This document shows positions 1 to 64,000 of a stretch of DNA of 64,000 nucleotides, piece by piece. Within the stretch, counting starts at the first letter, position 1, and every line of letters begins with the position of its first letter. Source of the stretch: Bacillota bacterium (lineage in GTDB: Bacteria; Bacillota_I; Bacilli_A; RF39; UBA660). The notes under the pieces were generated by a model. It ran no database searches. It saw only the letters and a list, made by a program, of their open reading frames with translations, and was not told where the DNA came from. Position numbers and translations under genes: made by a program. The DNA is taken from the NCBI GenBank assembly GCA_023430885.1, contig JAEYYH010000032.1, positions 19,279 to 83,278 on the forward strand, written 5' to 3'.

Positions 1-675
1 TCTTTTTTCTTCATGTTCAGTTATTACTTTTAATACTTCTTTTGGATCAACATTACCTGTTACTACAACAAACATATTTGATGGATGATAAAAAGTATTA
101 TAACAATCATACAAATTTTCTTTTGTAATACTATTAACACTATCAATTGTACCAATAACAGGGTATTTCATTGGATGATCAATAAATGTATTATAAAGAA
201 TACCTTCATACATTCTTGAAAATGGTTTATCTTGATACATTTTTATTTCTTGAATAATTATTCCTTTTTCCTTTTCGACATTTTCATCAGTAAAATAAGG
301 TTTTTCGACATAATCAAGCAAAAATTCTAAATTTTCATAAAAACTATTTGGTCCAGAAAATAAATATGTTGTTTTTCTAACGTTGGTATTAGCATTAGCA
401 TCACTGCCTCTTTCTGAGAAGAAGTTAAAAACATCGCTACCATCTTCTTGTTCAAACATTTTGTGCTCTAAAAAATGAGCTATTCCTTTTGGAACACTAA
501 CCATTTTAGTACCGTTACTTGGTACAAAATCATTATGAATACCACCATATCTAGTACTATAAGTTGCATAAGTATTATTAACATTATTAAAAGGTACTAT
601 ATATACTTCTAAACCATTTTCTAATTTATCAAAATAAACATTTAAATCTAATCCGTTAAGCTGCTTCTTCTTCAT
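1..675 (-). CDS. M16 family zinc peptidase, catalytic subunit (N-terminal part; continues past window edge). The ORF track does not list this ORF because it is truncated at the window edge.
   Basis: Manual translation of minus strand from ATG at 675 (RBS aaaggag) gives MKKKQLNGLDLNVYFDKLENGLEVY...GIAHFLEHKMFEQEDG; HxxEH inverted zinc-binding motif (HFLEH) typical of M16/pitrilysin; start overlaps stop of upstream M16 partner. Confidence 0.6.
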   Translation of the reverse strand, partial: MKKKQLNGLDLNVYFDKLENGLEVYIVPFNNVNNTYATYSTRYGGIHNDFVPSNGTKMVSVPKGIAHFLEHKMFEQEDGSDVFNFFSERGSDANANTNVRKTTYLFSGPNSFYENLEFLLDYVEKPYFTDENVEKEKGIIIQEIKMYQDKPFSRMYEGILYNTFIDHPMKYPVIGTIDSVNSITKENLYDCYNTFYHPSNMFVVVTGNVDPKEVLKVITEHEEKR

Positions 676-1933
676 GTCTATCTCCTTTTAGTAAATATAT
701 AGTATCTAAATGAATCTTTTTACTTACATTAATAATATCTTCTCTAGTTACTTTTACTATTTCTTTAGTTCTATCTTCAAGCAAACCATAATCTAAATAT
801 TCATGAGCTTCATAGATATTTATTATACCATTTGTGGAATCCTCTAATTCTTTTAAAGACGCTAAATATGTTGTCTTTGCTTGAATAAGTTCTTCATCAG
901 TAAAGTCTCCCTGAGCCATCTTTTTAATTTCTTTTTTAACTAGTTTAATTGTTTTGTCAAAATTCTTTTCATCAATACCAGCACTAATATATTGCAAATT
1001 TGCAATACCAGAATGTGATGAAGAAATAGAATAACATAGGCTATTCTTTTCTCTTACTTCTTTGAATAATTTTGAATCAGGTCCACCACCTAATACAGAA
1101 TTATATAATGCCAAAACATATTCTCTCTCAAATGGAGTAATATTTTTCAGTTTAGATGCCACTATAAGAATACTTTGATTAATTTCTTTTGAATCTTTTA
1201 CTACTTGTGGTAATGTTCTAAACTTATCTTGCTTTATGAAATGATCTGCTGTTGTTCTCTTTAGAGTATTTATAATAAAATTATCTTTTATTATTTTTTC
1301 CATATTATTAAAATCAATATTACCCACTATAAATATATCAATTAAGTTTGTTCTAAGAAGATCTTTATAATATGTATATAAATTTTCAGGCGTTATTTTT
1401 TCTAAATCTTCCATATAGCCTGTATTATGAAATTTCAATACTGAATCAGGACACATATTTTCATAAAGTCTAGAAAAAGCATATCTTCCCGGATTATCGT
1501 TAAAAGATTCTATATCTTCTTTTAATATGTTTTTTGCATTATTGAATGTTTGAGTATCAAATTTACCATTTTCAACATTAGGATTAAAAATGAAGTCCAA
1601 AAAGAACTGAAAAGATTTTTCAGTCATTCCACTTTCAGTATACTTCTCATTTAAGAATGTTGTATCTAGTCTTAATAATTGGTAATTACCAGATTGACTA
1701 GTGCTAGCGCCTATGTTTATATTATATAAATATTCACACTCAATATCTAATAATCTTCTTGTAGTATATTTTTTTGTAGCCTCAAGCAAAATTAAAGAAA
1801 GCATATTTCTATATGCAATCTTTTCTTTTTCAATTGGTTCTTTAAAGTTTATTCTAACTTTAATTTTTTTGAACTTATCGGTTTTCACAAAATGAATATT
1901 ATAAGCCTGCTCATTTATTTTTCTGTATTCCAT
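656..1933 (-). CDS. M16 family peptidase, likely non-catalytic partner subunit
   Basis: 425-aa ORF, insulinase-like fold sequence pattern, no HxxEH motif; translationally coupled to downstream catalytic M16 gene. Confidence 0.7.
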   Translation of the reverse strand: MEYRKINEQAYNIHFVKTDKFKKIKVRINFKEPIEKEKIAYRNMLSLILLEATKKYTTRRLLDIECEYLYNINIGASTSQSGNYQLLRLDTTFLNEKYTESGMTEKSFQFFLDFIFNPNVENGKFDTQTFNNAKNILKEDIESFNDNPGRYAFSRLYENMCPDSVLKFHNTGYMEDLEKITPENLYTYYKDLLRTNLIDIFIVGNIDFNNMEKIIKDNFIINTLKRTTADHFIKQDKFRTLPQVVKDSKEINQSILIVASKLKNITPFEREYVLALYNSVLGGGPDSKLFKEVREKNSLCYSISSSHSGIANLQYISAGIDEKNFDKTIKLVKKEIKKMAQGDFTDEELIQAKTTYLASLKELEDSTNGIINIYEAHEYLDYGLLEDRTKEIVKVTREDIINVSKKIHLDTIYLLKGDRHEEEAA

Positions 1934-1947
1934 TTCTTCACCTCGTT

Positions 1948-2916
1948 TTATAATAAACTATTAAATTTATTTAACAATTCTTTCTTTTCTATTTCACTAA
2001 TAAAAGCATGTTCTATAGCCATTTTATTTATTTTAATAAAATCATCTATAGTAAATCCCAGACTATTTTCTAGATGTTGATATTCTTTTCTTAAAGTTGT
2101 ATTTGACACTGTTCTATTATCTGTATTAATTGATATCGGGACGTCCATGTCATATAATTTTTTAATAGGATGATTTTTATAACTATCTACTACTCTAGTT
2201 TGAATATTACTTGTAGGACATACTTCAAGTAATATGTTTTTATTTATTACTTCTTTAATTAAATCTTCTTCGGTAATTATATTAACACCATGGCCAATTC
2301 TTGAAGTGCCAAAATCTATGGCTGACTTAATGCTTTCTCTACCATCAGCTTCTCCAGCATGTATAGTAAATGGTACTTTTTTTTCTTTAGAATATTCAAA
2401 TAATTCTCTAAAATCCTCTGTTTTATATATTGCTTCTGCGCCCGCTAAATCTACAGCGCATACACCATTATTTAAATAATGTCTAGCTGTATCAATAACT
2501 TTCATATTAGCTTCTAAGCTATCATCACGCATCATACAAAGAATTACATTAGTTTTTAAATCCACTCTTCTTAATCCCATAATAACACTTTCAACAACAT
2601 CATATAAGGATAATCCTTCTAATATGTGTTTACTTGGCGCAAACCTAACTTCAGCATATAAAACACCATCATTTTTCATATCAACAGCAAGTTCATATGC
2701 CACTCTTTCCAAATTTCTACTTGTTTGCATAACCATAACAGGTAACTCAAATTTAGTTAAATAAGCATTTAAATCTTCACACTTTTCTTTGGCAATCATC
2801 TCATACTTAACTTCATTAATATTTCTATCAAGTAACTCTGAAGCAGTCTCTAATCTAACTGAACCATCTAGATGAACATGAAGTTCAATCTTAGGCAATC
2901 TAGTATAATCTGTCAT
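1948..2916 (-). CDS. add: adenosine deaminase
   Basis: N-terminal LPKIELHVHLDGS metal-binding motif and overall adenosine deaminase pattern (322 aa). Confidence 0.85.
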   Translation of the reverse strand: MTDYTRLPKIELHVHLDGSVRLETASELLDRNINEVKYEMIAKEKCEDLNAYLTKFELPVMVMQTSRNLERVAYELAVDMKNDGVLYAEVRFAPSKHILEGLSLYDVVESVIMGLRRVDLKTNVILCMMRDDSLEANMKVIDTARHYLNNGVCAVDLAGAEAIYKTEDFRELFEYSKEKKVPFTIHAGEADGRESIKSAIDFGTSRIGHGVNIITEEDLIKEVINKNILLEVCPTSNIQTRVVDSYKNHPIKKLYDMDVPISINTDNRTVSNTTLRKEYQHLENSLGFTIDDFIKINKMAIEHAFISEIEKKELLNKFNSLL

Positions 2917-3620
2917 AGTTTTAATGAGCTTTCTAATGCTAGTTCAATCATTTTAGTAAAACTATTTTGTCTCTCTAAAGATGTTGTTTCCTCATTTGTA
3001 ACTAAATTATTAGAAACTGTAAGTAAACAAGCTGCCTTTTTGCCTAATACATTGGCGTTGTGAAATAATGCAAATGATTCCATCTCACTAGCTAAACATC
3101 CATATTTATTATATATTTCTTTAAAATTATCATTCTCTTTATAAAATACATCAGAACTATGAATATTAGCTATTGTTATATGTTCATTTAACTCTTCAGC
3201 TGTTTCCTTTATGTAAAAGTTCAAATAATCAGAAGCATACATCATATTATCTTCACATCCATTTTGTGTTTTAGCATATGAAGATTCTGAATAACAGGCA
3301 TTTACTAAAACTAAATCATATAAATTTAAATCGGTAGTATATGCGCCACAGCTACCTACCCTAATTATTTTTTCGACATTATAAAATTTAAATAATTCAT
3401 ATGAATATATTCCAATACTTGGCATTCCCATACCAGAAGCCATTACTGTTACTGTCTTATCTTTATACTGACCAGTAAAAGCAAGTATTCCTCTTATATT
3501 ATTAACTAATTTATAATTTTCTAAATATGTTTCTGCAATGAACTTAGCACGTAATGGATCGCCTGGCATAATTACTATTTTAGCTATTTCATCTTCTTTT
3601 GCTTCAATATGTGGTGTCAT
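2913..3620 (-). CDS. deoD: purine nucleoside phosphorylase DeoD-type
   Basis: MTPHIEAKEDEIAKIVIMPGDPLRAKFIAE... classic DeoD/PNP-I N-terminus; 235 aa; 4-bp overlap with add. Confidence 0.85.
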   Translation of the reverse strand: MTPHIEAKEDEIAKIVIMPGDPLRAKFIAETYLENYKLVNNIRGILAFTGQYKDKTVTVMASGMGMPSIGIYSYELFKFYNVEKIIRVGSCGAYTTDLNLYDLVLVNACYSESSYAKTQNGCEDNMMYASDYLNFYIKETAEELNEHITIANIHSSDVFYKENDNFKEIYNKYGCLASEMESFALFHNANVLGKKAACLLTVSNNLVTNEETTSLERQNSFTKMIELALESSLKL

Positions 3621-3640
3621 AATTATTTCTCCTTTTTATT

Positions 3641-4150
3641 TTATGCATTTTTTTGTTTTTTATTTTGTTTTGGTAAATTTTTTTTAATAAAGTCTACTGC
3701 TTTATCAAAGTCTTCAGTTTTTTCAAATAATTGTTTATTAAATATAACTATCATTTTACTAGTTAACACTTCATAACTATTTTGAGTTTCATTTGTTTTA
3801 ATAATATCTTTTAGCAGTATTGATATTTCTGAATCATCTAATTTTTCAGTAAATTTTTCGGCAGTTAAAGTACAGTTATAAACACCGTATTTTACTCCTA
3901 AACTCTTTTCGTTCATTTTCACAAGTAATTTTGAAGTTAGTATAGTAACTAATTCAACTGCAATATAAATTATTATTACTGCAATTAAATAGAAACATAA
4001 CATTAGTAAAAAATTATCTAATATTAAATCTCTAACAAAAAATAGATAGATTATTGAACTTATTAATACATAATAACCATTGTTCTTTGAGTTTGTCTTT
4101 CTTACGATTCTTTCATAATTTTTCTTACTTAAGTTATACTTAAATTTCAT
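3641..4150 (-). CDS. hypothetical membrane protein
   Basis: 169-aa ORF with two predicted TM helices; extended -10 (TGcTATAAT) on coding strand about 25 nt upstream. Confidence 0.45.
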   Translation of the reverse strand: MKFKYNLSKKNYERIVRKTNSKNNGYYVLISSIIYLFFVRDLILDNFLLMLCFYLIAVIIIYIAVELVTILTSKLLVKMNEKSLGVKYGVYNCTLTAEKFTEKLDDSEISILLKDIIKTNETQNSYEVLTSKMIVIFNKQLFEKTEDFDKAVDFIKKNLPKQNKKQKNA

Positions 4151-4221
4151 TTTATCATCTTCCTAACATATACATTATAGCAAATTTATCATAAATCATA
4201 AACACTTTGTTTAAAGTTAGT

Positions 4222-4250
4222 TAATAAAAACCAATCTACTAATAGATTGG
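4222..4250 (-). terminator. rho-independent terminator downstream of pilin-like gene
   Basis: Minus-strand hairpin ccaatcta-ttag-tagattgg followed by TTTTTATT. Confidence 0.6.
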
Positions 4251-4288
4251 CTTAGTAATTATACAAGTTGTTAGAATTTTTTGTTATT

Positions 4289-4669
4289 TTATAGATCTGT
4301 TATTGTTAGTTCAGTAGCTGATGAAACTTTAGTAGCAGTAAATCTACTACTTGATATAGACACAGTTGAATTACATAAATTATCTAATGAAATTGTTCCA
4401 GTTAATGGTAATTCACCTTGAATATTCACAGCTGGTGATGCAACGCCATCATCAAATGAATACGATGTAGTTAATGCTTCGCCTTTAATAAGTTGAAGTT
4501 GACATGCATCTTCTACAGCTCCTACTATATTATTAGCACTTGCTTCAAATGTTCCTCTTCTACTTTCTCTAACAATAGTATTAACTACTGGGATAGCAAT
4601 TAATGCGATTATTGCTAGTATTAGAATTACAGCTAGTAATTCAATTAATGTAAATCCTTTTCTACTCAT
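4289..4669 (-). CDS. prepilin-type (class III signal peptide) pilin/pseudopilin-like protein
   Basis: MSRKGFTLIELLAVILILAIIALIAIPVV: canonical G-FTLIE prepilin cleavage/methylation motif; the first ~120 aa are paralogous to the N-terminus of the 19444..21153 protein. Confidence 0.7.
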   Translation of the reverse strand: MSRKGFTLIELLAVILILAIIALIAIPVVNTIVRESRRGTFEASANNIVGAVEDACQLQLIKGEALTTSYSFDDGVASPAVNIQGELPLTGTISLDNLCNSTVSISSSRFTATKVSSATELTITDL

Positions 4670-4761
4670 TTCTAAACTCCTTCTATTTTATTAATTTTAT
4701 TTTATCACGGATTCTATTTAATTTTCAAGATATTTAAAAAAATTGTCGGTTTTTGTTTACA

Positions 4762-4797
4762 TATAAAAATAAGAAATAAAATTTCATTTTATTTCTT
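4762..4797 (-). terminator. rho-independent terminator
   Basis: Minus-strand hairpin aagaaataaaat-gaa-attttatttctt followed by T-rich tract, immediately downstream of 4807..6324. Confidence 0.6.
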
Positions 4798-4806
4798 ATT
4801 CTATAT

Positions 4807-6324
4807 TTAATTATTAAGTGCTCTTAAAAAAGGATAACCATTATTTATAGTTGGGCTTATATTCCATATGTTTGTAAAATCCCAACCTATATAACTGTTT
4901 TTATTTTTAGCTTGAGTAGTTGTTAACCCTGCACCTAAATCAAAACTTTGATAAGGAATACCGGAACTTTCCATATCCCAATAAGAATTTGTTATTGTCG
5001 CACTATAATACCATCCAACAAGTCCTTCTTTAGCACCTGATGTATTTTGAATTACTTGACCAGTACTATAGCAATTTTCGACAGTTGCCATCCAAACGTA
5101 ACCAGCAAAACCACCTATGTGGCCGTAACTACTAGAGTTTATTACTGTTACATTAGCATACGAATTCCTTATAGTTTTATTGTTTCTTCCAACAAAGCCT
5201 CCGGTCATCATTGATGTTCCGCCTACATAAATATTTTCAACTTTACCTGTAGCATAAGACTCAGATATTGCCCCTTCGTTCTGCCCAATAAATCCTCCAA
5301 CATATTCATTAGAACCCTTTACATCGGCATTTATGACATATGATTTACTTATTTTACCAGATGATTCACCAATAAGTCCTCCTGTGTGGGCTGCTCCTCT
5401 AACAACTGGATTAATAATAGAACAGTTTTCTATTACTCCAGCACTACTTGTGTGTCTGCCCATTATTGTTCCTGTAATCCAATCTCCAGTTACATTTGCA
5501 TTTTCCAATACTATATTTTTGAAATCACCAGAGCCGGCAGTAAATAATCCTACACTATCACCAGTAGGTCTATTTATATATAAATTTTTTATACGAAAGT
5601 TGTTACCATTAAAATCACCAGAAAATTGATTTGATGATGTAATCCCACCAGTATCTAGAAAATTGCCTATTGGTTTCCAACCGGCACCAGTAGTCCAAAG
5701 AGCTTTATTTGCAGCAGAATTCAAATAACTTGCATTATCATTGAAATCTAAATTTCTCATTAATTCATAATTTGATGAACGCGTAGTTGAATTAGATTCA
5801 ATATATTTAAGTTGTTCTAAGTACCATATATCTAGATAACTATCGCCATCAGAATCTTTAAGATTATTTGCTACTTCTCCAGCTGGAGGCATAGGTGAAA
5901 AAAATCCATCCAAATTACAATCTTCTTTTGTTTTTGTCGTCAAAATTACACTATCGTCACCAAAAATTTTTTCAGCACAATATGTCCCATCATGAATGGC
6001 AATAGCTATTTCACCATCATTACGAATTATAACATAACCATAATCGGGATTCTTTCCAGAATAATCTAGTTTATTTAATGACGGTTCAAATACCTGCACT
6101 CCATTTACATAATTATAAGCCATACTATCTTTTGTTCCATCTAATGCATCTTTCGTATACCTTACTACTGCCGCATCAATTATAGTATGCGCTGTAACTT
6201 CAAATGCACCTTTTTTTGCTTGGGCTGTTATTTTTGAAACTGTTGGTATAGCTATTAAAACTATTACTCCTAATATTAAAATTACTGCTAAAAGTTCGAT
6301 TAATGTAAAACCGGCTTTTTTCAT
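4807..6324 (-). CDS. prepilin-type N-terminal domain protein with C-terminal GLUG-motif repeats
   Basis: MKKAGFTLIELLAVILILGVIVLIAIP prepilin motif; C-terminal half carries repeated GG(L/F)(I/V)G(E/Q/R)N...Y blocks (GGLIGESSG, GGFIGQNEG, GGFVGRNNK, GGFAGYVW) typical of the GLUG motif. Confidence 0.65.
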   Translation of the reverse strand: MKKAGFTLIELLAVILILGVIVLIAIPTVSKITAQAKKGAFEVTAHTIIDAAVVRYTKDALDGTKDSMAYNYVNGVQVFEPSLNKLDYSGKNPDYGYVIIRNDGEIAIAIHDGTYCAEKIFGDDSVILTTKTKEDCNLDGFFSPMPPAGEVANNLKDSDGDSYLDIWYLEQLKYIESNSTTRSSNYELMRNLDFNDNASYLNSAANKALWTTGAGWKPIGNFLDTGGITSSNQFSGDFNGNNFRIKNLYINRPTGDSVGLFTAGSGDFKNIVLENANVTGDWITGTIMGRHTSSAGVIENCSIINPVVRGAAHTGGLIGESSGKISKSYVINADVKGSNEYVGGFIGQNEGAISESYATGKVENIYVGGTSMMTGGFVGRNNKTIRNSYANVTVINSSSYGHIGGFAGYVWMATVENCYSTGQVIQNTSGAKEGLVGWYYSATITNSYWDMESSGIPYQSFDLGAGLTTTQAKNKNSYIGWDFTNIWNISPTINNGYPFLRALNN

Positions 6325-6464
6325 ATTCCTCTCCTAACATTCAGGTTCAACAATATACTACTTATTTTTCACATTGTAACATTCTATTTATTTAAAGTCA
6401 AATTCTATAAATCAGTATGCAATTACTATTTAAATCTATAAAATTAATTCTATTTAATAACAGT

Positions 6465-6504
6465 ATATAAAAAAACATTTTGACTTTATAAATCAAAATG
6501 TTTT
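6465..6504 (-). terminator. rho-independent terminator after uvrA
   Basis: 12-bp stem aaaacattttga/tcaaaatgtttt; on the minus strand followed by TTTTTTT. Confidence 0.6.
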
Positions 6505-6510
6505 TGCTTT

Positions 6511-9321
6511 TTATAATAATGGTTTTAAGAATTTTCCCGTATAGCTTTCATCAATTTTTATTATATCTTCTGGAGTACCTGTTGCAATAATAGTTCCACC
6601 ACCATCGCCACCTTCTGGACCCAAATCAATAATATAATCAGCAACTTTAATAACATCTAAGTTATGTTCAATAACAACAACTGTATCGCCATTATCAACT
6701 ATTCTTTGTAATATTACTAACAATTTCTTAATATCATCAGTATGTAAACCAGTTGTTGGCTCATCTAATATAAATAAACTCTTACCAGTTGGTTTCTTTT
6801 GTAACTCTTTGGCAAGCTTGACTCTTGCTGCTTCACCACCTGAAAGTGTTGGAGCACTTTGACCTAATTTAACATAAGAAAGTCCAACATCTAAAAGCAT
6901 TTGTAGTTTTGTCTTAACTTTTGGCACATTTTCAAAAAATTCTAATGCTTCATCAACACGCATTTCTAAAACATCATATATGTTTTTGTCTTTATATTTA
7001 ATTTGAAGTGTTTCAGTGTTATATCTTGTACCTCCACATACATCACAAGGAACATATACATCTGGTAGAAAGTGCATTTCTATTCTCTTTACGCCATCGC
7101 CCCAACAAGCTTCACAACGACCACCTTTAACATTAAATGAAAATCTTCCTTTATCGTAACCACGAATTTTTGCTTCTTTTGTTTGTGTAAACACATCTCT
7201 TATATCATCAAATACACCTACATAAGTTGCAGGATTACTTCTCGGAGTTCTTCCAATTGGTGATTGTGATATATCAACAACTTTATCAATATTATCTAAG
7301 CCTTTTATTGACTTAAACTTACCCGGTTTCTCTTTAGTTCTATATAAATTAGCGGCTACAGCCTTGTATAAAATTTCATTTATCAAACTACTCTTTCCAG
7401 AACCAGAAACACCAGTTACACAAGTAAATGTTCCAAGAGGAAATTTTGCATCAATATTTTTTAAATTATTTTCTGTAGCACCTTTAATTTCAATAAATTT
7501 TTTATTTCCTTTTCGTCTAGTTTCTGGCACTTCTATCTTAAGTGCACCTGTCAAATATTTACCAGTTAAACTATTAGGATTCTTCATTACTTCTTCTGGA
7601 GTACCTTCTGCTACAACTTGCCCACCATGTAATCCAGCTCCTGGACCAATATCCACTAAATAATCAGCCGCTAACATTGTATCAGTGTCATGTTCGACAA
7701 CTACTAATGTATTTCCTATATCGCGCATTTCAATTAGAGAATTAATTAATCTTTGATTGTCTCTTTGATGTAGACCAATACTCGGTTCATCAAGGACATA
7801 TAAAACACCAGTTAATCTTGATCCAATTTGTGTTGCAAGTCTAATTCTTTGTGCCTCGCCACCACTTAAAGTACCAGCAGTTCTTGCAAGCGTTAAATAC
7901 TCAAGGCCAACATTTATCAAAAAGTTTAATCTTGATTCTATTTCTTTTATAATTAGTTTTGCTATTTCAGCTTGCTCTTTTGTAAGTTCTAGATTATTTA
8001 TAAATTTATATAAATCTCTAATACTTAAAAGAGTTACCTCATATATATTTTTACTATTTATTTTAACAGAAAGAACAGAATCAGCCAGTCTTGCTCCATT
8101 ACAAGTTTGACATGGAAGTTCAGTCATATACTGTTCAATCCAATCTCTTATCCAGCCACTTTTAGTCTCTATATATCTTCTTTCTAGATTTGTTATTATA
8201 CCTTCATAAAAATCTCTAGATGTTCTTGTATTACCATTTTTAGCTACATAATTAAACTCAAGAACATCAGGTGTGCCATATAATAATATATCTAGTTTTT
8301 CTCTACTTATTTTTTTAATTGGGCTATCCATATTAATATTATAACGTTTACATACAGTATCAATTTGAGTATATATGATATTGGTTGTGTCATTTAAATT
8401 TATAGCAACTATACCACCATCATTAATACTCTTATCTCTATCTGGTATTACTAGATCCTCATCTATCTTCATTTTAATTCCTAAACCTTTACAGTCTGGG
8501 CATGCTCCATATGGGGCATTAAATGAAAACATTCTAGGTTCTAATTCTGGTAAACTAAAATCACAATCTGGACAAGCGTATTTTTCACTCATTATAATAA
8601 GGTCTTTTCCTATTACATCAATAACAACTTTACCATTTGAAAGCTTGCTAGCTATCTCAATTGCCTCATAAAGTCTACTTCTTATATCAGCTTTAATTAT
8701 TAATCTATCAACAATAGCTTCAATATTATGTTTTTTATTTTTTTCAAGAATAATTTCTTCACTTAAGTCATAATCTTCGCCATCAATTCTAACTCTTGCA
8801 TAACCATCTTTTCTAAGATCATCAAGAACATCTTTTTGTGTACCTTTTTCGCCATATACAATTGGACTAAGTACTCTTATTTTAGTTCCCTCTTCTAAAG
8901 ATAATATTTGGTTAGTCATTTCTTCTACACTTTGGCTAGATATAGGTCTATGATGGGTTGGACAATAAGGTATACCTATTCTAGCATATAGTAGTCTTAA
9001 GTAATCATATATTTCTGTTACAGTTCCTACAGTACTTCTAGGATTTTTATTAGTAGTCTTTTGATCAATACTTATAGCTGGTGATAATCCTTCAATAGAA
9101 TCAACATCAGGCTTTTCCGAACCACCTAAAAACTGTCTAGCATAAGCACTTAGACTTTCAACATATCTTCTTTGCCCCTCTGCATATATTGTATCAAAAG
9201 CAAGAGAAGATTTTCCTGAACCTGATACACCTGTCATAACAATCAATTTATTTTTTGGTAACGTTATGTTAATATTTTTTAAATTATTTTCACGTGCACC
9301 TTTAATTATTATATTTTCCAT
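6511..9321 (-). CDS. uvrA: excinuclease ABC subunit A
   Basis: 936 aa, two ABC ATPase modules (GVSGSGKSSL twice), zinc-finger Cys pairs, LSGGEAQR signature; unmistakable UvrA. Confidence 0.95.
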   Translation of the reverse strand: MENIIIKGARENNLKNINITLPKNKLIVMTGVSGSGKSSLAFDTIYAEGQRRYVESLSAYARQFLGGSEKPDVDSIEGLSPAISIDQKTTNKNPRSTVGTVTEIYDYLRLLYARIGIPYCPTHHRPISSQSVEEMTNQILSLEEGTKIRVLSPIVYGEKGTQKDVLDDLRKDGYARVRIDGEDYDLSEEIILEKNKKHNIEAIVDRLIIKADIRSRLYEAIEIASKLSNGKVVIDVIGKDLIIMSEKYACPDCDFSLPELEPRMFSFNAPYGACPDCKGLGIKMKIDEDLVIPDRDKSINDGGIVAINLNDTTNIIYTQIDTVCKRYNINMDSPIKKISREKLDILLYGTPDVLEFNYVAKNGNTRTSRDFYEGIITNLERRYIETKSGWIRDWIEQYMTELPCQTCNGARLADSVLSVKINSKNIYEVTLLSIRDLYKFINNLELTKEQAEIAKLIIKEIESRLNFLINVGLEYLTLARTAGTLSGGEAQRIRLATQIGSRLTGVLYVLDEPSIGLHQRDNQRLINSLIEMRDIGNTLVVVEHDTDTMLAADYLVDIGPGAGLHGGQVVAEGTPEEVMKNPNSLTGKYLTGALKIEVPETRRKGNKKFIEIKGATENNLKNIDAKFPLGTFTCVTGVSGSGKSSLINEILYKAVAANLYRTKEKPGKFKSIKGLDNIDKVVDISQSPIGRTPRSNPATYVGVFDDIRDVFTQTKEAKIRGYDKGRFSFNVKGGRCEACWGDGVKRIEMHFLPDVYVPCDVCGGTRYNTETLQIKYKDKNIYDVLEMRVDEALEFFENVPKVKTKLQMLLDVGLSYVKLGQSAPTLSGGEAARVKLAKELQKKPTGKSLFILDEPTTGLHTDDIKKLLVILQRIVDNGDTVVVIEHNLDVIKVADYIIDLGPEGGDGGGTIIATGTPEDIIKIDESYTGKFLKPLL

Positions 9322-9418
9322 GAGCCACCTCTTAATTTCATAATTTTAATTAAAAACATCAGTAGTTATTATACCACGATTTTGTCTTTTTACTAACAAA
9401 CATTCACATTATATCAAA

Positions 9419-9432
9419 CGAACAAATGTTTG
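9419..9432. promoter_or_regulatory. LexA (SOS/Cheo-type) box candidate upstream of uvrA
   Basis: CGAACAAATGTTTG matches Firmicute LexA consensus CGAAC-N4-GTTCG at 12/14, about 100 bp upstream of uvrA start. Confidence 0.45.
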
Positions 9433-9505
9433 TACAGTGTTTTTTGAAAAAATTAAGCAGAATTTTGATGATTTCTAAAATTATTATTATAAAAAAAACA
9501 GGTTT

Positions 9506-11560
9506 TTAACCCATTTTTTTTGATAAAATATTCATCACATTATTATATATTTCTTGTTGTTGTTCTTCTGTTAATTCATCATATTTAACTGATCCAGTAG
9601 TAGTTTCTTCAATTGATGCTGAAGTTTTTACAGTACCATTAATATTTACAGAAATACTATTTGTTTTTTCTTTTCCTGTATACTCTTCGTAAGTTATAAT
9701 ACTATCTAAGTTATACTCTTCACCTGCTGTTACTACTTCTATATTAGTACTGAAAGTTAATTTGTATTCATTTTTTTCATTCTTAAAGTCAGCAGTTACT
9801 TCATATAATGTTTTTGTACAATTTATCTTAATATAACCTAATTTTTCATCTTCTGATTTATATATATTTATTGTTAAAATTTGATCTTCTTTTACTAATT
9901 CTGCAAACCCTTTTAGATCATTATCTTCAATTATATAAATTCGTGGATTAGTATCTTTTCTATACTGGATACTAACTGTTTTTTCATCATATGATACTTC
10001 TGTACAATCTTGATATTCAGTTGTTGTATAGTCATCTGTTGTATATTCATCTGTTGTATAGTCATATGTAGTATTATCATTTCCTTCATAATCGTATATT
10101 GTATAATCATCAACTTGATTATCACTTGTCGTAGTATCATCATCTACTGAAGTTACTTTATAATTTTTAGTATTTGATTTCATGTTTTCTAAAACACCAT
10201 CTGATGTATCTTCTAAACCATCTTCTGATGTATTATCATAACAATTATCATAACTATATTCTTGATTATAATACTTATAGTCAAAATCAATACCTTGTAC
10301 ATTGTTTGTTAGTTTACTTGTATATACAGTATATGTATATGTACTCATATGTTCTTCGTCGATATCATCTATACTAGAATTCATATCATAACTAGCAAAA
10401 TCTTCATATATATTAGTTACAATTTCATTCGCACGTTCATCAGCTTTAATATCAGTAATTATCAAATCTAATAATTCAAGAATTTGTTTATCATTATATT
10501 CTAATTTTAAAGAATTAACCTGCTTCTTCTCACCATCAATAGTTATTTCAGCTGTATCTTTAACAAAATCTTTTTCATTTACATTGTTTATAAAACTTTT
10601 TTGTACAAAATTATATAGATAATTATAATCTTCTATATCATTATAATTTGTTGAAGATAAAGCATCTTTAAGCTCTGCAACTTCTATGTATTTGTCAAAT
10701 ATTTTATTTAGAAATACATATCCAGTATCTGATGTTGTTAATAATTTTACTCCTGCTATTTCTTCTTTTGTATCACTAACATTTAATTCTAATAATGTTT
10801 TTTCTGCAGTTTTACTGAAATTATAGTCAAATTTCATACTATTTAAGATATCAATTATTTGATTAGTATTTGCATTATTTGTTTTGCTCATTTGAATATT
10901 AAAAGTACCTTTTTCTGAATATTCATCAGAATCATTTAATGAAAGCGGTGTTAAAAAGTATTCTTTAAAGTTTTCTAATTGTTTAACACTATTATTTATA
11001 ATAACTTTTTCATTTTTACTGTAAGCAAAATATGTTCCCCCGCCTACTAAGCATAAAGTTAATATTATAAGAATAAATACTAGTGCTTTTATGCCCTTCT
11101 TTTTTTTGATTGGAGGCATAGTTTGGACCATCTCATTATTTGGAACAGATTGTTCCATTTGAACTGGCACTGGGGTTACTGTAGGCTCTTCTACTGGATA
11201 TACACTTGGTATACTTACAGGTTGGGTTACTTGAACTGGCTCTGGTATTCCAATAGGTTCTTCTACTGGATATGCACCAGGTATACTTACAGGTTGGTCT
11301 AATTGAACTGGCTCTGGTATTCCAATAGGCTCTTCTACTGGATATACACCAGGTATACTTACAGGTTGGTCTAATTGAACTGGCTCCGGTGTTCCAATAG
11401 GTTCTTCTACTGGATATACATTTGACATACTTACAGATTGGTTTACTTGAACTGGCTCTGGCATTCCAATAGGTTCTTCTACTGGAGGTATAGTTGGCAT
11501 TTCTTTTGGAAAAGTATTGTTGTTTTCACTACTTCCTAAATTATTATTCATTTTATTCAC
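9506..11560 (-). CDS. membrane protein with N-terminal proline-rich 23-aa tandem repeats and large extracytoplasmic domain
   Basis: 684 aa; four copies of YPVEEPIG(I/T)PEPVQLDQPVSIPG before a single TM helix; remainder acidic Asp/Thr/Tyr-rich. Confidence 0.5.
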   Translation of the reverse strand: MNKMNNNLGSSENNNTFPKEMPTIPPVEEPIGMPEPVQVNQSVSMSNVYPVEEPIGTPEPVQLDQPVSIPGVYPVEEPIGIPEPVQLDQPVSIPGAYPVEEPIGIPEPVQVTQPVSIPSVYPVEEPTVTPVPVQMEQSVPNNEMVQTMPPIKKKKGIKALVFILIILTLCLVGGGTYFAYSKNEKVIINNSVKQLENFKEYFLTPLSLNDSDEYSEKGTFNIQMSKTNNANTNQIIDILNSMKFDYNFSKTAEKTLLELNVSDTKEEIAGVKLLTTSDTGYVFLNKIFDKYIEVAELKDALSSTNYNDIEDYNYLYNFVQKSFINNVNEKDFVKDTAEITIDGEKKQVNSLKLEYNDKQILELLDLIITDIKADERANEIVTNIYEDFASYDMNSSIDDIDEEHMSTYTYTVYTSKLTNNVQGIDFDYKYYNQEYSYDNCYDNTSEDGLEDTSDGVLENMKSNTKNYKVTSVDDDTTTSDNQVDDYTIYDYEGNDNTTYDYTTDEYTTDDYTTTEYQDCTEVSYDEKTVSIQYRKDTNPRIYIIEDNDLKGFAELVKEDQILTINIYKSEDEKLGYIKINCTKTLYEVTADFKNEKNEYKLTFSTNIEVVTAGEEYNLDSIITYEEYTGKEKTNSISVNINGTVKTSASIEETTTGSVKYDELTEEQQQEIYNNVMNILSKKMG
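11143..11503. repeat. tandem 69-bp coding repeats (about 4.5 copies)
   Basis: Near-identical 69-nt units visible in DNA (ctggtattccaataggttcttctactggatatacaccaggtatacttacaggttgg...). Confidence 0.7.
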
Positions 11561-11650
11561 TCCGTCCTATTATAAATTATAGCAAAATTAGACAAAAAAA
11601 GAAACAAAAAATGTTTCTTTTTAAAATGCTTATAACTAAGCTTCTATTTA

Positions 11651-12118
11651 TTACATAAAGAAATATGTATAAATAGAGAAAGCAATTACCAAAACAAGTA
11701 CAACTCCAAGTACAATAATCATTAGCTTTTTGCTTGAACTGTTTTTTGCTGGAGCTACTGGAGCTTCTGCAGTAACAGGAGCATTTGCGTCAGCAGTCAC
11801 AGTTGGCTCAGTTACAGGAGTAACAGGTGCTACTGGAGTAATAGTTGGTACTACTACTGGAGTTACTGGTGCTACCGTTGGAGCTACTGGAGCTACTGGT
11901 GTTACCGTTGGAGCAACTGGTGCTACTGTTGGAGCAACTGGAGCAACTGGAGCTGCCATTGGTGCCGCAGGAGTTACTGGGGCTACTGTTGGAGCAACTG
12001 GTGCTACTGTTGGAGCTACTGGAGCAACTGGAGTAACAGTTGGTGTTACTACTGGAGTTACTGGAGTAACTGGAGTGTTGTTTATATTTGGTATTTCTTT
12101 ATTATCCATTCTAATCAC
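11651..12118 (-). CDS. Pro/Thr/Val/Ala-repeat protein with C-terminal TM anchor
   Basis: 155 aa, about 100 residues of [12 protein letters not shown] repeats then [25 protein letters not shown] hydrophobic tail; extended -10 (TGcTATAAT) upstream. Confidence 0.45.
11758..12079. repeat. 9/15-bp microsatellite-like coding repeat (ACTGGAGCAACTGTTGGAGCT...)
   Basis: Highly regular short-period repeat giving PT-rich frame on minus and Gly/Ala/Thr-rich mirror ORFs on plus. Confidence 0.7.
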
Positions 12119-12170
12119 CTATCCTATAAATACATTATAGCAAATAAAATGGGAAAATACAAAATTTTTT

Positions 12171-12530
12171 TTAATCTTTAGGTTTAAATATTAAAGAAAG
12201 GTAAAATGAAAAGATAATTGCCGAACAAATTCCGGAGGCGGTAAGATTAAACATTCCCATTATTAGCCCCATTATTCCATAAGTTCCTGCCGATTCTAAA
12301 GCCCCATGAATTAATAAATGACCAAAACTTGTTATTGGTACTAAAGCTCCTCCTCCACACCATAGAATTATTTTATCGTAAAAACTAAAAATATCTAAAA
12401 AAGAACCTAATACTACAAATATTGTAGTTATATGACCTGGTGTAAGTTTAGTATTATCTAATATTAATTCACCTATTAAACATATAAAACCAGCAAACAA
12501 AAATGAGTTTAAATAAATCACTCTATTACC
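12171..12530 (-). CDS. spoVAEb: stage V sporulation protein AEb
   Basis: Small polytopic membrane protein (NSFLFAGFICLIGELILDNTKLTPGHI...) directly after spoVAD; the listed ORF start at 12638 overlaps spoVAD by 120 nt, so the true start is probably a non-ATG codon near 12530. Confidence 0.55.
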   Translation of the reverse strand, partial: GNRVIYLNSFLFAGFICLIGELILDNTKLTPGHITTIFVVLGSFLDIFSFYDKIILWCGGGALVPITSFGHLLIHGALESAGTYGIMGLIMGMFNLTASGICSAIIFSFYLSLIFKPKD

Positions 12531-13507
12531 TCCAAACTTATAGCATGAGCAATAGAAGGTATCGAAAGTTTTTGATTTACTGTTGTTGGATTCATCAAAG
12601 CTCCTGTTGCTACTAATAATACTTTTTTTATTCTGCATTCTGTCATCTTTTTAAATACATATCCATATGCAACTAACGGCAAACAAGCTGGGCCGCTTCC
12701 ACCTGCATAAACATCTTGTTTTTCCCTATCATATATCATACATGCTGAGTCATCACAGTTATCTAAATTTATTTTATATGCTTTCTTCATATATTCTTTT
12801 AAAATAGATTTACCATATACTCCTAAATCGCCTGTTAATATTAAATCATAATAATCACTTTTTCGGTTTGTTTGCTCAAGATGATCATGAATTGTTTGAG
12901 CAGCGGCTATTGCCATTACACCACCCATATTAAATACTTCTTTTACTCCCGAATCAACCGCTTTGCCTATGGTGGCACTTTCTATTTTAAAACCCGTTTT
13001 CTTATTTGATAATAAGGCACTTGCTGCTCCTGTTACAGTAAAAGTAGTAGTTTTAGGTTTAGGACCACCATATTCAATTGGATATCTAAATTGTTTTTCA
13101 GCAGTATTATTATGAGAAGAAGTACTCACGATAACGTTGTTTGCTTGTTTAGCCTCAATCATGTTTGAAGCTATGATTAGACCTTCGACACTTGTTGCAC
13201 AGGCATTATATATACCTAAATAAGGTATATCATATCTACTAGCAACATAATTAGAAGATACTAATTGATTTAGTAAGTCGCCAGAAATAAATAGTCCTAT
13301 ATCTTTAACTTGCTTTTTTTCTTTTTTTAATAATAAGTTAATTGATTCATCTAATAATTTCATTTCAGCTTGTTCCCATGTCTTTTCGCCAAAATAAAAC
13401 TCGTCATACTTCTTATCATAATATTTTGATAATGGTCCTTCTTTTTCAAATGGTCCTGCAATTATTTCGGTATTATTTATATAAACATTACTGTATTTTA
13501 AAGTCAT
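12518..13507 (-). CDS. spoVAD: stage V sporulation protein AD (thiolase-fold, dipicolinate uptake)
   Basis: 329 aa, N-terminus and Cys-containing thiolase-like core typical of SpoVAD; sits in canonical spoVAC-AD-AEb order. Confidence 0.8.
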   Translation of the reverse strand: MTLKYSNVYINNTEIIAGPFEKEGPLSKYYDKKYDEFYFGEKTWEQAEMKLLDESINLLLKKEKKQVKDIGLFISGDLLNQLVSSNYVASRYDIPYLGIYNACATSVEGLIIASNMIEAKQANNVIVSTSSHNNTAEKQFRYPIEYGGPKPKTTTFTVTGAASALLSNKKTGFKIESATIGKAVDSGVKEVFNMGGVMAIAAAQTIHDHLEQTNRKSDYYDLILTGDLGVYGKSILKEYMKKAYKINLDNCDDSACMIYDREKQDVYAGGSGPACLPLVAYGYVFKKMTECRIKKVLLVATGALMNPTTVNQKLSIPSIAHAISLEVIE

Positions 13508-13947
13508 TATCCACCAAAAATAATATACCTTATAATACCGAATGTATATGCGCTTACAACACCGAAAATAATTACCGAACCTGCTAATTTAAACATATTT
13601 GCTCCTATTCCTGTTACCATACCTTCCTTGCGATACTCTAAAGTGGCACTCATCATGGCATGAGCAAATCCAGTAATAGGAACAATCAAACCACATCTTG
13701 CCTTATGAACCCATTTATCAAAAAAACCAAAACATGTAAATAAACATCCTAAAAATATAAGAGTAACAATCATAAAAACAGACGCCTGTGCTGTTGGAAT
13801 ATTAAAATAATATGAATATAAGTCAATTAGTGATTGACCGATTAAACCTAATAATCCACCAACAAAAAATGCCACTACTGCATTTTTAAATCTGTCTTCT
13901 GTTGGCGTATGTTTTTCTACAATTTCTTTATACATATTTTTATTCAT
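13507..13947 (-). CDS. spoVAC: stage V sporulation protein AC
   Basis: 146-aa four-TM protein immediately upstream of spoVAD with overlapping stop/start. Confidence 0.7.
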   Translation of the reverse strand: MNKNMYKEIVEKHTPTEDRFKNAVVAFFVGGLLGLIGQSLIDLYSYYFNIPTAQASVFMIVTLIFLGCLFTCFGFFDKWVHKARCGLIVPITGFAHAMMSATLEYRKEGMVTGIGANMFKLAGSVIIFGVVSAYTFGIIRYIIFGG

Positions 13948-14024
13948 AATAACCTCCTAAAATTATTATGAATAAATTCTTTTTTTATATACGAATTAAT
14001 TATTAATATTAGATATAAAAAAAA

Positions 14025-14504
14025 TTAATTCAAAAGTGAATTAATTTCTTTTTCAATATCTAAAGTAAATTTAGCCTTATTATTTTTGTATATAGAAAAT
14101 TGGTGATTCTCTATTATATTAATACTTTTATCAAGTTGTTCTTTAGTTAAGGCCATCAATGCATAATTATTTTCTGCTACATATTTAGTTACTTCTAATT
14201 GATGATCATTAATATGTTCTTTATACTCTTTTAGTCTTGGTACTACTATTACCTTTTTACCTTTTTCTAAAGCTTTAAATATAGTCCCGCCACCACCGTG
14301 AGTTATAATTATTCTTGCTTCATTAATTTTATTATCCATTTCATCTTGTCCAAAGAAATCATGATATTCAATATTTAAATTAGTAAAATGGTAGTTACTT
14401 TTACCACCTTGAACTATTATCTTTTCATCAACATTTAGTTCATTAATATAATTAAATAATCTTTTAAAAGATTGTTTTTGTGTTCCAATAGTTACTAATA
14501 TCAT
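14025..14504 (-). CDS. Alg13-like glycosyltransferase family 28 C-terminal domain protein (PssE/EpsF-like)
   Basis: 159 aa; MILVTIGTQKQSFKRL...HGGGGTI pattern of Alg13/MurG C-domain. Confidence 0.65.
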   Translation of the reverse strand: MILVTIGTQKQSFKRLFNYINELNVDEKIIVQGGKSNYHFTNLNIEYHDFFGQDEMDNKINEARIIITHGGGGTIFKALEKGKKVIVVPRLKEYKEHINDHQLEVTKYVAENNYALMALTKEQLDKSINIIENHQFSIYKNNKAKFTLDIEKEINSLLN

Positions 14505-16786
14505 TAATATACCCCCTTAATATATTTAGCTTCAGGATATATTTCTTTATAATTATTATGCTGAACTATAAAAGTAGTAGCTATAGGATAAATTAATTTG
14601 CCAGATAATGTAGGAGTATGTGTTCTATCAAATACTTCTACAAATATAATTTTTCGATCAAAAATATATCCTAAATAACAAATTAATAAAGAAGTATGAG
14701 CTCCTGTTGTATAAATAACATCGGGATTATATCTAATAAAATAATATACATTTTTAAATACATTAACTATGCTTGTAAACACATATTTTATTGGATAGTA
14801 TCTTGACCCATACAATAAATACCTAACATTATATTTATTTTTTAGTTTCTTTGAAATCATATTCTTTTCTGTTATTAATACATAATCATAGTTTTTATAA
14901 ATACTATCTATAGCTAATAACTCAGTCAGATGTCCTCCAGCACTTGCAATAAAAACCACTTTATTTTTATTCTTTAAGTTCCCATAATTATAATTTAAAA
15001 ATACTAAATCTAAAAGTAATAAAAAGTGAATAAATTCGTAACTCATAGTTATATCAACTATTGATGAACCAACCAATAATAGAAACAATAGAATTGCAAT
15101 TGTTGACTTCTCATCTTTTAGTAATCTAATTGAAAATACAAGACCATATAAAATTAAAAGAAAATAATATATTACTCCTATAATGCCTACTTCCATTAAC
15201 ATCCTTGCTATAAAACTATGTTCGTCTGTTGGCAAAGAATGAAAATAGTGAATAGATGAATAATGTCTTAACGCTCTAAAGCCTTGGCCTGTTAGAAAGC
15301 TTTCTTTAGATAGTTCTAAAACATGTTTATATGTTGCTATTCTATCATCATAACTATACTTATCATACTTCAATTGTTCTTTAGAATGAAGGTATATATA
15401 AGGTGTCCAAATGTAATCCACAGAATATATATTGATACTATTATTGCTTAAATCAAATACTTCTACACTACTTATTTCAACGGAGTTATACATATCGATA
15501 TTTTGCAAATCTAAATAATAAAAATCAAAATTTTCAGGTGTATTTAAATTAAAGTAATATGTATTAGTCCCCTCGTTTACTGTATGCGATGATACTATTT
15601 TTTTTATTATATGTTCGTTTTTTATATATAAAACTTTTAAATTTAAAATAGGATTATTTAACTCTGTTTTACTTTTTATATCTAACTTAATTATATAATT
15701 ATTTTCCGGTTTTAAATTCATAAAATCGGCAAAAATTATATTATCATTATTCTTCGAACTACTTGTTGATGTTACATTAGATATTTTCAATGTTTGATTT
15801 TTAGGATATAAAAATAATACACAAGTTATGGTAGAAATAATAATAATTAAAATTATATAAACTATTTTACTTTTGTTATTAATATAAGATAATATTATAT
15901 AACTTAGATAGTAAATAATAAACATTAAAATAATAATAAAAAAGTAAATTATTAAATTATTATTATATATAAATATACGTGTTTTATTAACTGCATATAG
16001 TACTGGTAAAACCATACTAAAGTATATAGTTAATAGAGATATAAGCTGTTTATAATTTTTTTGTATTAAATAATATACAACCATAAGAATATTAATAATT
16101 AAAAATATTATAGTTGTTATTTTAGAAATAGTTAATAGAAATGCTAAGAATAATATAAATAAGCAAAAATGTGTAATAATAATTTTGTTATTATCTTTTA
16201 ATAAATAATTATATGAAATAAAAAAACCAACTAGTACAAACACAGCGTATGTGTTTGGATAAAAAAGTGTCCCATATAACCTATCTACACTACTTGCATA
16301 ATAATCTCCAAACAAAGAAGATATTTGAAAAAAATTTGTTATGTCGTGATTGCTATCAGTAATAAAAGAAAATAATACTGATATTACGCAAGATAATACG
16401 ATAGTCTTTAAAATATATTCAAGTCTTTTCTTATTAAGTATTCTTCTAAGTACTATTATATGGACTGCTAGTAACAAACTAACAAATATGTATTCTAAAT
16501 TTAACCTTATAGACTCTACATTTTTACCACACAATATAGGAATAAAATATAAGATTGGGAAAATTATTATTAGGAAGTCTAACCTATTAAATTTCACTTT
16601 ACTATCTCTATAAACAAAAAGATACCCTAAAGATATGAATAAAGTTATTGTTATCCAAAATATCTTTACGTATCTAGTTACTTCTGAAGTTTCAGCAAAC
16701 AAATTTGAATAGTTAAAATATAGCGGACTTATCATTATATATATTAAAGTTAAAAATATAGTAATTTCTTCATACTTTTTTTTCAT
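14504..16786 (-). CDS. fusion of polytopic O-antigen-polymerase/ligase-like membrane domain with C-terminal Alg14-like (GT28 N-domain) module
   Basis: 760 aa; more than 10 TM helices in first ~330 aa, central soluble segment, C-terminal ~150 aa (NKVVFIASAGGHLTELL...GAHTSLLICYLGYIF) resembles Alg14/PssD; translationally coupled to Alg13-like gene. Confidence 0.55.
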   Translation of the reverse strand: MKKKYEEITIFLTLIYIMISPLYFNYSNLFAETSEVTRYVKIFWITITLFISLGYLFVYRDSKVKFNRLDFLIIIFPILYFIPILCGKNVESIRLNLEYIFVSLLLAVHIIVLRRILNKKRLEYILKTIVLSCVISVLFSFITDSNHDITNFFQISSLFGDYYASSVDRLYGTLFYPNTYAVFVLVGFFISYNYLLKDNNKIIITHFCLFILFLAFLLTISKITTIIFLIINILMVVYYLIQKNYKQLISLLTIYFSMVLPVLYAVNKTRIFIYNNNLIIYFFIIILMFIIYYLSYIILSYINNKSKIVYIILIIIISTITCVLFLYPKNQTLKISNVTSTSSSKNNDNIIFADFMNLKPENNYIIKLDIKSKTELNNPILNLKVLYIKNEHIIKKIVSSHTVNEGTNTYYFNLNTPENFDFYYLDLQNIDMYNSVEISSVEVFDLSNNSINIYSVDYIWTPYIYLHSKEQLKYDKYSYDDRIATYKHVLELSKESFLTGQGFRALRHYSSIHYFHSLPTDEHSFIARMLMEVGIIGVIYYFLLILYGLVFSIRLLKDEKSTIAILLFLLLVGSSIVDITMSYEFIHFLLLLDLVFLNYNYGNLKNKNKVVFIASAGGHLTELLAIDSIYKNYDYVLITEKNMISKKLKNKYNVRYLLYGSRYYPIKYVFTSIVNVFKNVYYFIRYNPDVIYTTGAHTSLLICYLGYIFDRKIIFVEVFDRTHTPTLSGKLIYPIATTFIVQHNNYKEIYPEAKYIKGVY

Positions 16787-16854
16787 AATACACCTAGTTA
16801 TAATATACTTTCTAAGTAAATTATACTATATGTACTTCTTGGTTGCAACTGTGA

Positions 16855-17511
16855 TTAACTTAAATTGTTTCTTAATTTTGTTAAAACTTTTTGTTCTTTT
16901 CTGGATACTTGAACCTGTGTCATGCCTAAATCGTTAGCTGTTTCTGTTTGCGTCTTATCATTAAAATATCTGTCTTTTAATAATTCAAGTTCAGCTGAAT
17001 CTAACTTTGTTAATTCTTGTTTTAAAGCAATTAAAGTATTAATATCTAAAATTCTATCAGGAATAGTCTCGTGAAGCGTTACTTCTTTTGAATCACTTGC
17101 AATAGGTTCATCAATACTTTTAACTTCCCTTTTACTATTTAAAGCTTCGTTAACTAATATTTCTGGTATCCCAAGAAACTGTGATAGTTCTAAAGATGTT
17201 GGCATCCTATATAGCTTCTGTGACAACATATTTGAAGCCTGCTCTATCTTAGCATTTAAAGACGAGATGTTCCTACTTACTTTAATTGATTTATCCTCTC
17301 TTATATATTTTTTCATTTCACCTAAAATATAAGTGTATGCATAAGTCGTAAACTTTATATTAAAACTTTCATCATAGTTATGATAAGCTTTCATAATTCC
17401 TATTACTCCCACTTGAAATAAGTCTTCTTTATTTTTATAATTACTAAAATAGTTAGTAATTGAATATATTAAATTTTGATTTTCTAGTATTATTTGCTCA
17501 ATTGGTTTCAT
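16855..17511 (-). CDS. sigma-70 family sigma factor of the SigF/SigG/SigB group
   Basis: 218 aa; region 2 (DLFQVGVIGIMKAYHNYD...FTTYAYTYILGEMKKYIRED..KVSR) and region 4 HTH (TQTETANDLGMTQVQVSRKEQK) closely match sporulation/stress sigma factors. Confidence 0.8.
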   Translation of the reverse strand: MKPIEQIILENQNLIYSITNYFSNYKNKEDLFQVGVIGIMKAYHNYDESFNIKFTTYAYTYILGEMKKYIREDKSIKVSRNISSLNAKIEQASNMLSQKLYRMPTSLELSQFLGIPEILVNEALNSKREVKSIDEPIASDSKEVTLHETIPDRILDINTLIALKQELTKLDSAELELLKDRYFNDKTQTETANDLGMTQVQVSRKEQKVLTKLRNNLS

Positions 17512-17522
17512 TTTTTATCTCC

Positions 17523-17864
17523 TTAAATATTAAATATATTTAATGCTGTTAATTCGTTATTCGTTATAGGAATGTAACTTTGCGTACTCCGAGCCAGCGC
17601 TCTTTTTACATTACCGTTTATATTACATATAATAGACTCTCCTTTGTTTTGCTTACATAATTTATAATTATATATTAATGAATTTATACCATTAATATCT
17701 ATTTCATTTACATTTTCTAAATTAAAAACAATATTTCTTATACCATTATCAAAAACCATTTCTGCAACTTCTTCGTATAATTTATTACAGGTATCACCAT
17801 TTAATTTTCCATCTAATCTAATAAATAAAATTCCTTTTATAAATTCCATTTCTATTCCAAGCAT
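17523..17864 (-). CDS. STAS-domain anti-sigma-factor antagonist (SpoIIAA/RsbV-like)
   Basis: 113 aa, STAS pattern, located 12 bp upstream of the sigma factor gene. Confidence 0.6.
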   Translation of the reverse strand: MLGIEMEFIKGILFIRLDGKLNGDTCNKLYEEVAEMVFDNGIRNIVFNLENVNEIDINGINSLIYNYKLCKQNKGESIICNINGNVKRALARSTQSYIPITNNELTALNIFNI

Positions 17865-17930
17865 CTAATCACCTTCCTATATAATTTAGCACATCTTTTT
17901 TAATTATTATTCACATTCGACAAAACTAGA

Positions 17931-19316
17931 TTATTTTTTCACAATTCTTTTTTCGACAAGTTTATTCCCTACAAATATAATTGTCAAACATAATAATATT
18001 AGAGATATATTAGATGATTGATTATTTATTTTAGACTCTTCTTTAAGTTCTTGTCTTTCTTCCAAAATTTTGATTTTTGTTTTGTAATTATTTACTTCTT
18101 CTTTTAATCTATTTATTTCATTAGTACTATCAATTATATTTTCTTTTATCTCCAAGTTCTTTTGATTAACACTATAATTTGCTGTCTCAGAAGCATCTAG
18201 TAAATAATCGACATATTGTTCTTGTAATTTTAAAGCATCTAAATAATTTTGTTTAATATCAACTTTTACATTAGTTGATATTGTTTTAAAAGGAAGTATA
18301 AAATTAATATCATAAATTCCATTAACATTAAGATTCAAATTACTTGTTATTTTTATATCTTTTAAAGTACTTTCCAAAATAAAATCATTTAGATTAACAT
18401 CTTTATTTTCTATAGTCATATCGTCATTTAATACTACTTTATCGCGAATTTTATATCGGTAATATGTTTTATAATCATTATAATCTATCTTATAACTAGT
18501 ACTTGCTTCATCAACATATAAATCTAAATATTCCTTTGTAATTATTTTATATTCATATTTGATAAAAATATTGCGATATATAGGATCTTCATTTACTATT
18601 TTGCCATTAACATTTTCATCACAATATGATTTAGTAGTACTATTTAAAAGCAGTTCATCAACATTACTAAAGTCTCCTATTGCCAAATCTATGTTGTTAT
18701 TATCACTATTATCTTCCACAGTTTTTACAAGAATTTTATCACCAAATGGATTGTTTTCATTATTCATAGATAAAGTGAGTTTTACATCTTTGGCACTTTG
18801 TTTATCAATAGATATATATATTTTTAAATTAGCTAAATTATATTCTTCGTCAATATAAAAAATAAATGTATCATTACTATACATATAAAAATCGTCATTG
18901 TTCATTAATACCTTTTCATTTTTTAAATCGTAAACTTTAATGGATTCAATATGTATATTTTTACTCAAATTTTTCAAATAAAAATACTTTAATTCTTTAA
19001 AAGGTTTGTATGTGTAAGAAGTACATTCTTCTATTTCAGCATTTAAATCTAATAAATTTATATTTGTATTCCAATTTGAATATCTAATAGAATAATTACC
19101 TGTTTTTTCATATAAAGAATCTTCTAAATATTCATAACTTATTTTATCTGTATATGCATGATAAAAATTTTTGCTTTCAACTTTTAAAATATCACTTGAG
19201 TTAATTTTTCCCTCACTATAATCTGTATAATCACCGTACTCACTATAATAAGTTTTAGCGTGTACTGGTTTAACACATATCCATAGCACCAGAAAAAAAA
19301 CAAAGAATTTTTTCAC
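17931..19316 (-). CDS. secreted protein with signal peptide, C-terminal coiled coil and C-terminal TM anchor
   Basis: 461 aa; N-terminal signal (MKKFFVFFLVLWICVKPVHA), Asn/Tyr-rich body, heptad-like KE-rich segment, final hydrophobic stretch. Confidence 0.4.
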   Translation of the reverse strand: MKKFFVFFLVLWICVKPVHAKTYYSEYGDYTDYSEGKINSSDILKVESKNFYHAYTDKISYEYLEDSLYEKTGNYSIRYSNWNTNINLLDLNAEIEECTSYTYKPFKELKYFYLKNLSKNIHIESIKVYDLKNEKVLMNNDDFYMYSNDTFIFYIDEEYNLANLKIYISIDKQSAKDVKLTLSMNNENNPFGDKILVKTVEDNSDNNNIDLAIGDFSNVDELLLNSTTKSYCDENVNGKIVNEDPIYRNIFIKYEYKIITKEYLDLYVDEASTSYKIDYNDYKTYYRYKIRDKVVLNDDMTIENKDVNLNDFILESTLKDIKITSNLNLNVNGIYDINFILPFKTISTNVKVDIKQNYLDALKLQEQYVDYLLDASETANYSVNQKNLEIKENIIDSTNEINRLKEEVNNYKTKIKILEERQELKEESKINNQSSNISLILLCLTIIFVGNKLVEKRIVKK

Positions 19317-19443
19317 TTATTTCACCTCCTCATTTATATACTATAAGAAGGTAGAGTCATTTCCTTTTTAGATTAGCATTTATTTAGATAAAACAATCAA
19401 TTAAAACATCTTAATAAAAAAATGCGCATAATGCACATTCTTT

Positions 19444-21153
19444 TTATGATCCAGTAATAGCTAAAGTTACACGAAATGCATAATCTGCTGCTACTCCAGA
19501 TGAACCACTAAATGTAAAAATTCCTGCTCCTGCCCCTGCAGACCAATTACCACTTCTAATTACCCAAGGAAATCCATTATATGCAAAATGAGCATAATCA
19601 TGATACCAGGAACTCTCATATCTACTTGTTGCATCTGTATCAATTGTACTTTGAGCAAAACTTCCCATTTCTTTAGTTGCATCTCCTAAAGAACCTCTTG
19701 AATATGCGGTTATATCTTTCCAAGTTGTTCCATAATCATATAAATCAAAGTACTTACTTATAGGAAAAGCAATTCCTGTTGTAAGAGAGCCAGTAGTACC
19801 GTATAGACCATTAAAGCCTGAATTACTTGCATCACTATTTCCTGATAATGGAGCATTTGTTCCGGTGCTATCTTGAACTACTCCCATTACATACTCCCAA
19901 GCTCCACCAGCCATATCATATATTCCAGTAATATTACCTGTTGTACTAGCTATATATCCATTAGCTGTGTTATAAGCATTTTCACATCCGGCATAACCAG
20001 CTGTTGTTGATGATGTTGCAGGCTCAGTACTAGCTGCGCATCCTGTAATATAGTCACTACTATTATTGTAACGCATATTACTGTTTAGTCCATATATTGA
20101 ATGAGAAAGATACGCTACTGCACCCCACTCTATATTTTTCATAAGATGAGTATCAACTTTACTAGCTTCAATTCCATAAATATTACCATTACTTTCCATA
20201 TCTCTTATAGTTGTAAATATTTCTGATACATTCATATTTCTTAAACTTGCTATGTTTGGTTTAATTGTAGTTGTTGCTATATTCCCAGTAGTTTCAAATT
20301 TTCCTGCCCAAAATCCATTTAAATCTTCAGTACCAAATTTAAATGCTGGGTGTGTCAAATACTGACCAGTAGTAGTACCTGTTGATGTAGTAGTATTCTT
20401 ATTTTCAAATACAATATTAATTGTTTTAATATTACTGCTATTGGTTGCTGTTACATCAATATTTGTTCCATCATTAAATAATTCATATCGGTATCTAGGA
20501 ATCCATACCAAATAAGTTAATATATCATTTTCTGTAATTGTAGTACCACTTTTATAAGTTCCATCACCATTTATATAATTACTTCTGCTAGAAGATGTCA
20601 CAGTTACAGCATTAGCCCATCTCTTACTTGAATAGCTGTACCAGTTAGAATATATATCCGCTAGTGCTACAGTTCCGTCATCAGATATTAACACCGGTAT
20701 CATTCCTGTTTCTAGTTCTGGATCAGTGCCATTTAAAGTAGTATCTTTGTAAACAACAGGCGTTACTACCGAACCTTCTACTACTGTTATTTTATCTTCA
20801 GCAAATGTCTTAGTCGCAGTAAAAGTTCCATTAGTTAAATTTGCGGCTGTTTTACAATTACTATCGACATTTATTGTACCAGTAGTTGGCAATTTTCCCT
20901 TAACATTAAGTGAAGGAGATATATTTCCATCAGTAAATGTGTATGTTGTTGTAAGTTCTTCTTCTCTTAATAATTCTAGTTCACAAGCATTTTCAGCTGC
21001 TGTTAAAACATTTTCAACTGTTGTTGTAAATGCCCCTTTTTTACTAGTTTTAATAATATTATTCACAACGGGAACTGCTATTAGGGCAATTATTCCTAAT
21101 ATTAATATTACTGCTAATAATTCTATTAAAGTAAAACCTTTTTCTTTTATCAT
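19444..21153 (-). CDS. prepilin-type N-terminal domain protein with C-terminal FGE-sulfatase (SUMF1)-like domain
   Basis: MIKEKGFTLIELLAVILILGIIALIAVPVV prepilin motif; first ~125 aa paralogous to 4289..4669; C-terminal region contains GIYDMAGGAWEYVMG resembling the FGE-sulfatase signature G(L)(Y/F)DM(x)GNVWEW, and a terminal Gly/Ser/Ala-rich tail. Confidence 0.55.
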   Translation of the reverse strand: MIKEKGFTLIELLAVILILGIIALIAVPVVNNIIKTSKKGAFTTTVENVLTAAENACELELLREEELTTTYTFTDGNISPSLNVKGKLPTTGTINVDSNCKTAANLTNGTFTATKTFAEDKITVVEGSVVTPVVYKDTTLNGTDPELETGMIPVLISDDGTVALADIYSNWYSYSSKRWANAVTVTSSSRSNYINGDGTYKSGTTITENDILTYLVWIPRYRYELFNDGTNIDVTATNSSNIKTINIVFENKNTTTSTGTTTGQYLTHPAFKFGTEDLNGFWAGKFETTGNIATTTIKPNIASLRNMNVSEIFTTIRDMESNGNIYGIEASKVDTHLMKNIEWGAVAYLSHSIYGLNSNMRYNNSSDYITGCAASTEPATSSTTAGYAGCENAYNTANGYIASTTGNITGIYDMAGGAWEYVMGVVQDSTGTNAPLSGNSDASNSGFNGLYGTTGSLTTGIAFPISKYFDLYDYGTTWKDITAYSRGSLGDATKEMGSFAQSTIDTDATSRYESSWYHDYAHFAYNGFPWVIRSGNWSAGAGAGIFTFSGSSGVAADYAFRVTLAITGS

Positions 21154-21208
21154 AATTATGCATCCCTTTTTATTAAGTCTATTTTACATATTGACAATAA
21201 TAAGAAAA

Positions 21209-23530
21209 TTATACATAAGTATAATTTTCTATTGATTTTATATTTACTTTATTATTACCATCTATTACTTCGCTAATTATAATACTTTCAAAAACATCAC
21301 GTATTATTTTATCTATTTTACGGGCACCATACTCTTTGTAATTAGATTTACTTATTATCTCATCTATTACTTTTTTATCGTAATTAACTTTAATATCTTT
21401 TTTAAGATATTTTTCTTTTATTTTTTGTAGTTTTTCAGTAATTATTTTATTTATAGCCTTTATATCTAAATAATTAAAAGATATTGTGTCATCTATACGA
21501 TTAATAAAGGATGTTGAAAATGATTCTTTTTGTTTTGTTAATAAATTATTTTCATCTTTTATAAAGCCAATTGGGTTATTTTCAAATCCTACATTAGTAG
21601 TCATTATAATAATTACATTATTAAAAAATATCTCACGTCCAGTAGAATCCTTAATTTTACTATCTTCAAGTATCTGAAAGAAAAGGTTTAATACATCATG
21701 ATGGGCTTTTTCTATTTCATCTAGTATTAGAACAGTATTAGGCTTATTTCTTATATCATCTAGTATGTTATGATTATCACTATAACCAACATAACCAGGA
21801 GGAGCTCCTACTATTTTACTTATAGAATGTGGTTCCCTATACTCACTCATATCAAGTTTAACTACGTTCTTTTTACCAACCATATATTCTCCAAATAATG
21901 TAGCCAGGTATGTTTTTCCCACACCAGAAGGTCCTGAAAATAAGAATGAATAGCATTTATTGTCTTCCTTCAAGCCTAATTTAATTCTTTTGCCTATTCT
22001 TACAATTTGATTAATCGCATACTGCTGTCCAATAATATTTTCTTTTAGTTTTGATTCTAGTTTATTAATACTTTTGGTATCAGTAGATATAATTTCATAT
22101 ACTGGCACTTTAGTACGAGTTGAAATGACTTTGGCAACATCTTCTTTGTTTACTTTATTTAGTGTCTTTTTCTTATTTAGTTTTAATTCTGTTAAATTTA
22201 TCTTATTTTGGATTAAATTTTCTTTATTTTTAAGTTCCTTCGCTGATACATAATCATCATCTAAAATGCTTCTTCTTTTGTCTAATTTAACTGTTTCAAC
22301 TTCTAGTAATAAGTCGTTATATTCTTTAAGCAATTTATTTTCTTTTAAACTAGCCTTAGCACAAACTTCGTCAAGTATATCAATTGCTTTATCTGGTTGC
22401 TTTCGATCGTAAATGTATTTCTCTGATAACTCAATTATAAGATCTATTATTTCATCACTTAATCTAACCATATGATAATTCTCATATATTGGTTTTAATT
22501 TTAGTAATATCTTTTTTGTATCCTCTTTACTTGGAGACTCTATAAATACTTTTTGAAATCTTCGCTCTAAGGCAGCATCATTTTCAATATATTTTTTATA
22601 TTCTTCAGTAGTAGTTGCTCCAATACATTTTAATTTATTTCTAGCTAGAGATGGTTTAAATATGTTTGATGCATCTATGGCTCCTTCAGCACCGCCGGCG
22701 CCTACTAAAGTATGAATTTCATCTATAAAAAGAATTATTTCCTCATTATCCTCTACTTCTTTTAATATTTTTTTTAGACGTTCTTCAAATTCGCCACGAT
22801 ATTTTGTTCCTGCTACAGTACTTGCCATATCGACACTTATAATTCTTTTATTTTTAAGACTATTTGGTACTTGCTTATTTACTATACGTTTGCTAAGTTC
22901 CTCTACTATAGCTGTTTTTCCTACTCCAGCATCTCCAATTAATAATGGATTATTCTTTGTCCTACGCATAAGAATTTCAATAACCCTATTTATTTCTTCT
23001 TCTCTACCTATTACTGGATCTAATTCGTTATTTGAAGCCTTTTTATTTAAATCGATTCCTATTTCTTCTAGTAAAAGTTTTTTACTCTTTTTCTTTTTAT
23101 CTACTTTATTTGTGTAAAATTCCTTATATAAACTATCTATATCAACTTCCATTGATAAAAGTATCCTTATTGCAATACCTTCACCCTCATCTAGTAAGTT
23201 TAAAAATAAGTGTTCTATCATAACTTCACTATTTGAATCTTTACTATCAACAATAGAGTTTTCAATAATTCTTCTAAGCATAGGTGTATATAAGAACCAT
23301 TCACTTTGCTTGCTACCTACTCCTATAATACTTATTATCTCTTTTTTAACTTTTTCATAGTCTATATCAAATTCTGTCAGTTTTTTGCTAACATTATTTT
23401 TTCCCTTTAGTATAGCAAGTAAAAGATGTTCACTTCCTATATAGGGATGCTTTAAATTACTCATCTCTTCTTTGGCAGTTACTATAACTATTCTTGCTTC
23501 TTCTGAAAAGTTACCAAACATAATAATCAT
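21209..23530 (-). CDS. ClpC/ClpE-like class III AAA+ chaperone (two nucleotide-binding domains)
   Basis: 773 aa; Clp N-domain repeat at N-terminus, Walker A GDAGVGKTAIVE and second GPSGVGKTYLA, coiled-coil middle domain. Confidence 0.85.
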   Translation of the reverse strand: MIIMFGNFSEEARIVIVTAKEEMSNLKHPYIGSEHLLLAILKGKNNVSKKLTEFDIDYEKVKKEIISIIGVGSKQSEWFLYTPMLRRIIENSIVDSKDSNSEVMIEHLFLNLLDEGEGIAIRILLSMEVDIDSLYKEFYTNKVDKKKKSKKLLLEEIGIDLNKKASNNELDPVIGREEEINRVIEILMRRTKNNPLLIGDAGVGKTAIVEELSKRIVNKQVPNSLKNKRIISVDMASTVAGTKYRGEFEERLKKILKEVEDNEEIILFIDEIHTLVGAGGAEGAIDASNIFKPSLARNKLKCIGATTTEEYKKYIENDAALERRFQKVFIESPSKEDTKKILLKLKPIYENYHMVRLSDEIIDLIIELSEKYIYDRKQPDKAIDILDEVCAKASLKENKLLKEYNDLLLEVETVKLDKRRSILDDDYVSAKELKNKENLIQNKINLTELKLNKKKTLNKVNKEDVAKVISTRTKVPVYEIISTDTKSINKLESKLKENIIGQQYAINQIVRIGKRIKLGLKEDNKCYSFLFSGPSGVGKTYLATLFGEYMVGKKNVVKLDMSEYREPHSISKIVGAPPGYVGYSDNHNILDDIRNKPNTVLILDEIEKAHHDVLNLFFQILEDSKIKDSTGREIFFNNVIIIMTTNVGFENNPIGFIKDENNLLTKQKESFSTSFINRIDDTISFNYLDIKAINKIITEKLQKIKEKYLKKDIKVNYDKKVIDEIISKSNYKEYGARKIDKIIRDVFESIIISEVIDGNNKVNIKSIENYTYV

Positions 23531-23605
23531 CTCCTCTATAATATTCTATGACTATTATGATAAATATTTTGTCTTTTAAACACATGAAACAAAAAAAAGA
23601 AGTAA

Positions 23606-25873
23606 TTAATTTTTACTTCCCTTTTTTATCTCTTTATATGTAACTATTCCAATTAAAACTAAACCTATTAATAATAAGTATGACCAAAGTGGTATAACTT
23701 CCCATAAATTCCTTAATTGATATAGTATATTTATAATTGTAAAACAAATTCCAGTCACAAATAAACTTCTATAATCATCGTTTATTAAGCCAATTAGTAT
23801 TAGTACTAGTGATACTATTGCTGCATATAAACCAATTAGTGCACTACCATTAAATATAATCATTAAAAGTACTGCTATAGATACTGTTGTTGCTAATAAA
23901 TTTGCTTTCTTTATATCCTTTATAACATTCTTACATGTTATAAAAGTTATATAAAAAATTAATGTAGATGTTAACATAGTTACAAAGTCTTGATCTTTTA
24001 TAATATTATCTATTAAGTTAAAGACAGGTATAGTAACAGCATAACCAGTTATTACATATGAAAGTTTATCTTTTCTAGTAAATATCATTATTGCAATAAA
24101 TGATAAAAGTACTATTAACGAAAGATAAGCTTCACCATATGAAAACATATCCTTATTAAATGTTAGATAAATAACTGTAAGCATAAACATTAATAATGGT
24201 GTTTTTACTTGTTTTAATATACTTGTTTTTGATTTTACTGAATAGAAATAAGCAAATATTGATGCAGACATGATAACTATTCCAGGGAATAACTCTCCAT
24301 CATTATAATTTGTAAAAGCTGCTAGGAACAGAATTATTAAAGTAATAATTATATTTTCTTCATGCAATTTTGTTTTCTTTGAAAAATGTGCCATTAAACC
24401 ATATATTAAAAAGGCAGTTACCATAATTTGAACTCTTGTTAAATTACATATGCATAAACCAATAGCTAATATAATTGGAGCAACTTTTATTGGTGTTAAA
24501 TAATACTCATATCTTAATTTATCATCTTTTTTCATAAGCATCTGATAAATGATAGATGTCATTATTATTATTAGAGCGCATCCAAATATTGTATAAATAT
24601 CTGGCATTTCTAAAGATGTATACGCAATATTTGGTACATAAGACATCTCTAAGTTAATTACAAATGATAGAAGCATTAAAGCGTTAGCTATTATAATGAA
24701 TGTTTTAGCAAATTCTTTATGTTTTATTAAGAATTTTGTATACATAAGTACACTGTATAAAACAGCAATTGTTGCTATGACTGTTATAACAGTAACATAG
24801 AAAGCACAATCAAGGGCATAACTTCCGACTAAAATCACTAAATTTATTAGTAAGCCATTTGATAAATCAAATTTATCATATTCTTTCTTACTGACAATAA
24901 ATAATATTGCTGCTACCATTACTAAACCGTTTAAAGAAATAAAAATATTATTCATATCCATAAAACTTAGTAAAGTAAGCATACCTATAATATAAGTCGC
25001 AATTATTGAAAAACTCTTTAGACTTCTAAATAACTTTGTGTTTCCTAATGATACATTATTTAAAACTAATAAAACTACATTTATTATTAATAAATTCATT
25101 CCAATATTCAATTTAAAATAATTAAGAAGGAAAATAACACCTAAAGCCATTAATAAATATGTTGGTGTTAGCAAACTATTATTTTCATATTTTTTATATG
25201 AAATATATAGTAAGAAGGCTCCTATAAATGCATTTGATGCATAATATAAACTTTCTCCTGCTCCGCCTATTGATAAATAATCACCAAATAAACCAAAATA
25301 ACCAATTGAATAATAAGAAAACCATATAAAACACATACCTAATAAGTAGTAGACTACTGAAGATTTTTTTAAACCAAATGTTTCTCCTGTTAAGTATGCA
25401 AGTCCAAAAAATAGTATTCCACCAAACACTAAAAATAAAGTTTTAGCTAAATCTGGCATACCGCTCCAAGATGTTGTTGCAAATATAAAACCTGCTAGTG
25501 CCACCATGAATACACCTAACTTTAATAAAATATCTAATTTTCTTTTTTCTGGATCTAATTGTTCTTTAATAATTTTTGGTTCTGGAGAACCTCTATAATT
25601 ATTAGAACTAAGCAAGTTTATTTTATCAACGGTTAATAATAGTACTACTGCTGATATTGGATTAGCAAATAACAATAGTACTCCTATTAATATTAATAAA
25701 GATTTACTTCTTTTAATCTCTTGATCTGATTTGCTAGCTAAGTTATATAAATATAAACCTGTAACTAATAATAATACAATTCTAAGAAGACCAAAACCTA
25801 TAAAATTATATAATACACTTAACATTATAAATATAAAATTCATTATTGCGCAAAACTTAAATTTATCTCGCAT
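23606..25873 (-). CDS. large polytopic membrane protein of unknown function
   Basis: 755 aa with about 20 hydrophobic segments; no recognisable catalytic motif. Confidence 0.45.
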   Translation of the reverse strand: MRDKFKFCAIMNFIFIMLSVLYNFIGFGLLRIVLLLVTGLYLYNLASKSDQEIKRSKSLLILIGVLLLFANPISAVVLLLTVDKINLLSSNNYRGSPEPKIIKEQLDPEKRKLDILLKLGVFMVALAGFIFATTSWSGMPDLAKTLFLVFGGILFFGLAYLTGETFGLKKSSVVYYLLGMCFIWFSYYSIGYFGLFGDYLSIGGAGESLYYASNAFIGAFLLYISYKKYENNSLLTPTYLLMALGVIFLLNYFKLNIGMNLLIINVVLLVLNNVSLGNTKLFRSLKSFSIIATYIIGMLTLLSFMDMNNIFISLNGLVMVAAILFIVSKKEYDKFDLSNGLLINLVILVGSYALDCAFYVTVITVIATIAVLYSVLMYTKFLIKHKEFAKTFIIIANALMLLSFVINLEMSYVPNIAYTSLEMPDIYTIFGCALIIIMTSIIYQMLMKKDDKLRYEYYLTPIKVAPIILAIGLCICNLTRVQIMVTAFLIYGLMAHFSKKTKLHEENIIITLIILFLAAFTNYNDGELFPGIVIMSASIFAYFYSVKSKTSILKQVKTPLLMFMLTVIYLTFNKDMFSYGEAYLSLIVLLSFIAIMIFTRKDKLSYVITGYAVTIPVFNLIDNIIKDQDFVTMLTSTLIFYITFITCKNVIKDIKKANLLATTVSIAVLLMIIFNGSALIGLYAAIVSLVLILIGLINDDYRSLFVTGICFTIINILYQLRNLWEVIPLWSYLLLIGLVLIGIVTYKEIKKGSKN

Positions 25874-25935
25874 ATATTCCCTACTTTCTTTATAATAATT
25901 ATATCACTATATAGAAAAAAATATAAGATATTATC

Positions 25936-27807
25936 TTATATTTCTGTTTCTTCAAATTGAGAATTATATAGGTTTGCGTAGAATCCACCTTTATTAAGAA
26001 GTTCATTATGTGTTCCAGTTTCTACTATGTCACCTTTATCCATTACTAATATTAAATCTGCATTTTTAATTGTTGATAAACGATGTGCTATTATGAAACT
26101 AGTTCTACCTTCCATAAGTTTATCCATTGCTTTTTGAATTAGTATTTCTGTTCTTGTATCTACACTACTAGTAGCTTCGTCTAAAATAAGTATTTTAGGA
26201 TCAGCTAATATAACTCTAGCAATTGTAAGAAGTTGTTTTTGACCTTGTGATATATTATCACTTTCTTCATTTAAAATCATGTCGTAAGTGTCAGGAAGTG
26301 TTTTTATAAAATGATGAACACTTGCTGCACGGCATGCTTCTTTAACTTCTTCAAGACTAGCATCTAACTTACCATATCTAATATTATCCGCTATAGTACC
26401 ACTATAAAGCCATGTATCTTGTAAAACCATACCAAACTGACTTCTTAGTTCACCACGCTTATATTCTCTTATATCATGGCCATCTACAAGAATTTGACCA
26501 CTATTAATGTCATAAAATCTCATAAGTAATTTTACCATAGTAGTTTTACCAGCACCTGTTGGTCCTACTATTGCTATTTTTTGACCAGATTTTACTTTAG
26601 CGTTGAAATCATTAATAATTGTTTGATTTTCATTATAACCAAAGTTAACATCTTTAAATTCTATATTACCTTTTACTTTTTCGGTAGATACAGCATCTTT
26701 TACATCTTTAATTTCTTCCTCTTCTTCTAAGAATTCAAAAACTCTTTCAGCTGCTGCTACTGTAGATTGTAACATACTTGATATTTGAGCCAACTGTGCT
26801 ATAGGTTGATTAAAGTTTCTTACATATTGTGTAAATGAAACAATATTACCTACAGTAATTTTTCCTTTAACAGCAAGATAACCACCTAATATAGATACCA
26901 TAACATAACTTATATTACCTACAAAGCTCATTAAAGGCCACATAATACCAGATAGGAACTGACTTTTCCAAGCTGAATCAAATAACTTAGTATTTGATTT
27001 ATTAAAGTCCTCTAAAGCTTTTTCTTCACCATTGAAAGCTTTTACTACATCATGTCCACCATATACTTCTTCAACAATACCATTAACATTACCTAAATAT
27101 TCTTGTTGTTCTTTAAAGTATTTTTGAGATTTAGATACTATAAATATAACTCCACCAAGTGACAATGGCAAGATTAGTAAAGTTGCTATTGTCATAGAAC
27201 CACTTATCTTTATCATCATTACAAGTACACCTATAATAGTTGCAACACTCGTAATTATTTGACTTAAACTTTGAGATAAATTTTGTGATAAAGTATCTAC
27301 ATCATTAGTTACTCTTGATAAAATTTCACCATGTGTTTTCTTATCAAAATATCTCATTGGTAATTTATTTATTTTTTTACTTAAATCTTTTCTTAATTCA
27401 TATGATACTTTACAAGAAATAGAATTCATTATAAATCCTTGAATATAAGAGAAGATTGCACTTAGGACATATAAACCTAGTAATAACAATAAAGTCTTAT
27501 TTATAATACTAAAGTTCATTTCACCAGTACCACTTACTTTTGCTATTAAACCAGTGTATATTTCAGTAACTACATCACCTAATATATCAGGTCCTAGTAT
27601 TGAAAAAATAGTACTTAATATGGCAAATACAACAACTACTATTATACCTATTTTATATTTTTTCATATAATTAACAAGTTTTTTAAAAGAACCTTTAAAG
27701 TTTTTAGGCTTCTCTACAACTGCTTGCATACCACCCATTGGGCCGCCGCCCATTGGACCATTTTTACGTTTACTTTTTTCATTAGACATTAGATAATTCC
27801 TCCTCAC
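25936..27807 (-). CDS. ABC transporter permease/ATP-binding fused protein (exporter type)
   Basis: 623 aa; six-TM domain then Walker A GPTGAGKTT, LSGGQKQ signature, Walker B ILILDEATS. Confidence 0.85.
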   Translation of the reverse strand: MRRNYLMSNEKSKRKNGPMGGGPMGGMQAVVEKPKNFKGSFKKLVNYMKKYKIGIIVVVVFAILSTIFSILGPDILGDVVTEIYTGLIAKVSGTGEMNFSIINKTLLLLLGLYVLSAIFSYIQGFIMNSISCKVSYELRKDLSKKINKLPMRYFDKKTHGEILSRVTNDVDTLSQNLSQSLSQIITSVATIIGVLVMMIKISGSMTIATLLILPLSLGGVIFIVSKSQKYFKEQQEYLGNVNGIVEEVYGGHDVVKAFNGEEKALEDFNKSNTKLFDSAWKSQFLSGIMWPLMSFVGNISYVMVSILGGYLAVKGKITVGNIVSFTQYVRNFNQPIAQLAQISSMLQSTVAAAERVFEFLEEEEEIKDVKDAVSTEKVKGNIEFKDVNFGYNENQTIINDFNAKVKSGQKIAIVGPTGAGKTTMVKLLMRFYDINSGQILVDGHDIREYKRGELRSQFGMVLQDTWLYSGTIADNIRYGKLDASLEEVKEACRAASVHHFIKTLPDTYDMILNEESDNISQGQKQLLTIARVILADPKILILDEATSSVDTRTEILIQKAMDKLMEGRTSFIIAHRLSTIKNADLILVMDKGDIVETGTHNELLNKGGFYANLYNSQFEETEI

Positions 27808-29986
27808 TAAGTTGTGATAGAGCTATTTCTTTATATACATCACAATTATTCATTAATTCTTTATGATTTCCAATACCAACTACTTTACCTTCATCAAGTA
27901 CAACTATTTGATCAGCATTTAATATAGTACTAATTCTTTGAGCAACTATAAATACTGTCTTATCTTCTGTAACTTTTGTTAATTCACTACGTAATTTAGC
28001 ATCAGTTTTCAAATCAAGAGCAGAGAAACTGTCATCAAATATGTATATATCTGGATTAATTGCAATAGCTCTTGCTATAGATAATCTTTGTCTTTGACCA
28101 CCAGATACATTTGTACCACCTTGTGATATTTCTGCTTCATATTTTCCATCTAAATTTTCAATAAAGTCAGATGCTTGCGCTATACTAGCAGCTTTTTTCA
28201 TTTCTTTATCTGTAATTTTAGAATCACCATATTTTATATTACTTTCGACATCACCGCTAAATAGCATACCTTTTTGTGGTACATATCCTATTTTAGCTCT
28301 TAAATCTTTAGTAGATACATCTCTTATATCTACTCCATCTATTAATATGGCTCCTTCAGTAACATCGTAAAATCTAGGAATCAAATTAATTAGTGTTGAC
28401 TTTCCACTACCAGTAGAACCAATAAAGGCTGTTGTTGTTCCTGGTTTAGAGATAAAGTTAATATCTGTAATTACATCATCATTAGCATCAGGATATCTAA
28501 AGCTGACTCTCTTAAATTCAACAACTCCTTTTTTAGAATTATCAAATTTCTTTGAAACCTCATTTTCTTTTATTGCTACTTCTGTATTTATTATTTCAAC
28601 TATTCTGTTAGCTGAAACACTTGCTCTTGGAAGCATAATACTCATCATACCTATAAATAAGAATGACATTATTATTTGCATACTATATTGAATATATGCC
28701 ATCATGTCTCCTACTTGCATTACTCCATCATTTATGCCATATGCACCCTTCCAAACGATAGCAATGCATACTACATTCATAAGAAGCATCATAAAAGGCA
28801 TCATGAAGGCCATTGTTCTATTAACAAATAAGTTCACTTTGTTTAAATTTGAATTAGCGTCATCAAATCTTTTTTCTTCATGTTTTTCATTATTAAAAGC
28901 ACGAATTACTGGAATACCAGTTAAAATTTCTCTAGTTACTAAGTTTAATTTATCAACTAATGTTTGTAATTTTTTAAACTTAGGCATAACTATAGTAAAT
29001 AAAGTAGTAATTATAATTAATAAAGCCGCTACTGCTAAAGCAATAATCCACCCCATTGAACCAGAAGTACTAGTAGTCTTAATAATACCTCCTACTGCTA
29101 TAATTGGTGCATAGAATACTACTCTCATAAGCATAACTATTATTTGTTGTACTTGTTGAATATCATTAGTAGTTCTAGTTATTAATGAAGCAGTACCATA
29201 ATTTTTCATCTCTGTTTTTGAAAAACCTACTACTTTAGAAAATACCTTACTTCTTAAAGTAAGAGCAAGATTGGCTGCAAGGCGTGAACCTAGAAGTCCA
29301 ACTGCTAATGCTAAAATCATAATTAATAAAGCAATAGCTAACATCTTAGCACCACTTACTAATATATAATTAGTTTGTAAGGCTCCTGTATCTATACCAA
29401 TACTTTTATATTCTTCCTGTATTGCTAAGATAGCTGTACTAGTTAAGATAGTTTCAGGCATTGCTTCCAATTTTTTATTAACATTTGAAAGCATATCATC
29501 AATTTGTTCACTAGTCATATATTTTAAGGCTGTGTAAAAATCAACGTTCCCTGGTACTGCAAAACCATATTCAGCAGCTTTACCAGATGTAATCATATAA
29601 TCCATCATAAGAGGCAAAGATAAAATATCACTTATTTTTTCTTTCACATCTTCATCTTTGGTATTTAATTTATATAAATTTTCTGTTTCAAGTATAGGAT
29701 ATTCATCCTTATAATCATTATAATCTTCAGTAGTTAATAAATCATAATAACTATCAAGATATTCTTTTTCATCATCTGATAAAAATAACTCTATATTATC
29801 ATATTTTTCTGCAGTTATTACTGTAGCTGCAGCACTCTCTATACCATTTTGTTGTATACCCACATTAACTATTTTAGAAGTATATTCAGGTAATTTTAAA
29901 TCACAAATGGCTTGTGTTACAAGTAACAGGATTATAACTATAATTGATAATATTGAAGATTTTAAATATTTAAATAATTTTAGCAT
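27782..29986 (-). CDS. ABC transporter permease/ATP-binding fused protein, heterodimer partner, with ~180-aa extracytoplasmic insert after TM1
   Basis: 734 aa; Walker A GSTGSGKST, signature VSGGQRQR, Walker B IYIFDDSFSALD; overlaps downstream partner by 26 nt. Confidence 0.85.
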   Translation of the reverse strand: MLKLFKYLKSSILSIIVIILLLVTQAICDLKLPEYTSKIVNVGIQQNGIESAAATVITAEKYDNIELFLSDDEKEYLDSYYDLLTTEDYNDYKDEYPILETENLYKLNTKDEDVKEKISDILSLPLMMDYMITSGKAAEYGFAVPGNVDFYTALKYMTSEQIDDMLSNVNKKLEAMPETILTSTAILAIQEEYKSIGIDTGALQTNYILVSGAKMLAIALLIMILALAVGLLGSRLAANLALTLRSKVFSKVVGFSKTEMKNYGTASLITRTTNDIQQVQQIIVMLMRVVFYAPIIAVGGIIKTTSTSGSMGWIIALAVAALLIIITTLFTIVMPKFKKLQTLVDKLNLVTREILTGIPVIRAFNNEKHEEKRFDDANSNLNKVNLFVNRTMAFMMPFMMLLMNVVCIAIVWKGAYGINDGVMQVGDMMAYIQYSMQIIMSFLFIGMMSIMLPRASVSANRIVEIINTEVAIKENEVSKKFDNSKKGVVEFKRVSFRYPDANDDVITDINFISKPGTTTAFIGSTGSGKSTLINLIPRFYDVTEGAILIDGVDIRDVSTKDLRAKIGYVPQKGMLFSGDVESNIKYGDSKITDKEMKKAASIAQASDFIENLDGKYEAEISQGGTNVSGGQRQRLSIARAIAINPDIYIFDDSFSALDLKTDAKLRSELTKVTEDKTVFIVAQRISTILNADQIVVLDEGKVVGIGNHKELMNNCDVYKEIALSQLSEEELSNV

Positions 29987-30591
29987 AACTTCTCTCTTTC
30001 TATACCCTTTCTTATTATATTAATCTGTTTAATATAATGTTCTTTGATCTTTTCTTTTTGCTCAAGATGATTAAATGTATGTGCAACACTTTGAAAAAAT
30101 AGTGGCATTAAAATACTAAGTAATACATATATATCATCTTCTTTTAAATCTAATGTATCCTTATTAATATTTGCAATTACCAGTTTATCATTCTCTCTTT
30201 TACAGTCTTTTCTAGGAACTGATGATTCTAATCTTCTTGTATTCATATTTAAAAAGAACTTATTAATTAGCAAAGTAATATCAGAATCACTATTACTAAT
30301 GATAAAATCATATAGAATTATATATGAATCAAAAATATTGCCATCGTTTTCCTTTAAAATAGTAATAAATCTTTTAATTAGATTATCTTTATAAAAAGTA
30401 AAAATATAATTATATATATCCTCTTTATTTTCAAAATATAAATAAAAACTCCCCCTTGGCATATTTATATCTTTAATAATCTGATTAATAGAGGCATCTT
30501 CAAATAAATTATTTGAAAATTCTTTCTTAGCTGCTTCAATTAGTTTAGTCTTTTTATCATCTGATAAATTAAAAAAAGCACTTGTTGGCAT
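29980..30591 (-). CDS. TetR/AcrR family transcriptional regulator
   Basis: 203 aa, N-terminal TetR HTH (KLIEAAKKEFSNNLFEDASINQIIKDINMPRGSFYLYF); overlaps ABC gene start, so a TetR-ABC-ABC operon. Confidence 0.7.
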   Translation of the reverse strand: MPTSAFFNLSDDKKTKLIEAAKKEFSNNLFEDASINQIIKDINMPRGSFYLYFENKEDIYNYIFTFYKDNLIKRFITILKENDGNIFDSYIILYDFIISNSDSDITLLINKFFLNMNTRRLESSVPRKDCKRENDKLVIANINKDTLDLKEDDIYVLLSILMPLFFQSVAHTFNHLEQKEKIKEHYIKQINIIRKGIEREKLC

Positions 30592-30705
30592 ACATTCATC
30601 TCCTTTATAGCAACCACAACATTATATCACTGACAACATGTCAGGTCAATAGAAAAAATTAAAAATTCACAAGAAAAAAAGAAAAAGCAAACAATTAAGT
30701 TCACT

Positions 30706-31782
30706 TTATTTAATCATACCATTTGATAGCAATATATATAGTATACAAAATGCACCGTATATAATTGTAAGCAGGCAAATGAATACTATACTTGTAAAAC
30801 CGTTATATTTTTTATTAAGATCCTTCATAGTTAATGCTTTAACTTTTGGCTGAACTTCTAAAGTTTCTGGACCTTTTTGAATTTCTTGTTGTTTTTGCAT
30901 TAGTCTTCTTTTTTCTACAATTCTTTTTAATATTACTTTTTGATCATCAGTTAGCGAATCGAATCTGTTATTTAATGTGAATTCAAGTTCATAATCATCC
31001 ATTTGTTCAAAAATTTGTTCAGCGGGATTTTCTACTGTTACAGCTGTTTCAATTCCATTGTCATTAATTGCTTGGACATCTTCTGAAACTGTTTCTACGC
31101 CCTTCTCATCAGCTTTTCTAATTTCCATCTGCCCTAAAGTATTAAGATGAGTATAATATGTTTCACCAGTATCTCTATTAATATATATATTACGTTTTGT
31201 ATCTGCAACAAAATTATTTATATCCGTTTCTTGCATATGAATAATAGAAGCAAACTGTCTTCTTTCCTCCGGTGTTAAATCACGTTTATCAATATCAACT
31301 GTTGATACTAAGTTAGCTTCTTCTTTTTCTTTTTGCATTGCATCAATTATTTCTTCTCTATTTTGGACACCATTTGTAGTTCTATAATCCATGCTTGAGT
31401 TTTGCTTATCTTGAAATTGAGTTACAAAGTCATCTTTACTCATATTATCATCAAGTACTGTATAAGTATCATCTGGATTTTCTACCTTTATATATTCTTT
31501 ATCATCCACTTTAAAACCAGTTACATTATCTAAATTAAGACTTGATGTATTAACTTTAGTCTTATCATAATAATCTAAAATTATTGTAGCTATCTTATTT
31601 AAATCTTCAACGTTATGCTCTATTCCATAAGATTCTAAACTTCTTAACATTTCAGAATTATTTGCAACCATCTCCGGAATATTTTTTAAATATTGAGCTA
31701 ATGCCTCTTTACTTTCAAATTCACCATTATTAATTCTGCCTTTAATATCATCAATAAAATTTTCGTCATAAAATTCACTCAT
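30706..31782 (-). CDS. hypothetical C-terminally membrane-anchored protein
   Basis: 358-aa acidic soluble region followed by a single C-terminal TM helix. Confidence 0.4.
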   Translation of the reverse strand: MSEFYDENFIDDIKGRINNGEFESKEALAQYLKNIPEMVANNSEMLRSLESYGIEHNVEDLNKIATIILDYYDKTKVNTSSLNLDNVTGFKVDDKEYIKVENPDDTYTVLDDNMSKDDFVTQFQDKQNSSMDYRTTNGVQNREEIIDAMQKEKEEANLVSTVDIDKRDLTPEERRQFASIIHMQETDINNFVADTKRNIYINRDTGETYYTHLNTLGQMEIRKADEKGVETVSEDVQAINDNGIETAVTVENPAEQIFEQMDDYELEFTLNNRFDSLTDDQKVILKRIVEKRRLMQKQQEIQKGPETLEVQPKVKALTMKDLNKKYNGFTSIVFICLLTIIYGAFCILYILLSNGMIK

Positions 31783-32058
31783 ATTATCACCTATTTTAAT
31801 TATATCACAAATATAATTATTAACAATTTATATAATGTAACTATTTAAACTTATTTTTATATGTCAACTAAAATTAGAAAATTATTTTATTTTTCTTATA
31901 AAAGCTGTTTTTTGTATAATAATCCAAGGAATTAATGTCAATTTTCGCCTTATTTTACATAAAATTTGACGCTTAATTGACATTTTTGTAAAAGAAAATA
32001 ATTGTAAATAAAAAAAATAAAAGATATAATTAATTTATAAGAGAAAGGGGTCTAAAGT

Positions 32059-32691
32059 ATGCGTATACTCAAAAAAGCAAGATTTGTTTTAGTATTAATT
32101 TCTTTTTCTGTATGTCTTGGTTTAATGAGTAGTACTTATTCAAGATATGTTGCAGGTACCACTAGTAATATTGAAGTACTATTTGCTAAATGGCAAATAC
32201 TAGTTAACAACACTGATATTACAAGTAATACAAGTTCTTCGATAACATTTGTACCCGTTATTGAAGAAAATAACTATGTTGAAGCTAATACTGTTGCACC
32301 TTCTTCAAAAGGATACTTTGATATAGCCGTTGATCCTAGTAACGTAGGAGTTTCATTTAAATATACAATTAATTTAGCAGTAGCAAATGAAAATATGCCT
32401 GACTTGATGATTACAAAATATTCAATTATTCCTTCTACTTATGTTGAAGGAGATCCACTTGAAGTTACTAACTTAACTGATAACACTATAACAAACACAT
32501 TAAATTTTGATAAAAATATTACGTCATTTAAATTCACACCTTTTACTATCAGAGTCTACTTTGAATGGTACGAAGGTACAGGTGAAACAATGACTGATGT
32601 TGAAGATACAGCTGCTGGATTATCTGCTGTTACTGATAATACAAAATTTCAAATGACCGCCAATATTAATTTCGAACAAATCTTTGAATAA
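32059..32691 (+). CDS. small secreted protein with SipW-cognate-like signal peptide (possible TasA/camelysin-like)
   Basis: 210 aa; only plus-strand gene; N-terminal h-region then STYSRYVAGTT; RBS aaaggggtctaaagtATG. Confidence 0.45.
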   Translation: MRILKKARFVLVLISFSVCLGLMSSTYSRYVAGTTSNIEVLFAKWQILVNNTDITSNTSSSITFVPVIEENNYVEANTVAPSSKGYFDIAVDPSNVGVSFKYTINLAVANENMPDLMITKYSIIPSTYVEGDPLEVTNLTDNTITNTLNFDKNITSFKFTPFTIRVYFEWYEGTGETMTDVEDTAAGLSAVTDNTKFQMTANINFEQIFE

Positions 32692-32791
32692 AATATATAT
32701 GTATTTAAGAAGTAGATTAAATTTCTACTTCTTTTTGTGAGATAAAAAAAACAACATTTCAAATGTTGTTTCAATATATAAACATATTTCA

Positions 32792-34021
32792 TTACAAGTT
32801 TGTTTTTGGTGCTATTATTACTGGTATTACATTACAACTTGTTGTTTTAGCTTCGCCATACATTTTAGAATTAATTTCATCAATTTTTTTAACTGCAAAG
32901 CCGTTATTACTATTATATTCATTACTTGTCCAATAACAGTTAGCTGAAGAGATATAATTAAATTTTTCATTTGAGAAATTATAATGACCATTTGAACTAA
33001 CTGCTTTAGCAATTTCTGTATTCATACGAGTACCATAATTTAATTTTCCTATAATTAAATCAGATATATTATCTCTAATTAAAGTTGATTCAATTACATC
33101 TTTTGAAGTTATTTTTAATAAATCTTCAACCGTTAAGGCTCTTGTCCCTACCGTCCATCCACTTGTTACGGACGACAGTGTCATAGCATAATCATTAAAA
33201 CTACTACTTAAGTAAGTATTTTTGACATTTGGTAACAAAGTAACTGTATCATCACCCAATGTGTTATTCGTATCTATTACGTATGTTGTAAGACAGGTTG
33301 TACTAATTTCTGTACACGCTTCATTATTTACAACATCATATAAAATAACGTCACCTAAATCATATTTAGGATCACTGGTTGTATTAGATTCTATGTATTG
33401 TTCAGCTTTTACACTAATTACAATTTGAATTGATGGTTTAATCTGATAATTCGCATCATTATTTTTTTTTGTTATTTCACTCTGTTCAAATTTATAGGCT
33501 TCTGTTCCCCATAAACTGTCTAGAGAATCAATACCAGAATCTAAAGGCCAAGATACGGAAACCTCAAATGAACTTTCCTCACCTTTAGCTAAAATATAAT
33601 TTTTACTTAAATTAATATTAATATGAAATGGATAATCGTGTGATAATACATCTTCAACAGATTCAGAAGTTGTTGCCGTATCATCTATTACATAATTATC
33701 GGCTTCATCGCCTAAAATTCTAGCAGAAACAATTGAATAACTAAGCTGAGCATCAGAATCACCCAAATTTTTAATGTTGACTAGTTCATCCACTATATCC
33801 ATTCCTGGATAAATATCAGATAAAGATATAACGATATCATTAGAAACCGGTTGACCATCTTTATCCAATTCTATATACCAAGCTTTAACACCTATTTCAG
33901 TAGAAACACTTGATAAACCACTATAAGCAAACCAAGCAAGTGTTACAGATATAAATGAAATTACTATAAAGGTTACAGACATTATATTTAATCTTAAATA
34001 TAATTTATGCTTTTTTTCCAA
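32792..34021 (-). CDS. secreted TasA-like protein with SipW-cognate signal peptide
   Basis: 409 aa; signal VISFISVTLAWFAYSG; segment IYPGMDIVDELVNIKNLGDSDAQLSY resembles the TasA/camelysin N-terminal PGD...N-G-S block; directly downstream of the sipW-like gene (sipW-tasA arrangement). Confidence 0.5.
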   Translation of the reverse strand: MEKKHKLYLRLNIMSVTFIVISFISVTLAWFAYSGLSSVSTEIGVKAWYIELDKDGQPVSNDIVISLSDIYPGMDIVDELVNIKNLGDSDAQLSYSIVSARILGDEADNYVIDDTATTSESVEDVLSHDYPFHININLSKNYILAKGEESSFEVSVSWPLDSGIDSLDSLWGTEAYKFEQSEITKKNNDANYQIKPSIQIVISVKAEQYIESNTTSDPKYDLGDVILYDVVNNEACTEISTTCLTTYVIDTNNTLGDDTVTLLPNVKNTYLSSSFNDYAMTLSSVTSGWTVGTRALTVEDLLKITSKDVIESTLIRDNISDLIIGKLNYGTRMNTEIAKAVSSNGHYNFSNEKFNYISSANCYWTSNEYNSNNGFAVKKIDEINSKMYGEAKTTSCNVIPVIIAPKTNL

Positions 34022-34066
34022 TTATATCACCTCGCCGTTCACTTATATTCTTTGTTTATATTATTA

Positions 34067-34651
34067 CTAATTACTACTAATTTTTTTTCTTCTCTCGTCT
34101 TCTTTTTCTAGCATCGTTGAAAGTATTTCAGATCCTATAATGAAAAGCAAAGGAAGTATTATAAATAAATAAAATCCTATAGTTGTGCCAACAATTCGAT
34201 AAATTATTGAAAGTATAATTGATCTATAAATAACAACGCCATATATCTGGCTTTCAGAAATAGTAGGATCTTCAAATAAGTTTGCTAATCCTTTTGTTTG
34301 GAATAGATATTTTCCATCTTCATCAGTTTTAATACTAACAACTTCATGGGTAATAACTTTATCTTTGAAATCACCAGCTGTTCCTAGATAACTAACTGCA
34401 TCACCAACTTTAATTGTTGATGGATCAACTTCTTTTGAAATTAACACATCTCCAATCTTATACTTGGGCTCCATACTTCCTGAAATTACTGTAAACATTC
34501 TATAATTGAAAAAAGATATTTTATTGTCACTGAAGCGTTGCAAACATACAACAATTATAAATCCAACAAGTATTACAACAAACATTATTTGTGCTATAGT
34601 TGCGACAATTTTATATGCTTTGCTGTTTTTAATTTCCATTAATTTTTTCAT
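34067..34651 (-). CDS. sipW: signal peptidase I, archaeal/ER type (SipW-like)
   Basis: 194 aa; TM1, catalytic VISGSMEPKYKIGD (Ser) and ITHEVV (His), C-terminal second TM typical of SipW. Confidence 0.75.
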   Translation of the reverse strand: MKKLMEIKNSKAYKIVATIAQIMFVVILVGFIIVVCLQRFSDNKISFFNYRMFTVISGSMEPKYKIGDVLISKEVDPSTIKVGDAVSYLGTAGDFKDKVITHEVVSIKTDEDGKYLFQTKGLANLFEDPTISESQIYGVVIYRSIILSIIYRIVGTTIGFYLFIILPLLFIIGSEILSTMLEKEDERRKKISSN

Positions 34652-34660
34652 ATAAATAAC

Positions 34661-35794
34661 CTACAAATAATTTTGAGTCCTTTCTAAATATTCGTCCATT
34701 GCAGACTGAAATTTCTTTTTAATATCAGTACTGCCAATTACTCTTTTTTCTTTTTCATTTTTTATTTCACTAGTTATCATAGCAATTATTTCTTCATCTG
34801 TTATTTTAATTCCACAATTTAGTAATAAAGAAACAGCTCTATGTATTTCTTTTTTTACCATTATAACAGCATATTTTGATAACTTGTCTTTTTGTTCTCT
34901 TTTAGATGAGCTTATTGAATCAAAGACACAATAATCTATCAAGAAAGATTCATCCAAAATTCCTTTTAGGACATCGTTTCCTGTAGTGTCTAAACCATCT
35001 TTAGAACCATCAGTATCTTCATAATCATAAGTTTGTAAGAAGTCCCATAATTTCATAGCAATTTGAAAATTAGGATTTTTTAAAATCATATTAGTTTTCT
35101 TAATTGGAGAAACTACAAATGCAACATGTGCTTTTTCTAAAGATTTTAACATTTCGCTTCTTTTCCAGCTAGCAATGTAATCTTTCATTTTTTTTACTCT
35201 TTTTTTAAGATCATCTAATTCTTTTTGAAAATCATTTTCTTTGCTTCCTTTTGGCATTTCTTTTGAACTTATTTTAAGTTCAACATTAACTTTTTCATAA
35301 CCATTATTAGTAGAAGCAGCATATTCTAAAACTTTATCATTTTTTGTTTTAAAATTTTCTAATGCTACTTCCTTTCTCATAATAAATCTTAACATATTGT
35401 CAATTAAAGTATAAATAAATCTATTTTCATATGTGTTAAATGTTTCTTCATGATGCTCGATTAATATTTTTGATGGACGAACTTCATTAGTAACTTTATC
35501 TATTTTTTCAATAAAATGAGTGTGCTTAGATAAGTCTTTTACACTTGCTACAGTAATTTTTCGAGCTTTCTCTATTTTCACTACTTCTTCTTCTTTAATA
35601 AGAGCCACTTTTGGGTTTCTAACAATATTATCAATATATGGGCAAGAAAATTCAATCTCATTTACCCAGTCGAAAGACATGGAATCATTAGTAATTTCGG
35701 ATTTAAAAGACATATCCGAACTTACATTTTGCATAAACAGTTCGCTTTTTTCTGCTAATTTTTCATCACTAGGAAATTTTTTGGCTCTAGCCAT
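34661..35794 (-). CDS. hypothetical cytoplasmic protein, partner of McrB-like NTPase
   Basis: 377 aa, KE-rich, no TM; 16 bp downstream of 35811..37340. Confidence 0.4.
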   Translation of the reverse strand: MARAKKFPSDEKLAEKSELFMQNVSSDMSFKSEITNDSMSFDWVNEIEFSCPYIDNIVRNPKVALIKEEEVVKIEKARKITVASVKDLSKHTHFIEKIDKVTNEVRPSKILIEHHEETFNTYENRFIYTLIDNMLRFIMRKEVALENFKTKNDKVLEYAASTNNGYEKVNVELKISSKEMPKGSKENDFQKELDDLKKRVKKMKDYIASWKRSEMLKSLEKAHVAFVVSPIKKTNMILKNPNFQIAMKLWDFLQTYDYEDTDGSKDGLDTTGNDVLKGILDESFLIDYCVFDSISSSKREQKDKLSKYAVIMVKKEIHRAVSLLLNCGIKITDEEIIAMITSEIKNEKEKRVIGSTDIKKKFQSAMDEYLERTQNYL

Positions 35795-35810
35795 ATATAA
35801 TCACCACTAT

Positions 35811-37340
35811 CTATACAGACTTTTTAATTCTTTCTAAGTATTCAATACATTCCTTCATATTGTCATCGCCAAATTCTTTTTTTAAATAGGCAATGAAAGG
35901 ATCTATTTCATCACGAATTAATAATATATTTAATTGATCAAACTTACGGAAAATTTTCTTAGCAATAAAGTAATCGATACCATCAACTTCTTTACCACCA
36001 CAAGCAACATAAACTGGTACAAACGTATTTAATTGTTTCATAATACGATTACCAAAAGCTACTCTGAAATGTTTGATAACATAATCATCCATTAATCTAA
36101 TTTTTTCTAAATTTTTATCAGAAACCTTTTTGTTTTCAACTGCTGCTGCAAACAAGGATTCAAGATAACTTGAATTAAGATCTATAGCATCTTGTTCTCT
36201 ACATTTAAAAGGCTCTATTTTGGTATTAATATCAATAGGCATTGCACGGTCATAAACTTTATCAGTAACCATAAATGTTGAATCATCATTATTAATTGTA
36301 CCAATATACCATAAGTTACCAGGCAATTTTAATTTTCCCTCTTTTATACGAACAGGGTCACTAGGCCATGAGTTAGTAACTAACTCAATAATCCATTCTT
36401 CCCTAGAAGGCATTTCTAGAATAGATAACATTTCAGCAAAATAATACTCAACACGAGCGATGTTCATTTCATCCAAAATGATTGTATGTACATCATCATC
36501 AAGTCCTGATATATATAATTCCGCTAATACATCAGTCTCATTAAACTTTTTTGTAAATTCATTGAAATATCCTAATAATTCAGTTTTATCACGCCAAGAA
36601 GGCTCTACTGATGCTATACAAGAATCTTTTTTTACAAACTTTCCCCAAGCATATGCAAGTGAAGTTTTACCTGTTCCTGATATACCTTGTAAAATTACTA
36701 GCTTACCGCAAGCTAAGCCTGCAAAGAACGCTCTTAAAAGTGAAGCATCATAATATAAATGTAACTGACTAGCAGAATAACATCTAAAATTATCTAACAT
36801 TTCATCTAATGTAAAATTATTACCATAATTTTTAACCTTAAGTGTCTTGAATTTTTGATCTATTTTATCAAGTTTAGGAAATCTAATGTCACCAACATTT
36901 TCCTGTTTTTTATCTTCTTCTTTAGGCTCTTCTTCTGGATTTTCTGCATCATTAGGATTTAATCCTAATTGAGAAACTTTCATAGCCATAATTTCATTTT
37001 TTTCTTTCATTAATTTCTTTACTTGGCTATCTAAATCAGCAATTTCGTCTAATAAGTCTTCTTGATTCAATTTATTTTTTCTAAATCTTATTAACTTTCT
37101 AAGACTAAATAAAATGATAAATACAATTAAACCCAATATAATAACTAGAGTGGCTATAACTGAACCAACTAGTAGCCACTCTGATCCTTTAAAACTATCT
37201 TGATAACTATTTATTATTTTCATATATTCTTTGTAGTTAATCATTTGGGTTAAGCCATTAACAAAACCTTTAATTATTAAAAGCACCCCATCAAAGAATA
37301 TTGAAATAAACTCGTAGAAAAATCTTAAAAAAGTATTCAT
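35811..37340 (-). CDS. membrane-anchored McrB-like (AAA_5 family) NTPase
   Basis: 509 aa; two N-terminal TM helices, coiled-coil/acidic linker, Walker A GISGTGKTS, Walker B IILDEMNIARVEYYF (McrB DEiNRa-like), GTINNDDSTF...DRAM sensor region. Confidence 0.6.
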   Translation of the reverse strand: MNTFLRFFYEFISIFFDGVLLIIKGFVNGLTQMINYKEYMKIINSYQDSFKGSEWLLVGSVIATLVIILGLIVFIILFSLRKLIRFRKNKLNQEDLLDEIADLDSQVKKLMKEKNEIMAMKVSQLGLNPNDAENPEEEPKEEDKKQENVGDIRFPKLDKIDQKFKTLKVKNYGNNFTLDEMLDNFRCYSASQLHLYYDASLLRAFFAGLACGKLVILQGISGTGKTSLAYAWGKFVKKDSCIASVEPSWRDKTELLGYFNEFTKKFNETDVLAELYISGLDDDVHTIILDEMNIARVEYYFAEMLSILEMPSREEWIIELVTNSWPSDPVRIKEGKLKLPGNLWYIGTINNDDSTFMVTDKVYDRAMPIDINTKIEPFKCREQDAIDLNSSYLESLFAAAVENKKVSDKNLEKIRLMDDYVIKHFRVAFGNRIMKQLNTFVPVYVACGGKEVDGIDYFIAKKIFRKFDQLNILLIRDEIDPFIAYLKKEFGDDNMKECIEYLERIKKSV

Positions 37341-39592
37341 TCTTGTTCCCCCCTGAAATCACCAATTTTGTCAACTATATCTTCATAAATAACATTATCC
37401 AAAAGTTCATCTGGAATATATGAAATCACACTTGCCATATTTGGTATTTTTTTATTAATAAATACATAATCAGCAATATATAAATCACCACGATTTTTTT
37501 CTTTAATTGTTGTTTCTTTATTAAATACTAAAGCAAATTTATAACCCATCTTTTTAATTCTCTTTAAAAATTGTTTGTTTATTAATAAGTCTTCAAATGT
37601 TGTTAAAATCAGAACATTATCTTTAGCATATTTGTCATCAATAACTCTTAATAACTTTTCAAACTTTTTCTCTTTAGCATATAAACTTTTAGGAATATAT
37701 AAAATATATTTTCTATTAAAATTAGCTGAAACCATATCTTTTATTAATTGCATTGATAATAAATTTAATAGTACTGATAACTTATCTTCAGCAACAACGC
37801 CTTCGGTATAAGTTTTATCAATAACATAATCACTATAAACTTTACTAAAAGAAATATTATGTTCAAGTTCTAATCCGTACATATCTTTCTTATTACTTAA
37901 TTTATTAAATTTTAAATTAAACATATTAGTTTCTAGTTTTTGTAAAAAATATCCAAATATATCATTATATTTTTTTTGGATCTGTCCAATTTTAGCAACT
38001 ATTTGTGCTTCTTTTTGAATATCCCAATCTTTATAAAATTTTGCTATCTCTTTTTTATAAAATTCATTTCTAACCTTAATTTCTTCTATAGAATCTTTAG
38101 CACTCTCTAAATTAGCAATTAATATAAAGATATTATTATAAGTATCCACAATTTCATTATATCTCTTGTTACTACCTTTATAATTACTAATTAGTTCGTT
38201 TGCAACTTTATTTATAACTTTTTTATTTTTTAAAACTGAACTTTTTCCTGTAGACTCGATATCTTTATCACCAAAGTAATTATAGTATTTAGCATTGATG
38301 TATGTATTAATAAATATATTTTTAACTGTTATTTCTTTAGTACGAATTTTTTCATCAACTAAGATATCTATTAACTCATTTATCTCTTCTTTTTTTATAA
38401 ACATTGATGTTTCAATAATATTTTTGTGATTACCTAGTTTACTCTTTATTGATTCTAAGTTTATTTTTGTTAGAGTTTCATTATCTTCAACTATTGGTTC
38501 TTCTTCTTTTTCAGAATTCAAATCAGCATTCTTTTTTTGTTTTTTATCTTTTTGCTCAGATACTTTCATTTCATTTCTAGCGATTTCTAGTAAAGTGTCG
38601 CCTATTTCAGATGCATCAACTGGAATAACTCTAAATAATGATGTTTTATCTAAATCGTCCTCAATATCTTCTTCTTCCTCTTTTTGTGGTGCAACTTTAT
38701 ATTTATCATCAACTTCGTTAGAATCAACTGAAATAACTCTAAAAATGGATGTTTTTTCTAATTCTTCTTCTTTATGAATTTCTTCTTCAGACTTTTGAAC
38801 TGAATGTATTAACTCATCTTCTTCTTTCTCAGAATTAGCGGATACAACTTTGAAAAGTGTATTTTCTTTTTGAGCTTCAATTTTCTTTTCTTCATATTTT
38901 TTAGCATGAGCTTTTTTATATTCTTCTAAACTTTGGATTTTACCACGATGTTTATTTATATATTTAATAACTTTTTTCCTAATATTCTTAAATAATATTC
39001 CGCCTTTTTTTACTAAAGATTCAAAGATCAAATACATATTTTCTTCTTTAATATCTTCACCTTTAGCTTTTTCTGCATCTATTTTATTCTTTTTGACTGC
39101 CATATTAAATAAGAATAAAGTAATAATAAGAGTTATCAAAACACCTGGATTAAATAATGTTTTTCTAAGAATACCAAAATTACCTAGTATTTTTACTACT
39201 TTACCTACAATTTGACTTTGATCTATTGGGTCATCTTTTGCATTATTAGCATCACCCTTAGTAATATAAGTCCCATTGTAAACTTCGATAATTCTGTGTG
39301 TTATATATTCTTTATCTAATCTATAAGTTACTATATCATCAAGTTTAACTTTTTGTGTTAGTTTTACAACTATCCAATCACCGGCATTAATTGTATCCTC
39401 CATACTTCCTGTTTGGACTTCAAATATAGAATATCCAAAAAAATCAGTATAATCATTACCAAGAAGTTTAGTTTGAACACCGGTATATATAGAGACAATT
39501 AAAATAACACCAAATATAAAAATCAATATATTTAATAAAAAATTAATAATTTTCTCAATAAAATTCATATTTTTTAAATTCATATTTATCAT
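37337..39592 (-). CDS. SipW-type signal peptidase domain fused to long cytoplasmic extension (tandem repeats and degenerate EAL-like C-terminal region)
   Basis: 751 aa; TM1, QTGSMEDTINAGDWIVVK (Ser) and ITHRIIEV (His) matching canonical SipW at 34067, TM2, then ~580 aa KE-rich region with three T(S/L)(I/L)F(R/K)V(I/V)... repeats; last ~200 aa align loosely to EAL domain blocks but lack DDFGTG. Confidence 0.55.
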   Translation of the reverse strand: MINMNLKNMNFIEKIINFLLNILIFIFGVILIVSIYTGVQTKLLGNDYTDFFGYSIFEVQTGSMEDTINAGDWIVVKLTQKVKLDDIVTYRLDKEYITHRIIEVYNGTYITKGDANNAKDDPIDQSQIVGKVVKILGNFGILRKTLFNPGVLITLIITLFLFNMAVKKNKIDAEKAKGEDIKEENMYLIFESLVKKGGILFKNIRKKVIKYINKHRGKIQSLEEYKKAHAKKYEEKKIEAQKENTLFKVVSANSEKEEDELIHSVQKSEEEIHKEEELEKTSIFRVISVDSNEVDDKYKVAPQKEEEEDIEDDLDKTSLFRVIPVDASEIGDTLLEIARNEMKVSEQKDKKQKKNADLNSEKEEEPIVEDNETLTKINLESIKSKLGNHKNIIETSMFIKKEEINELIDILVDEKIRTKEITVKNIFINTYINAKYYNYFGDKDIESTGKSSVLKNKKVINKVANELISNYKGSNKRYNEIVDTYNNIFILIANLESAKDSIEEIKVRNEFYKKEIAKFYKDWDIQKEAQIVAKIGQIQKKYNDIFGYFLQKLETNMFNLKFNKLSNKKDMYGLELEHNISFSKVYSDYVIDKTYTEGVVAEDKLSVLLNLLSMQLIKDMVSANFNRKYILYIPKSLYAKEKKFEKLLRVIDDKYAKDNVLILTTFEDLLINKQFLKRIKKMGYKFALVFNKETTIKEKNRGDLYIADYVFINKKIPNMASVISYIPDELLDNVIYEDIVDKIGDFRGEQE
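38590..38880 (-). repeat. three internal protein repeats (about 35 aa each) within the SipW-fusion gene
   Basis: TLFKVVSANSEKEEDE / TSIFRVISVDSNEVDD / TSLFRVIPVDASEIGD followed by acidic spacers. Confidence 0.5.
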
Positions 39593-39845
39593 TCCTACTC
39601 CATTTTTCGACCATATTCTATCTTATATAATTTTATCACATTAAAATACTATTTACAATAATATGAAACTTTTTTCTAATAAAAAATCAAATGCAAAAAT
39701 GAGCTTTATTTTAAAAGAAATTACTAAAAAACTATAGTTATTTTATTTTAATTAAAGTATAAACTTAAATTAATAAAGACACATAATCATTGATCATGTG
39801 TCTTTAACTTATATTATTAATTATTTTTATAAATACTGGCCTTGA

Positions 39846-40379
39846 TTATTTTATATAATCTTCTTTACCATATTTAATTTCAACAACTAGAGCATAAAAT
39901 TCATAAATAAATATTAAGAAACTTGGTACAAGAACTATAAATAAGAAACCCCATTTAGATTCTATTACAGATAAATAAGTACCTATATTGTTATAAACTT
40001 TACTAGCTTCACCTACTACAAATTTTGTTGAATATGTAGAACCATTTTCATAAGTAATTGCTTCATCAGCTTCATGAACTTCGCCTACTTTACCTAAATC
40101 AATACTTACGCTACCATCGCTAGCTACTTTATAAACAAATATTTCATCATCAACAGCGATTTCAGTTATTTTTCTTGATTCAACAAGTACTAAATCACCT
40201 TTTTTAAAATTATCCGAAGTAATATCGCCTTTTATTAAAATTAGAGAAGTGTCCCCAAATTGAGTAACTCCATAGTCATTATAATTTAATAGTAATACTG
40301 TCATTGCTATTGCAAAGCCAAAGAATACTACTCCTAAAACTCCTATAACAATTTTTTTAATGATCTCTAGTATCTTCAT
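39846..40379 (-). CDS. SipW-like membrane protein lacking catalytic Ser/His (possible inactive paralog)
   Basis: 177 aa with the same TM - beta-rich domain - TM topology and GD..V.V spacing as SipW, but SGSMEP replaced by FGDTSL and no ITH motif. Confidence 0.3.
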   Translation of the reverse strand: MKILEIIKKIVIGVLGVVFFGFAIAMTVLLLNYNDYGVTQFGDTSLILIKGDITSDNFKKGDLVLVESRKITEIAVDDEIFVYKVASDGSVSIDLGKVGEVHEADEAITYENGSTYSTKFVVGEASKVYNNIGTYLSVIESKWGFLFIVLVPSFLIFIYEFYALVVEIKYGKEDYIK

Positions 40380-40465
40380 TTTTTTACCACCTATTCTATT
40401 TATATAATAACATAAAAAGATTCTTATATCAATGATTTAATCGAAAATATGACATTAATTTTAAA

Positions 40466-41392
40466 TTAACAACCATCTGTTTCTTCAAGAGTAAATTCAC
40501 TAGCATTATACGTTGTATTAAAGCTTTTACTATAAAACATATAGCTTAAACTATCTTTCGCGTTGATATTAAACTTAATCTCATTTATGTAATTATTTGC
40601 GTCTGTATTAGCAGTACTATACTCGCTACTATCTGCATTTATTATTAATTTACTAGCGTCCCAAGTTACTTTAACGCATTTCGTAGTTGAGGAAGGATTA
40701 GTAACAATTAGTCTGTCATAATTAGAATAATTTTTATAAGATAAAGTTACATCATTACTTTTAGTACCGGCTTTATGAAGTGTAAAATCTCCACTTAAGG
40801 TTTTACTGTATGGTGTTGTGCTAGATACTGTAACATTAACTACGACATCATTAATTTCATAATTAGTATCGGTTAAAACAACATCAAAATAAAGGTTCTT
40901 TGTTACAATTTGATTAACCCAATCATACCCGTTTAGTTCACAATCTGTTTTATTAAAAGAGCTAACATCTACTTGATCACCAGTTTTATTACTACATGCT
41001 TGCAAACTAGATAAAACTCCATCCTGTGAATTTAAATCAGTACCATTCATATGGCATTCAGCATAAGCTGCTGCATCTCCTGTTACAGTACATGTGGCAG
41101 TATAACCTATATCATAATCTGTTATAACACTTTGATTAAGACTATTATTAATACTAAAGTTAATACTGCCACCATCCCACTGACTATTTGCATTCTTAAC
41201 TACAGTTCCTGAAGCTAATTGTTCACTGCTAAAGTAAAAACCTTTAGATTTCAAGTAATAATTCCAAACAGAATTTGAAATATATTTTGCAGAAGTAATG
41301 CCATAAATAACTGCTATGCTACAAACTAACAATATAGATATTAAAATTATATGTTTTTTCTTACTTTTCATAAACATCATCCTAATCTTCAA
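40466..41392 (-). CDS. secreted Ser/Thr/Asn-rich protein with signal anchor (SipW-cognate-like)
   Basis: 308 aa; h-region then GITSAKYISNS; C-terminal Cys. Confidence 0.4.
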   Translation of the reverse strand: MKIRMMFMKSKKKHIILISILLVCSIAVIYGITSAKYISNSVWNYYLKSKGFYFSSEQLASGTVVKNANSQWDGGSINFSINNSLNQSVITDYDIGYTATCTVTGDAAAYAECHMNGTDLNSQDGVLSSLQACSNKTGDQVDVSSFNKTDCELNGYDWVNQIVTKNLYFDVVLTDTNYEINDVVVNVTVSSTTPYSKTLSGDFTLHKAGTKSNDVTLSYKNYSNYDRLIVTNPSSTTKCVKVTWDASKLIINADSSEYSTANTDANNYINEIKFNINAKDSLSYMFYSKSFNTTYNASEFTLEETDGC

Positions 41393-41933
41393 GTTTTTGC
41401 CAACTTCTAATCTCTATATTAATGTAATCCACCAAATCAGAATATGATGTAGAATTATATTCATTTGGGAAATCTATTTTTAATATGTAATTATCAAGTT
41501 CTTCAGTACTATGGCCTATTTCCTCTGTTGGGGTTGTACACACTAACTCATTTGATGAGTTTCGTGTATACGTTTCATCACAAGTCATTATTAATTCCTC
41601 AGTCTCACCATTCAATTTATAAAGTTTAATTGCAAGTGGAACTAAATGATATGTTTTGACTGTCATTTGATATTCAGCAGTAATGTTACTTTTACTACCA
41701 GAAGCATTATTGCTTACAGCAAAGGTATATTCTTTACTATCCCCAGGATTTAAATCAATTAAAGGTAACTGAATTTGATTTGAACTTTCGGCATTAAATA
41801 TAAATTTTGCTATACTTTGATCACCTGAACTAAGTGAAGTATTTGAATGGAAAATAGAATATGTTATACCAAAACAGAACACTATTGATATTAATATAAA
41901 TAGAGTTATTAAAATTTTGTATTTTAATTTCAT
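41382..41933 (-). CDS. TasA/camelysin-like secreted protein
   Basis: 183 aa; signal FCFGITYSIFHS; IDLNPGDSKEYTFAVSNNASGS parallels B. subtilis TasA NLKPGDKLTKDFQFENNGS. Confidence 0.5.
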   Translation of the reverse strand: MKLKYKILITLFILISIVFCFGITYSIFHSNTSLSSGDQSIAKFIFNAESSNQIQLPLIDLNPGDSKEYTFAVSNNASGSKSNITAEYQMTVKTYHLVPLAIKLYKLNGETEELIMTCDETYTRNSSNELVCTTPTEEIGHSTEELDNYILKIDFPNEYNSTSYSDLVDYINIEIRSWQKLED

Positions 41934-41941
41934 ATCTTTAC

Positions 41942-44900
41942 CTATTTAACAATAAAATGTTTTTCTATTGTTCCTATCTTTTTAGTATCATCATATAATT
42001 CAAAAACAAATTTATACCCTGTATTTTCAAAACTAGCTGTTATCAAGTTTAATCCAAAACTGTTGTTTTCAGTTGGAGTAGCCGAAACATAATAAACATT
42101 TTGTGAAACTGCATTTAAATTATCGCTAACATAAGAAGCTAAATCAACAATTGTATAATCTTGATTATATGCTGTTAAATTATTTTTCTTATATAATGAA
42201 ACTCTTATATTTGGATTAATTAATAAACCATTTTGAGAAATATTAAACAAAACATTTACTGATTCACTTGTTTTATTTATTATACGATTTGTATCGTTCA
42301 TACTAGCGTTGAAACCATATATAGTATTCAAACTTGTTCTTGTTACATTAACTGGAATAAGTATATTTTGCGCACCTAGTTCGTCACAATATTCACCATC
42401 AATAGAAGTATAATTTGAAACTTTCAAATAATATGTTCCTTCTGGTAAATCATCATTATTGGCATATGTTGTTACTGTAAGAGTTTTAGTAACATCAGCA
42501 ATTCCATTATTTAGATTAATATGAATCATATTATCTGATTCAGGATAATATGTAGCATTTCCTATTTTAAATATAAAATTTTTCAAATGTGATTTTTCAA
42601 TAGTATTGCCATTGCTATCAACAAGCTTTATTAATAAACCAATTTGTTTATCTTCAAAAGTTGTGTCAACTATTTTAAAATCATTTATAAACTTATAATT
42701 TAAACCACTAGTTAAATTGATATTAGTAGTAGAATTACTATTAAATTCTATTGCATTTCCACTATAATCAGTAGTTAATGATAAAGTAGCCTTTGTATCA
42801 GTAGCATTTACTGTAGAGTATATATTAAATTTATTAATTGTATTATATAAAGTTGGTCTAACATTAATATCACTTGGGCTACGTAGTTCCATAGATAAAC
42901 TAACATCATTATAATTTACGGAAATGTCGGTATCAGCAAGATCCATAACAATTGTGAAATCCTCTGTAACTACACCATTATTATAATAAGTTGTTTCAGT
43001 ATAATAATTATTAACTGTTGCTGTCCCTATTTCTTTAAATAAAGTAAATGGATATGTTGCTTTTTTAATACAATTTAAATCTTCAACGCCACAACTACTA
43101 TTATAATTATAAATATCTGTAGCAGTTGTTATTTTATATTCATAAACTTTTTTTGTAGCATTATCTATTAAGGTTAGTTTTGTTCCTAATGGAAGAAGCA
43201 TATTTGCAACTAAGTTATGAGTATAGTCTGTTAAATTAGTTGCTTCTGAATTTGAATAACTAAAGTCTATCGTAATAGTTGATTTATCAGTTATATAAGG
43301 ATCTGCATTTAAATAACTTGAAGAGTTTCTTCCAATTACTAAATTTGACTCAGTATAACCATCTAAATTAATATAGTCAGTATTTATGTAAGTAACATAA
43401 TCAAAACTATCCACTATTTTTATATATACAACTTGTTTGCCAGTATTTTGTATTAATATTTCATTAGAATATGTAGTCCATTTATCATTAGATAATGCAT
43501 CTAATTCTGCAGTATTTAGTGAATCATTAGTAATGTAATATTCAATACTTGATACTCCTGAAATCGCATCTGATGCATCTACTGTAATAGTTTTTTGTCT
43601 ATCAATATATATACCATCCAAATTTGATTTTAAACTTGTCCACTTATAATCATCAAGATTAACACTAGCTTTTACACCCGGCAAATCTAAAACTAATACA
43701 TCAGTATTTAAATATGTAACATTATTATCATAATCTACAACTTTAACATATATAACATAAACACCTTCTGTTGTTATTTGTTCAATATCACTATATGAAG
43801 TCCATGCTGTTATTTGAGATATTTCTGTACTTGTAAGTGGTGTACTAGAATTGCTAATATAATAATATTTTTCTTTAACAGGGTTTAATTCATCAGCATC
43901 TTCAATACTAAAAGTAATATTAGAAGTTAATCTTAAGTTATTTAATTCATAACTTAAATTATTCCATGAATATGCACTTACATTTATATTTGCTATTGGT
44001 TTATTAATATCATCAATAAACAATATTGGTAATGAATCAGTCTCATATATCCATGCATTTTCATTATTTGTTACGATGTCTTGAAAATCCACGAATTCAT
44101 TAAAATGTAGAACACTTATATCTACACTTTTTGTTTTCAAGTTATCTAAGGTAGTTAATACAAAATCACCATTTGTTACTCCGCCTTTTATAGCAGAAAC
44201 ACCATTAACATAATATGAATTGGTTATATTAACATTTGAATTATATATAGTTCCAATACTATAATCTGAAGCTGATGTATTAAATGTATTACTTATTGAA
44301 ATAGCACCGGTATTATTAGATGCAATACCAATTAAACCACCAAAATTTGTGGAAGTTATATAACCAGTATTATAACTTTTTTCTATATTAATATCATTAA
44401 TACTTTTTTCGATAATACCTACTAAACCACCGCTTATATAAGTACTTTTAATATTACCAGTATTATAAGATTGATTTACACTAGTTGAATTATTAGTAAC
44501 CCCTACTAAACCCCCACTAATTGAATAACCATATATAGAACCTTTATTTATTGTATTTTCTATTGTTGTATTGTTAGAAATTGCAACTATACCTGCAGAA
44601 ACTGCGTATTTATAGGCAATGTTATAACTTAAATTAGAGAAAGTCAATGTATCCCCTTCAGTTGCATTAGTATATGTCAAAACAGGCACATTATTTAGTA
44701 TATTAGTACCTAAATCAATTGAAAAGTTTCCGCCTGTTACTACTTGTCCATTTATAGTAATCGTAGCATCAGCACCATTTAAACCATCAATAACATAGTT
44801 ACCAGTAATTGATGTTGAAACAATCTCTGCACCAGTTAAAGGAATATTATTTGTTAAATCTATATAATTTGTTGTCTCATAATTTTGCATGTTTATTACA

Positions 44901-45640
44901 GGAGATGCTGGAGTACTACTAATATTCTTTGAGTCTAAAGTACTTTTACCAACTACATAACCATCAAATAAAATATTACTTAATGAAGCATTATTAGTTT
45001 TAGACGCAATACCTGCTGTTATTGTCCCACCATATATCATAGCATTTTCAACATATAAATTTTTAACTTCACCTTGTAAATTAGTAAATAGAGCTAATTC
45101 TTCACTAGTTTCATTAGTCATATATAAACCATATATTCTAAATGAATTACCATTAAAAATACCCTTAAAATTATTTAGTGAATTAAATAAATTAACTGTT
45201 CCTATTTCTGTACCAGTCATATCCACATTATCATAATATTTATTAGTATAAGGATTAACATAATATGTATGTCCGTCTAAAATATAGTTTATTTTATTAT
45301 TTTCATCATAATTAAATACGCCATTATTTATTACAATGTCGTTACTTAAAGTAAAATATGTATTATCGTAATCATTAGTTGCAAGCTGAGAATAAAAATA
45401 TGCTAACTCTGAACCTGAAGAGATTAAATATGGGTCACTAGATGAACCAGTACCACTTTTATAACTGCTAGCTACACTTCCATCCCATACAGGATTAGTT
45501 ATTAAAGTATTTCTATTTTTATATCTTGCTAAAGTTGGTATACCTACGGATAATATTAAAGCAAATATTAATATTAAAACCAAATAAGTAATTTTTTGAG
45601 TTTTTGATAATTTATTAATAAAATCTATTATTACTTTCAT
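41942..45640 (-). CDS. giant secreted surface protein with GLUG-motif repeats
   Basis: 1232 aa; signal anchor; repeated SGGLVG / FGGLIG blocks (GLUG motif), Asn/Thr/Tyr-rich beta-rich body; first gene of a four-gene operon. Confidence 0.55.
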   Translation of the reverse strand: MKVIIDFINKLSKTQKITYLVLILIFALILSVGIPTLARYKNRNTLITNPVWDGSVASSYKSGTGSSSDPYLISSGSELAYFYSQLATNDYDNTYFTLSNDIVINNGVFNYDENNKINYILDGHTYYVNPYTNKYYDNVDMTGTEIGTVNLFNSLNNFKGIFNGNSFRIYGLYMTNETSEELALFTNLQGEVKNLYVENAMIYGGTITAGIASKTNNASLSNILFDGYVVGKSTLDSKNISSTPASPVINMQNYETTNYIDLTNNIPLTGAEIVSTSITGNYVIDGLNGADATITINGQVVTGGNFSIDLGTNILNNVPVLTYTNATEGDTLTFSNLSYNIAYKYAVSAGIVAISNNTTIENTINKGSIYGYSISGGLVGVTNNSTSVNQSYNTGNIKSTYISGGLVGIIEKSINDINIEKSYNTGYITSTNFGGLIGIASNNTGAISISNTFNTSASDYSIGTIYNSNVNITNSYYVNGVSAIKGGVTNGDFVLTTLDNLKTKSVDISVLHFNEFVDFQDIVTNNENAWIYETDSLPILFIDDINKPIANINVSAYSWNNLSYELNNLRLTSNITFSIEDADELNPVKEKYYYISNSSTPLTSTEISQITAWTSYSDIEQITTEGVYVIYVKVVDYDNNVTYLNTDVLVLDLPGVKASVNLDDYKWTSLKSNLDGIYIDRQKTITVDASDAISGVSSIEYYITNDSLNTAELDALSNDKWTTYSNEILIQNTGKQVVYIKIVDSFDYVTYINTDYINLDGYTESNLVIGRNSSSYLNADPYITDKSTITIDFSYSNSEATNLTDYTHNLVANMLLPLGTKLTLIDNATKKVYEYKITTATDIYNYNSSCGVEDLNCIKKATYPFTLFKEIGTATVNNYYTETTYYNNGVVTEDFTIVMDLADTDISVNYNDVSLSMELRSPSDINVRPTLYNTINKFNIYSTVNATDTKATLSLTTDYSGNAIEFNSNSTTNINLTSGLNYKFINDFKIVDTTFEDKQIGLLIKLVDSNGNTIEKSHLKNFIFKIGNATYYPESDNMIHINLNNGIADVTKTLTVTTYANNDDLPEGTYYLKVSNYTSIDGEYCDELGAQNILIPVNVTRTSLNTIYGFNASMNDTNRIINKTSESVNVLFNISQNGLLINPNIRVSLYKKNNLTAYNQDYTIVDLASYVSDNLNAVSQNVYYVSATPTENNSFGLNLITASFENTGYKFVFELYDDTKKIGTIEKHFIVK

Positions 45641-45764
45641 AATTACCCTTCCTTCATAAAAAAATTATAGGACTTAGTATACTTTATATAAATTATTATA
45701 TCATAATATGACATATTTTGCACCACAAATATAACTTGCAATATATACAAAAAGAAACTCCTTT

Positions 45765-47432
45765 TTAAGAAGTTTCTTGCTCTTTTTTCTTTTCATTTAC
45801 ATTGATTTTTTCAACCTGAGCCATGAACCAGATCTTTTCAACTGTCGTTGAACTTTTCTCAATTTCATTTACTCTTAATAAGAATAAAATCTTATTTAAT
45901 AGTGTCTCTAATTCATCTGGATTTAAATTTTCTTCATTAAGATTAATATTATCCAGTCTATATTTATTCATGATAATTCTTGTAATATTTGTCTCTTCGA
46001 ATACTGCAACACCATTAATTATTATATTAGTTGGATTCATTGCAAATAAATCAAATTCATCACTATACTTTGCTACTTCTTCATGAACTGTAGTATTAAA
46101 TGCAGTTTGTATTGCCTTTTTTTTAAAGTAATCAAAACTATAATATAAGTGTAACAAATCAGATACAGTTAAAGAATCATTTAGTACTTCCATAACTTTT
46201 TCTTTAAAATATTCTTGAGCATAAATTTTATATAAATCATATAATTCCTTGGCAATTTTTATTGAATCAATTTTTAGTTTCTTTACAGCAGCACCTTTTG
46301 AAAAATCAAATAATAGTGGTTCACCACCAAATATTTTTTTATTCATTTTTTCAAGTTGTGATTCTTTTAAAGAAATTTTTGCTAGAGTTTCTTTTAGTGT
46401 TTTATTAGGATTATTTTTATCATTACTTCCTTTAGTAGAAGAAGATTCAACTTTTGTAATTTCCTTTTCATACTCTTTCCTAAAATTTTCAATTAATGGA
46501 GTGAATTTTATATAATTATTATATTCTTCAACATTGTTTTTTAATTTTCTTAGGGTATCATAAAACTTATCCATAAATGCTTTATCTGATATATTTGAAG
46601 AGTTAATCATTAATGAGTTGTACGCACCTATTCTTGTCTTGCTATCTTCAAAATAACTATTCATATCAATAGCTCCTGATTTAGCTAATTTTATAATATC
46701 TGCTACACTTTCACTATCTACTTCATTTAATTGATTATAAGCAATTTTAAGTTTATCTAAGCAATCTTGATAGCTAGTAATACTATTTTCAACCATTACT
46801 TTCTTTTGCAATTTATTAATATAATCTGTGAATTTTTTCTCATACTTATTAATTAATTTCAGAAAATTTAGTTCTATATGCTGAATTATTTCAGGATTGA
46901 CCCAATAAATTTTTTCAAATACTTCTGATAACTTATCACAACTACATTCTTTTGCATTTTTATTTTCCAAAAAGCATGTCATATATTCATGAACATAACA
47001 TGTATAATCAAAATCGCTACTTGTAAGTTTAATATCTGCTGATTCAAATTTTATTAAGAACTGATTAATTACTTCATTTAAAGAATCAAAATTAAAGTTA
47101 TAATAATTGCTTATTTCATAGATTAAATTATCAAAGCCAAGTTTTTCATTAACTGTATTTGTTGGATTTAGGATAAATCTAACATGCTCGAGTTCAGTTA
47201 CATTTCTATTTAGTTTTTCTAAACTTTTATCACTGTCTTTTACATTAAAACTTTTGCTCTTTGTATCAATATATTTTTTGACAGCAGCTTTATAATCAAC
47301 ATATTTTTCTGTAATTGAATCTATTTTTTCATTGAATTTCTTAATGTCTCTTTTTGTATTAGTTGGCATTGTAGAAATTAAGGTTGTTTTCATTTCGATA
47401 TCTTCGTCAATAAACTTCAAAAAATTAATCAT
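45765..47432 (-). CDS. hypothetical cytoplasmic protein
   Basis: 555 aa, no TM, KE-rich helical. Confidence 0.4.
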   Translation of the reverse strand: MINFLKFIDEDIEMKTTLISTMPTNTKRDIKKFNEKIDSITEKYVDYKAAVKKYIDTKSKSFNVKDSDKSLEKLNRNVTELEHVRFILNPTNTVNEKLGFDNLIYEISNYYNFNFDSLNEVINQFLIKFESADIKLTSSDFDYTCYVHEYMTCFLENKNAKECSCDKLSEVFEKIYWVNPEIIQHIELNFLKLINKYEKKFTDYINKLQKKVMVENSITSYQDCLDKLKIAYNQLNEVDSESVADIIKLAKSGAIDMNSYFEDSKTRIGAYNSLMINSSNISDKAFMDKFYDTLRKLKNNVEEYNNYIKFTPLIENFRKEYEKEITKVESSSTKGSNDKNNPNKTLKETLAKISLKESQLEKMNKKIFGGEPLLFDFSKGAAVKKLKIDSIKIAKELYDLYKIYAQEYFKEKVMEVLNDSLTVSDLLHLYYSFDYFKKKAIQTAFNTTVHEEVAKYSDEFDLFAMNPTNIIINGVAVFEETNITRIIMNKYRLDNINLNEENLNPDELETLLNKILFLLRVNEIEKSSTTVEKIWFMAQVEKINVNEKKKEQETS

Positions 47433-47577
47433 TTTTTTCTTCCACCTTCTCTTCTTGTACTATTTTTTTATCTTCGAGAAATTGTAAGAAATTAGTTATA
47501 TCTTCATAAACCTTAATTAATTCACTTAAACTAAGTGTTGATATATCAAAATTCACTTTTTCTTCTTCTTTTTTCAT
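47425..47577 (-). CDS. small acidic protein (50 aa) translationally coupled to 45765..47432. The ORF track does not list this ORF.
   Basis: ATG at 47577 with RBS aagggtga; MKKEEEKVNFDISTLSLSELIKVYEDITNFLQFLEDKKIVQEEKVEEKND; stop overlaps downstream ATG (ATGATTAA). Confidence 0.3.
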   Translation of the reverse strand: MKKEEEKVNFDISTLSLSELIKVYEDITNFLQFLEDKKIVQEEKVEEKND

Positions 47578-47597
47578 TAAAATCACCCTTTTTTTTC

Positions 47598-48776
47598 TTA
47601 ATTATAACCCGATAAATCTTTTATGAAATTAATTGCAATAGTAATAGCAGCACCTTTTGAATATGTTTCTAAGCTATCTATATCTTGTCCTTCAATCCAA
47701 ACATAAGCTCTTACTTTTGTTATACCACTTGGAATTTGAAAGATTGGATTTGTAAATGTAGTAGTTGTCTTTTGCAAGGCAAAATGCTCTGTATCAAGTG
47801 GTATACCTGTACCTTCTTGTCCATTTGAATGTTGAAGATTTCTTCCTTCATTTATAATGGCATATGTTGGATTGTATGTACCATCCACCAAAGTAATATC
47901 GCTTTCTTTAGCTGTCTTAATAGATCCTTCAGAATGCGCTGTACTATTAGGTTCATAAATAACCATTTCGCAATTATTATTGCATACAATATTTTGAATA
48001 TTGTTAACACTTGATTTTAAAGGAACACTTCCTACTTTTATAAGACCTATTCTCATAGAATTCATTATTCCACTCATAGAATCAATAATATCTTCTTTTG
48101 TTGCTTCATCTGTGTCAGCATATTTATTATAATCAAAATCAATAGCAGTATCATCATCAAAATACAGATTATCGCTTAGTGGTGAACCACTAACATTTTT
48201 TAAAAAGATATCAAATGCAATGTAAACATTAGCAGCTGATGAGTTATTTTGATCAACTAATGTCGTATTTAATAATCGTTCACCTGGAACAATCTTTTTC
48301 TTATTTTTAACTATTTCTCCTACATAGACATCAAATTTATCACTATTAGAATTTGGAATTCCAATAGTTGAAACAGGCCATAAACCGGCTGAAGCCCACT
48401 GATTAGTGTTGGTTGGATATTTATTCTCTAAGTCTTTAATTACACTATCTAGAGATATCTCAACTGAATCCGAAAAGTCAATACCGTCAAGTGAAATAAA
48501 TAATCCACTGTTACTAGATACGGACATATCAAGAAATTTAACTTTAACATTTAAGGATGCAGATAACCAAGCGTATGAAGAAACTATTAACAAAATACCA
48601 GTAAAGAAAATAATAAATATTAATAATCTAGGATCTATTTTCTTTATTCTTATTCTTTGACCTTTTAGTATTTTTCTAACACTTTTCTTCTTTCCTTTAT
48701 TATTAATCTTTTTCTTGTTTTTAGAATTACTATTTTTCTTTACTTTTAAATTTTCTTTCGTATTTTGTACGGTCAT
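47598..48776 (-). CDS. secreted TasA-like paralog 1 (SipW-cognate signal SSYAWLSA)
   Basis: Start taken at second Met (GAGGTG RBS); very basic n-region, h-region, SYAWLSASLNVKVKF; divergent homolog of the three downstream paralogs, lacks the DUF5011 tail. Confidence 0.5.
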   Translation of the reverse strand: MTVQNTKENLKVKKNSNSKNKKKINNKGKKKSVRKILKGQRIRIKKIDPRLLIFIIFFTGILLIVSSYAWLSASLNVKVKFLDMSVSSNSGLFISLDGIDFSDSVEISLDSVIKDLENKYPTNTNQWASAGLWPVSTIGIPNSNSDKFDVYVGEIVKNKKKIVPGERLLNTTLVDQNNSSAANVYIAFDIFLKNVSGSPLSDNLYFDDDTAIDFDYNKYADTDEATKEDIIDSMSGIMNSMRIGLIKVGSVPLKSSVNNIQNIVCNNNCEMVIYEPNSTAHSEGSIKTAKESDITLVDGTYNPTYAIINEGRNLQHSNGQEGTGIPLDTEHFALQKTTTTFTNPIFQIPSGITKVRAYVWIEGQDIDSLETYSKGAAITIAINFIKDLSGYN

Positions 48777-48802
48777 AAAGCACCTCATTCAAAATATAAA
48801 TA

Positions 48803-48828
48803 AAGAGTAACCAGCTTTGATTACTCTT
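48803..48828 (-). terminator. terminator hairpin after paralog 2, only 27 bp before start of paralog 1
   Basis: aagagtaa-N10-ttactctt, T-rich after on minus strand. Confidence 0.5.
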
Positions 48829-48905
48829 AATTATCTTAATAATAACTAATTACTAACATAACCACTAGTCAGTATTATTTAAATATTAAATTTTATCAAT
48901 CATTA

Positions 48906-50366
48906 TTATTTAACAATTACAGTTCTTGTTTTAGTGCCTACGTTTCCTGCTGCATCAGTTACTGTATATGTTATTGTATAAGTTCCTGCTTCTGCAGTAT
49001 TAACTGTACCTGTTATTGCGATATTTTCTGTAGCAATATCGCCATCTCTAGCATCCTTAGCAGTTGCTCCTGGTTCAACATAAGTTCCACCAACAGCTAA
49101 TGTCATAGGATTTGCTCCTTCTAATGAGATAACTGGTCTTTCAGTATCTGGAATAGTTGGTCCGTTATAATGGATATCATCCTCAGTATATCTTTCTTTA
49201 GTGAATCCAAAATTTACAGAAATTTTCTTACCAATTGAAGCAAAGTCATAGTTATCTATATCTTGTCCTTCAATATAAATATAAATTCTAATTTTTGTAA
49301 TACTATTTGGAGCTAAAGTCATAAATGTTGGACGAGCAGTTCCAGTATAACCTTTCATTGTATCAGTAAAATATGGATATGCTGTTAACTTAGCACTTGA
49401 TGTGTAAGTGTTATATTCAGCACCATCGTAAACATCTACATTGTCACCTGAATCTATATCAGTACTTACAGCATATGTTGGATATGCATGATCATCTGCA
49501 ACAGCACCACAGCCTCCTGCTGAAGGATATGATAAATCTAATGTAACGTCTAAACCAGTTCTTGCTTTACAAGAAGTAGTGTACCAACTAATTGCATTTG
49601 CAACATGATCTATATCATTTGGTTCCCAAATTTGAGCTGTTCTACAAATACCTGTTACACCATCAGCAATTGATGGTTTTGATTCAGCATTTGCATTACA
49701 ATTAATACCTGTAATCTTTGCTACATCAGTAGTAGTTCCTGCAACACGCCCTATTTGAGCGAATGCTACTCTTACAGAGTTTTCAATACCAGTGTTTTCA
49801 ACACCTGTAGCAGCCACTTTTACTGCAGAATCTGTAGTCAAATAAATTGCTTCTTCATCTAGTGGTTCTAAAGCTTCTAGATATTGTGTACCTGAGAAGT
49901 TTTTAACAAATAAATCAAATGCAACGTATCCATCTTGTTCAGCAGGTAAAGCTTCCTCACCTACTTTATAGTTTTTAACACGACTTGCCATAAGTCTGTA
50001 ACCACCAGGTGTTGTTGTTAAACTTGCTTTCTCAAACAATTGCATTCTTGAAGATTTAACATCCATAGTACCTATAGATGAAACTGGAAATAATCCTGCT
50101 CCACCCCAGTTATTAGTGTTTCCTTCATAAGAATTAGAATCTACGGTTGCTTGTGAAATTTGTACTGTTGTATCCCATGTTTGTCCATTTAAAGATAATA
50201 ACAAACTATCAGTTGAAGCTATTTCAACATCAAAACTTGATACATTAACAGTTCGCATACCAATAAACCATGCGTATGTTGAAACAGATAAAATTACAGC
50301 AGTTAAAGAAAAAATAAAAATAAGGTTTCTAATGCGTTTTCTACGCATTTTACTTTGTTTTGGCAT
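48906..50366 (-). CDS. secreted TasA-like paralog 2 with C-terminal DUF5011 Ig-like domain
   Basis: Start at MPKQSKMRRKR (RBS present; the longer listed ORF is conserved leader); signal LSVSTYAWFIGMRTVNVSSFDVEIAST; C-terminal PVISLEGANPMTLAVGGTYVEPGATAKDARDGD...GTYTITYTVTDAAGNVGTKTRTVIV. Confidence 0.55.
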   Translation of the reverse strand: MPKQSKMRRKRIRNLIFIFSLTAVILSVSTYAWFIGMRTVNVSSFDVEIASTDSLLLSLNGQTWDTTVQISQATVDSNSYEGNTNNWGGAGLFPVSSIGTMDVKSSRMQLFEKASLTTTPGGYRLMASRVKNYKVGEEALPAEQDGYVAFDLFVKNFSGTQYLEALEPLDEEAIYLTTDSAVKVAATGVENTGIENSVRVAFAQIGRVAGTTTDVAKITGINCNANAESKPSIADGVTGICRTAQIWEPNDIDHVANAISWYTTSCKARTGLDVTLDLSYPSAGGCGAVADDHAYPTYAVSTDIDSGDNVDVYDGAEYNTYTSSAKLTAYPYFTDTMKGYTGTARPTFMTLAPNSITKIRIYIYIEGQDIDNYDFASIGKKISVNFGFTKERYTEDDIHYNGPTIPDTERPVISLEGANPMTLAVGGTYVEPGATAKDARDGDIATENIAITGTVNTAEAGTYTITYTVTDAAGNVGTKTRTVIVK

Positions 50367-50385
50367 AAATACATCTCTCTCTCTA

Positions 50386-51078
50386 TTATCCAACAAATTC
50401 AGAATTAAAATCCATGTGAATTTTAATTTCTCCTCCAAGAATGTTATCAGTGCATTCTGGATCAGTTCCTTCTAACCATAAGACTATTGTATATTTGTTT
50501 TTATCACCAGGTTTAAAGTCAACTACATGTTCATGAGCAATAAGGGTATCCGTTTCAAAAGCAACCGTTTCTTTTTCTGGATTCCCGTTACTAGACGCCT
50601 TAGCGTAGGTAATATAATTACCGTTCTTATATACTCTAATTCTTACAGCATCGTCAAGATTTTTTATAACATCATCAATAATTATTTCAGACCAATAATC
50701 AGATGGAGTATCGCCTAGATTTTCAATATAAAAAGTGTAGGCAACGTAATTATCACCGTTGTGAGATCCGCCTTCAAAATTGTCAATGTCTTCTGGAAGC
50801 CACTTATAGGAAATATTATCAAAGCTTTCAACAATTGGTGCATATAGCTCTGTTCTAAATACTTTATAGTTAGAATCATCATAAATAACAATATTATTTT
50901 CTAAATATAAGTTCCTATCTAGTGTAATACTGAAATTACCATTGTTGTAAATAACCCTAACAACAATGTATAAGATAAGTAACAATAGTGTGAAGAAAAG
51001 TAATACTAATTTAACAATTTTCGTTATTTTTTTCTTATGTTTTCTTTTGCCAGCTCTAGCTATAATTTCATTATTCAT
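50386..51078 (-). CDS. secreted/membrane-anchored 230-aa protein co-transcribed with paralog 2
   Basis: Basic n-region, TM, beta-rich body; shares promoter/leader architecture with paralog 3. Confidence 0.4.
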   Translation of the reverse strand: MNNEIIARAGKRKHKKKITKIVKLVLLFFTLLLLILYIVVRVIYNNGNFSITLDRNLYLENNIVIYDDSNYKVFRTELYAPIVESFDNISYKWLPEDIDNFEGGSHNGDNYVAYTFYIENLGDTPSDYWSEIIIDDVIKNLDDAVRIRVYKNGNYITYAKASSNGNPEKETVAFETDTLIAHEHVVDFKPGDKNKYTIVLWLEGTDPECTDNILGGEIKIHMDFNSEFVG

Positions 51079-51149
51079 TTCCTACCCATGTCCTTTATGT
51101 GTAACTTCACAGAATATTCATATGCATATATAGATACCCTACTATAATA

Positions 51150-51186
51150 TACAATATTATTGTAACATAGTCTAAAACATAATTCA
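51150..51186 (-). promoter_or_regulatory. sigma-A type promoter (TTGAAT-17-TGtTACAAT)
   Basis: On minus strand: -35 at 51181..51186, extended -10 at 51158..51163 plus TG. Confidence 0.45.
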
Positions 51187-51220
51187 ACATTTTTTTCACT
51201 ACAAGTATTATTTAATTTAC

Positions 51221-51255
51221 ATAAAAATAAAAGAGTAATCACACCGATTACTCTT
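51221..51255 (-). terminator. rho-independent terminator after paralog 3
   Basis: aaagagtaatc-acacc-gattactcttt then T-tract on minus strand. Confidence 0.6.
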
Positions 51256-51291
51256 TAATATTTTAACAATAATTAATTATTAATATAATAA

Positions 51292-52779
51292 TTATCCTGT
51301 TATTATAACTGTTCTAGTTTTAGTACCTACATTTCCAGCTGCATCAGTTACTGTATAAAGTATTTTATATGTTCCTGGTACTGCTGCATTTACTGTTCCT
51401 GTTTTAACAATACTTGTTGTTAAATTGCCATCTTTGTTGTCTGTTGCAGTTGCTCCTGCATCTGCATAATCGCCAGGAAGATCACTCTTAGGCTGAGTTA
51501 CTACACTATCACCAACTAATGTGATTACTGGTACAGTCTTATCTGCACTTGCAGTAGCATCAGGGCCTTCACCTTCGTTTAAATCTGGTCCATTATAATT
51601 GATATCATCTTCAGTATATCTTTCTTTAGTGAATCCAAATTTAACAGAAATCTTTCTACCAATTGAAGCAAAATCATAGTTATCTATATCTTGACCTTCA
51701 ATATAAATATAAACTCTAACTTTTGTGATACTATTTGGAGATAAAGTCATAAATGATGGACGACTTGTACCTGTTAATAATTTCATAGTATCTGTAAAGT
51801 ATGGGTAAGCTGTTAATAATGTTGAAGATGGAGTTCCAACAAAACTATTATATGTTCCACCATCATAAATATCAACATTGTTAGCAGAAGTTATATCATT
51901 ATTTATTGCATATGTTGGATATGCTATACCATTTGTTAAAACTCCGCAACTTCCAGCATAAGCACTGCTTAATGTAACATTATCACCATCTGGTGATGCT
52001 AATCTCTTTTTACAAGAAGTATTATACCAACTAATAGCATTTGCTACATGGTCAGTATCATTTGGTTCCCAAATTTGGGCTGTTCTACAAATACCTGTTA
52101 CTGCGCTATCACTAGTACAAGTAATACCTGTAATTGTTGATGCAGTAGTAGTCGTCCCTGCAACACGTCCTATTTGTGCGAAAGCCACCCTTACTGAATT
52201 TTCAATACCTGCTCCATCTACTCCACCGTTTAAACCAGCTTCTGCTACTGTAACTGCAGAATCATTAGTTAAATAAATTGCTTCTTCATCTAATGGTTCT
52301 AAAGCTGGAAGATATTGTGTACCTGAAAAGTTTTTAATGAATAAGTCGAATGCAACATATCCATCTTGTTCAGGTTTTCCATCATAGTTGTTAACACGAC
52401 TTGCCATAAGTCTATAACCACCAGGTGTAGAAGTTAAACTTGCTTTTTCGAATAGTTTCATTCTTGAAACAGTCGAGTCCATGGCACCTACTGAAGATAC
52501 TGGGAATAAACCAGCTCCACCCCAACTATTTGTGTTGCCTTCATATACAACAGCTGGATCATTAACAGTTCCTTGTGAAATGGCAACAGTTGTGTCCCAA
52601 GTTGAACCATTCAATGATAGTAATAAGCTGTCTGTAGAAGCTATTTCAACATCAAAGCTTGATACATTAACGGTTCTCATACCGATAAACCATGCATATG
52701 TTGAAACAGATAAAACAACAGCCGATAAAGAAAAAATAGCGATAAGATTTCTTAGGCGTTTTTTGTTTTGTTTTGGCAT
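51292..52779 (-). CDS. secreted TasA-like paralog 3 with C-terminal DUF5011 Ig-like domain
   Basis: 495 aa; MPKQNKKRLRNLIAIFSLSAVVLSVSTYAWFIGMRTVNVSSFDVEIAST; C-terminal PVITLVGDSVVTQ...GTYKILYTVTDAAGNVGTKTRTVII. Confidence 0.55.
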   Translation of the reverse strand: MPKQNKKRLRNLIAIFSLSAVVLSVSTYAWFIGMRTVNVSSFDVEIASTDSLLLSLNGSTWDTTVAISQGTVNDPAVVYEGNTNSWGGAGLFPVSSVGAMDSTVSRMKLFEKASLTSTPGGYRLMASRVNNYDGKPEQDGYVAFDLFIKNFSGTQYLPALEPLDEEAIYLTNDSAVTVAEAGLNGGVDGAGIENSVRVAFAQIGRVAGTTTTASTITGITCTSDSAVTGICRTAQIWEPNDTDHVANAISWYNTSCKKRLASPDGDNVTLSSAYAGSCGVLTNGIAYPTYAINNDITSANNVDIYDGGTYNSFVGTPSSTLLTAYPYFTDTMKLLTGTSRPSFMTLSPNSITKVRVYIYIEGQDIDNYDFASIGRKISVKFGFTKERYTEDDINYNGPDLNEGEGPDATASADKTVPVITLVGDSVVTQPKSDLPGDYADAGATATDNKDGNLTTSIVKTGTVNAAVPGTYKILYTVTDAAGNVGTKTRTVIITG

Positions 52780-52939
52780 AATTATTATCTCTCCTTCTTT
52801 TTTTATAAGTATAAAATTAAAAATTGGTATTTTTCTTAATTTTCCACTTATGTCTTACCAATAAAATAAACCTGTCATCTTTGTAATTTCACGATATACA
52901 TTTGAATAAATTCATATGTATATTTCGCTACCCTATACA

Positions 52940-53010
52940 ATTTATATTGTATCATAAGCAGGTAAATTGTCAATACAATTTATTTTTTTTGTCAAAAATT
53001 GTCATGTTGA
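52940..53010 (-). promoter_or_regulatory. promoter of paralog 3 (TTGACA-16-TGaTACAAT) preceded by tandem TTGACAA repeats
   Basis: Minus strand: catGACAAtttTTGACAAaaaaaataaattgtaTTGACAatttacctgcttaTGaTACAAT; -35 at 52968..52973, -10 at 52946..52951; leader about 160 nt. Confidence 0.5.
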
Positions 53011-53092
53011 ATGTACCGATTTTTAAATGTTTTTTGTGTAAAATATATCATTTTATAATATAAAAAATGCTTTATCTTTATATCATGAATAT

Positions 53093-53130
53093 AAAATAAA
53101 AAGATAGTAACTCTTTCGAGATACTATCTT
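53093..53130 (-). terminator. rho-independent terminator after paralog 4
   Basis: aagatagta-N12-tactatctt with T-tract on minus strand. Confidence 0.55.
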
Positions 53131-53167
53131 TAGGTTGTTTTATATTAAACTTTATTGTTTATTATAG

Positions 53168-54646
53168 TTATTGAACAGTTACTGTTCTAGTTACTTGATC
53201 AGCATAGTTACCAGCCCAGTCACTAACATTGTAAGTTACAGTATATACGCCTGCTTTACTTGTGTCTACTGGATTAATAACATGAATTTTTGCTGTCATG
53301 TTTGTATCTTCATTGTCTGTTGCTGTTGCTCCAGCATCCTCATAAGTACTTCCTAGATCAACTGTTATAGCACTATTACCATTTAATGTAATTACTGGTT
53401 TAACAGTATCTGTACTTGCATTTAATGGTGGATTTCCACTGTAAACATCAGATTCAGCATATCTTTCTTTAGTGAATCCAAATTTAACAGAAATCTTTTT
53501 ACCAATTGAAGCAAAATCATAGTTATCTACATCTTGTCCTTCAATATAAATATAAATTCTTACTTTTGTAATACTATTTGGAGATAAAGTCATAAATGTT
53601 GGTCTATTTGTTGATGTCTTCATCTTCATAGTATCAGTAAAATATGGGAATGCAGTTAAGTATGCACTACTTCCTGTAAAAGTATTATAATCTTCGCCAT
53701 CATAAATATTTACATTATTTGCAGAAGTAATAGCACTACCTATAGCATATGTATCATAAGCATTAGTATTTGTTACAGGTAAACAATTTCCTTCATAAGA
53801 TTCTGCTTTTGTAACATCACTTGTTTGTCCCTCTAAAACTGCTTTTCTTGTTTTACAAGAAGTTGTATACCAACTAATAGCATTTGCTACGTGTTTAGTA
53901 TCATTTGGTTCCCAGATTTGAGCTGTTCTACAAATACCTGTTACATCACTATCAACAGCTGGATTACAAGTAATTCCAGTAATTGTTGATGCATTAGTAG
54001 TAGTTCCTGCAACACGTCCTATTTGAGCGAAAGCTACTCTTACTGAGTTTTCAATTCCTGTTTCACCAACTCCACCAGTTTCTGCTACTGTTACTGCAGA
54101 ATCTGTAGTTAAGTAAATTGCTTCTTCATCTAATTCATTTAATGCTTTAATATATTGTGTACCTGAAAAATTCTTAATGAATAAGTCAAATGCAACATAT
54201 CCATCTTGTTCAGCAGTTAGTTTGCCTTCTCCATCTGTTTGATAATTATTAACACGACTTGCCATAAGTCTATATCCACCAGGTGTAGAAGTTAAACTTG
54301 CTTTTTCGAATAGTTTCATTCTTGAAGCTGTGTTATCCATAGCACCTATTGATGAAACTGGAATTAATCCGGCTCCACCCCAAGTGTTAGTGTTTCCTTC
54401 ATATACAACATCTGTATCATTAACGTTTGCTTGTGAAATATTTACTGTGGTATCCCATTTTTGACCATTAAGAGATAACAATAAACTATCAGTTGATGCT
54501 ATTTCAACATCAAAGCTAGAAACATTAACAGTTCGCATACCAATAAACCATGCATATGTTGAAACTGATAAAATTATAGCTGTTAAAGAAAAAATAACAA
54601 TAAGATTTCTAACGCGTTTTGAGCGTAGTTTCTTTAGTTTTGGCAT
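53168..54646 (-). CDS. secreted TasA-like paralog 4 with C-terminal DUF5011 Ig-like domain
   Basis: Start at MPKLKKLRSKR (RBS aggaagagag); VSTYAWFIGMRTVNVSSFDVEIAST; C-terminal PVITLNGNSAITVDLGSTYEDAGATATDNED...GVYTVTYNVSDWAGN. Confidence 0.55.
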   Translation of the reverse strand: MPKLKKLRSKRVRNLIVIFSLTAIILSVSTYAWFIGMRTVNVSSFDVEIASTDSLLLSLNGQKWDTTVNISQANVNDTDVVYEGNTNTWGGAGLIPVSSIGAMDNTASRMKLFEKASLTSTPGGYRLMASRVNNYQTDGEGKLTAEQDGYVAFDLFIKNFSGTQYIKALNELDEEAIYLTTDSAVTVAETGGVGETGIENSVRVAFAQIGRVAGTTTNASTITGITCNPAVDSDVTGICRTAQIWEPNDTKHVANAISWYTTSCKTRKAVLEGQTSDVTKAESYEGNCLPVTNTNAYDTYAIGSAITSANNVNIYDGEDYNTFTGSSAYLTAFPYFTDTMKMKTSTNRPTFMTLSPNSITKVRIYIYIEGQDVDNYDFASIGKKISVKFGFTKERYAESDVYSGNPPLNASTDTVKPVITLNGNSAITVDLGSTYEDAGATATDNEDTNMTAKIHVINPVDTSKAGVYTVTYNVSDWAGNYADQVTRTVTVQ

Positions 54647-55070
54647 AAATACATCTCTCTTCCTATTTTCGACTATTTTTACCATAAACATTTTATATAT
54701 GTTTATGGATCTTGCTTCTAACTATAAGACATGTTGTAGTTTAATTCTATTACCTATTTTAAGTTCTTCTAAATACTTTTGTATGACAGGTTTAATCAGT
54801 TCAAAAGAAATTATATCTTTTTCAAGAATCAATTATTAGAGGATTTGAAATAAGTAACTTAATTACGGCCTTCGTGAATTCTTTTTTCTTACAGTTTATT
54901 GACTATTTTTTAATATCACCAATAATTTTCGCAATTATTATTGATTGTAATAAAAAATTGTCACTATTATAAACAATACAAACGACAATAATATAGTCTC
55001 GTTATTCACGTTTTGCATGGTGACTTTTTATGTCACCAATCATAATATCTTTATCGTAGTATACATTCAC

Positions 55071-55135
55071 ATTTTATCACAAATAGGCAAGTTGTCAATA
55101 TGGTTTAACATTTTTTGTCAAAATTTGTCAAAGTA
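55071..55135 (-). promoter_or_regulatory. promoter of paralog 4 (TTGACA-17-TGaTAAAAT) preceded by tandem TTGACAA repeats; about 440-nt leader
   Basis: Minus strand: ctTTGACAAatttTGACAAaaaatgttaaaccataTTGACAacttgcctatttgTGaTAAAAT; -35 at 55094..55099, -10 at 55071..55076; the same architecture as 52940..53010. Confidence 0.5.
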
Positions 55136-55262
55136 AAATTTTGAAGTTTTAGTGTTTTTTGGATTAAATTTTTATGAATAATTGATACTATAATAAAAAA
55201 AACAATCTAATTGAAGTGAACCCAATTTAGTAGACAAGAAATAAAAACAGTTTCTTGTTTTT

Positions 55263-56012
55263 TTATAAAAGACGAATTCTATCTGTATTATAAAATGATA
55301 TCCAATTAATTACAAGTTCTATGTAATTTTCTAAAGATATGATATCATTGTTATAGAGAGTTTCTTTCTTTAATATTGAATGAAAACTTTCCATTGGTGA
55401 ATCATCAATAGGAGTTCCTTTTCTGCTCATAGAGATTGTTATTCCATTAGATTCGCATATTTTTTTATATTGATAAGATGTATATTGAAATCCTTGATCA
55501 GAGTGGATTATCAAACCTTTTACATCTTGTCTTTTTTTTATTGCCTCATTCAAAGTATCTATAACTAATTTATTGTCATTTCTATTACTTATTTTATAGG
55601 AAACAACTTTTCTGTCATATAGATCTAAGATTGTAGATAAATAAGCTCGTTTATTTCCAAATATCAAGTAAGTAATATCAGTAGTCCATATTTTGTTAGA
55701 AGTTTCCACTTTGAATTTTCTATTAACTAAGTTTGGTTTAACGTTTTCTTCAATTCTTTTATAATTGAATGGTTTAATTCTTTTCATATAAATAGGTTTA
55801 ATATTATATTTTGACATCAATCGTCTAATCTTTTTGTGATTTATAATTACGCCATATTTTATTTTTAAGCCTTCCTCAATTCTTCTATATCCATAAGTCC
55901 ATTTGGATTCATCAAATATATTTTTAATCAATAAATAATCATAGTAATCATTATCTACTTTATATCTATATTTATAATAATTTTTAATACCTATATTTAA
56001 TACATCGCACAT
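55263..56012 (-). CDS. IS3 family transposase OrfB (DDE integrase core); coordinates from first Met, true frame extends upstream via frameshift
   Basis: 249 aa; rve/DDE core (IIHSDQGFQYTS...), typical of IS3 OrfB. Confidence 0.8.
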   Translation of the reverse strand: MCDVLNIGIKNYYKYRYKVDNDYYDYLLIKNIFDESKWTYGYRRIEEGLKIKYGVIINHKKIRRLMSKYNIKPIYMKRIKPFNYKRIEENVKPNLVNRKFKVETSNKIWTTDITYLIFGNKRAYLSTILDLYDRKVVSYKISNRNDNKLVIDTLNEAIKKRQDVKGLIIHSDQGFQYTSYQYKKICESNGITISMSRKGTPIDDSPMESFHSILKKETLYNNDIISLENYIELVINWISFYNTDRIRLL

Positions 56013-56053
56013 ATTAATTAATTTGTATCTATTTATATTTAAATTGATGAATG

Positions 56054-56365
56054 TTATCTTTTCCCTTGTCGGGATTCTTTGAGGAAGGCTTGGAAGTTTT
56101 TTAGTATTTCATATCTTTCTTTATAATCAATCTCCTCGTTTCCTTTAGGTCTTCCTTTTTTATTATTTAAAGTATTCCCTTTACGAATTTGATAAGCCCA
56201 CATCCTTATCGTATTATTTGATATTCCGTATTCTCGTTCTAATCCACCCGAAGAATAACCAGCATTTAACTTATTAACTATCTCCGCTCTTTTCTCTGGT
56301 GAATACTTTTGATATTTTTGTCCTTTTCTTGCCATAACTATCACTCCTTTATTTAATTTTAACAT
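56054..56365 (-). CDS. IS3 family transposase OrfA (HTH)
   Basis: 103 aa; MARKGQKYQKYSPEKRAEIVNKLNAGYSSGGLEREYGIS helix-turn-helix; ends just after slippery heptamer. Confidence 0.8.
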   Translation of the reverse strand: MLKLNKGVIVMARKGQKYQKYSPEKRAEIVNKLNAGYSSGGLEREYGISNNTIRMWAYQIRKGNTLNNKKGRPKGNEEIDYKERYEILKNFQAFLKESRQGKR

Positions 56366-56430
56366 ATAAAAAAGTAGACGCTCTTTTTTTAGAATGTCTA
56401 CTTTTATAATATCACTTCATAATGATTGTT

Positions 56431-57585
56431 TTATAATTCAATATTTCCACTTATAATATCGCCAAGATATCTAAAGTATAGTTTAAATATATTAATCTTT
56501 TCGACATTTTCTTTTACGGTAATAGCAACTTCTCTTATTACTTCATCATCTTCGTATACTTCAATCTTCCCTATTTCATCGCCAACTTTAAGCGGTGCTT
56601 TTACTTTATACATTTTCACTTTATAAGTTGCATTAGTTTTCTGAGCTAATTTTTTATTTAAGAATGTTATATCTTCTTTTGGTACTACTTCTATATATCT
56701 AGTTTTTCCTTTATCAACTTCTGTACTGCCAAGAACACTATCAGTTGTAAGAAGAGTTTCTAGTTCATACTGGGCATATCCATAGTCAAGCATTGAAGAT
56801 ACTTCACTATTTCTTACTGTTGCATCTGCCTCACCCATTACAACAGCAATTAAACGCATGTTATTCTTATTTGCAGTTGCTGTTAAACAATAGCCTGCTC
56901 CTTCTGTAAAGCCAGTTTTAAGACCATCTACGCCACTGTAAAAGCGTACTAGTTTATTTGTATTAACTAGCCATATTTTAGTATCTAGATTTTCTCTTAA
57001 ATATGTTTCATATACAGATGTATATTCTAGAACTTTTTTATGTTTAACTAGTTCTTTTGCTATAAGACTCATATCTCTTGCTGTTGAATAATGATTAGCC
57101 GTGTCTAAACCGTGTGGATTTTTAAAATAAGTATTAGTTAATCCTAACTCAGTTGCTCTTTCGTTCATCATTTCGATAAACATTTCTTCAGTACCTGCTA
57201 TTTTTTCAGCAAGGGCTACAACAGCATCATTACCACTGGCAATAGCTACGCCTTTAAATAAGTCTTCTACACTCATTTCTTCACCAGTTTCAAGTAAAAT
57301 CTGTGATCCACCCATACCTGAAGCATTGGCTGATACCGTTACCATTTCGTCCCAACTAATAACACCTTTCTCAATAGCTTCTACTATTAGAAGCATGGAC
57401 ATTATTTTTGTCATTGAAGCTGGTGCTAATTTTTCATCAGCATTGTTTTCAAATAGAATCTCACCTGTTGAAGCTTCTATTAAAATAGCACTTTTAGCAC
57501 TAGGAGCCAAAGCTACATCTAAAGCTTTTACATTACATGGAATAAATAGTAGTATACTAATAACAATTATAATCACTTTTCTCAT
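56431..57585 (-). CDS. D-alanyl-D-alanine carboxypeptidase (low-molecular-weight PBP, DacA/DacF-like)
   Basis: 384 aa; signal peptide, SxxK active site APASMTKIMS, SGN and KTG motifs. Confidence 0.8.
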   Translation of the reverse strand: MRKVIIIVISILLFIPCNVKALDVALAPSAKSAILIEASTGEILFENNADEKLAPASMTKIMSMLLIVEAIEKGVISWDEMVTVSANASGMGGSQILLETGEEMSVEDLFKGVAIASGNDAVVALAEKIAGTEEMFIEMMNERATELGLTNTYFKNPHGLDTANHYSTARDMSLIAKELVKHKKVLEYTSVYETYLRENLDTKIWLVNTNKLVRFYSGVDGLKTGFTEGAGYCLTATANKNNMRLIAVVMGEADATVRNSEVSSMLDYGYAQYELETLLTTDSVLGSTEVDKGKTRYIEVVPKEDITFLNKKLAQKTNATYKVKMYKVKAPLKVGDEIGKIEVYEDDEVIREVAITVKENVEKINIFKLYFRYLGDIISGNIEL

Positions 57586-57636
57586 ATTACACCTCTAATA
57601 GATAATATGAAAAAAGACATATTTCTATGTCTTTTA

Positions 57637-58296
57637 TTAAATTACATTTAATAGTTCTTTTATTATCTCACTTGATCTATAAGCAGCCTTCTCTTCAAAG
57701 TCATCTTGACCGTCAGCAAAATCAGATATAGTTCTTAAAATAACAAAAGGTATATTATTTAAAGTAGCAATATGACCAATACTAGCACTTTCCATATCTA
57801 CTACATCTGCCTTTGTTTCTTCATATATTCTATCTCTTTCAATACTGTCGGTTACAAAGTGATCACCACTTGCAATTATAGCCTCGTGATAATTAGTGAT
57901 TTTAAGGTCATTTAAGACTTCTTTTACTTTTGCAACTAGTTTATCATCAGCAAGTATCTTGCCATTGTTAGGTGTACTATACTGCATAATTCTTACTGGT
58001 TTAAAGTCATGGTAAGTTACATAATTAGATATTACTATATCCATTACTTTTACTTTACTAGTTAAACTACCGGCGCAGCCTGTATTAATTATCATTTCTA
58101 CATCACATTTATTTATCAAGTACTGAGTAGTAGCAGCAGCATTTACTTTACCAATACCACTTTTTACAATATATAACTCTTTATTTTGATAACTACAATT
58201 ATATATATTATATTTATCATCTATCTTTTTTAAATCAAACATATCGATAAATTTTTCTATCTCGTTATCCATTGCTCCGATTATCCCTATTTTCAT
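57637..58296 (-). CDS. mtnN: 5'-methylthioadenosine/S-adenosylhomocysteine nucleosidase
   Basis: 219 aa; MKIGIIGAMDNEIEKF N-terminus and PNP_UDP_1 pattern. Confidence 0.8.
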   Translation of the reverse strand: MKIGIIGAMDNEIEKFIDMFDLKKIDDKYNIYNCSYQNKELYIVKSGIGKVNAAATTQYLINKCDVEMIINTGCAGSLTSKVKVMDIVISNYVTYHDFKPVRIMQYSTPNNGKILADDKLVAKVKEVLNDLKITNYHEAIIASGDHFVTDSIERDRIYEETKADVVDMESASIGHIATLNNIPFVILRTISDFADGQDDFEEKAAYRSSEIIKELLNVI

Positions 58297-58320
58297 ATAT
58301 CCCCCATAAAAAAGAGTGAA

Positions 58321-59580
58321 TTATTTTTCACCCTTTAATACATCTATAGCAGCTCTCATTGTTAAATCATATTTAATCATTTCTATACCACCAAATGCTT
58401 TTAAGAATTCATCTTTTGTCATTTGATATTTTTCCGCTAAAGTTGTTGCTTCTTTTTCAGCATCTTCTTCACTTATTGATAATTTTTCTGCTTTTACTAT
58501 TTCTTCAAGCATTAATCTATAAGTTACTCTATTTTTAGCTTCATCATGCATTTGTTCCATTAAAGCTTCTTCATTTGAATTAGTAAATTGGAAGAATTGT
58601 TCTAATGTAATTCCTTGCATTTGTAAATGCTCTTCATATTGATGAACCATTCTATGTGCTTCTTCATGAATCATAGTATCTGGTACTTCAACTTCTACTG
58701 TTTTAGCAGCTTCAGCTAATAAGTCATCAATATACTTATTATCTGCATCTGTTTCTTTTCTTAATTTAATAGTTTCTTCAACTTGTTTTCTTAAGTCAGC
58801 TTCTGTTTCTAAATCAGTCATTCCTAAATCCGCAAAGAAATCTTTGTCTAAATCAGGTATTTGAACTGTTTTAACTTCTTTTACTGTTACTTTAAATACA
58901 ACTGGAGCACCTTTTAAATCTTCAGCATGGTAATCTTCTGGGAAAGTTACATTAACATCTTTTGTTTCTCCCTTTTTCATACCTACTACTTGTTCTTCGA
59001 ATCCTGGAATAAATGTATGACTACCGATTGTTAAATCATAGTTTTCACCTTTTCCACCTTCAAATGCTACACCGTCTTTAAAACCTTCAAAATCGATAAC
59101 AGCAATATCGCCATCTTCTACTTTATCAGTTTCTTTAACAACGTTTTCAGCATATCTATTACGCATTTCACTAATTGTTTTATCTATTTCTTCTTTAGTT
59201 ACTTTTATTTCTGGTTTTGCTACTTTTAATCCTTTATACTTACCTAATTTAACTTCTGGTTTAGTAGTTAAAGTAAATACAAATTCAACTCCGTTTTCAT
59301 CAACTGATTTTAAAGCGATGTCAGGTTGTGCAACTAATTCTAAGTTATCTTTACCTTCAAATGCTTTTTTATAAGCTGATTCAAGTACTAAATCTCCAGC
59401 ATCCATAAATAATGATTCAACACCATATTTCTTCATGAATACTTCTTTAGGAGCTTTACCAGGTCTGAAACCATCTATTTTTGCTTTTTTACTTGCTTTA
59501 TCATAAGCTTTTTCTAAAGCATCTTTCCATTCTTGTCCATCAATTTTAACAGTTACTTCTGTTACATTTTTATTTGCCAT
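58321..59580 (-). CDS. tig: trigger factor
   Basis: 419 aa; ribosome-binding GFRPGKAP motif, FKBP-type PPIase middle domain. Confidence 0.9.
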   Translation of the reverse strand: MANKNVTEVTVKIDGQEWKDALEKAYDKASKKAKIDGFRPGKAPKEVFMKKYGVESLFMDAGDLVLESAYKKAFEGKDNLELVAQPDIALKSVDENGVEFVFTLTTKPEVKLGKYKGLKVAKPEIKVTKEEIDKTISEMRNRYAENVVKETDKVEDGDIAVIDFEGFKDGVAFEGGKGENYDLTIGSHTFIPGFEEQVVGMKKGETKDVNVTFPEDYHAEDLKGAPVVFKVTVKEVKTVQIPDLDKDFFADLGMTDLETEADLRKQVEETIKLRKETDADNKYIDDLLAEAAKTVEVEVPDTMIHEEAHRMVHQYEEHLQMQGITLEQFFQFTNSNEEALMEQMHDEAKNRVTYRLMLEEIVKAEKLSISEEDAEKEATTLAEKYQMTKDEFLKAFGGIEMIKYDLTMRAAIDVLKGEK

Positions 59581-59640
59581 AAATTTCCTCCCTCAAAACA
59601 TATCTAGTATATAATAAATCGTTTTTTTTTACAAGTTTTA

Positions 59641-59665
59641 TAAAGAAAAAAGCACTTATTGTGCT
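59641..59665 (-). terminator. weak terminator hairpin overlapping greA stop
   Basis: agcac-aataa-gtgct then TTTTTTC on minus strand; short 5-bp stem. Confidence 0.35.
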
Positions 59666-60138
59666 GAAATTTCTAATATTTTTACATCATAATCATCGGC
59701 ATCACATTTTACAGTTGCTATATCGCCAACTTTTTTACCAAGTATAGCTTGCGCTATTGGTGATTCATTTGAAATCTTATTTTCAAATGGGTCAGCTTCA
59801 GTTCTACCAACAATTAAATAAAGTTCTGTTTCTTTGTCGTCTACAAATTCAATTTTTACAGAAGTTCCAATTGAAACACTATCAGTATTAATTTTATCTT
59901 CACTAATTACTTCAGCAGTTTCTAATATTTTCTCAAGTTCTGTTATTCTTGATTCTATAACAGCTTGTTCATTTCTAGCAGCATCATATTCAGCATTTTC
60001 TGATAGATCTCCTAGAGCTCTAGCATCTTTTAATGCTTGAATATTTTCAGGTCTTTTTACTGTTTTCAAGACTTCAAGTTCTGCTTGTAACTCTTGTAAA
60101 CCTTTCCCTGTCAAATAAGTTTTTTCTGCATTTGCCAT
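59656..60138 (-). CDS. greA: transcription elongation factor GreA
   Basis: 160 aa; N-terminal coiled coil and C-terminal FKBP-like domain, conserved acidic tip residues. Confidence 0.9.
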   Translation of the reverse strand: MANAEKTYLTGKGLQELQAELEVLKTVKRPENIQALKDARALGDLSENAEYDAARNEQAVIESRITELEKILETAEVISEDKINTDSVSIGTSVKIEFVDDKETELYLIVGRTEADPFENKISNESPIAQAILGKKVGDIATVKCDADDYDVKILEISAQ

Positions 60139-60190
60139 ATTTATTCACCTCAAATTAATTTTATTTATTTTGTAAACCTACAAAATAATA

Positions 60191-61411
60191 CTATACTTTA
60201 GTAGTTTTGTCAACTATTTTTATACGCATCATATCATTTTGATTTACTGGTTTATCAACATGCATTTTAACTATTTGTTTTGGATGTCTAACTACTGAAA
60301 TAGTGTTATCATCCTCATCAATTATTTTATCTATAGTATATGTAAATGTTTTAGTTTTAGGACCAAAAAATTCTACTATATCACCTGTTTTAAAATAGTT
60401 TCTTTGTTCTAAAGTAACTATTTGATTTTCTTTGTCATAATCAAGTACTATTCCTAAAAAATCTTGATTAGATATTTCCACTCTACCATTATAATATTGA
60501 CTTTCTTTACCATAGTTTCCTAGGAAGAACTGACTAATACTATCTCTATTAGCACATGCTCTAAGTACTTTCTCATAATCACTATTATATTCATAGTTTT
60601 CCATATTATCATAATATTCGTCTATTACTTTACGATATATTCCTACTACAGTAGCTATATAGTAAACTGATCTCATTCTTCCTTCAATCTTGAATGAAGA
60701 TATGCCCATATCACACATTTCAGGAATATGTTTAAGTTCTGATAAATCTTTAGTACAGAAGGTAAAATCTTTTTCACCTTGCAGTGCTTCTTCTTTATCA
60801 TTTAACAAATTAAAATCCCATCTGCATATCTGAGCACAGCCACCACGGTTAGCATCTCTAGCAGTAAAGAAATTAGAAAGTACGCATCTACCACTAAATG
60901 ATGAACACATAGCTCCATGAATGAATGTTTCTATTTCAATATCAACATTATCTATTATTTCTTTTATATCTTCTTTTGATGCTTCTCTACCCATTACTAT
61001 TCTAGCAACACCTTGTTTTTTCCAAAACTTAATGGCTTCTATGTTTAGAGTCGAAGCTTGAGTAGATACATGTATTTCTAAATTGGTATTATCTTTTGCT
61101 ATTTTAATTATGGCTGGATCACTAACAATAATAGCATCTACCCCAGCTTTTTCAAGTTCTTTTAAGTACTCTACTAAAGCATCTATTTCTTTATTATGTA
61201 GTACTATATTTACGGTAACATGAACTCTTTTATTTAAAGAGTGAGCAAAGTTGCATCCCTCTTTAATATCATCTAATGTAAAATTGATAGCGTTAGCTCT
61301 AAGACCAAAAGCAGGTCCTCCTATATATACAGCATCTGCTCCATATATTAAAGCTATTTTTAATCTTTCTAAGTCTCCAGCTGGAGATAACAATTCTGGT
61401 TTCTTAATCAT
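60191..61411 (-). CDS. peptidase U32 family protein (YrrO/TrhO-like, tRNA 5-hydroxyuridine synthesis)
   Basis: 406 aa; MIKKPELLSPAGDLERLKIALIYGADAVYIGG U32 N-terminus; Cys-rich motif. Confidence 0.75.
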   Translation of the reverse strand: MIKKPELLSPAGDLERLKIALIYGADAVYIGGPAFGLRANAINFTLDDIKEGCNFAHSLNKRVHVTVNIVLHNKEIDALVEYLKELEKAGVDAIIVSDPAIIKIAKDNTNLEIHVSTQASTLNIEAIKFWKKQGVARIVMGREASKEDIKEIIDNVDIEIETFIHGAMCSSFSGRCVLSNFFTARDANRGGCAQICRWDFNLLNDKEEALQGEKDFTFCTKDLSELKHIPEMCDMGISSFKIEGRMRSVYYIATVVGIYRKVIDEYYDNMENYEYNSDYEKVLRACANRDSISQFFLGNYGKESQYYNGRVEISNQDFLGIVLDYDKENQIVTLEQRNYFKTGDIVEFFGPKTKTFTYTIDKIIDEDDNTISVVRHPKQIVKMHVDKPVNQNDMMRIKIVDKTTKV

Positions 61412-62264
61412 TTTTCTTCACCTTGTAGATAGTTTCTTTATATAAGAAACCTAAATTTGTTTTAAACATACTATCAATTTTTTCTTTATAATCATTTACA
61501 TTATCATTAGTTACTGTTTTAAACATATATACTACTTCTTTAAATTTATCATCATCTATACTAAAACTATTTAATACCATATAGTCTACTTTAGTATTTA
61601 ATACCTCAGTAATACCATTTAGTATATGTGAAGAATAAGCAACTGTGCCATCTTCAGAATCAATAATTTGATATTTATTTCCTTCTTTTTCTAGTATATT
61701 AATTTTACTATCATCTTTAAGGTCAAAAGTATCTAAATAATTTTTAACTAAATGTCTTCTACTTACAAACATAGGTAAATATCCAAACAAAGTTACCATT
61801 AATTTTGCTGATGCTTTTTCTTTTATTTCGTTTATTTCTTCTATTGTTATTTCACTAGAAAGATATGTATATTTAGCACCAAAATCATACCAATAATTAC
61901 TTGTTAAATAATTAGTAGTTAAATGTTCTTGATTCCAAACAAGAGCAGTTTTTAGTCCTAACTCTTCTTTCATATTTACTATGGCTATATCATAATACAT
62001 TATTCCATCTATTTCTTTTTTATCTAATTCTAGTAATGTTTCTTTTAAATAATCTAAATCACTATTAAACATATTTTTATTTAATGATATAAATATCTCT
62101 TTATTATTTTGATTACATATATCAATTATTTCAAATACTTCTTGTCTAGTGAAATTAAATGGCATATTGATACAAAGTTTATTAATTCCTACAATAACTC
62201 CGTCAATATTATCAATTATTTCACTTATTTGTTTCATACTACTAGGCATTACTAATAACTTCAT
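61404..62264 (-). CDS. peptidase U32 family protein (YrrN/TrhP-like partner)
   Basis: 286 aa; overlaps downstream U32 gene by 8 nt; same order as B. subtilis yrrN-yrrO. Confidence 0.65.
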   Translation of the reverse strand: MKLLVMPSSMKQISEIIDNIDGVIVGINKLCINMPFNFTRQEVFEIIDICNQNNKEIFISLNKNMFNSDLDYLKETLLELDKKEIDGIMYYDIAIVNMKEELGLKTALVWNQEHLTTNYLTSNYWYDFGAKYTYLSSEITIEEINEIKEKASAKLMVTLFGYLPMFVSRRHLVKNYLDTFDLKDDSKINILEKEGNKYQIIDSEDGTVAYSSHILNGITEVLNTKVDYMVLNSFSIDDDKFKEVVYMFKTVTNDNVNDYKEKIDSMFKTNLGFLYKETIYKVKKND

Positions 62265-62342
62265 ATCATCACTTCCATTTCTAAGTTATACATCATATAA
62301 CTAATTATTATATATTAGTTTAGTGTATAATGCAAAACATTT

Positions 62343-63161
62343 TTATCTTTTTTGCAATTTTTGTATTTCTCTTAGTGATTCATCACGTAATTTACAATAA
62401 TCACTTGTTATTTTTTTTATCATTTGAGTTGGTTTTTTGCCTAAGTCGCTATCTTTTTTATATAAACCTTTATCTAGTATTTCTTCTAAAGATTCCATTA
62501 TTCTAAATTTTGTAAAATCTGAATATATAGCATTATTTATTATTATTTGATTAATAGGCTCGGTTAAAAATTCAACACTCTCTGTTTTTGATTTGTAACC
62601 ACTTCTAATAACTTTTAACATTGCAATTAGATTATCTCTTGTTATATCCTTTTTCAAGTATAGAATAGTAAGAGAATTAAATAAATTAATCCATTCATTT
62701 CCTATCCCATATCCGCCACCAGAAATACGTCTATCTACTCTTTCAATTATCTTACTACCTTTTGTTTTATCACTATTATATTCATAGTTTTGCTCAATTA
62801 ATTCAATAAAATTAGAATCAATCAAAAACCTAAGCGATTGTAAATCACTTACCTTTTCTGAAGACGCTATATCTTTAATTACTTTTTTATAAAAGTCAAT
62901 ATCTGCTAAATGTCTATTACTTATTACTAAGCCTTTTTCTTCAAACACCATCTTATTTATAATTTGTCTTAATCTTTTGGATACAAAATACTTATGATGT
63001 TCGATACTTTTTGAAAAATAAGTATAATGGTTAGAATGTGCTATTTTACAAGTATCACCTTGGATATTAAAAGAAGGGTAACTATTACCTCCTTGAAATC
63101 TATATAGCATACTTGCTTTTTCTAAACTTATATTTTCTAGTATACTATGCCTAAATTCCAT
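62343..63161 (-). CDS. hypothetical protein
   Basis: 272 aa, soluble, no recognised motif. Confidence 0.4.
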   Translation of the reverse strand: MEFRHSILENISLEKASMLYRFQGGNSYPSFNIQGDTCKIAHSNHYTYFSKSIEHHKYFVSKRLRQIINKMVFEEKGLVISNRHLADIDFYKKVIKDIASSEKVSDLQSLRFLIDSNFIELIEQNYEYNSDKTKGSKIIERVDRRISGGGYGIGNEWINLFNSLTILYLKKDITRDNLIAMLKVIRSGYKSKTESVEFLTEPINQIIINNAIYSDFTKFRIMESLEEILDKGLYKKDSDLGKKPTQMIKKITSDYCKLRDESLREIQKLQKR

Positions 63162-63224
63162 AATATCCCTCCTTAAATTTCACAATATAATAGCACATTT
63201 TAAATAATAAATCAAAAAGAATAA

Positions 63225-63809
63225 CTATTTGTTATTCCTTTTGCTTATCATAAGACCATCGCCTATATCAACATACTTGGAATTATACTCTTTATTGCTA
63301 TCAAGCCACTCTAAATACGTCTTTATTTTTCTTATTAATTGTCTAACATTACGACTATCTATTTTGTCATCTGAAAATGTTAAACCATGAAAATTTATAT
63401 TATCAGTAATAATAGTTCCATTATTATTTAAATTCTTTTCATATTTTTGAAAAAACTTTATAGATTGGGCTTTAGCAGCATCTATAAATATTAAATCATA
63501 ACGGCCTGTTACTTCTAATTCTAAAGCATCACCATATATAGCATTTATTTTATCTTCTAAATTAAATGCTTTTATATTTTTAATTGCTTCTTCATATCTT
63601 CCCTTATCTCTTTCAATGGTTGTTACTGTTATATCATTATCCATCATTGTCATTCTTATAGCTGAATAACCTATAGCAGTTCCTATTTCTAATATGTTTT
63701 TTACATTATTCTCTCTTACATATTTAGTAAGAAATTCTATACCATCATGTTCCATTATAGGAACACCATGGACTTTGGCATAATTCTCTATATCTTCTAT
63801 GCGCACCAA
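63225..63809 (-). CDS. class I SAM-dependent O-methyltransferase (YrrM/TrmR-like tRNA mo5U methyltransferase)
   Basis: 194 aa; LEIGTAIGYSAI SAM-binding motif, DLIFIDAAK; probable TTG start overlapping mltG stop. Confidence 0.7.
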   Translation of the reverse strand: MVRIEDIENYAKVHGVPIMEHDGIEFLTKYVRENNVKNILEIGTAIGYSAIRMTMMDNDITVTTIERDKGRYEEAIKNIKAFNLEDKINAIYGDALELEVTGRYDLIFIDAAKAQSIKFFQKYEKNLNNNGTIITDNINFHGLTFSDDKIDSRNVRQLIRKIKTYLEWLDSNKEYNSKYVDIGDGLMISKRNNK

Positions 63810-64000
63810 TTCCCCGCCGCCTTTAACTGATTAATTGTATTGTAATGACCATTATCATCGTAGTTTAAATATGTTTTGCCACTACAATCTGCTACAAAGT
63901 AATAGTAGTTATGACTAGTTGGATTAAATACTGCTTTTAAAGATTCTTCACCAGGATTATCAATTGGTCCGACTGGAAGACCAGCTCTTGAGGTACATCT
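63798..64000 (-). CDS. mltG: endolytic murein transglycosylase MltG/YceG-like, C-terminal fragment (gene continues beyond window)
   Basis: Manual minus-strand translation RCTSRAGLPVGPIDNPGEESLKAVFNP...: matches the conserved GLPPGPIxNPG block of the YceG family; synteny with yrrL-yrrM-yrrN-yrrO. Confidence 0.5.

Follow-up and report, generated by a model that had tools for sequence, protein, structure and literature searches.

Modular pilins are thought to account for many of the functions gained by simple type IV filaments, and diversity-generating retroelements (DGRs), whose density is highest in the gut, are the strongest diversifiers of proteins in nature. In Streptococcus sanguinis, two modular pilins have been described: PilB, which carries a vWA module, and PilC, which carries a ConA-like lectin module (Raynaud et al. 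2021, PMC8179133; Shahin et al. 2023). Several modules grafted onto one pilin scaffold constitute the modular pilin pattern (PMC8179133), and Dataset S1 of Raynaud et al. 2021 contains, without comment, eight proteins with the IPR012902-IPR005532 architecture (PMC8179133). The FGE-subtype C-type-lectin (CLec) fold is known from DGR variable proteins. TaqVP (PDB 5vf4), which is the variable protein in a prophage DGR of Thermus aquaticus, adopts this fold (PMC6328139), and TvpA, an FGE-type CLec, lacks formylglycine-generating activity (PMC5758913). In Bacteroides, the tip adhesins of type V pili are diversified by DGRs, and TaqVP-like prophage proteins are also described (Macadangdang et al., bioRxiv 10.1101/2024.11.15.621889). 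Pili are not mentioned by Roux et al. 2021 or by Wu et al. 2018 (PMC5758913), and a 2024 survey places a 'GspG-type pilin' among the rare VR-holding domains.

The locus described here is located in a 64-kb stretch of DNA with a G+C content of ~27%, which is referred to as the window. Its 569-residue ORF is complete and agrees with the original description. The encoded protein consists of a class III leader and a pilin module (aa 1-126) that are fused to a ~440-aa module with an FGE-subtype CLec core, which is homologous to DGR variable proteins. We consider it probable that the protein is a modular type IV pilin that carries the lectin-fold module in a filament, that the window copy represents a fixed family member without diversification and that it is not an FGE enzyme. 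The gene and its parts are as follows.

19444..21153, minus strand: type IV prepilin of the modular kind, whose C-terminal module is an FGE-subtype CLec (ORF, PF07963, TIGR02532, AF2 and Foldseek)
21136..21153, minus strand: class III leader MIKEKG (aa 1-6), with the predicted prepilin-peptidase cut after G6 (sequence, PF07963 and TIGR02532)
20776..21135, minus strand: mature pilin module (aa 7-126) with F+1, E+5, an alpha-1 helix, a small beta-sheet head, Cys57 and Cys100 (AF2, paralog identity and PDB pilin sequence matches)
20524..20775, minus strand: N-terminal extension of the lectin-fold module (aa 127-210) with the conserved motifs YKD..LNG.DPEL..MIPV and WY.Y..K.WANAV (alignments)
19447..20523, minus strand: FGE-subtype CLec fold (aa 211-569), homologous to TaqVP (Foldseek, profile-PDB alignment and BFVD)
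19882..19926, minus strand: GIYDMAGGAWEYVMG motif (aa 410-424), the FGE/CLec signature (sequence, PF03781 and alignments)
19468..19569, minus strand: counterpart of the variable region in DGR targets, PWVIRSGNWSAGAGAGIFTFSGSSGVAADYAFRV, aa 529-562 (VR/TR alignment with relatives L069 and L025, codons and strain comparison)
19414..19443, minus strand: intrinsic-terminator-like hairpin and U-run directly 3' of the TAA stop codon (-12.7 kcal/mol, z -3.9)

The pilin-lectin gene is preceded by a ClpC-like AAA+ gene (21209-23530) across an intergenic gap of 55 nt and is followed by a 461-aa ORF (17931-19316) that has no Pfam match. The gene had been called monocistronic, and this description holds at the 3' end, where the 13-bp hairpin is followed by the U-run. 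However, the 55-nt gap toward the clpC-like gene contains an AAGGGA that resembles a Shine-Dalgarno sequence, and neither a convincing promoter nor a convincing terminator was found in it. These observations half support the description: the gene appears to have its own 3' end, and its separate transcription remains putative. Just downstream of the gene are SpoVA genes and genes for a STAS protein and a sigma factor, and the DNA was read as that of a spore-forming Firmicute.

The N-terminal module displays the features of a type IV prepilin. Both the prepilin signal and the G-1/F+1/E+5 processing site that had been proposed are borne out, the former by profile matches above the respective cut-offs, with 28.1 bits for PF07963 on residues 3-26 (cut-off 21.2) and 29.4 bits for TIGR02532 (cut-off 16.3). 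The N-terminus reads MIKEKG|FTLIELLAVILILGIIALIA, in which a short basic leader precedes a hydrophobic stretch of ~20 residues, with G6 at G-1, F7 at F+1 and E11 at E+5. Across 50 homologs, F7, T8, E11 and L12 do not vary, and G-1 is nearly invariant. When the single protein was used in a sequence search of the PDB, the matches were confined to the alpha-1 helices of type IV pilins, and the type IV pilin N-terminal helix was also matched by the family profile. An AF2 model built from the 50-sequence alignment has an overall pLDDT of 89.9 and a pTM of 0.79. Its pilin module comprises a helix (residues 9-62) and strands (residues 70-126) with pLDDT values of 74-90, arranged as the extended alpha-1 helix on an antiparallel beta-sheet that defines the pilin fold.

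Two further prepilin genes are found in the window.

4289..4669, minus strand: stand-alone 126-aa type IV prepilin, a paralog of the pilin module described above and a candidate major pilin (sequence, Pfam and identity)
4807..6324, minus strand: second modular prepilin of 505 aa, in which the same type of pilin module is combined with GLUG repeats (PF07581; Pfam and identity)

Both of these genes are absent from the original account of the pilin-lectin gene. Residues 2-126 of the pilin-lectin protein align with the stand-alone pilin without gaps (50% identity, E 9e-36), with both cysteines included, and the N-terminus of the GLUG-repeat pilin is 39% identical to the same module. The stand-alone paralog and the AF2 model together set the predicted boundary between the pilin and lectin modules at ~aa 126. 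The prepilin-GLUG combination belongs to the IPR012902-IPR011493 architecture, which has also been catalogued (PMC8179133). Given two different modules and a stand-alone pilin built on one scaffold, the organism uses a single pilin scaffold for grafting different modules.

We propose that a prepilin peptidase encoded elsewhere would cut the protein after G6, which would allow the pilin module to join a type IV filament that is probably made of the 126-aa paralog. Because of the bulk of the protein, it would most likely be placed at the filament tip, a position that has been suggested for other modular pilins, or be present at low abundance. The lectin-fold surface would then be shown to a ligand, and the protein would serve as an adhesin or a receptor-binding subunit.

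The C-terminal part had been described as ~250 aa in length and is in fact considerably larger. Residues 127-569 (~440 aa) constitute a single well-folded module with a pLDDT of 90, and the extension at aa 127-210 is present in family members irrespective of their N-terminal anchor. Structure prediction, which had been suggested as a check, thus yields a compact fold, and Foldseek relates this fold to TaqVP: in the PDB, chains of 5vf4 are the only matches at E<=1e-3 (E 8e-12). The family profile also retrieves 5vf4 from the PDB sequences, at E values of 1.3e-5 and 1.7e-4, and three motifs, HPAF..W.GKFE, N.EWGAVAYL and GIYDM.GG.WEYV, are aligned with TaqVP. This relationship is visible only with profiles and structure search and not in a single-sequence PDB search. 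In the BFVD viral structure library, the best match is a phage protein with a 'sulfatase-modifying factor enzyme-like domain' (E 3.9e-12), followed by tail-collar fibre proteins. The proposed fusion of a prepilin module to a member of the FGE-sulfatase structural class is therefore upheld by TaqVP, by the SUMF-like phage protein and by weak PF03781 matches in 23 of the 50 family members. These family matches all lie below the threshold (E<=0.1, best 7.8e-4).

Is the module an enzyme or a binding scaffold? A displayed FGE-like enzyme, that is, a formylglycine-generating or related oxidase on a pilin, would be consistent with the FGE-subtype fold and with the weak match to PF03781. This match aligns residues 386-429 with profile positions 150-196 (E 0.01) and encloses GIYDMAGGAWEYVMG, in which the family shows no variation at D413, G416 and E420. 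The HMM check that had been envisaged thus returns a hit around the expected motif, but its score of 16.0 bits falls below the gathering cut-off of 23.3. Membership in PF03781 was rejected on this ground, and kinship is retained at the level of the fold only. The catalytic-site residues of hFGE are Ser333, Cys336 and Cys341 (PMC6328139). The only cysteines of the pilin-lectin protein are at positions 57, 100, 372 and 390, and there is none in the C-terminal 179 residues (391-569), where the FGE catalytic Cys pair would lie. The pair thus cannot be present, and the suggested enzyme display was discarded. Moreover, the nearest relatives are non-enzymatic binders, namely TaqVP and, in the same FGE-type class, TvpA. 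An enzymatic role is thus extremely improbable. Given the absence of the catalytic pair, the C-terminal module is best read as a putative ligand-binding scaffold.

The lectin-fold module belongs to a large family. A search of a protein collection clustered at 90% produced at least 7,490 matches, most of which are labelled merely as 'prepilin-type N-terminal cleavage/methylation domain-containing protein' from 'Bacilli bacterium' MAGs. When 1.84 billion representatives were scanned with the module only, 3,683 clusters were found at E<=1e-3, of which 1,123 were at E<=1e-30; these representatives were counted at 50% identity. At least 587 confirmed loci are present in GTDB species genomes, and nearly all of the hosts are uncultured gut 'Bacilli/Tenericutes/Mollicutes' MAGs from human, mouse, rabbit and other hosts. 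Three or four paralogs of the module often occur in one genome, and the genes are placed singly amid housekeeping genes. A phage origin was considered and rejected: relatives were found on only two IMG/VR contigs, whereas the genomic loci number at least 587, which makes the family a chiefly cellular one. Canonical prepilin leaders are present in approximately one third of the best 150 of the 3,683 representatives. Together with these counts, the prior cataloguing of the architecture means that the arrangement is not the unusual one that it had been taken for. In other family members, the module is joined to GFAIS-type leaders, SipW/TasA-like 'SYAYF' signal anchors and others. Since the module also occurs on such non-pilin N-termini, it counts as an extra module, and the protein combines an IPR012902-type motif, a complete pilin module and an extra module that is not T4P-specific, which is the make-up of a modular pilin. 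Most members of the family would go uncounted in architecture surveys because they fall under the PF03781 threshold, and a separate family model is deserved for the proteins that PF03781 misses.

The exchange of N-termini also provides an argument against filament assembly. As the same lectin module is found on differing anchors (SipW-like and GFAIS-type), including paralogs from the same MAGs, the N-terminus of the pilin-lectin protein may be a surface anchor alone. The protein would then be a surface binding protein outside any filament, with the class III signal and the helix used for export and anchoring, and would act as a receptor or adhesin near the envelope. Archaeal sugar-binding proteins with class III signals offer a parallel for such a role. 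The dispersal of single prepilin genes among housekeeping genes is consistent with this reading, as are the searches for pilus machinery. Pfam searches of every ORF of at least 100 aa in the 64-kb window, together with motif scans, revealed neither a prepilin peptidase nor an assembly ATPase, in agreement with the original prediction, and no pilB/pilC/pilD/pilM-type genes were found in ~10 kb beyond each window edge. In addition, strict and loose simple-motif scans, which divergent genes could escape, revealed no pilus genes in ~1.4 Mb of family loci. Because pilus genes were not found in the regions scanned, the anchor role is the main rival to a pilin role. However, pilin genes are often unlinked to the genes of the assembly machinery, and the window itself also codes for a free-standing pilin of this type (126 aa). 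Furthermore, E+5, which is required for filament assembly and not for cleavage, is invariant in 50 of the 50 aligned homologs, and the pilin head of ~120 aa is conserved throughout. Together, the unchanging E+5 and a pilin head that is conserved over its full length favor filament assembly, short of proof, and we judge an anchor-only role unlikely.

Because the top structural match is a DGR protein, VR/TR pairs were sought in all fetched loci of the family (designated by L numbers). In six of 80 genomic loci, a copy of the last ~60-145 nt of the gene is located downstream, ~120-220 nt past the VR. The mismatches between the two copies concentrate at TR adenines, which identifies TRs in L069 (21/21), L071 (16/16), L025 (15/16), L029 (20/21), L012 (19/21) and L007 (6/6), as well as in the two IMG/VR relatives L091/L092 (23/26). 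The cassettes are complete and have the order target-TR-MSL-bAvd-RT, in which MSL is an accessory gene already known from DGRs (PMC5758913), and MutS_I, bAvd and RVT_1 were confirmed by Pfam in L025 and L069. L069 and L025 are full-length prepilin homologs of the pilin-lectin protein (46% and 44% identity, respectively), and their 3' ends are DGR VRs. The VR/TR pairs show that the segment rewritten by the DGR in these relatives is the C-terminal ~35 residues of the CLec fold. Moreover, VRs that match the L012 TR are present in the same MAG on two further contigs. The mismatches at TR adenines amount to 15/20 and 22/25 against L016, and the match to L073 is weaker (17/32). One TR thus serves paralogs in trans within the family. 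What the original account had missed is that the module has its nearest relatives among DGR variable proteins and that full-length homologs of the protein are DGR targets.

In the window copy, aa 529-562 (PWVIRSGNWSAGAGAGIFTFSGSSGVAADYAFRV) can be aligned with NPWFIRGGNYNNGSNTGVFNFNNNTGGVNSNNSFRLV, which the L069 TR encodes. This segment has the scaffold of a DGR CLec variable region: W530, R533, G553 and R561 are invariant, and the intervening positions are highly variable. Across the family, the VR-equivalent positions are the most variable and are set between the invariant scaffold residues. The segment corresponds to what had been described as a Gly/Ser/Ala-rich tail. Such a segment does exist, but instead of low-complexity sequence it is modelled as an ordered part of the fold (pLDDT 94-97) that aligns with DGR variable regions.

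The window copy lacks the marks of ongoing diversification. Neither blastn nor a repeat search detected a TR-like repeat of the 3' end of the gene in the 64-kb window, and no ORF with RT motifs or RVT_1 match was found there by motif scans and by Pfam on ORFs of at least 100 aa. The candidate status of local DGR target was consequently rejected, with no TR and no RT within 64 kb. The GC content of the VR-equivalent is 43%, with 16 of its 34 codons (47%) ending in C/T and mostly NNA codons, versus 52-63% GC and 73-90% of such codons in active VRs. In four strain variants with 84-89% identity, 12.9% of the sites differ in the VR-equivalent versus 13-14% over the remainder of the C-terminal module. 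The lack of a TR and an RT, of a GC-rich NNY signature and of excess strain variation together indicates a fixed member of the family. The gene could instead be an active remote target of a DGR elsewhere in the genome, whose C-terminal surface would be hypermutated in trans. Such targeting is seen in the family (the L012 TR with L016 and L073), and the 64 kb of the window are only a part of the genome. However, none of the seven family-locus TRs that were compared with the window matched the gene, and both the codon composition and the strain variants speak against hypermutation, which makes remote targeting very improbable. For the fixed copy that we favor, the data fit a predicted binding surface that would be diversified by DGRs in certain lineages and through ordinary evolution in the remaining ones.

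In the searchable literature, no paper that connects type IV pilins or prepilins to DGRs was found, and no description of a pilin N-terminus on a DGR variable protein was found in the searchable DGR papers. The parts are known, namely the modular pilin and the FGE-type CLec DGR scaffold; what we did not find in searchable papers is the link of the catalogued architecture to DGRs. The family joins modular pilins and DGRs, in that a pilin of small-genome, uncultured gut Bacilli carries a DGR-type binding scaffold; some of its members appear to be actively diversified, and it is almost wholly unannotated. The relatives show that prepilins of uncultured gut Bacilli with a TaqVP-like lectin module can be DGR targets, and we tentatively suggest that they form a hypervariable type IV pilus adhesin system, to whose repertoire the window gene would belong as a fixed copy. 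If assembled into filaments, these proteins would be hypervariable type IV adhesins that are analogous to, yet independent of, the Bacteroides type V DGR pili. This family-level reading of DGR-diversified type IV pilins is of more interest than the window gene itself. The proteins are concrete candidates for the attachment of poorly known commensals to hosts, glycans or other cells, and the pairs of fixed and diversified homologs would be useful for studying the gain or loss of DGR targets.

The pilin-lectin protein resembles S. sanguinis PilB and PilC in that a class III signal and a small pilin module are followed by a bulky C-terminal graft in a monoderm host, with adhesion as the predicted function. 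As in S. sanguinis, several modular pilins are built on one scaffold, here with a CLec module and a GLUG module. Unlike in PilB and PilC, the graft is an FGE-subtype CLec, the gene is located outside a pil locus, and processing, piliation and binding of the protein are predicted ones. The IPR012902-IPR005532 proteins of Dataset S1 (PMC8179133) share the same two-part architecture and have been catalogued without being characterised, whereas the family described here lies under the PF03781 threshold. In contrast to FGE/SUMF1 (PF03781), the protein lacks the catalytic cysteines, scores under the threshold, contains large insertions and is read as a binding scaffold rather than an oxidase.

Among DGR proteins, TaqVP (5vf4), TvpA and the category 'b' targets (Wu et al. 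2018) share with the pilin-lectin protein the fold, the motifs and the RGG...G.F...FR.V scaffold. Like FGE-type DGR variable proteins, its homologs in other MAGs are located in MSL-bAvd-RT cassettes. Unlike these proteins, the window copy has no TR, RT or hypervariation, and its N-terminus is that of a type IV pilin. The Bacteroides type V adhesins provide the closest functional analogy as pilus-borne gut adhesins with a DGR-targeted surface, a predicted likeness that applies to the relatives L025 and L069. However, the type V pili are assembled in a sortase-like manner, whereas the protein described here is a type IV prepilin from another phylum and another protein family.

Diversity-generating retroelement (DGR) cassettes linked to the lectin-module family share a common gene arrangement. 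In all of them, a small MutS-domain-I (MSL) gene is located between the template repeat (TR) and bAvd, an order that corresponds to the rarer 'architecture D' of Wu et al. The MSL gene occupies 7487-7858 in L025 and 11842-12213 in L069, the two loci that encode full-length prepilin homologs of the target, and equivalents are found in the lectin-module loci L007, L012, L029 and L071. The TRs of the family-linked cassettes are mutually 72-81% identical in their aligned parts, and this sequence similarity suggests that a single DGR lineage has co-evolved with the lectin-module target family. L071 contains the complete target gene and TR in two copies (3079-5336 and 6867-9124). The gene copies are equal in length and 100% identical in the compared stretches (the last 260 nt, including the variable region (VR), and the TR), and the doubling is due to a tandem duplication of recent date or else to an artefact of the assembly.

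Does one TR serve more than one target? The L012 TR (2034-2177) matches VRs across three contigs of the same metagenome-assembled genome, CAKOPG01 (L012, L016 and L073), with the matches outside L012 located at L016 484-627 and 6676-6819 and at L073 1739-1871. The VR mismatches fall mostly at TR adenines (19/21 in L012, 22/25 and 15/20 in L016, and 17/32 in L073). Because one TR matches several VRs with this mismatch pattern, it is suggested that several paralogs in CAKOPG01 are diversified in trans by the L012 TR. The viral collection yielded only two relatives (IMG/VR contigs L091 and L092); both are DGR-targeted, with 23/26 mismatches at TR adenines, and carry a SipW-like N-terminus.

Among the relatives L007-L086 and P0134-P0273, the target-type lectin module is also fused to non-pilin N-termini, and giant proteins of >3,700 aa contain multiple copies of the module. 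The N-terminus types are as follows:
SipW/TasA-like 'G.SYAYF' signal anchor
'NKGFAISG' leader, without E+5
'GFA.V.TTL.I.G' anchor
signal peptide followed by a 'VQ.AIDELY' motif

The window itself encodes two further prepilins, ~13 kb away from the target, and several other genes:
4289-4669, minus, stand-alone pilin, 126 aa
4807-6324, minus, pilin fused to GLUG repeats, 505 aa
within 9506-12118, minus, 684-aa ORF with 72-nt tandem repeats at 11145-11504 encoding PVEEPIG.PEPVQ units
within 9506-12118, minus, 155-aa Pro/Val/Thr/Ala-rich ORF with 9/12/21-nt periodic repeats at 11795-12075
16855-17864, minus, SpoIIAA-like STAS gene, then a sigma-70-family gene (11-nt gap)
48906-54691, minus, three tandem paralogous ORFs of ~495-510 aa, each with a C-terminal Bact_surface_Ig-like domain (PF16403)
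55263-56365, minus, IS3-type transposase pair (HTH_Tnp_1, then HTH_21 and rve)

The target, the 126-aa pilin and the GLUG pilin constitute a small repertoire on one pilin scaffold. In the related strain L088 (5389-7265), the position of the GLUG pilin has no called gene. The two repeat-rich ORFs gave no Pfam match, and the 155-aa protein ends in a C-terminal hydrophobic anchor. The Bact_surface_Ig-like paralogs display 70-89% nucleotide identity in blocks and share a 62-nt segment with a 396-aa ORF (47598-48788). The IS3-type transposase pair adjoins these paralogs. At 30706-47432 lies an extended ORF series with few or no Pfam matches, possibly a mobile or defence island; its members include a 1,232-aa ORF, a 751-aa protein carrying an S24 peptidase domain and a DUF2357 protein. 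The STAS and sigma-70-family gene pair differs from the Bacillus spoIIA operon in that no SpoIIAB-like anti-sigma kinase is encoded between its two genes.

Follow-up and report, generated by a model that had tools for sequence, protein, structure and literature searches.

The question raised by this locus is what several SipW-type signal peptidases, encoded beside many exported proteins, serve to build in a Bacillota bacterium. In the window, a stretch of 64,000 nucleotides, the cluster comprises 16 genes from 32059 to 54691 (Table 1). A preliminary description had recognized an island at 32059-45640. All of its quoted ORFs and N-terminal strings were found at the given coordinates, but this extent covers only ~60% of the cluster, and the 'TYAWF' proteins with the strongest conservation, three or four in number, lie beyond it. 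Two genes between the peptidases, for a McrB-type GTPase and its DUF2357 partner, had also been overlooked. The term island does not hold, since the G+C content equals that of the flanks and the gene order is kept in up to 75 species-level genomes. The gene cluster is genuine and strongly conserved, and comes from uncultured gut Bacilli; the host is a low-G+C, probably spore-forming member of this group. The intra-operon gaps are 9-45 bp. Neighboring genes vary by lineage, and the distant compact variants L082 and L086 retain the McrB-like gene, DUF2357, three SipW-type genes and 'TYAWF' proteins. We know of no experimental study of the cluster.

Table 1. Genes and terminator-like hairpins of the cluster, by position in the window
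Feature	Coordinates	Strand	Description
p210	32059..32691	+	Exported; 'STYSRY' signal; convergent gene pair with p409; kept at 31 loci
p409	32792..34021	-	Exported; 'VTLAWF' signal; PGM..N.GD block
p194	34067..34651	-	Stand-alone archaeal/ER-type signal peptidase I; S59, H102, D128 invariant
p377	34661..35794	-	McrC N-terminal-domain (DUF2357) protein
p509	35811..37340	-	TM, coiled-coil and McrB-type AAA+ GTPase
p751	37337..39592	-	Archaeal/ER-type signal peptidase I (residues 1-165, active-type) with fused ~585-aa domain
Terminator-like hairpin	39774..39806	-	15-bp stem; 3' of p177
p177	39846..40379	-	SipW-type paralog, predicted catalytically dead (pseudo-peptidase)
p308	40466..41392	-	Exported, Cys-rich; 'GITSAKY' signal; likely start 41371
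p183	41382..41933	-	Distant TasA/camelysin-family jelly-roll protein; 'GITYSIF' signal
p1232	41942..45640	-	Giant exported protein; 'IPTLARY' signal; first gene of four-gene unit
Terminator-like hairpin	45752..45778	-	At p555 end, upstream of p1232
p555	45765..47432	-	Conserved; no TM segment or known domain; probably cytoplasmic
p396	47598..48788	-	p495 N-domain homolog without Ig domain; 'SSYAWL' signal
Terminator-like hairpin	48803..48828	-	3' of p510
p510	48906..50438	-	'STYAWF' signal; paralog 3; likely start 50363
p230	50386..51078	-	Membrane-anchored at N-terminus; without motif
Terminator-like hairpin	51230..51256	-	3' of p495
p495	51292..52779	-	'STYAWF' signal; paralog 2; candidate major subunit
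p507	53168..54691	-	'STYAWF' signal; N-terminal ~400-aa domain (unnamed family) and C-terminal Bact_surface_Ig-like domain; paralog 1; likely start MPKLKK

Three SipW-type paralogs had been proposed, and this number was confirmed. p194 and p751 scored 74.5 and 71.8 bits, respectively, with TIGR02228 (NCBIfam; archaeal/ER-type signal peptidase I), above its cutoff of 51.85 bits. No peptidase HMM matched p177; its homology is full-length, however: when its ortholog profile was compared by hhalign with that of the 194-aa peptidases, 162 columns aligned (probability 96.6%, E 6e-10). All three proteins have TM segments at both ends. With the SipW equivalog model, the two active peptidases gave 62.8 and 58.6 bits, and neither reached the cutoff of 190. 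Ser, His and Asp are invariant over 41 sequences for p194 and over 28 for p751 (S63, H99, D114 and D120). p194, earlier labeled canonical, carries Leu/Ile instead of the Asp of GDNN and retains its invariant S59, H102 and D128. p177 had been described as lacking Ser and His. Asp indeed occupies the catalytic Ser position, and Ser is missing in 65/65 sequences; the loss of His applies only loosely, as the aligned position is unconserved (Tyr in 36/65, His in 18/65) and the window copy has His. From their sequences, p194 and p751 are predicted to be active and p177 to be dead. The fusion point of p751 lies after the second TM, and the ~585-aa domain, for which no known homolog was found, is predicted to be cytoplasmic. 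Profile comparison of the p751 family gave matches to human SEC11C/SEC11A (7p2q, 7p2p).

The signal peptides of the proteins next to the peptidases had been reported to end in SipW-cognate-like motifs. Our count shows a shared motif: [ST][YLSW][AS]x[FYL], a pattern drawn up post hoc with the data already seen, stands directly behind the hydrophobic segment of nine of the 16 cluster proteins, against none of the 34 other proteins in the window. No N-terminus matched a SipW-cognate model. Within each family the motif does not vary, although the hydrophobic regions do, and its conservation is far above that of the rest of the signal peptide; in the p495 family, 82 of 91 full-length representatives have it, down to ~30% identity. 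Because profile comparison showed the mature domains of the motif-bearing families to be mostly unrelated to one another, the N-terminus itself is under selection. The motif corresponds to the T-W-A↓A-F cleavage and donor-strand site of TasA. TasA and TapA are cleaved by SipW, and the donor strand consists of residues 28-38, including F29 (PMC9674648).

The 'TYAWF' proteins could be envelope or S-layer-like surface proteins rather than fibre subunits, anchored or released after dedicated processing, with several peptidase paralogs merely sharing out a heavy substrate load. Like abundant wall proteins, the p495 paralogs combine strong promoter-like sites and terminators of their own with an Ig-like domain at the C-terminus; p495 itself has a strong promoter-like site upstream and a terminator-like hairpin downstream. 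Its model gave weak structural matches, including the S-layer domains SlpX and Sap, through the Ig domain only. The large N-domain carries no TasA-like signature. However, SLH, CWB2 and LPXTG wall-anchoring domains were not found in domain scans. Furthermore, the aromatic residue at +2 of the predicted cleavage site is conserved across seven unrelated mature families, which peptidase recognition alone hardly explains and which fits the donor-strand residue of TasA. A TasA-family member is present within the cluster, and this reading does not account for why a GTPase and pseudo-peptidase are needed. We regard such surface proteins as an unlikely alternative. The p495 N-domain homolog p396 has a long, basic N-region, and the C-terminal part of p230 shows weak similarity to the last stretch of the p495 domain (W-[LI]-EG-x-D).

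The TasA-family member is p183. Peptidase_M73 (Pfam) is matched by 18 of 41 p183 orthologs (best E 2.5e-5), one of which is named 'TasA family protein' at NCBI; the match of the window copy fell short of E 0.1, and the family profile found none of the PDB sequences. The p183 model is a jelly-roll, in which residues 30-50, right behind the signal peptide, are disordered. A PG..N.G block had been noticed in p183 and p409, and at the sequence level it is present in both. The TasA/camelysin affinity implied by this block is supported for the p183 family but not for p409: none of 31 p409 orthologs matches Peptidase_M73, and the profile-comparison probability of its mature domain against the 183-aa family is just 23%. 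Judged by profiles, p183 appears to be the only cluster family with TasA/camelysin homology. The N-terminal ~90 residues of p308 are homologous to p183.

p1232, p183, p308 and p177 had been proposed to form an operon ending in the inactive SipW-like gene; terminator-like hairpins downstream of p177 and upstream of p1232 fit this arrangement. The designation of p1232 as a GLUG protein is partly upheld: no Pfam Glug match was obtained at E<=0.1, but p1232 resembles the Pfam-confirmed GLUG pilin of the window (BLASTP E 1e-10). The GLUG-like beta-helix region spans residues ~154-477, and p1232 is a candidate tip or adhesin. Type IV pilin genes also occur in the window.

The p509/p377 pair lies between the two active peptidase genes in >40 species-level genomes. 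p509 is of the McrB type (PDB 6hz4, E 1.3e-5), with GISGTGKTS as Walker A, which includes K225, and N350-N-D352-D353; a CoCoNuT-like GTPase, at 38% identity, has the NxD(D/E) signature in common with it. The p509/p377 genes might be a McrBC-like (CoCoNuT-type) anti-phage module that simply lies amid unrelated secretion genes. Indeed, p509 matches the PADLOC defence candidate PDC-M26A (E 8e-33), and its closest annotated relatives are plasmid pairs of an AAA ATPase and DUF2357. We give this explanation very little credence, given the fixed position of the pair and the translational coupling to p751, whose stop overlaps the p509 start (ATGA). In the rearranged distant variants, the pair stays with the SipW-type genes. 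Moreover, p509 has a TM anchor in place of a DNA- or RNA-binding domain, the C-terminal half of p377 lacks invariant acidic or Lys residues, no recognizable nuclease was found in p377 by domain scan, and none of the adjacent genes encodes HEPN or another nuclease.

The association of the GTPase/DUF2357 genes with the peptidases matches exactly that of CoCoPALM ('pilus assembly linked to McrBC'), a system that Bell et al. 2024 (PMC11090510) name and treat in just two sentences, deferring a fuller description to later work. Common to both are an N-terminal TM and coiled-coil joined to a McrB-type GTPase from the NxD clade, a McrC-N (DUF2357) partner, and a tight association with signal-peptidase-family genes. 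We found no follow-up describing CoCoPALM in the accessible literature. New relative to that literature are the three peptidase paralogs (one dead, one with a large cytoplasmic fusion), the common cleavage-site motif, the GLUG giant protein, and the families p495, p409, p308, p210, p555 and p230.

The cluster is read most economically as dedicated to the assembly of a fibre or matrix. With a probability of roughly 0.6, it encodes a dedicated cell-surface fibre or pilus machine that is SipW-dependent, of the donor-strand type and under GTPase control. Of the elaborate SipW-dependent fibre or matrix locus suggested in the preliminary description, the peptidases, the motif and the p183 kinship are in place, and the fibre is what we infer from them. 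We observed which genes are present, their homologies and conserved residues, the motif and the synteny; cleavage at the motif, donor-strand polymerization, the individual subunit roles and coupling to GTP hydrolysis belong to the following model. Sec would export at least seven structural-protein families (ten genes here), whose signal peptide, ending in T-[Y/L]-[A/S]↓x-[F/Y], would keep them in the membrane. p194 and p751 would cut behind the small residue, after the pattern of the TasA site, and the new N-terminus with its aromatic +2 would enter the neighboring subunit as the donor strand, in the manner of TasA F29. Most of the structure would consist of p495-family paralogs, to which the four-gene unit would add a large tip or adhesin of the GLUG type, adaptor subunits resembling TasA and the dead peptidase. 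p177 may bind the signal/cleavage region without cutting, as an anchor, nucleator or chaperone. On the cytoplasmic side, membrane-tethered p509 and nuclease-less p377 would control or power processing and assembly, probably via the ~585-residue domain of p751 and perhaps p555. In Bacillus, TasA assembly needs neither chaperone nor energy, and we know of no precedent for an NTPase in TasA-type assembly. The closest relatives of the GTPase sit in predicted defence systems, and no PDB structural neighbor was found for the ~400-aa domain of p495, the presumed major subunit. We counted these points against the fibre reading, along with the lack of any N-terminal match to a SipW-cognate HMM and the confinement of TasA homology to the p183 family.

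The structure might also arise during sporulation, not on vegetative cells, and would then be a crust, an appendage of the spore or a fibre associated with its coat. The window appears to contain spoVA-like (12171-13947) and sigma-F-like (16855-17511) genes, read from translations alone; distant variants lie near SpoVG, SipL, YunB or DpaA genes; and TasA provides a precedent, having first been described as spore-associated (PMC9674648). However, we identified no sporulation promoter or regulator within the cluster, where the strongest promoter-like sites are of the sigma-70 type (in scans near random expectation in this AT-rich DNA), and the neighbor genes differ among lineages. A sporulation-specific structure seems quite improbable.

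The proposed fibre machine can be compared with four known systems. The archaeal TasA-superfamily filaments, AbpA bundling pili (7ueg) and CanX cannulae (9h8b), scored no higher than many unrelated jelly-rolls, lack sequence similarity and have a different gene context. As in the eukaryotic signal peptidase complex, an active peptidase is accompanied by non-catalytic partners, and the alignment of the p751 peptidase domain with SEC11A and SEC11C takes in the positions of Ser, His and Asp. However, the partner p177 is a degenerate peptidase paralog and SPC homologs are absent, so the resemblance is purely conceptual. The bsa operon of C. perfringens (sipW-bsaA-bsaB-bsaC; PMC11580942) similarly combines several TasA-family paralogs with SipW in an anaerobic Firmicute, and type IV pilin genes are a further common feature. 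According to Kivimaki et al. 2025 (PMC11580942), operons of this kind, with multiple paralogs as well as signal peptidases, occur widely and point to heteropolymers. Unlike our cluster, bsa has no McrB/McrC pair or pseudo-peptidase, and its vWA protein was not found here. In comparison with tapA-sipW-tasA of B. subtilis, the cluster has three peptidase paralogs instead of one, ten candidate substrate genes of at least seven families, most without TasA homology, and a GTPase, McrC-N and cytoplasmic components where TasA assembly uses no NTPase; TapA was undetected in Pfam and NCBIfam scans. Nevertheless, both loci place an ER/archaeal-type signal peptidase beside its substrates, and have the T-aromatic-A↓x-F cleavage region and a TasA/camelysin-family jelly-roll protein (p183 here). 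A donor-strand function of the new N-terminus is likely a further common feature.

The genes between 32059 and 54691 form a cluster that is conserved across the clade. Every gene listed in the preliminary description exists as described, but the cluster limits given there were too narrow. The additional genes encode three paralogs of about 500 aa (p507, p495 and p510; proteins are named by their length in aa), their 396-aa relative (p396), a 230-aa membrane protein (p230) and a 555-aa protein without a transmembrane (TM) segment (p555). We compared 75 loci from species-representative genomes, which were collected with the family of the TasA/camelysin-like protein p183 as the probe, and their ORFs were matched to the window proteins by BLASTP. 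The gene order recurs nearly unchanged: two to four p495-like genes and p230, followed by p396, p555, p1232 (a GLUG-like giant), p183, p308 (an exported protein), p177 (a peptidase paralog), p751 (a SipW-type peptidase), p509 (an McrB-type GTPase), p377 (its DUF2357/McrC-N partner), p194 (a SipW-type peptidase) and the exported proteins p409 and p210, the last on the opposite strand. With contig ends as the only limit on the counts, p1232 was found in all 75 loci, p183 and p308 in 74 each, p177 in 65, and p751, p509, p377, p194 and p409 in 45 to 40. The number of p495-type paralogs varies between species from one to four. The same locus is present in metagenome assemblies and in the MAG GCA_023427715.1, and the relatives are labelled as uncultured Bacilli, 'Mollicutes' or Erysipelotrichia. 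The G+C content of the window is 22-32% (2-kb windows), and the composition is unbroken at the cluster. Since the base composition equals that of the flanks and the gene order is clade-wide, the cluster is not an island, contrary to the earlier claim, and horizontal acquisition as an island was rejected.

Coordinates of the features discussed (positions in the window)
Feature	Position	Strand	Description
p409	32792-34021		exported protein
p194	34067-34651		SipW-type peptidase
p377	34661-35794		DUF2357/McrC-N partner
p509	35811-37340		McrB-type GTPase
p751	37337-39592		SipW-type peptidase
p177	39846-40379		peptidase paralog
p308	40466-41392		exported protein
p183	41382-41933		TasA/camelysin-like protein
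Hairpin	48803-48828		after p510
Hairpin	51230-51256		after p495
p495	51292-52779		TYAWF paralog
Two small ORFs	55263-56365	-	IS3-type transposase pair, by reading of the sequence
Type IV pilin gene	4289-4669	-	prepilin N-methylation motif
Type IV pilin gene	4807-6324	-	prepilin N-methylation motif
Type IV pilin gene	19444-21153	-	prepilin N-methylation motif
Two adjacent ORFs	9506-12118	-	proline-rich tandem repeats PVEEPIG.PEPVQ and VAPTVAPV, then a membrane segment

Minor rearrangements of the otherwise fixed order were observed. In L014, L017, L019, L024, L052, L056 and L069, p555 lies upstream of the p495-type genes, not between p396 and p1232, and in L043 a p194-like gene sits upstream of p1232. 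The putative IS3-type pair in the window lies immediately upstream of the cluster. Two strains that are otherwise identical (L002 and L003, positions 3915-4859 of these loci) have acquired an rve-family transposase gene between p177 and p751, in the intergenic region with the p177 terminator and the presumed p751 promoter. The ORFs with proline-rich repeats are unrelated to the cluster.

Three SipW-type genes, the GTPase and DUF2357 recur in L082, a distant and rearranged locus, together with a C-terminal domain like that of p751 and with p210-, p555-, p409-, p230- and p495-like genes. L086, which was sampled in part, has two genes each of the SipW type and the p409-like type, one p230-like gene, one p495-like gene and a fragment similar to p555. 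Because these loci contain most of the same parts, we regard the parts as a functional module.

Terminator-like hairpins were detected 3' of p177, p555, p495 and p510, and the region 45600-55400 contains nine of them, where 2.3 would be expected. Upstream of p507 and p495 lie two 11/12 extended -10 promoter-like sites; apart from these, the counts in sigma-70 promoter scans equalled the shuffled expectation and were uninformative. The p751 stop and the p509 start overlap, and the gaps before p377 and p194 are 16 and 9 bp. The likely transcription units are the p495-type genes singly, p1232-p183-p308-p177 and p751-p509-p377-p194-p409. The second of these had already been proposed as a four-gene unit, and it is followed by the hairpin after p177. 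The window was scanned with Rfam and for tRNAs, in search of riboswitches such as those for c-di-GMP, and gave no match; no common leader was found when the upstream regions of the paralogs were aligned. The hairpins after p510 and p495 have nearly the same stem (AAGAGTAATC...GATTACTCTT); therefore, the paralog duplication included the terminator.

With the model TIGR02228 (archaeal/ER-type signal peptidase I; cutoff 51.85 bits), p194 and p751 scored 74.5 and 71.8 bits, respectively, and p177 gave no match. With the Bacillus equivalog of SipW proper (NF046067; cutoff 190 bits), p194 and p751 reached only 62.8 and 58.6 bits. Judged from sequence, p194 and p751 are SipW-type enzymes and not SipW orthologs. 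S59, H102 and D128 are invariant in the p194 family (41 sequences), in which the Asp of GDNN is replaced by Leu or Ile, and S63, H99, D114 and D120 are invariant in the p751 family (28 sequences). In profile comparison, the p751 family matched the catalytic core of human SEC11C and SEC11A. By this alignment, D128 of p194 and D120 of p751 probably correspond to the triad Asp of SEC11A. An alignment of the p177 profile with that of the p194 family spans 162 columns (96.6%, E 6e-10). At the Ser position, its 65 sequences have D, K, E, N or G and never Ser, and at the His position Y, H, N or F, mostly Tyr. By these substitutions, p177 is classed as a conserved pseudo-peptidase. In a Kyte-Doolittle scan, the peptidase domain of each of the three proteins was flanked by TM segments on either side.

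In p751, about 585 residues follow the second TM segment, and no homolog of this extension was detected in profile searches against PDB and Pfam. Because basic residues follow the second TM segment, this part probably lies in the cytoplasm. We also considered whether the C-terminus is EAL-like and dropped this reading, as the motif order is unsuitable and no HMM supports it. A short motif occurs three times (NTLFKVVSANSE, KTSIFRVISVDSNE and KTSLFRVIPVDASE) at residues about 245-335, in the acidic linker of the cytoplasmic domain, where the orthologs almost always keep K316, T317 and R321. This linker motif may be a docking peptide.

Nine cluster proteins have the pattern [ST]-[YLS]-[AS]-x-[FYL] right after the hydrophobic segment, and none of the 34 other window proteins has it, by a pattern that was written after inspection of the data. 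With the predicted cut marked by a slash, the versions are TYA/WF (three times), SYA/WL, TLA/WF, TYS/IF, TSA/KY, TYS/RY and TLA/RY. The motif varies little or not at all within a family, whereas the hydrophobic region is variable. Profile comparison without the signal region showed that most motif-bearing families are unrelated to each other. Therefore, the N-terminus itself is the conserved part. The signals had been regarded as SipW-cognate, but none of ten N-terminal fragments matched a SipW-cognate model in an NCBIfam scan even at E<=10, a scan in which the HMMER filters drop weak matches to short models and whose release may not include TIGR04088.

The N-terminal domain of p495 belongs to an unnamed family with 821 clusters at 50% identity. 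(T/A/V)YAWF is present in 82 of its 91 full-length representatives, down to about 30% identity. The sole clear exception (P0453/P0512; L085, positions 10001-11218) is a stand-alone gene with a plain membrane anchor, located between rpiB and hpf/secA without a peptidase gene nearby; in this one instance, the motif disappears along with the peptidase. In the cluster signals, as in TasA, a T-aromatic-small/x-aromatic pattern ends the hydrophobic region; the TasA site, T25-W26-A27/A28-F29, shows the same pattern. The small residues at -3 and -1 would fit peptidase recognition, and the aromatic residue at +2 would fit a donor strand. SipW cuts the signal peptide of TasA, and the subunits are linked by the new N-terminus (residues 28-38, including F29), which acts as the donor strand (PMC9674648).

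Peptidase_M73 (PF12389) matched 18 of 41 p183 orthologs at E<=1 (best 2.5e-5), and one ortholog is named 'TasA family protein' by NCBI. The window p183 gave no match to the Pfam model at E<=0.1, and its family profile matched no PDB sequence even at E<=10. The predicted model of p183 has a jelly-roll beta-sandwich fold, like TasA and camelysin; segment 30-50, after the signal peptide, is of low confidence, an indirect sign of possible donor-strand exchange. The first 90 or so residues of p308 are common with p183 (95.6% in profile comparison). No Peptidase_M73 match was obtained for p308 (0/30 orthologs) or p409 (0/31), and the PG..N.G block of p409, previously read as TasA-type, aligned to p183 with only 23% probability. 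Thus, the proposed assignment by HMM stands for the peptidases and in part for one substrate, p183, and not for the remaining substrates. The p495 model is confident (pLDDT 85), with PDB neighbours found for its Ig domain only, and the p555 profile gave nothing meaningful against PDB and Pfam. Invariant cysteines occur in the exported proteins: p495 and p409 have four each and p183 has two, and p308 has six that vary little or not at all. In a presumably anaerobic organism, these suggest extracellular disulfides or metal sites.

The family profile of the GTPase p509 matches E. coli McrB (6hz4, E 1.3e-5, residues 197-404), and p509 also matches the PADLOC candidate PDC-M26A. Walker A, Walker B and N350-N351-D352-D353 are invariant. 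The homolog search with p509 covered, among the matches listed, relatives at 69% identity or more, with distant CoCoPALM GTPases beyond its reach. The NNDD aligns gap-free with N-H-D-E of a 38%-identical plasmid GTPase, which has a DUF2357 gene behind its own; an NxxD reading would also fit the HMM alignment to the E. coli NTAD, which likewise has no gaps. The N-terminus has a TM segment at residues 60-78, after which the sequence is basic and then heptad-like (about 85-125), and no FtsB or DivIC HMM match was obtained. p377 matches DUF2357 (PF09823; E 1.5e-11, 44.5 bits, cutoff 23.3), and its gene adjoins the GTPase gene in 42 loci. Its C-terminal half has no invariant acidic or Lys residue and no Pfam, PDB or PADLOC match. 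To our knowledge, the GTPase family is otherwise known only from restriction and defence, and a rival reading of the pair is a coincidental defence module.

Bell et al. (2024, eLife; PMC11090510) gave the name CoCoPALM to a clade of McrB GTPases that have NxD instead of NxxD, mostly with D or E after it, and carry an FtsB-like TM and coiled-coil as an N-terminal fusion. The link between McrBC and peptidases was named with it; the description of CoCoPALM was deferred to future work, and our literature search found no follow-up. The cluster resembles CoCoPALM in the McrB-type AAA+ GTPase with an NxD signature followed by D, in the DUF2357 McrC homolog encoded next to it, and in the signal-peptidase-family genes nearby (three in the window, likewise in the orthologous loci and L082, and two in L086). 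The TM segment and heptad-like stretch of p509 may be the counterpart of the N-terminal FtsB-like TM and coiled-coil.

TasA-type fibres are thought to form extracellularly without energy, with SipW and TapA as the only dedicated machinery. Here, a TasA-like logic of cleavage and donor strands appears to be combined with a pair of active peptidases, a pseudo-peptidase and a GTPase. The analysis shows the parts list; in the best-supported model, whose functional steps are all inferred, the subunits would be exported by Sec and retained in the membrane by the signal peptide, p194 and p751 would cleave at T-x-[A/S]/, and donor-strand polymerisation would follow. The p495-type proteins would form the bulk of the structure, with p1232, p183 and p308 at its tip or as adaptors. 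p177 would bind without cleavage, and control or energy would come from the GTPase, McrC-N and the cytoplasmic domains. The cluster is conserved in up to 75 species-level genomes of uncultured Bacilli, many from animal and human gut samples, and the family of the presumed major subunit has about 800 clusters at 50% identity and is unnamed; therefore, the product is probably a major surface structure of this abundant group, with relevance to adhesion, biofilm and host interaction. Rival readings of this product are a non-filamentous envelope layer and a structure specific to spores.

SipW/TasA systems with several paralogs are already known (PMC11580942). The literature searched does not describe the detailed anatomy, the pseudo-peptidase, the occurrence of one motif in unrelated families, or the large subunit family, which has no name. 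One of the three type IV pilins of the window (505 aa) has GLUG repeats like those of p1232. Because secretion of a SipW-operon protein in C. perfringens depends on a type IV pilin (PMC11580942), a link between these pilins and the cluster is conceivable.

A tentative extension of the fibre model, to which we assign a probability of about 0.3, is a new class of Gram-positive pilus machine. A membrane-tethered McrB-like GTPase hexamer with a McrC-N plug would act via the cytoplasmic domain of the signal peptidase and would gate or power two steps, the release of subunits anchored by their signals and polymerisation by donor strands; the dead peptidase paralog would be the subunit receptor or the fibre base. 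If true, this would be the first non-defence job of the McrBC module, and the cluster offers a concrete, testable case of such recruitment. The cluster differs from McrBC type IV restriction in that p377 has no PD-(D/E)xK nuclease signature and a membrane anchor replaces the nucleic-acid-binding domain at the N-terminus of p509. Such a machine would be functionally analogous to PilB/PilC/PilD of the type IV pilus, with entirely different parts.

Follow-up and report, generated by a model that had tools for sequence, protein, structure and literature searches.

Why should an McrB-like AAA+ NTPase be anchored in the membrane and encoded between signal peptidases and secreted proteins? McrBC is the textbook example of a GTP-driven restriction motor. 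In the window analysed here, i. e. the whole stretch of 64,000 nucleotides from a Bacillota genome, an McrB-like gene and its partner are framed by genes for SipW-type signal peptidases. The first-pass annotation of this DNA had left two explanations side by side, a module for SipW-dependent secretion or assembly and an embedded defence pair, and the sequence evidence favours the former: We consider it probable (roughly 0.6) that the locus encodes a CoCoPALM-type module, i. e. an offshoot of the McrBC motor that no longer serves DNA restriction and has become part of a locus for SipW-dependent cell-surface fibres. Concerning its function, we infer that this NTP-driven membrane module most likely serves the assembly or export of these fibres, not restriction.

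The genes in question are tightly packed on the reverse strand. The open reading frames for the 509-amino acid NTPase (35811..37340) and its 377-amino acid partner (34661..35794) were found where they had been placed before, and both the 4-nt overlap of the NTPase gene with the upstream gene and the 16-nt gap to the partner gene were confirmed. The upstream gene codes for a SipW-type signal peptidase fusion with a long cytoplasmic extension (751 amino acids, 37337..39592); its TGA lies inside the ATGA that starts the NTPase gene, and a G-rich ribosome-binding site is located upstream of this start. The spacer between the NTPase and partner genes contains GGTGA, and only 9 nt separate the partner gene from the next one, which encodes a stand-alone SipW-type signal peptidase of 194 amino acids (34067..34651). 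The gene for a secreted or membrane-anchored protein of 409 amino acids (32792..34021, reverse strand) occupies the position that tasA has after sipW in B. subtilis. A candidate fibre subunit of 210 amino acids, a secreted protein, is encoded convergently (32059..32691, forward strand). On the other side of the SipW fusion, the reverse strand carries the gene for a SipW-like pseudo-peptidase of 177 amino acids (39846..40379) and an upstream transcription unit for three predicted secreted proteins of 1232, 183 and 308 amino acids (40466..45640). A terminator-like hairpin with a 15-bp stem (39774..39806, reverse strand), which lies within the 253-nt gap between the pseudo-peptidase and SipW-fusion genes, probably divides the genes between two transcription units; as the product of a consensus scan that found four sites with 2.3 expected, it is weak evidence. 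A promoter scan of this AT-rich DNA gave no excess over the shuffled background. The locus can be read as a compact candidate parts list that comprises the NTPase, its DUF2357 partner, the C-terminal domain of the SipW fusion (here called fusC), two SipW peptidases plus a pseudo-SipW, and two conserved proteins as candidate substrates.

Judged by its motifs, the 509-amino acid protein is an McrB-like AAA+ NTPase of the NxD clade, and its nucleotide is probably GTP. The Walker A motif GISGTGKTS (residues 219-227), the Walker B motif ILDEMN (288-293) and the block GTINNDDS...YDRAM (347-367), which had all been noticed before, are invariant among 23 homologues with 70-93% identity, and the sensor-1 Asn and the Arg aligned with the RRRF of McrB are intact and invariant as well. 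The signature motif of the window protein, I-N350-N-D352-D-S, contains an NNDD that alone could also be read as NxxD, so that the family pattern has to decide, and it decides for NxD: In a set of 150 representatives clustered at 50% identity, all 54 sequences in which the motif was found carry GT[AI]N-x-D-[DE]-ST, with a variable x, an unchanging D and, after it, D or E (Q in one case). Down to 30% identity, N350 and D352 do not vary among the relatives. The claimed membership in the McrB branch is upheld by three comparisons: in the PDB, E. coli McrB ranks first and is the sole significant hit (E = 0.005 with the single sequence, 1.2e-5 with the profile); the PADLOC model PDC-M26A matches with an E value of 8e-33, confined to two stretches of the NTPase core, the better of which covers profile positions 314-438 of 724; and the Pfam family AAA_5 (PF07728) is matched by nine of 19 relatives (best E 4.6e-8). 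Since the window NTPase itself has no AAA_5 match at E<0.1, this last membership holds at the family level only. PDC-M26A also matches all ten of the sampled relatives of 493-869 amino acids, and the window NTPase is 35-45% identical to relatives of 600-870 amino acids whose N-terminal regions are long.

Residues 1-190 of the protein gave no domain match in Pfam or NCBIfam, and no DNA-binding N-terminal domain was found among them; they comprise hydrophobic helices and a coiled coil, followed by an acidic linker. Two transmembrane helices and a coiled coil had been proposed for this region. Hydropathy analysis supports one strong transmembrane segment (about 50-87), and a charged, heptad-like stretch follows at 79-121, but the first segment (4-30) is only a weaker hydrophobic one. 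The basic patch RKLIRFRKNK directly after the strong helix puts coiled coil and NTPase on the cytoplasmic side. Beyond the acidic linker come a conserved RFPKLxxID motif (153-161) and the AAA+ core (about 195-405); the C-terminal domain is likewise conserved, and the mean column identity in the alignment of the 23 homologues is 79% over the whole protein, including the membrane segment. At the sequence level, the protein thus has an anchor in the membrane and a short coiled-coil region where McrB has its DNA-binding domain.

The 377-amino acid partner had been compared to McrC because of its position, and this idea proved correct: Residues 54-155 match DUF2357 (Pfam PF09823), the N-terminal, McrB-activating domain of McrC (E = 1.5e-11, 44.5 bits at a cut-off of 23.3). 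DUF2357 is also present in the longer McrC-like partners of distant loci. Hydropathy analysis revealed no transmembrane segment in the protein, which had been described as soluble. A crude coiled-coil proxy points to a charged, coiled-coil-like helix at about 186-222, and the AF2 model has a helix at 186-210; residues 241-377 are modelled, with modest confidence, as helices throughout save one strand of four residues. A PD-(D/E)xK nuclease was not detected: The partner matches no nuclease family in Pfam, NCBIfam or PADLOC, and its 120 best homologues contain PF09823 only and no nuclease domain. Moreover, no PADLOC model is matched by the partner or by the SipW fusion. As far as can be read from its sequence, the partner thus keeps only the McrB-activating domain and has no detectable nuclease. 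This lack, together with the predicted all-helical nature of its C-terminal third, weakens the idea of an embedded McrBC-like defence pair.

Both SipW-type peptidases belong to their class by sequence. In the fusion, the peptidase with its two transmembrane helices (9-44 and 144-168 by hydropathy) corresponds to residues 1-170 (39083..39592); it reaches 71.8 bits with the signal peptidase I model TIGR02228 (cut-off 51.85) and matches Peptidase_S24 (2.4e-7). The 194-amino acid SipW reaches 74.5 bits with TIGR02228 at the same cut-off and has the catalytic motifs SGSMEP and THE; the motifs GSME and TH(E/R) align between the two enzymes and correspond to a Ser/His catalytic dyad. With the equivalog model for Bacillus SipW, both score about 60 bits while the cut-off is 190 bits, and they are therefore members of the SipW class and not orthologues of B. 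subtilis SipW. The pseudo-peptidase aligns with SipW and has transmembrane helices at 1-34 and 138-168, but Ile takes the position of the catalytic Ser (KGDITS vs SGSMEP), and no peptidase profile of Pfam or NCBIfam matches it. Behind the peptidase of the fusion come a charged, coiled-coil-like linker and fusC, a C-terminal domain of about 350 amino acids (37337..38392), which in the window lineage is fused to the C-terminal transmembrane helix of the peptidase. A match to fusC is encoded immediately upstream of the McrB-like gene in 61 of 80 loci, for the most part as a stand-alone protein of 315-355 amino acids, and a SipW fusion or SipW gene is found upstream in 25 of the 80. Since fusC is free-standing upstream of the NTPase gene in most distant loci, its conservation identifies it as the third component of the module, with a predicted cytoplasmic location. 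A profile built from 23 fusC homologues had no significant match in PDB or Pfam; a likeness of the C-terminal 120 or so residues to a degenerate EAL domain, noticed by eye, was dropped as the profile did not match EAL.

What might such a module act upon? In the 409-amino acid protein, the N-terminal transmembrane helix (7-37) is followed by the invariant motif A-W-F-x-Y, and there is a second motif, YPGM...N-x-G. Its core comprises about the first 200 residues and the remainder is a lineage-specific extension; in distant loci the homologues are only 190-270 amino acids long. In the 210-amino acid protein, an N-terminal transmembrane helix with an invariant S-T-Y-S-R-Y is followed by a conserved unstructured segment (27-56) and a predicted beta-sandwich. 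The proteins of 1232, 183 and 308 amino acids each have a single N-terminal transmembrane helix and then a T-x-[AS]-x-[YF] motif; they have no match in Pfam or NCBIfam, and their homologues, present in 36-40 of 84 loci, are conserved only in closer relatives. In their signal motifs of the type T-x-A-x-F/Y, the secreted neighbours presumably resemble TasA and camelysin. However, none of the secreted proteins of the window has a Pfam or NCBIfam match at E<0.1, Peptidase_M73, TIGR04088 and TIGR04090 included, or a significant PDB match, and all other hits were below threshold: Peptidase_M73 (camelysin) reached 0.022 in one of 21 family members, a bundling protein from archaea 2.4, and TIGR04090 (the BsaA family) 0.0075 for a single distant neighbour. 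An hhalign comparison with a TasA sequence gave a probability of 1%, yet the PG...N-x-G motif was aligned. The secreted neighbours are thus not demonstrably TasA-like: Assignment to the TasA family had no support from a significant sequence, profile or fold match.

The arrangement is widespread and stable. More than 8000 homologues of the NTPase have 70-92% identity, and species-level genomes from uncultured Bacillota that contain a relative number at least 597. The order McrB-like protein, McrC-like protein, SipW and secreted protein of about 200 amino acids is conserved across 84 loci with differing flanks. The linkage of the pair to SipW that had been suggested recurs in all of the related loci examined. 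The McrC-like gene follows the McrB-like gene in all 84, a SipW homologue is encoded downstream of the pair in 78, and the families of the 409- and 210-amino acid proteins and pseudo-SipW are found in 72, 63 and 53 of them, respectively. Even in the most distant loci, which come from MAGs labelled as Clostridia, SipW and proteins carrying the A-W-F signal motif still frame the pair, and complete genomes of only about 1.5 Mb retain the cluster. The neighbouring genes include SpoVA, UvrA and a ClpB-like gene, and the G+C content is even. A mobile or defence-island context is not borne out by composition or neighbouring genes; as judged from these, the cluster lies in the core chromosome of a spore former.

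The first-pass annotation was wrong in stating that this arrangement had not been described: Bell et al. (2024) name it CoCoPALM. In their article, CoCoPALM is characterized by an McrB-like GTPase with NxD rather than NxxD, usually followed by D or E, that is fused to an FtsB-homologous domain (a transmembrane plus a coiled-coil region), by a neighbouring McrC homologue (DUF2357) that usually contains a coiled coil, and by an association with proteins of the signal peptidase family, and the clade is linked to pilus assembly. Their account of CoCoPALM takes up one paragraph and offers neither a mechanism nor a list of components nor a distribution. In the literature searched, we found no follow-up paper on CoCoPALM and no mention of PDC-M26. 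The window module, likewise from Bacillota, has the NxD pattern of its family, the N-terminal transmembrane segment with the adjacent heptad-like stretch, the DUF2357 partner with its coiled-coil-like insert encoded 16 nt downstream, and operonic SipW-type peptidases on both sides, both above the TIGR02228 cut-off. Homology of the N-terminal region to FtsB was not detected by a weak test: Pfam DivIC/FtsB has no match in the window NTPase or the sampled relatives, and the probability from hhalign with an E. coli FtsB sequence was 0.8% over nine columns.

A mechanism can be proposed for such a module. By analogy with E. coli McrBC, six NTPase subunits would form a ring beneath the membrane, and the McrC-like protein would sit in its pore as a shaft that stimulates hydrolysis. 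fusC might link the ring to SipW, and the energy of NTP (probably GTP) hydrolysis would pass through the coiled coils and transmembrane helices. Hydrolysis would then drive or gate the cleavage and release of the neighbouring membrane-anchored beta-sandwich proteins and their polymerisation or export, much as PilB-type ATPases do for type IV pili. The ring, the shaft and the contacts of fusC and SipW are analogies. We tentatively suggest that McrB-like ring, nuclease-less McrC-like shaft and fusC adaptor constitute an unrecognised NTP-powered machine for the biogenesis of SipW-processed filaments in Gram-positive bacteria, an idea to be held with some reserve. If true, this would be a new pathway of pilus or fibre assembly, with the motor of a restriction enzyme exapted for mechanical work on membrane proteins. 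A branch of McrBC lacking the DNA-binding and nuclease parts would represent a defence motor recruited for cell-surface biogenesis; this branch is membrane-bound, encoded next to signal peptidases and secreted proteins and under strong purifying selection, and hundreds of Bacillota species associated with gut or rumen have it. Such a case would also mean that cytoplasmic energy is required by some SipW-dependent fibres, in contrast to TasA. This last point also counts against the CoCoPALM-type module: TasA-type fibres (tapA-sipW-tasA) in Bacillus are not known to need a cytoplasmic NTPase, so that the energy requirement is not obvious. The lack of a significant TasA-like match among the secreted neighbours and the undetected FtsB homology count against it as well. 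Moreover, the closest characterised or predicted relatives, i. e. McrBC, CoCoNuT and PDC-M26, are all defence-associated.

That TasA-type fibres manage without an NTPase would equally suit the idea that the complex of NTPase, McrC-like protein and fusC is a regulatory or quality-control switch rather than a motor. Such a switch would sense a cytoplasmic or membrane cue and toggle SipW, or clear uncleaved substrates and signal-peptide remnants, and fibre production would be timed without mechanical work on the fibre. The direct fusion of fusC to SipW in the window lineage fits allosteric control of the peptidase, the cluster also encodes a catalytically dead SipW paralogue, and the GTPase activity of McrB is by nature switched on by McrC (PMC11090510). 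However, profile searches revealed no recognisable sensor or ligand-binding domain in the NTPase, the partner or fusC, and the mean identity of 79% that extends through the membrane segment is expected of a machine part, even if compatible with a switch. We regard the switch as unlikely. Slightly less probable still is that the whole cluster is an envelope-level defence against phages or conjugation, in which the McrBC-derived sensor and motor would respond to infection by releasing or remodelling surface fibres, for example to mask receptors or as decoys. The NTPase clade is sister to CoCoNuT systems, which Bell et al. (2024) predict to be defensive, the NTPase matches the PADLOC defence-candidate model PDC-M26A, and in one related locus an integrase is found about 8.5 kb away. 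But the PADLOC match covers only the NTPase core, the partner has none, and no nuclease, HEPN, TIR or pore-forming effector was detected. Defence systems are typically patchy and fast-evolving, whereas this cluster is syntenic in 84 of 84 loci at 50-92% identity in at least 597 species genomes and is set among housekeeping genes. Finally, that an ordinary McrBC-type restriction pair was embedded in a secretion operon by chance is close to refuted: The McrB-type motifs and the DUF2357 partner in canonical gene order speak for it, but neither a PD-(D/E)xK nor any other nuclease was detected in the pair, nor was an N-terminal domain for DNA binding, its NTPase is membrane-anchored, translational coupling ties it to the SipW genes on either side, and the SipW linkage persists across Bacilli- and Clostridia-labelled genomes.

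The CoCoPALM-type module combines features of several known systems. With E. coli McrBC (PDB 6HZ4, 6UT6, 7VSR) it shares the AAA+ core with Walker A and B, the sensor-1 Asn in Nx(x)D and the Arg aligned with RRRF, a partner with the McrB-activating DUF2357, and the B-then-C gene order; it differs in that a membrane anchor stands where McrB has its DNA-binding domain, the motif conserved throughout the family is NxD and not NxxD, the partner lacks the PD-(D/E)xK nuclease, and the genes lie in a secretion or fibre operon. CoCoNuT (CnuB/CnuC) and PDC-M26 belong to the same NxD branch of McrB-like NTPases. Like the window module, CoCoNuTs have coiled coils, and their McrC nuclease is often lost or inactivated according to Bell et al. 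(2024); however, they are soluble, with long coiled coils and links to HEPN or other nucleases and RNA-binding domains, whereas the window module is anchored by a transmembrane segment, has a coiled coil that is only short, lacks a nuclease partner and is linked to SipW. Of the two-component PDC-M26, only PDC-M26A is matched. The tapA-sipW-tasA operon of B. subtilis and sipW-bsaA of C. perfringens likewise have an archaeal/ER-type signal peptidase of the SipW class (TIGR02228) beside small secreted proteins with T-x-A-x-F/Y-like signal anchors and predicted beta-sandwich bodies, and a substrate-like gene directly downstream of sipW. In contrast, the secreted proteins of the window stay below significance with the TasA, camelysin and BsaA models, and no McrBC-like NTPase is known from either operon. 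For the SipW-dependent matrix protein BsaA of C. perfringens, a model holds that it may need type IV pilus-associated proteins to pass the peptidoglycan (PMC11580942). The type IV pilus motors PilB/PilC would be similar in function only, with a cytoplasmic hexameric NTPase proposed to power the assembly of membrane-anchored subunits; the ATPase family is unrelated, the platform protein has no homologue here, and the prepilin peptidase is an aspartic protease and not a Ser/His S26 peptidase. The published paragraph on CoCoPALM mentions neither the fusC component, which is fused to SipW here, nor the apparent absence of a partner nuclease or the conserved secreted beta-sandwich neighbours. New in our work are the occurrence in at least 597 species genomes, the conserved order in 84 loci, fusC as a third component and the core-chromosome context.

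The minus strand carries a gene run without a break from 32.8 to 45.6 kb of the window, as judged by ORF calling, and both the 509-aa McrB-like NTPase (35811-37340, minus strand) and its 377-aa McrC-like partner (34661-35794, minus strand) are part of it. The gene for the 751-aa SipW fusion, a SipW-type signal peptidase with a long extension, ends in a TGA stop codon made up of the last two bases of the NTPase start codon ATG and the A that follows them. Inspection of the sequence revealed a gap of 16 nt with an internal GGTGA between the NTPase and partner genes, and the gene for a 194-aa SipW starts 9 nt after the latter. Judged by this spacing, the SipW-fusion, NTPase, partner and SipW genes are tightly coupled in translation. 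The first-pass annotation was thus accurate as a description: the ORFs, the Walker A and B motifs, the GTINNDDS...YDRAM block, the hydrophobic helices, the coiled-coil-like stretch, the 4-nt overlap and the 16-nt gap were all found. A hairpin with a 15-bp stem followed by a T-rich tract (39774-39806, minus strand) in the 253-nt gap between the SipW-fusion gene and the upstream gene for a SipW-like pseudo-peptidase may be a terminator or attenuator. It suggests that the cluster is split into two transcription units, the second of which would hold the SipW-fusion, NTPase, partner, SipW and 409-aa protein genes.

Several lines of evidence place the NTPase in the McrB branch, as had been proposed. 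First, the PADLOC candidate model PDC-M26A recognises it (8e-33), along with all ten sampled relatives of 493-869 aa. Second, its sole meaningful relative in the PDB is E. coli McrB (E 0.005 with the single sequence, 1.2e-5 with the family profile), and this alignment spans Walker A to the Arg-rich strand. Third, the Pfam model AAA_5 is matched by 9 of 19 diverse family members; the assignment to AAA_5 held only for the family, as the NTPase of the window has no Pfam match at E<0.1. A motif search located the block after Walker B in 54 of 150 representatives, and it reads GT[AI]N-x-D-[DE]-ST in each of these; N350 and D352 are unchanged down to 30% identity. Walker A GISGTGKTS, Walker B ILDEMN and GTINNDDS...YDRAM do not vary in 23 homologues of 70-93% identity, and the protein is apparently an active, McrB-type enzyme. 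By hydropathy, a weaker hydrophobic helix (4-30) precedes a strong TM helix (about residues 50-87), and a charged stretch with heptad-like spacing covers 79-121; a basic patch that follows the TM helix places the NTPase domain in the cytoplasm. When 1.84 billion cluster representatives were searched exhaustively, 715 clusters were related at E<=1e-30; some are proteins of about 500 aa that align from residue 1, others are proteins of 600-870 aa that align only from about residue 130-180 onward.

For the partner, an McrC-like fold with a possible PD-(D/E)xK nuclease had been considered, and only the McrC part was borne out. DUF2357, the N-terminal domain of McrC that activates McrB, was detected at residues 54-155 (E 1.5e-11), and it is the only domain among the best 120 listed of 2859 homologues. 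The AlphaFold2 model, of modest confidence (pLDDT 64.6), contains a single beta-hairpin, its C-terminal third (241-377) is helical, and nothing like a PD-(D/E)xK alpha/beta fold is predicted in it. Hydropathy gave no TM segment. By analogy with McrC, we would expect the pore-inserting "finger" in the low-confidence segments 63-97 and 106-118. The sequence comparisons indicate a partner reduced to the McrB-activating domain. In two relatives labelled Oscillospiraceae/Clostridia the partner is much longer, 709 aa (L082, 4247-6376) and 451 aa (L083, 1778-3133), and DUF2357 is still the sole domain seen.

The C-terminal 350 or so residues of the SipW fusion (fusC; 37337-38392, minus strand) are homologous to free-standing proteins. 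Close relatives, like the window, encode a SipW fusion of 630-815 aa upstream of the NTPase; in most of the more distant loci the fusC homologue is a separate protein of 315-355 aa directly upstream of the NTPase gene (for example in L022, L027, L052 and L081). Since SipW has one N-terminal and one C-terminal TM helix by hydropathy, the extension is cytoplasmic, and through the fusion the peptidase is physically tied to a cytoplasmic partner of the NTPase module. The comparisons point to fusC as a third component of the module, a cytoplasmic adaptor that is fused to SipW in the window. It had no relative in Pfam or the PDB, and an EAL-like pattern noticed by eye was unsupported when tested. 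A 177-aa SipW paralogue encoded at 39846-40379 (minus strand) aligns with both SipW copies and shares the two-TM architecture; it has Ile at the position of the catalytic Ser (KGDITS versus SGSMEP in SipW), is likely a pseudo-peptidase, and has homologues in 53 of the 84 related loci.

The 409-, 210-, 183-, 308- and 1232-aa proteins of the neighbourhood each have one N-terminal TM helix by hydropathy, followed by T-L-A-W-F, T-Y-S-R-Y, T-Y-S-I-F, T-S-A-K-Y and T-L-A-R-Y, respectively. Members of the 409-aa family share A-W-F-x-Y and YPGM...N-x-G with little or no variation, and several neighbour proteins of distant loci carry A-W-F or the related variants S-W-F, A-W-M and G-W-M. These motifs resemble GT(F/W)A(Y/A)F, the signal motif that TasA and camelysin carry. 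Because of their position and anatomy, the neighbours can reasonably be read as SipW substrates that may form fibres; membership in the TasA superfamily was not established by the comparisons made. Homologues of the 409-aa protein in distant loci comprise just 190-270 aa, so that residues 220-409 or so, the C-terminal half (32792-33361, minus strand), are a lineage-specific extension. Elsewhere in the window, two proteins of about 500 aa (48906-50438 and 51292-52779, minus strand) have a bacterial surface Ig-like domain (PF16403) at the C-terminus; a similar gene lies upstream of the cluster in L002-L004, and there may be a loose link between surface proteins and the cluster. Two others, of 505 aa (4807-6324, minus strand; also with GLUG motifs) and 569 aa (19444-21153, minus strand), start with the N-terminal methylation motif of type IV pilins; the window ORFs scanned included neither an ATPase nor a platform gene for type IV pili.

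The first-pass annotation had also raised the question of whether these genes co-occur elsewhere, and they do: the synteny of the NTPase module with SipW and the secreted proteins is strict. Among the 84 loci, the McrC-like gene directly follows the NTPase in all, SipW is downstream in 78, the 409-aa family is present in 72 and the 210-aa family, which follows the 409-aa gene on the other strand, in 63; fusC matches upstream of the NTPase in 61 of 80. Further out, the flanks of different loci are unrelated, and from locus to locus the identity of the cluster genes drops in step, as co-inheritance would give. Homologues of the NTPase number more than 8000, with 69-99% identity for the best 120, and scanning one genome from each GTDB species for a pattern confirmed at least 597 relatives. 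The best 80 of these all come from metagenome-assembled or binned genomes, mostly labelled Bacilli, Tenericutes, Mollicutes, Erysipelotrichaceae or Clostridia, and a few bear labels from outside Bacillota. The identical NTPase sequence is found on 11 contigs from metagenomes, and the organism is known only from metagenomes. A gene located between the cluster and a unit of TetR and ABC-exporter genes (30706-31782, minus strand) encodes an acidic protein of 358 aa whose only TM helix is C-terminal, as in tail-anchored proteins; it had no family match and no homologue in the related loci.

We infer, with a probability of roughly 60%, that the module serves SipW-dependent fibre biogenesis. By analogy with McrBC structures as summarised in PMC11090510, the NTPase would form a hexameric ring with the DUF2357 partner in its pore, and fusC would join this ring to SipW. 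Nucleotide hydrolysis might then be passed on via the coiled coils and TM helices, and could drive or gate the release, polymerisation or export of membrane-anchored subunits. A regulatory or quality-control switch acting on SipW is an unlikely alternative, and an envelope-level defence device is slightly less probable still. The surroundings are those of a housekeeping and sporulation region and unlike a defence island: they include SpoVAC, SpoVAD, UvrA and a ClpB-like gene as well as genes for a sigma factor and ABC exporters, the G+C content is even and low (about 27%), and the cluster is kept in complete chromosomes of only about 1.5 Mb. The SpoVAD, SpoVAC, UvrA and ClpB-like genes (12518-13947, 6511-9321 and 21209-23530, minus strand) mark the window as core chromosome of a spore-forming low-G+C member of the Bacillota. 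That a classical restriction pair is embedded in the operon, as had also been suggested, is very improbable and is contradicted by three features: nuclease and DNA-binding domains are missing, the NTPase is anchored in the membrane, and the linkage is conserved. The earlier interpretation is partly supported; what stands of it is a conserved, McrBC-derived pair coupled to SipW. A restriction motor exapted for surface-fibre biogenesis is a striking and testable idea, even if each functional step is inferred.

The arrangement had been thought undescribed, but the association is already published. In their survey of about 34,000 McrBC systems, Bell et al. (eLife 2024, PMC11090510) gave the name CoCoPALM to NxD-clade McrB-like systems linked to signal-peptidase-family proteins and deferred their treatment to a later paper; no later article in the literature searched mentions CoCoPALM, and nothing on it was found there beyond their one paragraph. 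FtsB homology, a CoCoPALM trait, was not reproduced for the N-terminal region of the NTPase in a comparison with an E. coli FtsB sequence. The signature by which Bell et al. define the NxD clade, NxD with E or another D as the usual next residue, is matched exactly by the motif of the NTPase family. The locus thus is a member of a named, uncharacterised class, with which it has in common the NxD motif, the TM and coiled-coil architecture, the DUF2357 partner and the association with SipW.

Follow-up and report, generated by a model that had tools for sequence, protein, structure and literature searches.

The window analysed here, a stretch of 64,000 nucleotides from a Bacillota genome, contains a gene for a 751-residue protein in which a putative SipW-type signal peptidase is joined to a long cytoplasmic tail (Table 1). 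The fusion gene is followed by the genes for a membrane-anchored McrB-like GTPase, an McrC-like protein, a short SipW and a secreted protein. Among 82 loci compared, the McrB-like gene follows the fusion in 81, the McrC-like gene is present in 77 and the SipW gene in 78. Of all products of the cluster, the McrB-like protein is conserved best (59-79% identity, compared with 33-57% for most copies of the fusion). The preliminary description of this DNA had placed the fusion in one operon with the McrB-like NTPase and a separate canonical SipW close by; the 4-nt overlap and the synteny bear out the former, and the latter is found 2.7 kb downstream. A promoter-like site is present 5' of the fusion gene at 39630-39658. 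An Rfam scan of the whole window gave no match. Public gene calls start the fusion at its second ATG, which yields 748 residues; a GGAG/AGGA stretch precedes both ATGs and the start is therefore ambiguous by three codons.

Table 1. Features of the locus in the window. Residue numbers are those of the 751-residue fusion protein; ↓ marks the predicted signal cleavage site.
Feature	Positions	Strand	Remarks
Convergent secreted protein, 210 aa	32059..32691	plus	signal ...MSSTYS↓RYVA
Secreted protein, 409 aa	32792..34021	minus	signal ...SVTLA↓WFAYSG; final gene of the core unit
Canonical short SipW-type signal peptidase, 194 aa	34067..34651	minus	TIGR02228 74.5 bits
McrC-like protein, 377 aa	34661..35794	minus	DUF2357 N-terminal domain; PF09823 E 1.5e-11
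Membrane-anchored coiled-coil McrB-like GTPase, 509 aa	35811..37340	minus	start overlaps the fusion stop by 4 nt
Whole fusion ORF, 751 aa	37337..39592	minus	putative SipW-type peptidase, linker, helical domain and predicted EAL-fold domain
Predicted EAL-fold (beta/alpha) barrel, residues 554-751	37340..37933	minus	truncated, catalytically degenerate
Conserved stretch LEHNISFSKVYSDYVIDKTYTEGVVAEDK, residues 576-604	37781..37867	minus	most conserved tail segment
All-helical domain, residues 390-553	37934..38425	minus	predicted to be rigidly packed on the EAL-fold domain
K/E-rich cytoplasmic linker, residues 171-389	38426..39082	minus	long helices 185-242 and 327-356, disordered stretches
Short repeat motif, residues ~240-344	38561..38875	minus	E[DE]ELxKT[SA]x[FY]R[VI][IV][SP]VD; two copies clear, a third degenerate
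Putative peptidase head, residues 1-170	39083..39592	minus	TM1 (~14-37), extracytoplasmic S26B domain, TM2 (~149-170)
Terminator-like hairpin	39774..39806	minus	15-bp stem, T-rich tail; separates the fusion gene from the genes upstream
SipW-like paralogue, 177 aa	39846..40379	minus	TM, beta domain, TM; without the conserved Ser or His
Upstream genes, 308, 183, 1232, 555, 53 and 396 aa	40466..48788	minus	

The fusion ORF is genuine and conserved, with about 1000 full-length homologues. A search at E<=1e-3 returned 992 of them, and among the matches listed all 120 are 650-873 residues long. The hosts are uncultured low-GC Bacilli/"Mollicutes", represented by at least 117 species-level MAGs. The preliminary description had named an artefactual fusion of two genes among the findings that would undo its reading. 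The probability of such an artefact, from assembly or annotation, is now practically nil: uninterrupted ORFs of this length occur in independent NCBI, ENA, JGI and Logan assemblies, 117 species-representative genomes encode relatives, no point in favour of a join was found, and it is counted as already refuted.

The first 170 residues are, judged by sequence, a putative signal peptidase of the archaeal/ER type (S26B, SipW/Sec11-type) set between two transmembrane helices, as had been proposed. TIGR02228 (sigpep_I_arch) matches residues 21-161 with 71.8 bits, against a cut-off of 51.85, and 100 homologues show no variation at S63 (in QTGSM), H99 (ITHR), D114 (GDAN) or D120. The codons of S63 and H99 are located at 39404-39406 and 39296-39298. 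The Ser, His and Asp residues presumably have the catalytic roles that are assigned to them from knowledge of the Sec11/SipW motifs. The AF2 model contains a beta-rich peptidase domain flanked by helices 6-43 and 149-176, and the Foldseek matches of the head include LexA, UmuD, SipA and SpsB. The SipW equivalog model NF046067 gives 58.6 bits, far below its cut-off of 190, so that the fusion is not a SipW orthologue. Bacillus subtilis SipW and the Sec11/archaeal S26B enzymes have the Ser-His(-Asp) set and the N- and C-terminal transmembrane helices in common with the fusion, and the B. subtilis gene, like the fusion gene, clusters with substrates bearing T-x-A-type cleavage sites. Typical members of these groups, however, have about 190 residues, whereas the fusion has a cytoplasmic extension of about 580.

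A SipW-style cleavage motif, [ST]-x-[AS]↓x-[FYW], is conserved among the proteins of the surrounding genes, in agreement with the SipW-type signal peptides described earlier for the neighbours. In the 308-, 183-, 1232- and 396-residue products encoded upstream, the motif follows a transmembrane segment; the 555- and 53-residue products are apparently cytoplasmic and rich in coiled coil. The 177-residue paralogue next to the fusion gene has an L083 homologue that matches TIGR02228 (E 1.3e-9), and the paralogue shares 35% identity with the N-terminal part of P0226; the loss of the conserved Ser and His is seen in a conservation profile of 56 homologues. The profile of the 210-residue family matched nothing in the PDB or Pfam, including TasA and Peptidase_M73 (PF12389). 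A TasA/camelysin identity of the secreted neighbours was considered and dropped, as it has no sequence support and the signal-peptide motif alone resembles TasA.

TM2 of the fusion is followed by a Lys-rich segment, and the cytoplasmic location earlier ascribed to the tail agrees with the topology. The linker is K- and E-rich, as described (38 K, 39 E and 15 D in 220 residues), and its pLDDT in the AF2 model is below 50 over residues 239-327 and 353-385. Two copies of the repeat motif are clear, EEELEKTSIFRVISVD at residue 275 and EDDLDKTSLFRVIPVD at residue 311, and a degenerate one, ENTLFKVVSANSE, is found near residue 243; the "three tandem repeats" of the preliminary description are thus sound for two copies and slightly generous for the third. 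The motif is conserved in the alignment, and a regular-expression count found one to three copies in 99 of 121 homologues, the overall range being 0 to 3.

Residues 390-751 are predicted to form a rigid module composed of the helical domain and an EAL-fold barrel that is devoid of the EAL catalytic set. The predictions for the fusion and for the tail are monomer models, that of the tail having a pLDDT of 83 and a pTM of 0.84. No specific fold match was found for the helical domain. Residues 554-751 have the EAL-type (beta/alpha) barrel fold in the prediction. The EAL assignment is one of fold, because the sequence comparisons were all negative: Pfam and NCBIfam scans of the window protein gave no EAL match, a search against PF00563 being the check that had been suggested for it, a profile search of the PDB returned no EAL signal, and neither did hhalign to YkuI, the sequence of which had been verified. 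Among 20 family members scanned with Pfam, one had an EAL match, with E 0.053. The residues were compared through a manual strand-by-strand mapping of secondary structure to YkuI, which is not a superposition. In this mapping the ExL Glu, R, N, ExxE, DD, K and Q of EAL are all replaced: position 575 is variable, N corresponds to the near-invariant Pro634, ExxE to I662/T665 and DD to V689/F690, the K position is occupied by an invariant Phe711 and that of Q by Gly. The only EAL acid kept is E/D737, the equivalent of the Glu of AEGVE. The earlier view of the last ~200 residues as an EAL-like domain without catalytic residues is upheld in this form, the fold by prediction and the losses by the mapping.

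The most conserved segment of the tail, LEHNISFSKVYSDYVIDKTYTEGVVAEDK, maps by the same manual procedure to the would-be ligand face of the barrel. H578, N579, F582, Y586, S587, G598, A601 and E602 are invariant in it, as are K640 and K643 elsewhere in the module. Residues 576-604 are modelled in part with low confidence, the pLDDT at 581-593 being below 50 in both models. A conserved, flexible loop (578-604) at this face would fit a small-molecule site equally well.

LapD and FimX are degenerate-EAL receptors of c-di-GMP, and YdiV and STM1697 are EAL-like proteins that bind FlhD. The barrel of the fusion has no detectable sequence similarity to any of the four, is shorter than degenerate EAL proteins (~195 residues, with ~165 aligned of ~250) and, unlike theirs, follows a helical domain that is specific to its family. 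By analogy to LapD, the tail might bind c-di-GMP or another nucleotide and switch the peptidase on and off through TM2. This is unlikely, even though the ligand-face loop is strongly conserved, E/D737 is retained and, in stand-alone members of the family, beta-5 ends C-terminally with an invariant Asp. According to the manual mapping, the residues through which LapD and FimX still contact c-di-GMP are replaced in the fusion, with the counterparts of the Glu and Arg of ExLxR, of N and of Q not conserved, and there is no EAL sequence signal. About 220 largely disordered residues lie between TM2 and the module, which makes conformational transmission through TM2 implausible, and soluble versions of the module, without any membrane part, exist as well. 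The nucleotide-gated sensor proposed in the preliminary description is accordingly without support.

The module is an autonomous protein family that occurs with or without an attached peptidase. A profile search collected 377 representatives. Four architectures are found. The free-standing proteins of 320-357 residues match profile positions 20-355. In the second architecture a single transmembrane anchor is attached to the module, and a gene for 509 residues and DUF2357 follow. The third is a fusion to a SipW paralogue without the conserved Ser or His; the start of the next gene overlaps by 4 nt, and the contig ends inside that gene. The fourth is the fusion to an active-type SipW, as in the window. 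One split locus has the order SipW (172 residues), pilin-like protein, module (347 residues), McrB-like protein, DUF2357; its SipW is 38% identical to residues 7-166 of the fusion and its module protein 28% identical to residues 390-691. The gene between the two was considered as the missing linker and rejected, as its product is a secreted pilin-like protein with the signal ...RTLA↓RYE. In the contexts examined, the module gene lies directly upstream of the genes for the membrane-anchored McrB-like GTPase and the DUF2357 McrC-like protein, and in the membrane-attached forms it overlaps the next gene by 4 nt.

That the module is independent, and adjoins the McrB-like and McrC-like genes whether or not a peptidase is attached, argues for a docking or adaptor role towards the GTPase rather than for a peptidase-specific sensor. 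The repeat motif is absent from the free-standing versions and hence cannot be essential for docking. The tail might instead be a passive spacer or oligomerisation device that is uncoupled from the GTPase, its gene being adjacent only for co-regulation. The long low-complexity linker, the variable repeat number and the loss of the EAL catalytic residues would suit such a scaffold, but it is given little credence: the module is conserved over its full length in four architectures, it has many invariant residues, H578, N579, E602, K640 and K643 among them, and the McrB-like gene adjoins it in every context examined, overlapping by 4 nt where the module is membrane-attached.

McrBC, ancestrally a restriction system, is the textbook example of a restriction motor that depends on GTP. 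A profile of seven homologues of the McrB-like protein matched E. coli McrB only in the PDB (E 9.4e-6), with an alignment that covers both Walker motifs (A and B) and the NNDD signature. The invariant GTINNDDS can be read as NxD followed by D, the form described in PMC11090510, or as NxxD, and HMMER pairs its NNDD with the NTAD of McrB. Residues 55-125 comprise a hydrophobic segment and a heptad-like region, in which the DivIC/FtsB Pfam models had no match at E<=0.1. No nuclease domain was detected in the McrC-like protein by a Pfam scan.

A role in defence has to be weighed at this point, in which the McrBC-derived pair would sense phage, and the peptidase-tail protein and the secreted proteins would be effectors or decoys that act, for example, by surface remodelling or abortive infection. 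Besides the ancestry of McrBC, the McrB-like protein matches the PADLOC candidate defence family PDC-M26A (8e-33), and the CoCoNuTs, related systems of the NxD clade, are predicted defence systems (PMC11090510). The defence-system libraries, however, gave no matches for the other genes, including those of the fusion, the McrC-like protein and SipW; the synteny is strict and chromosomal in more than 100 species, with genes that are conserved and not variable; the cluster consists mostly of signal peptidases and proteins with cleavable signals; and the McrC-like partner has no detected nuclease. A defence function is therefore quite improbable.

The locus appears, on sequence grounds, to match the CoCoPALM type, which Bell et al. 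2024 named in a single paragraph and left for later analysis (PMC11090510). The likeness comprises a McrB-like GTPase with an apparent N-terminal transmembrane helix and coiled-coil segment, a Bacillota host, a DUF2357 McrC homologue adjoining the GTPase, and proteins of the signal-peptidase family, three of which are encoded in the window (the fusion, the 194-residue SipW and the 177-residue paralogue). The searchable text of that paper contains no peptidase with a 580-residue tail, no EAL-fold module and no constant third component. A literature search did not find a follow-up paper on CoCoPALM, and for SipW with EAL, or McrB with pilus and signal peptidase, only the CoCoNuT paper was relevant. 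A paper on C. perfringens bsa mentions McrB only in a strain genotype.

The module is thus a third constant component of the McrB-like/McrC-like system, a predicted, catalytically dead EAL fold, and in the lineage of the window it is this cytoplasmic subunit to which the peptidase is joined. The explanation that we favour, with somewhat better than even confidence, is that the fusion is of the Rosetta-stone kind and tethers the peptidase to the GTPase machine, the tail docking onto the McrB-like/McrC-like system. On the outer side of the membrane the head would cut the signal anchors of the surface or fibre proteins encoded alongside it, and in the cytoplasm the tail would bind the McrB-like ring, the McrC-like protein or both. 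The EAL-fold face, which bears the conserved loop (578-604), and the repeat motif of the linker are candidates for these contacts. Processing or assembly of the fibre could in this way be coupled to the GTPase cycle.

Through the fusion, a system type so far known by name acquires a direct physical link that can be tested. A restriction motor seems to have been reused in it: the GTPase core is anchored in the membrane, no nuclease domain is detected in the partner, and the motor is associated with signal peptidases and secreted proteins, the association taking the form of a gene fusion in the lineage of the window. If the role of the module is confirmed, the non-enzymatic uses of the EAL fold would extend to lineages and contexts without an evident c-di-GMP connection. 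The locus also suggests that uncultured Bacilli which are abundant in the gut and rumen have a surface structure as yet unstudied. A more far-reaching proposal, which is tentative and rather doubtful, is that the module, a hexameric membrane McrB-like GTPase and the nuclease-less McrC-like protein make up an unrecognised GTP-driven machine that energises or gates the assembly of SipW-dependent fibres in monoderms. This would be a new, NTPase-coupled class of pilus biogenesis with its origin in a restriction enzyme, for which the EAL fold was recruited as an adaptor that connects the motor to the signal peptidase. As TasA and Peptidase_M73 similarity is lacking, the word pilus is based here on the signal-peptide motifs, the peptidases and the published label.

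The signal-peptidase fold is also found in a pilus locus of Streptococcus pyogenes, in the SipA/LepA-type pilus chaperone (PDB 4n31), with a Foldseek E of 6.6e-4. Neither a sortase nor an LPXTG context is seen around the fusion. The 177-residue paralogue resembles SipA in having neither the conserved Ser nor the His, whereas the fusion, unlike SipA, keeps its catalytic residues.

The fusion protein, a SipW-type peptidase head with a tail of about 580 aa, is encoded by an unbroken ORF of 751 aa (Table). In public gene calls the start is placed 3 codons later, giving 748 aa, and both ATGs are preceded by a GGAG/AGGA stretch. Among public proteins, 992 homologues were found at E<=1e-3; all 120 matches listed are 650-873 aa long and stem from independent assemblies (NCBI, ENA, JGI and Logan). 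The fused architecture recognized in the preliminary description is therefore real, and the chance that the ORF is an artefact is negligible. When a single genome of each species was scanned, 117 genomes encoded relatives; these are all MAGs of uncultured low-GC Bacilli, "Mollicutes" or "Tenericutes", recovered from gut, rumen and anaerobic digesters. Many MAG records (the related loci L005, L008, L012-L017 and others) carry the Bacilli-type cluster under the title 'uncultured Muribaculaceae bacterium', and one is titled 'Ignavibacteriales'; judged by the shared cluster, the taxonomy of these records looks wrong.

Features of the locus and its borders
Feature	Coordinates	Strand	Remarks
358-aa protein	30706-31782	-	C-terminal TM segment; at cluster border
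Short SipW	34067-34651	-	TKGLANLFEDP at the position where the fusion has TKGDANNAKDDP
McrC-like protein	34661-35794	-	377 aa
McrB-like GTPase	35811-37340	-	509 aa
Fusion protein	37337-39592	-	751 aa
Extended -10 promoter-like site	39630-39658	-	In 253-nt gap upstream of fusion gene
Terminator-like hairpin	39774-39806	-	15 bp; in the same gap
177-aa membrane protein	39846-40379	-	SipW-like topology: TM, beta domain, TM
Acidic 53-aa ORF	47425-47586	-	8-nt overlap with start of 555-aa coiled-coil gene
Three paralogous proteins	48906-54691	-	~500 aa each; C-terminal Bact_surface_Ig-like domain (PF16403); just upstream of cluster

Residues 21-161 of the fusion match TIGR02228, the model of the archaeal/ER-type signal peptidase I, with 71.8 bits (curated cut-off 51.85); against the Bacillus SipW equivalog model the score is 58.6 bits, under the cut-off of 190. 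S63 (QTGSM), H99 (THR), D114 (GDAN) and D120 are invariant in an alignment of 100 sequences. The AF2 model contains a beta-rich domain, flanked by the long helices 6-43 and 149-176, which Foldseek matches to LexA/UmuD, S. pyogenes SipA and SpsB. The signal peptidase domain initially read from the sequence is thus well founded. Because a Lys-rich segment directly follows TM2, the positive-inside rule and the topology of SipW/Sec11 would place the remaining 580 residues in the cytoplasm. The separate canonical SipW noted earlier is also present: it has 194 aa, lies 2.7 kb downstream of the fusion and matches TIGR02228 with 74.5 bits. Here, Leu replaces the first Asp of the GDxN motif, as it does in the related locus L071, while L083, a human-gut contig, has Ile. 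Since this Asp is replaced, the fusion peptidase and the short SipW may differ in activity or specificity. The 177-aa membrane protein has a homologue in L083 that matches TIGR02228 (E 1.3e-9), and no conserved Ser or His was found across 56 homologues. This protein is probably a peptidase paralogue without catalytic activity and resembles in this respect the pilus chaperone SipA of streptococci.

The stop of the fusion gene overlaps the start of the McrB-like gene by 4 nt. In the product of the latter, a hydrophobic segment at the N-terminus and then a heptad-like segment precede an AAA+ core. With a 7-sequence profile of this protein, a PDB search retrieved E. coli McrB only (E 9.4e-6), the alignment spanning Walker A, Walker B and the invariant GTINNDDS signature. 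The proposal of a co-operonic, membrane-anchored McrB-like NTPase was accordingly borne out. Downstream follow, with gaps of 9-45 nt, the genes of the McrC-like protein, the short SipW and a 409-aa secreted protein, just past which lies a convergent gene for a 210-aa secreted protein. The McrC-like protein carries DUF2357, the McrC N-terminal domain. A defence system would be another reading of such a gene pair. In its favour, the McrB-like protein also matches the PADLOC candidate family PDC-M26A; against it, no nuclease domain was detected in the McrC-like protein. This reading is considered improbable. The hairpin and the promoter-like site part the fusion gene from the upstream genes, which is consistent with independent transcription of the block from the fusion to the 409-aa gene. 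In several genomes the block is not adjoined by the upstream genes. Among 82 fetched loci, the fusion is followed by the McrB-like gene in 81, and the McrC-like gene (77), the SipW (78) and the 409-aa gene (72) are similarly retained; the exceptions checked are contig ends. The McrB-like gene is the most conserved of the cluster: its product shows 59-79% identity, and most copies of the fusion only 33-57%. In L083 (11085-12765) gene calling splits it into two ORFs of 192 and 382 aa, on either side of a low-complexity stretch rich in Gly; this could be due to a frameshift or to a sequencing error, or the membrane/coiled-coil part and the GTPase could be genuinely separate.

The model of the full-length fusion has a mean pLDDT of 71.9 and that of the tail only (residues 372-751) a pLDDT of 83 and a pTM of 0.84, and both divide the tail in the same way. 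A K/E-rich linker of long helices and disordered stretches (residues 171-389; 38 K, 39 E and 15 D in 220 aa) is followed by an all-helical domain (390-553) and a beta/alpha domain (554-751). The linker peptide EDDLDKTSLFRVIPVD represents a conserved motif, E[DE]ELxKT[SA]x[FY]R[VI][IV][SP]VD, which occurs in 0 to 3 copies among homologues and at least once in 99 of 121. Of the three tandem repeats described earlier, two are clear copies of this motif and the third is degenerate.

The C-terminal domain had been described as an EAL fold devoid of EAL catalytic residues. The fold is right, and its recognition by the EAL HMM (PF00563) failed: neither Pfam nor NCBIfam matched EAL in the window protein, and one of 20 family members reached E 0.053. 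A profile search of PDB sequences and hhalign against YkuI (YkuI sequence verified identical to PDB 2bas) likewise detected no EAL similarity. When the predicted strands were mapped manually, strand by strand and not by superposition, onto YkuI, the E of EAL fell on the variable position 575, the metal-binding Asn on the near-invariant P634, ExxE on I662/T665, DD on V689/F690, the catalytic Lys on the invariant F711 and the Q of QGY on Gly; the E of AEGVE is kept as E/D737. Because the catalytic positions are replaced in this mapping, phosphodiesterase activity of the tail is very unlikely. The c-di-GMP-contacting residues of receptor-type EAL domains are not kept either. The family has invariant residues of its own (H578, N579, F582, Y586, S587, G598, A601, E602, Y629, K640 and K643), which cluster in the stretch HNISFSKVYSDYIIDKTYxEGIIAEDK. 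By the manual mapping this stretch lies at the putative ligand face of the barrel, and it has the lowest confidence in both AF2 models.

The key new result is that the tail module (helical plus EAL-fold domain, residues 390-751) is a protein family of its own. Screening 1.84 billion representative proteins with a profile of the tail retrieved 377 of them (E<=1e-3), distributed over four architectures. The first comprises SipW fusions of the window-protein type. In the second, the module stands alone as a protein of 320-357 aa, the whole length of which corresponds to profile positions about 20-355, with neither TM segment nor linker motif. In the third (P0226, 689 aa, from another lineage), the first 178 residues share 35% identity (E 5e-33) with the SipW-like 177-aa paralogue, not with the active peptidase. 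The fourth (P0191 and P0200, about 590 aa) lacks a peptidase, and its module is preceded by a short ectodomain, a single TM segment and a coiled coil. The stand-alone form was found in L083 and in L085 (GCA_947594985), both with the order SipW (170-172 aa), pilin-like protein, module (339-347 aa), McrB-like, DUF2357, SipW. The 172-aa SipW of L083 is 38% identical to fusion residues 7-166 and its 347-aa module protein 28% identical to residues 390-691. The fourth form is followed directly, with a 4-nt overlap, by a 509-aa McrB-like gene and a DUF2357 gene. Downstream of P0226 an unannotated gene starts with a 4-nt overlap, and the contig ends inside it. The constant unit is thus module, McrB-like and McrC-like protein, in this order, the attachment of the module being variable; on this reading the window protein is a Rosetta-stone fusion of the active signal peptidase with this cytoplasmic trio.

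The favoured mechanism, held with slightly more confidence than doubt, is that the head would be an active S26B peptidase processing the co-encoded surface proteins, and the tail the adaptor subunit of the system. By binding the McrB-like/McrC-like GTPase complex, the tail would keep the peptidase at the membrane-anchored complex, and processing or assembly of surface proteins would be coupled to the GTPase cycle. The gene fusion, its synteny, the EAL fold and the loss of its catalytic residues are established by the analysis, and the steps of binding and coupling are inferred. That the tail is instead a passive scaffold seems improbable. A LapD-like nucleotide receptor, in line with the earlier suggestion of a sensor gated by a nucleotide second messenger, would account for the conserved loop at the putative ligand face, but it is unlikely: the binding residues are missing, a largely disordered linker of ~220 residues separates TM2 from the module, and soluble stand-alone forms exist. 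The sensor function suggested earlier is not supported, and docking to the GTPase is preferred. Bell et al. (eLife 2024, PMC11090510) devoted one paragraph to a large clade of McrB GTPases of the NxD type that carry a fused FtsB-like TM and coiled-coil segment; they named it CoCoPALM and deferred its analysis to a later publication. The locus matches CoCoPALM, a system type that has so far only been named, in the McrB-family GTPase, the adjacent DUF2357 McrC homologue and the associated signal-peptidase-family proteins. The GTINNDDS signature can be read as either NxD or NxxD, and the McrB-like protein, with its hydrophobic and heptad-like segments, gave no Pfam DivIC/FtsB match at E<=0.1. In the literature search neither a follow-up paper nor any mention of a SipW-EAL fusion or an EAL-fold component was found. 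If the mechanism is true, a restriction-derived GTPase tied to signal peptidases via a dead EAL fold would surprise specialists, and the fusion makes the CoCoPALM hypothesis directly testable.

The candidate substrates are encoded nearby. In the 210-, 183-, 308-, 409- and 1232-aa products a conserved hydrophobic segment at the N-terminus precedes [ST]-x-[AS]|x-[FYW], and the 396-aa product has a similar motif, ...SSYA|WLS. These motifs resemble the TasA-type SipW cleavage site; the neighbours have no sequence similarity to TasA or Peptidase_M73. The 53-aa ORF probably encodes a genuine small protein that belongs to the system, because a gene of 45-56 aa fills its slot in six loci (L001, L002, L083, L085, L086 and L087). 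At the other border, the 358-aa protein has no homologue among the 82 related loci and, by this comparison, appears specific to this genome; beyond its gene lie those of a TetR regulator and of ABC transporters. In L001 and L002, too, a single PF16403-type gene borders the cluster.
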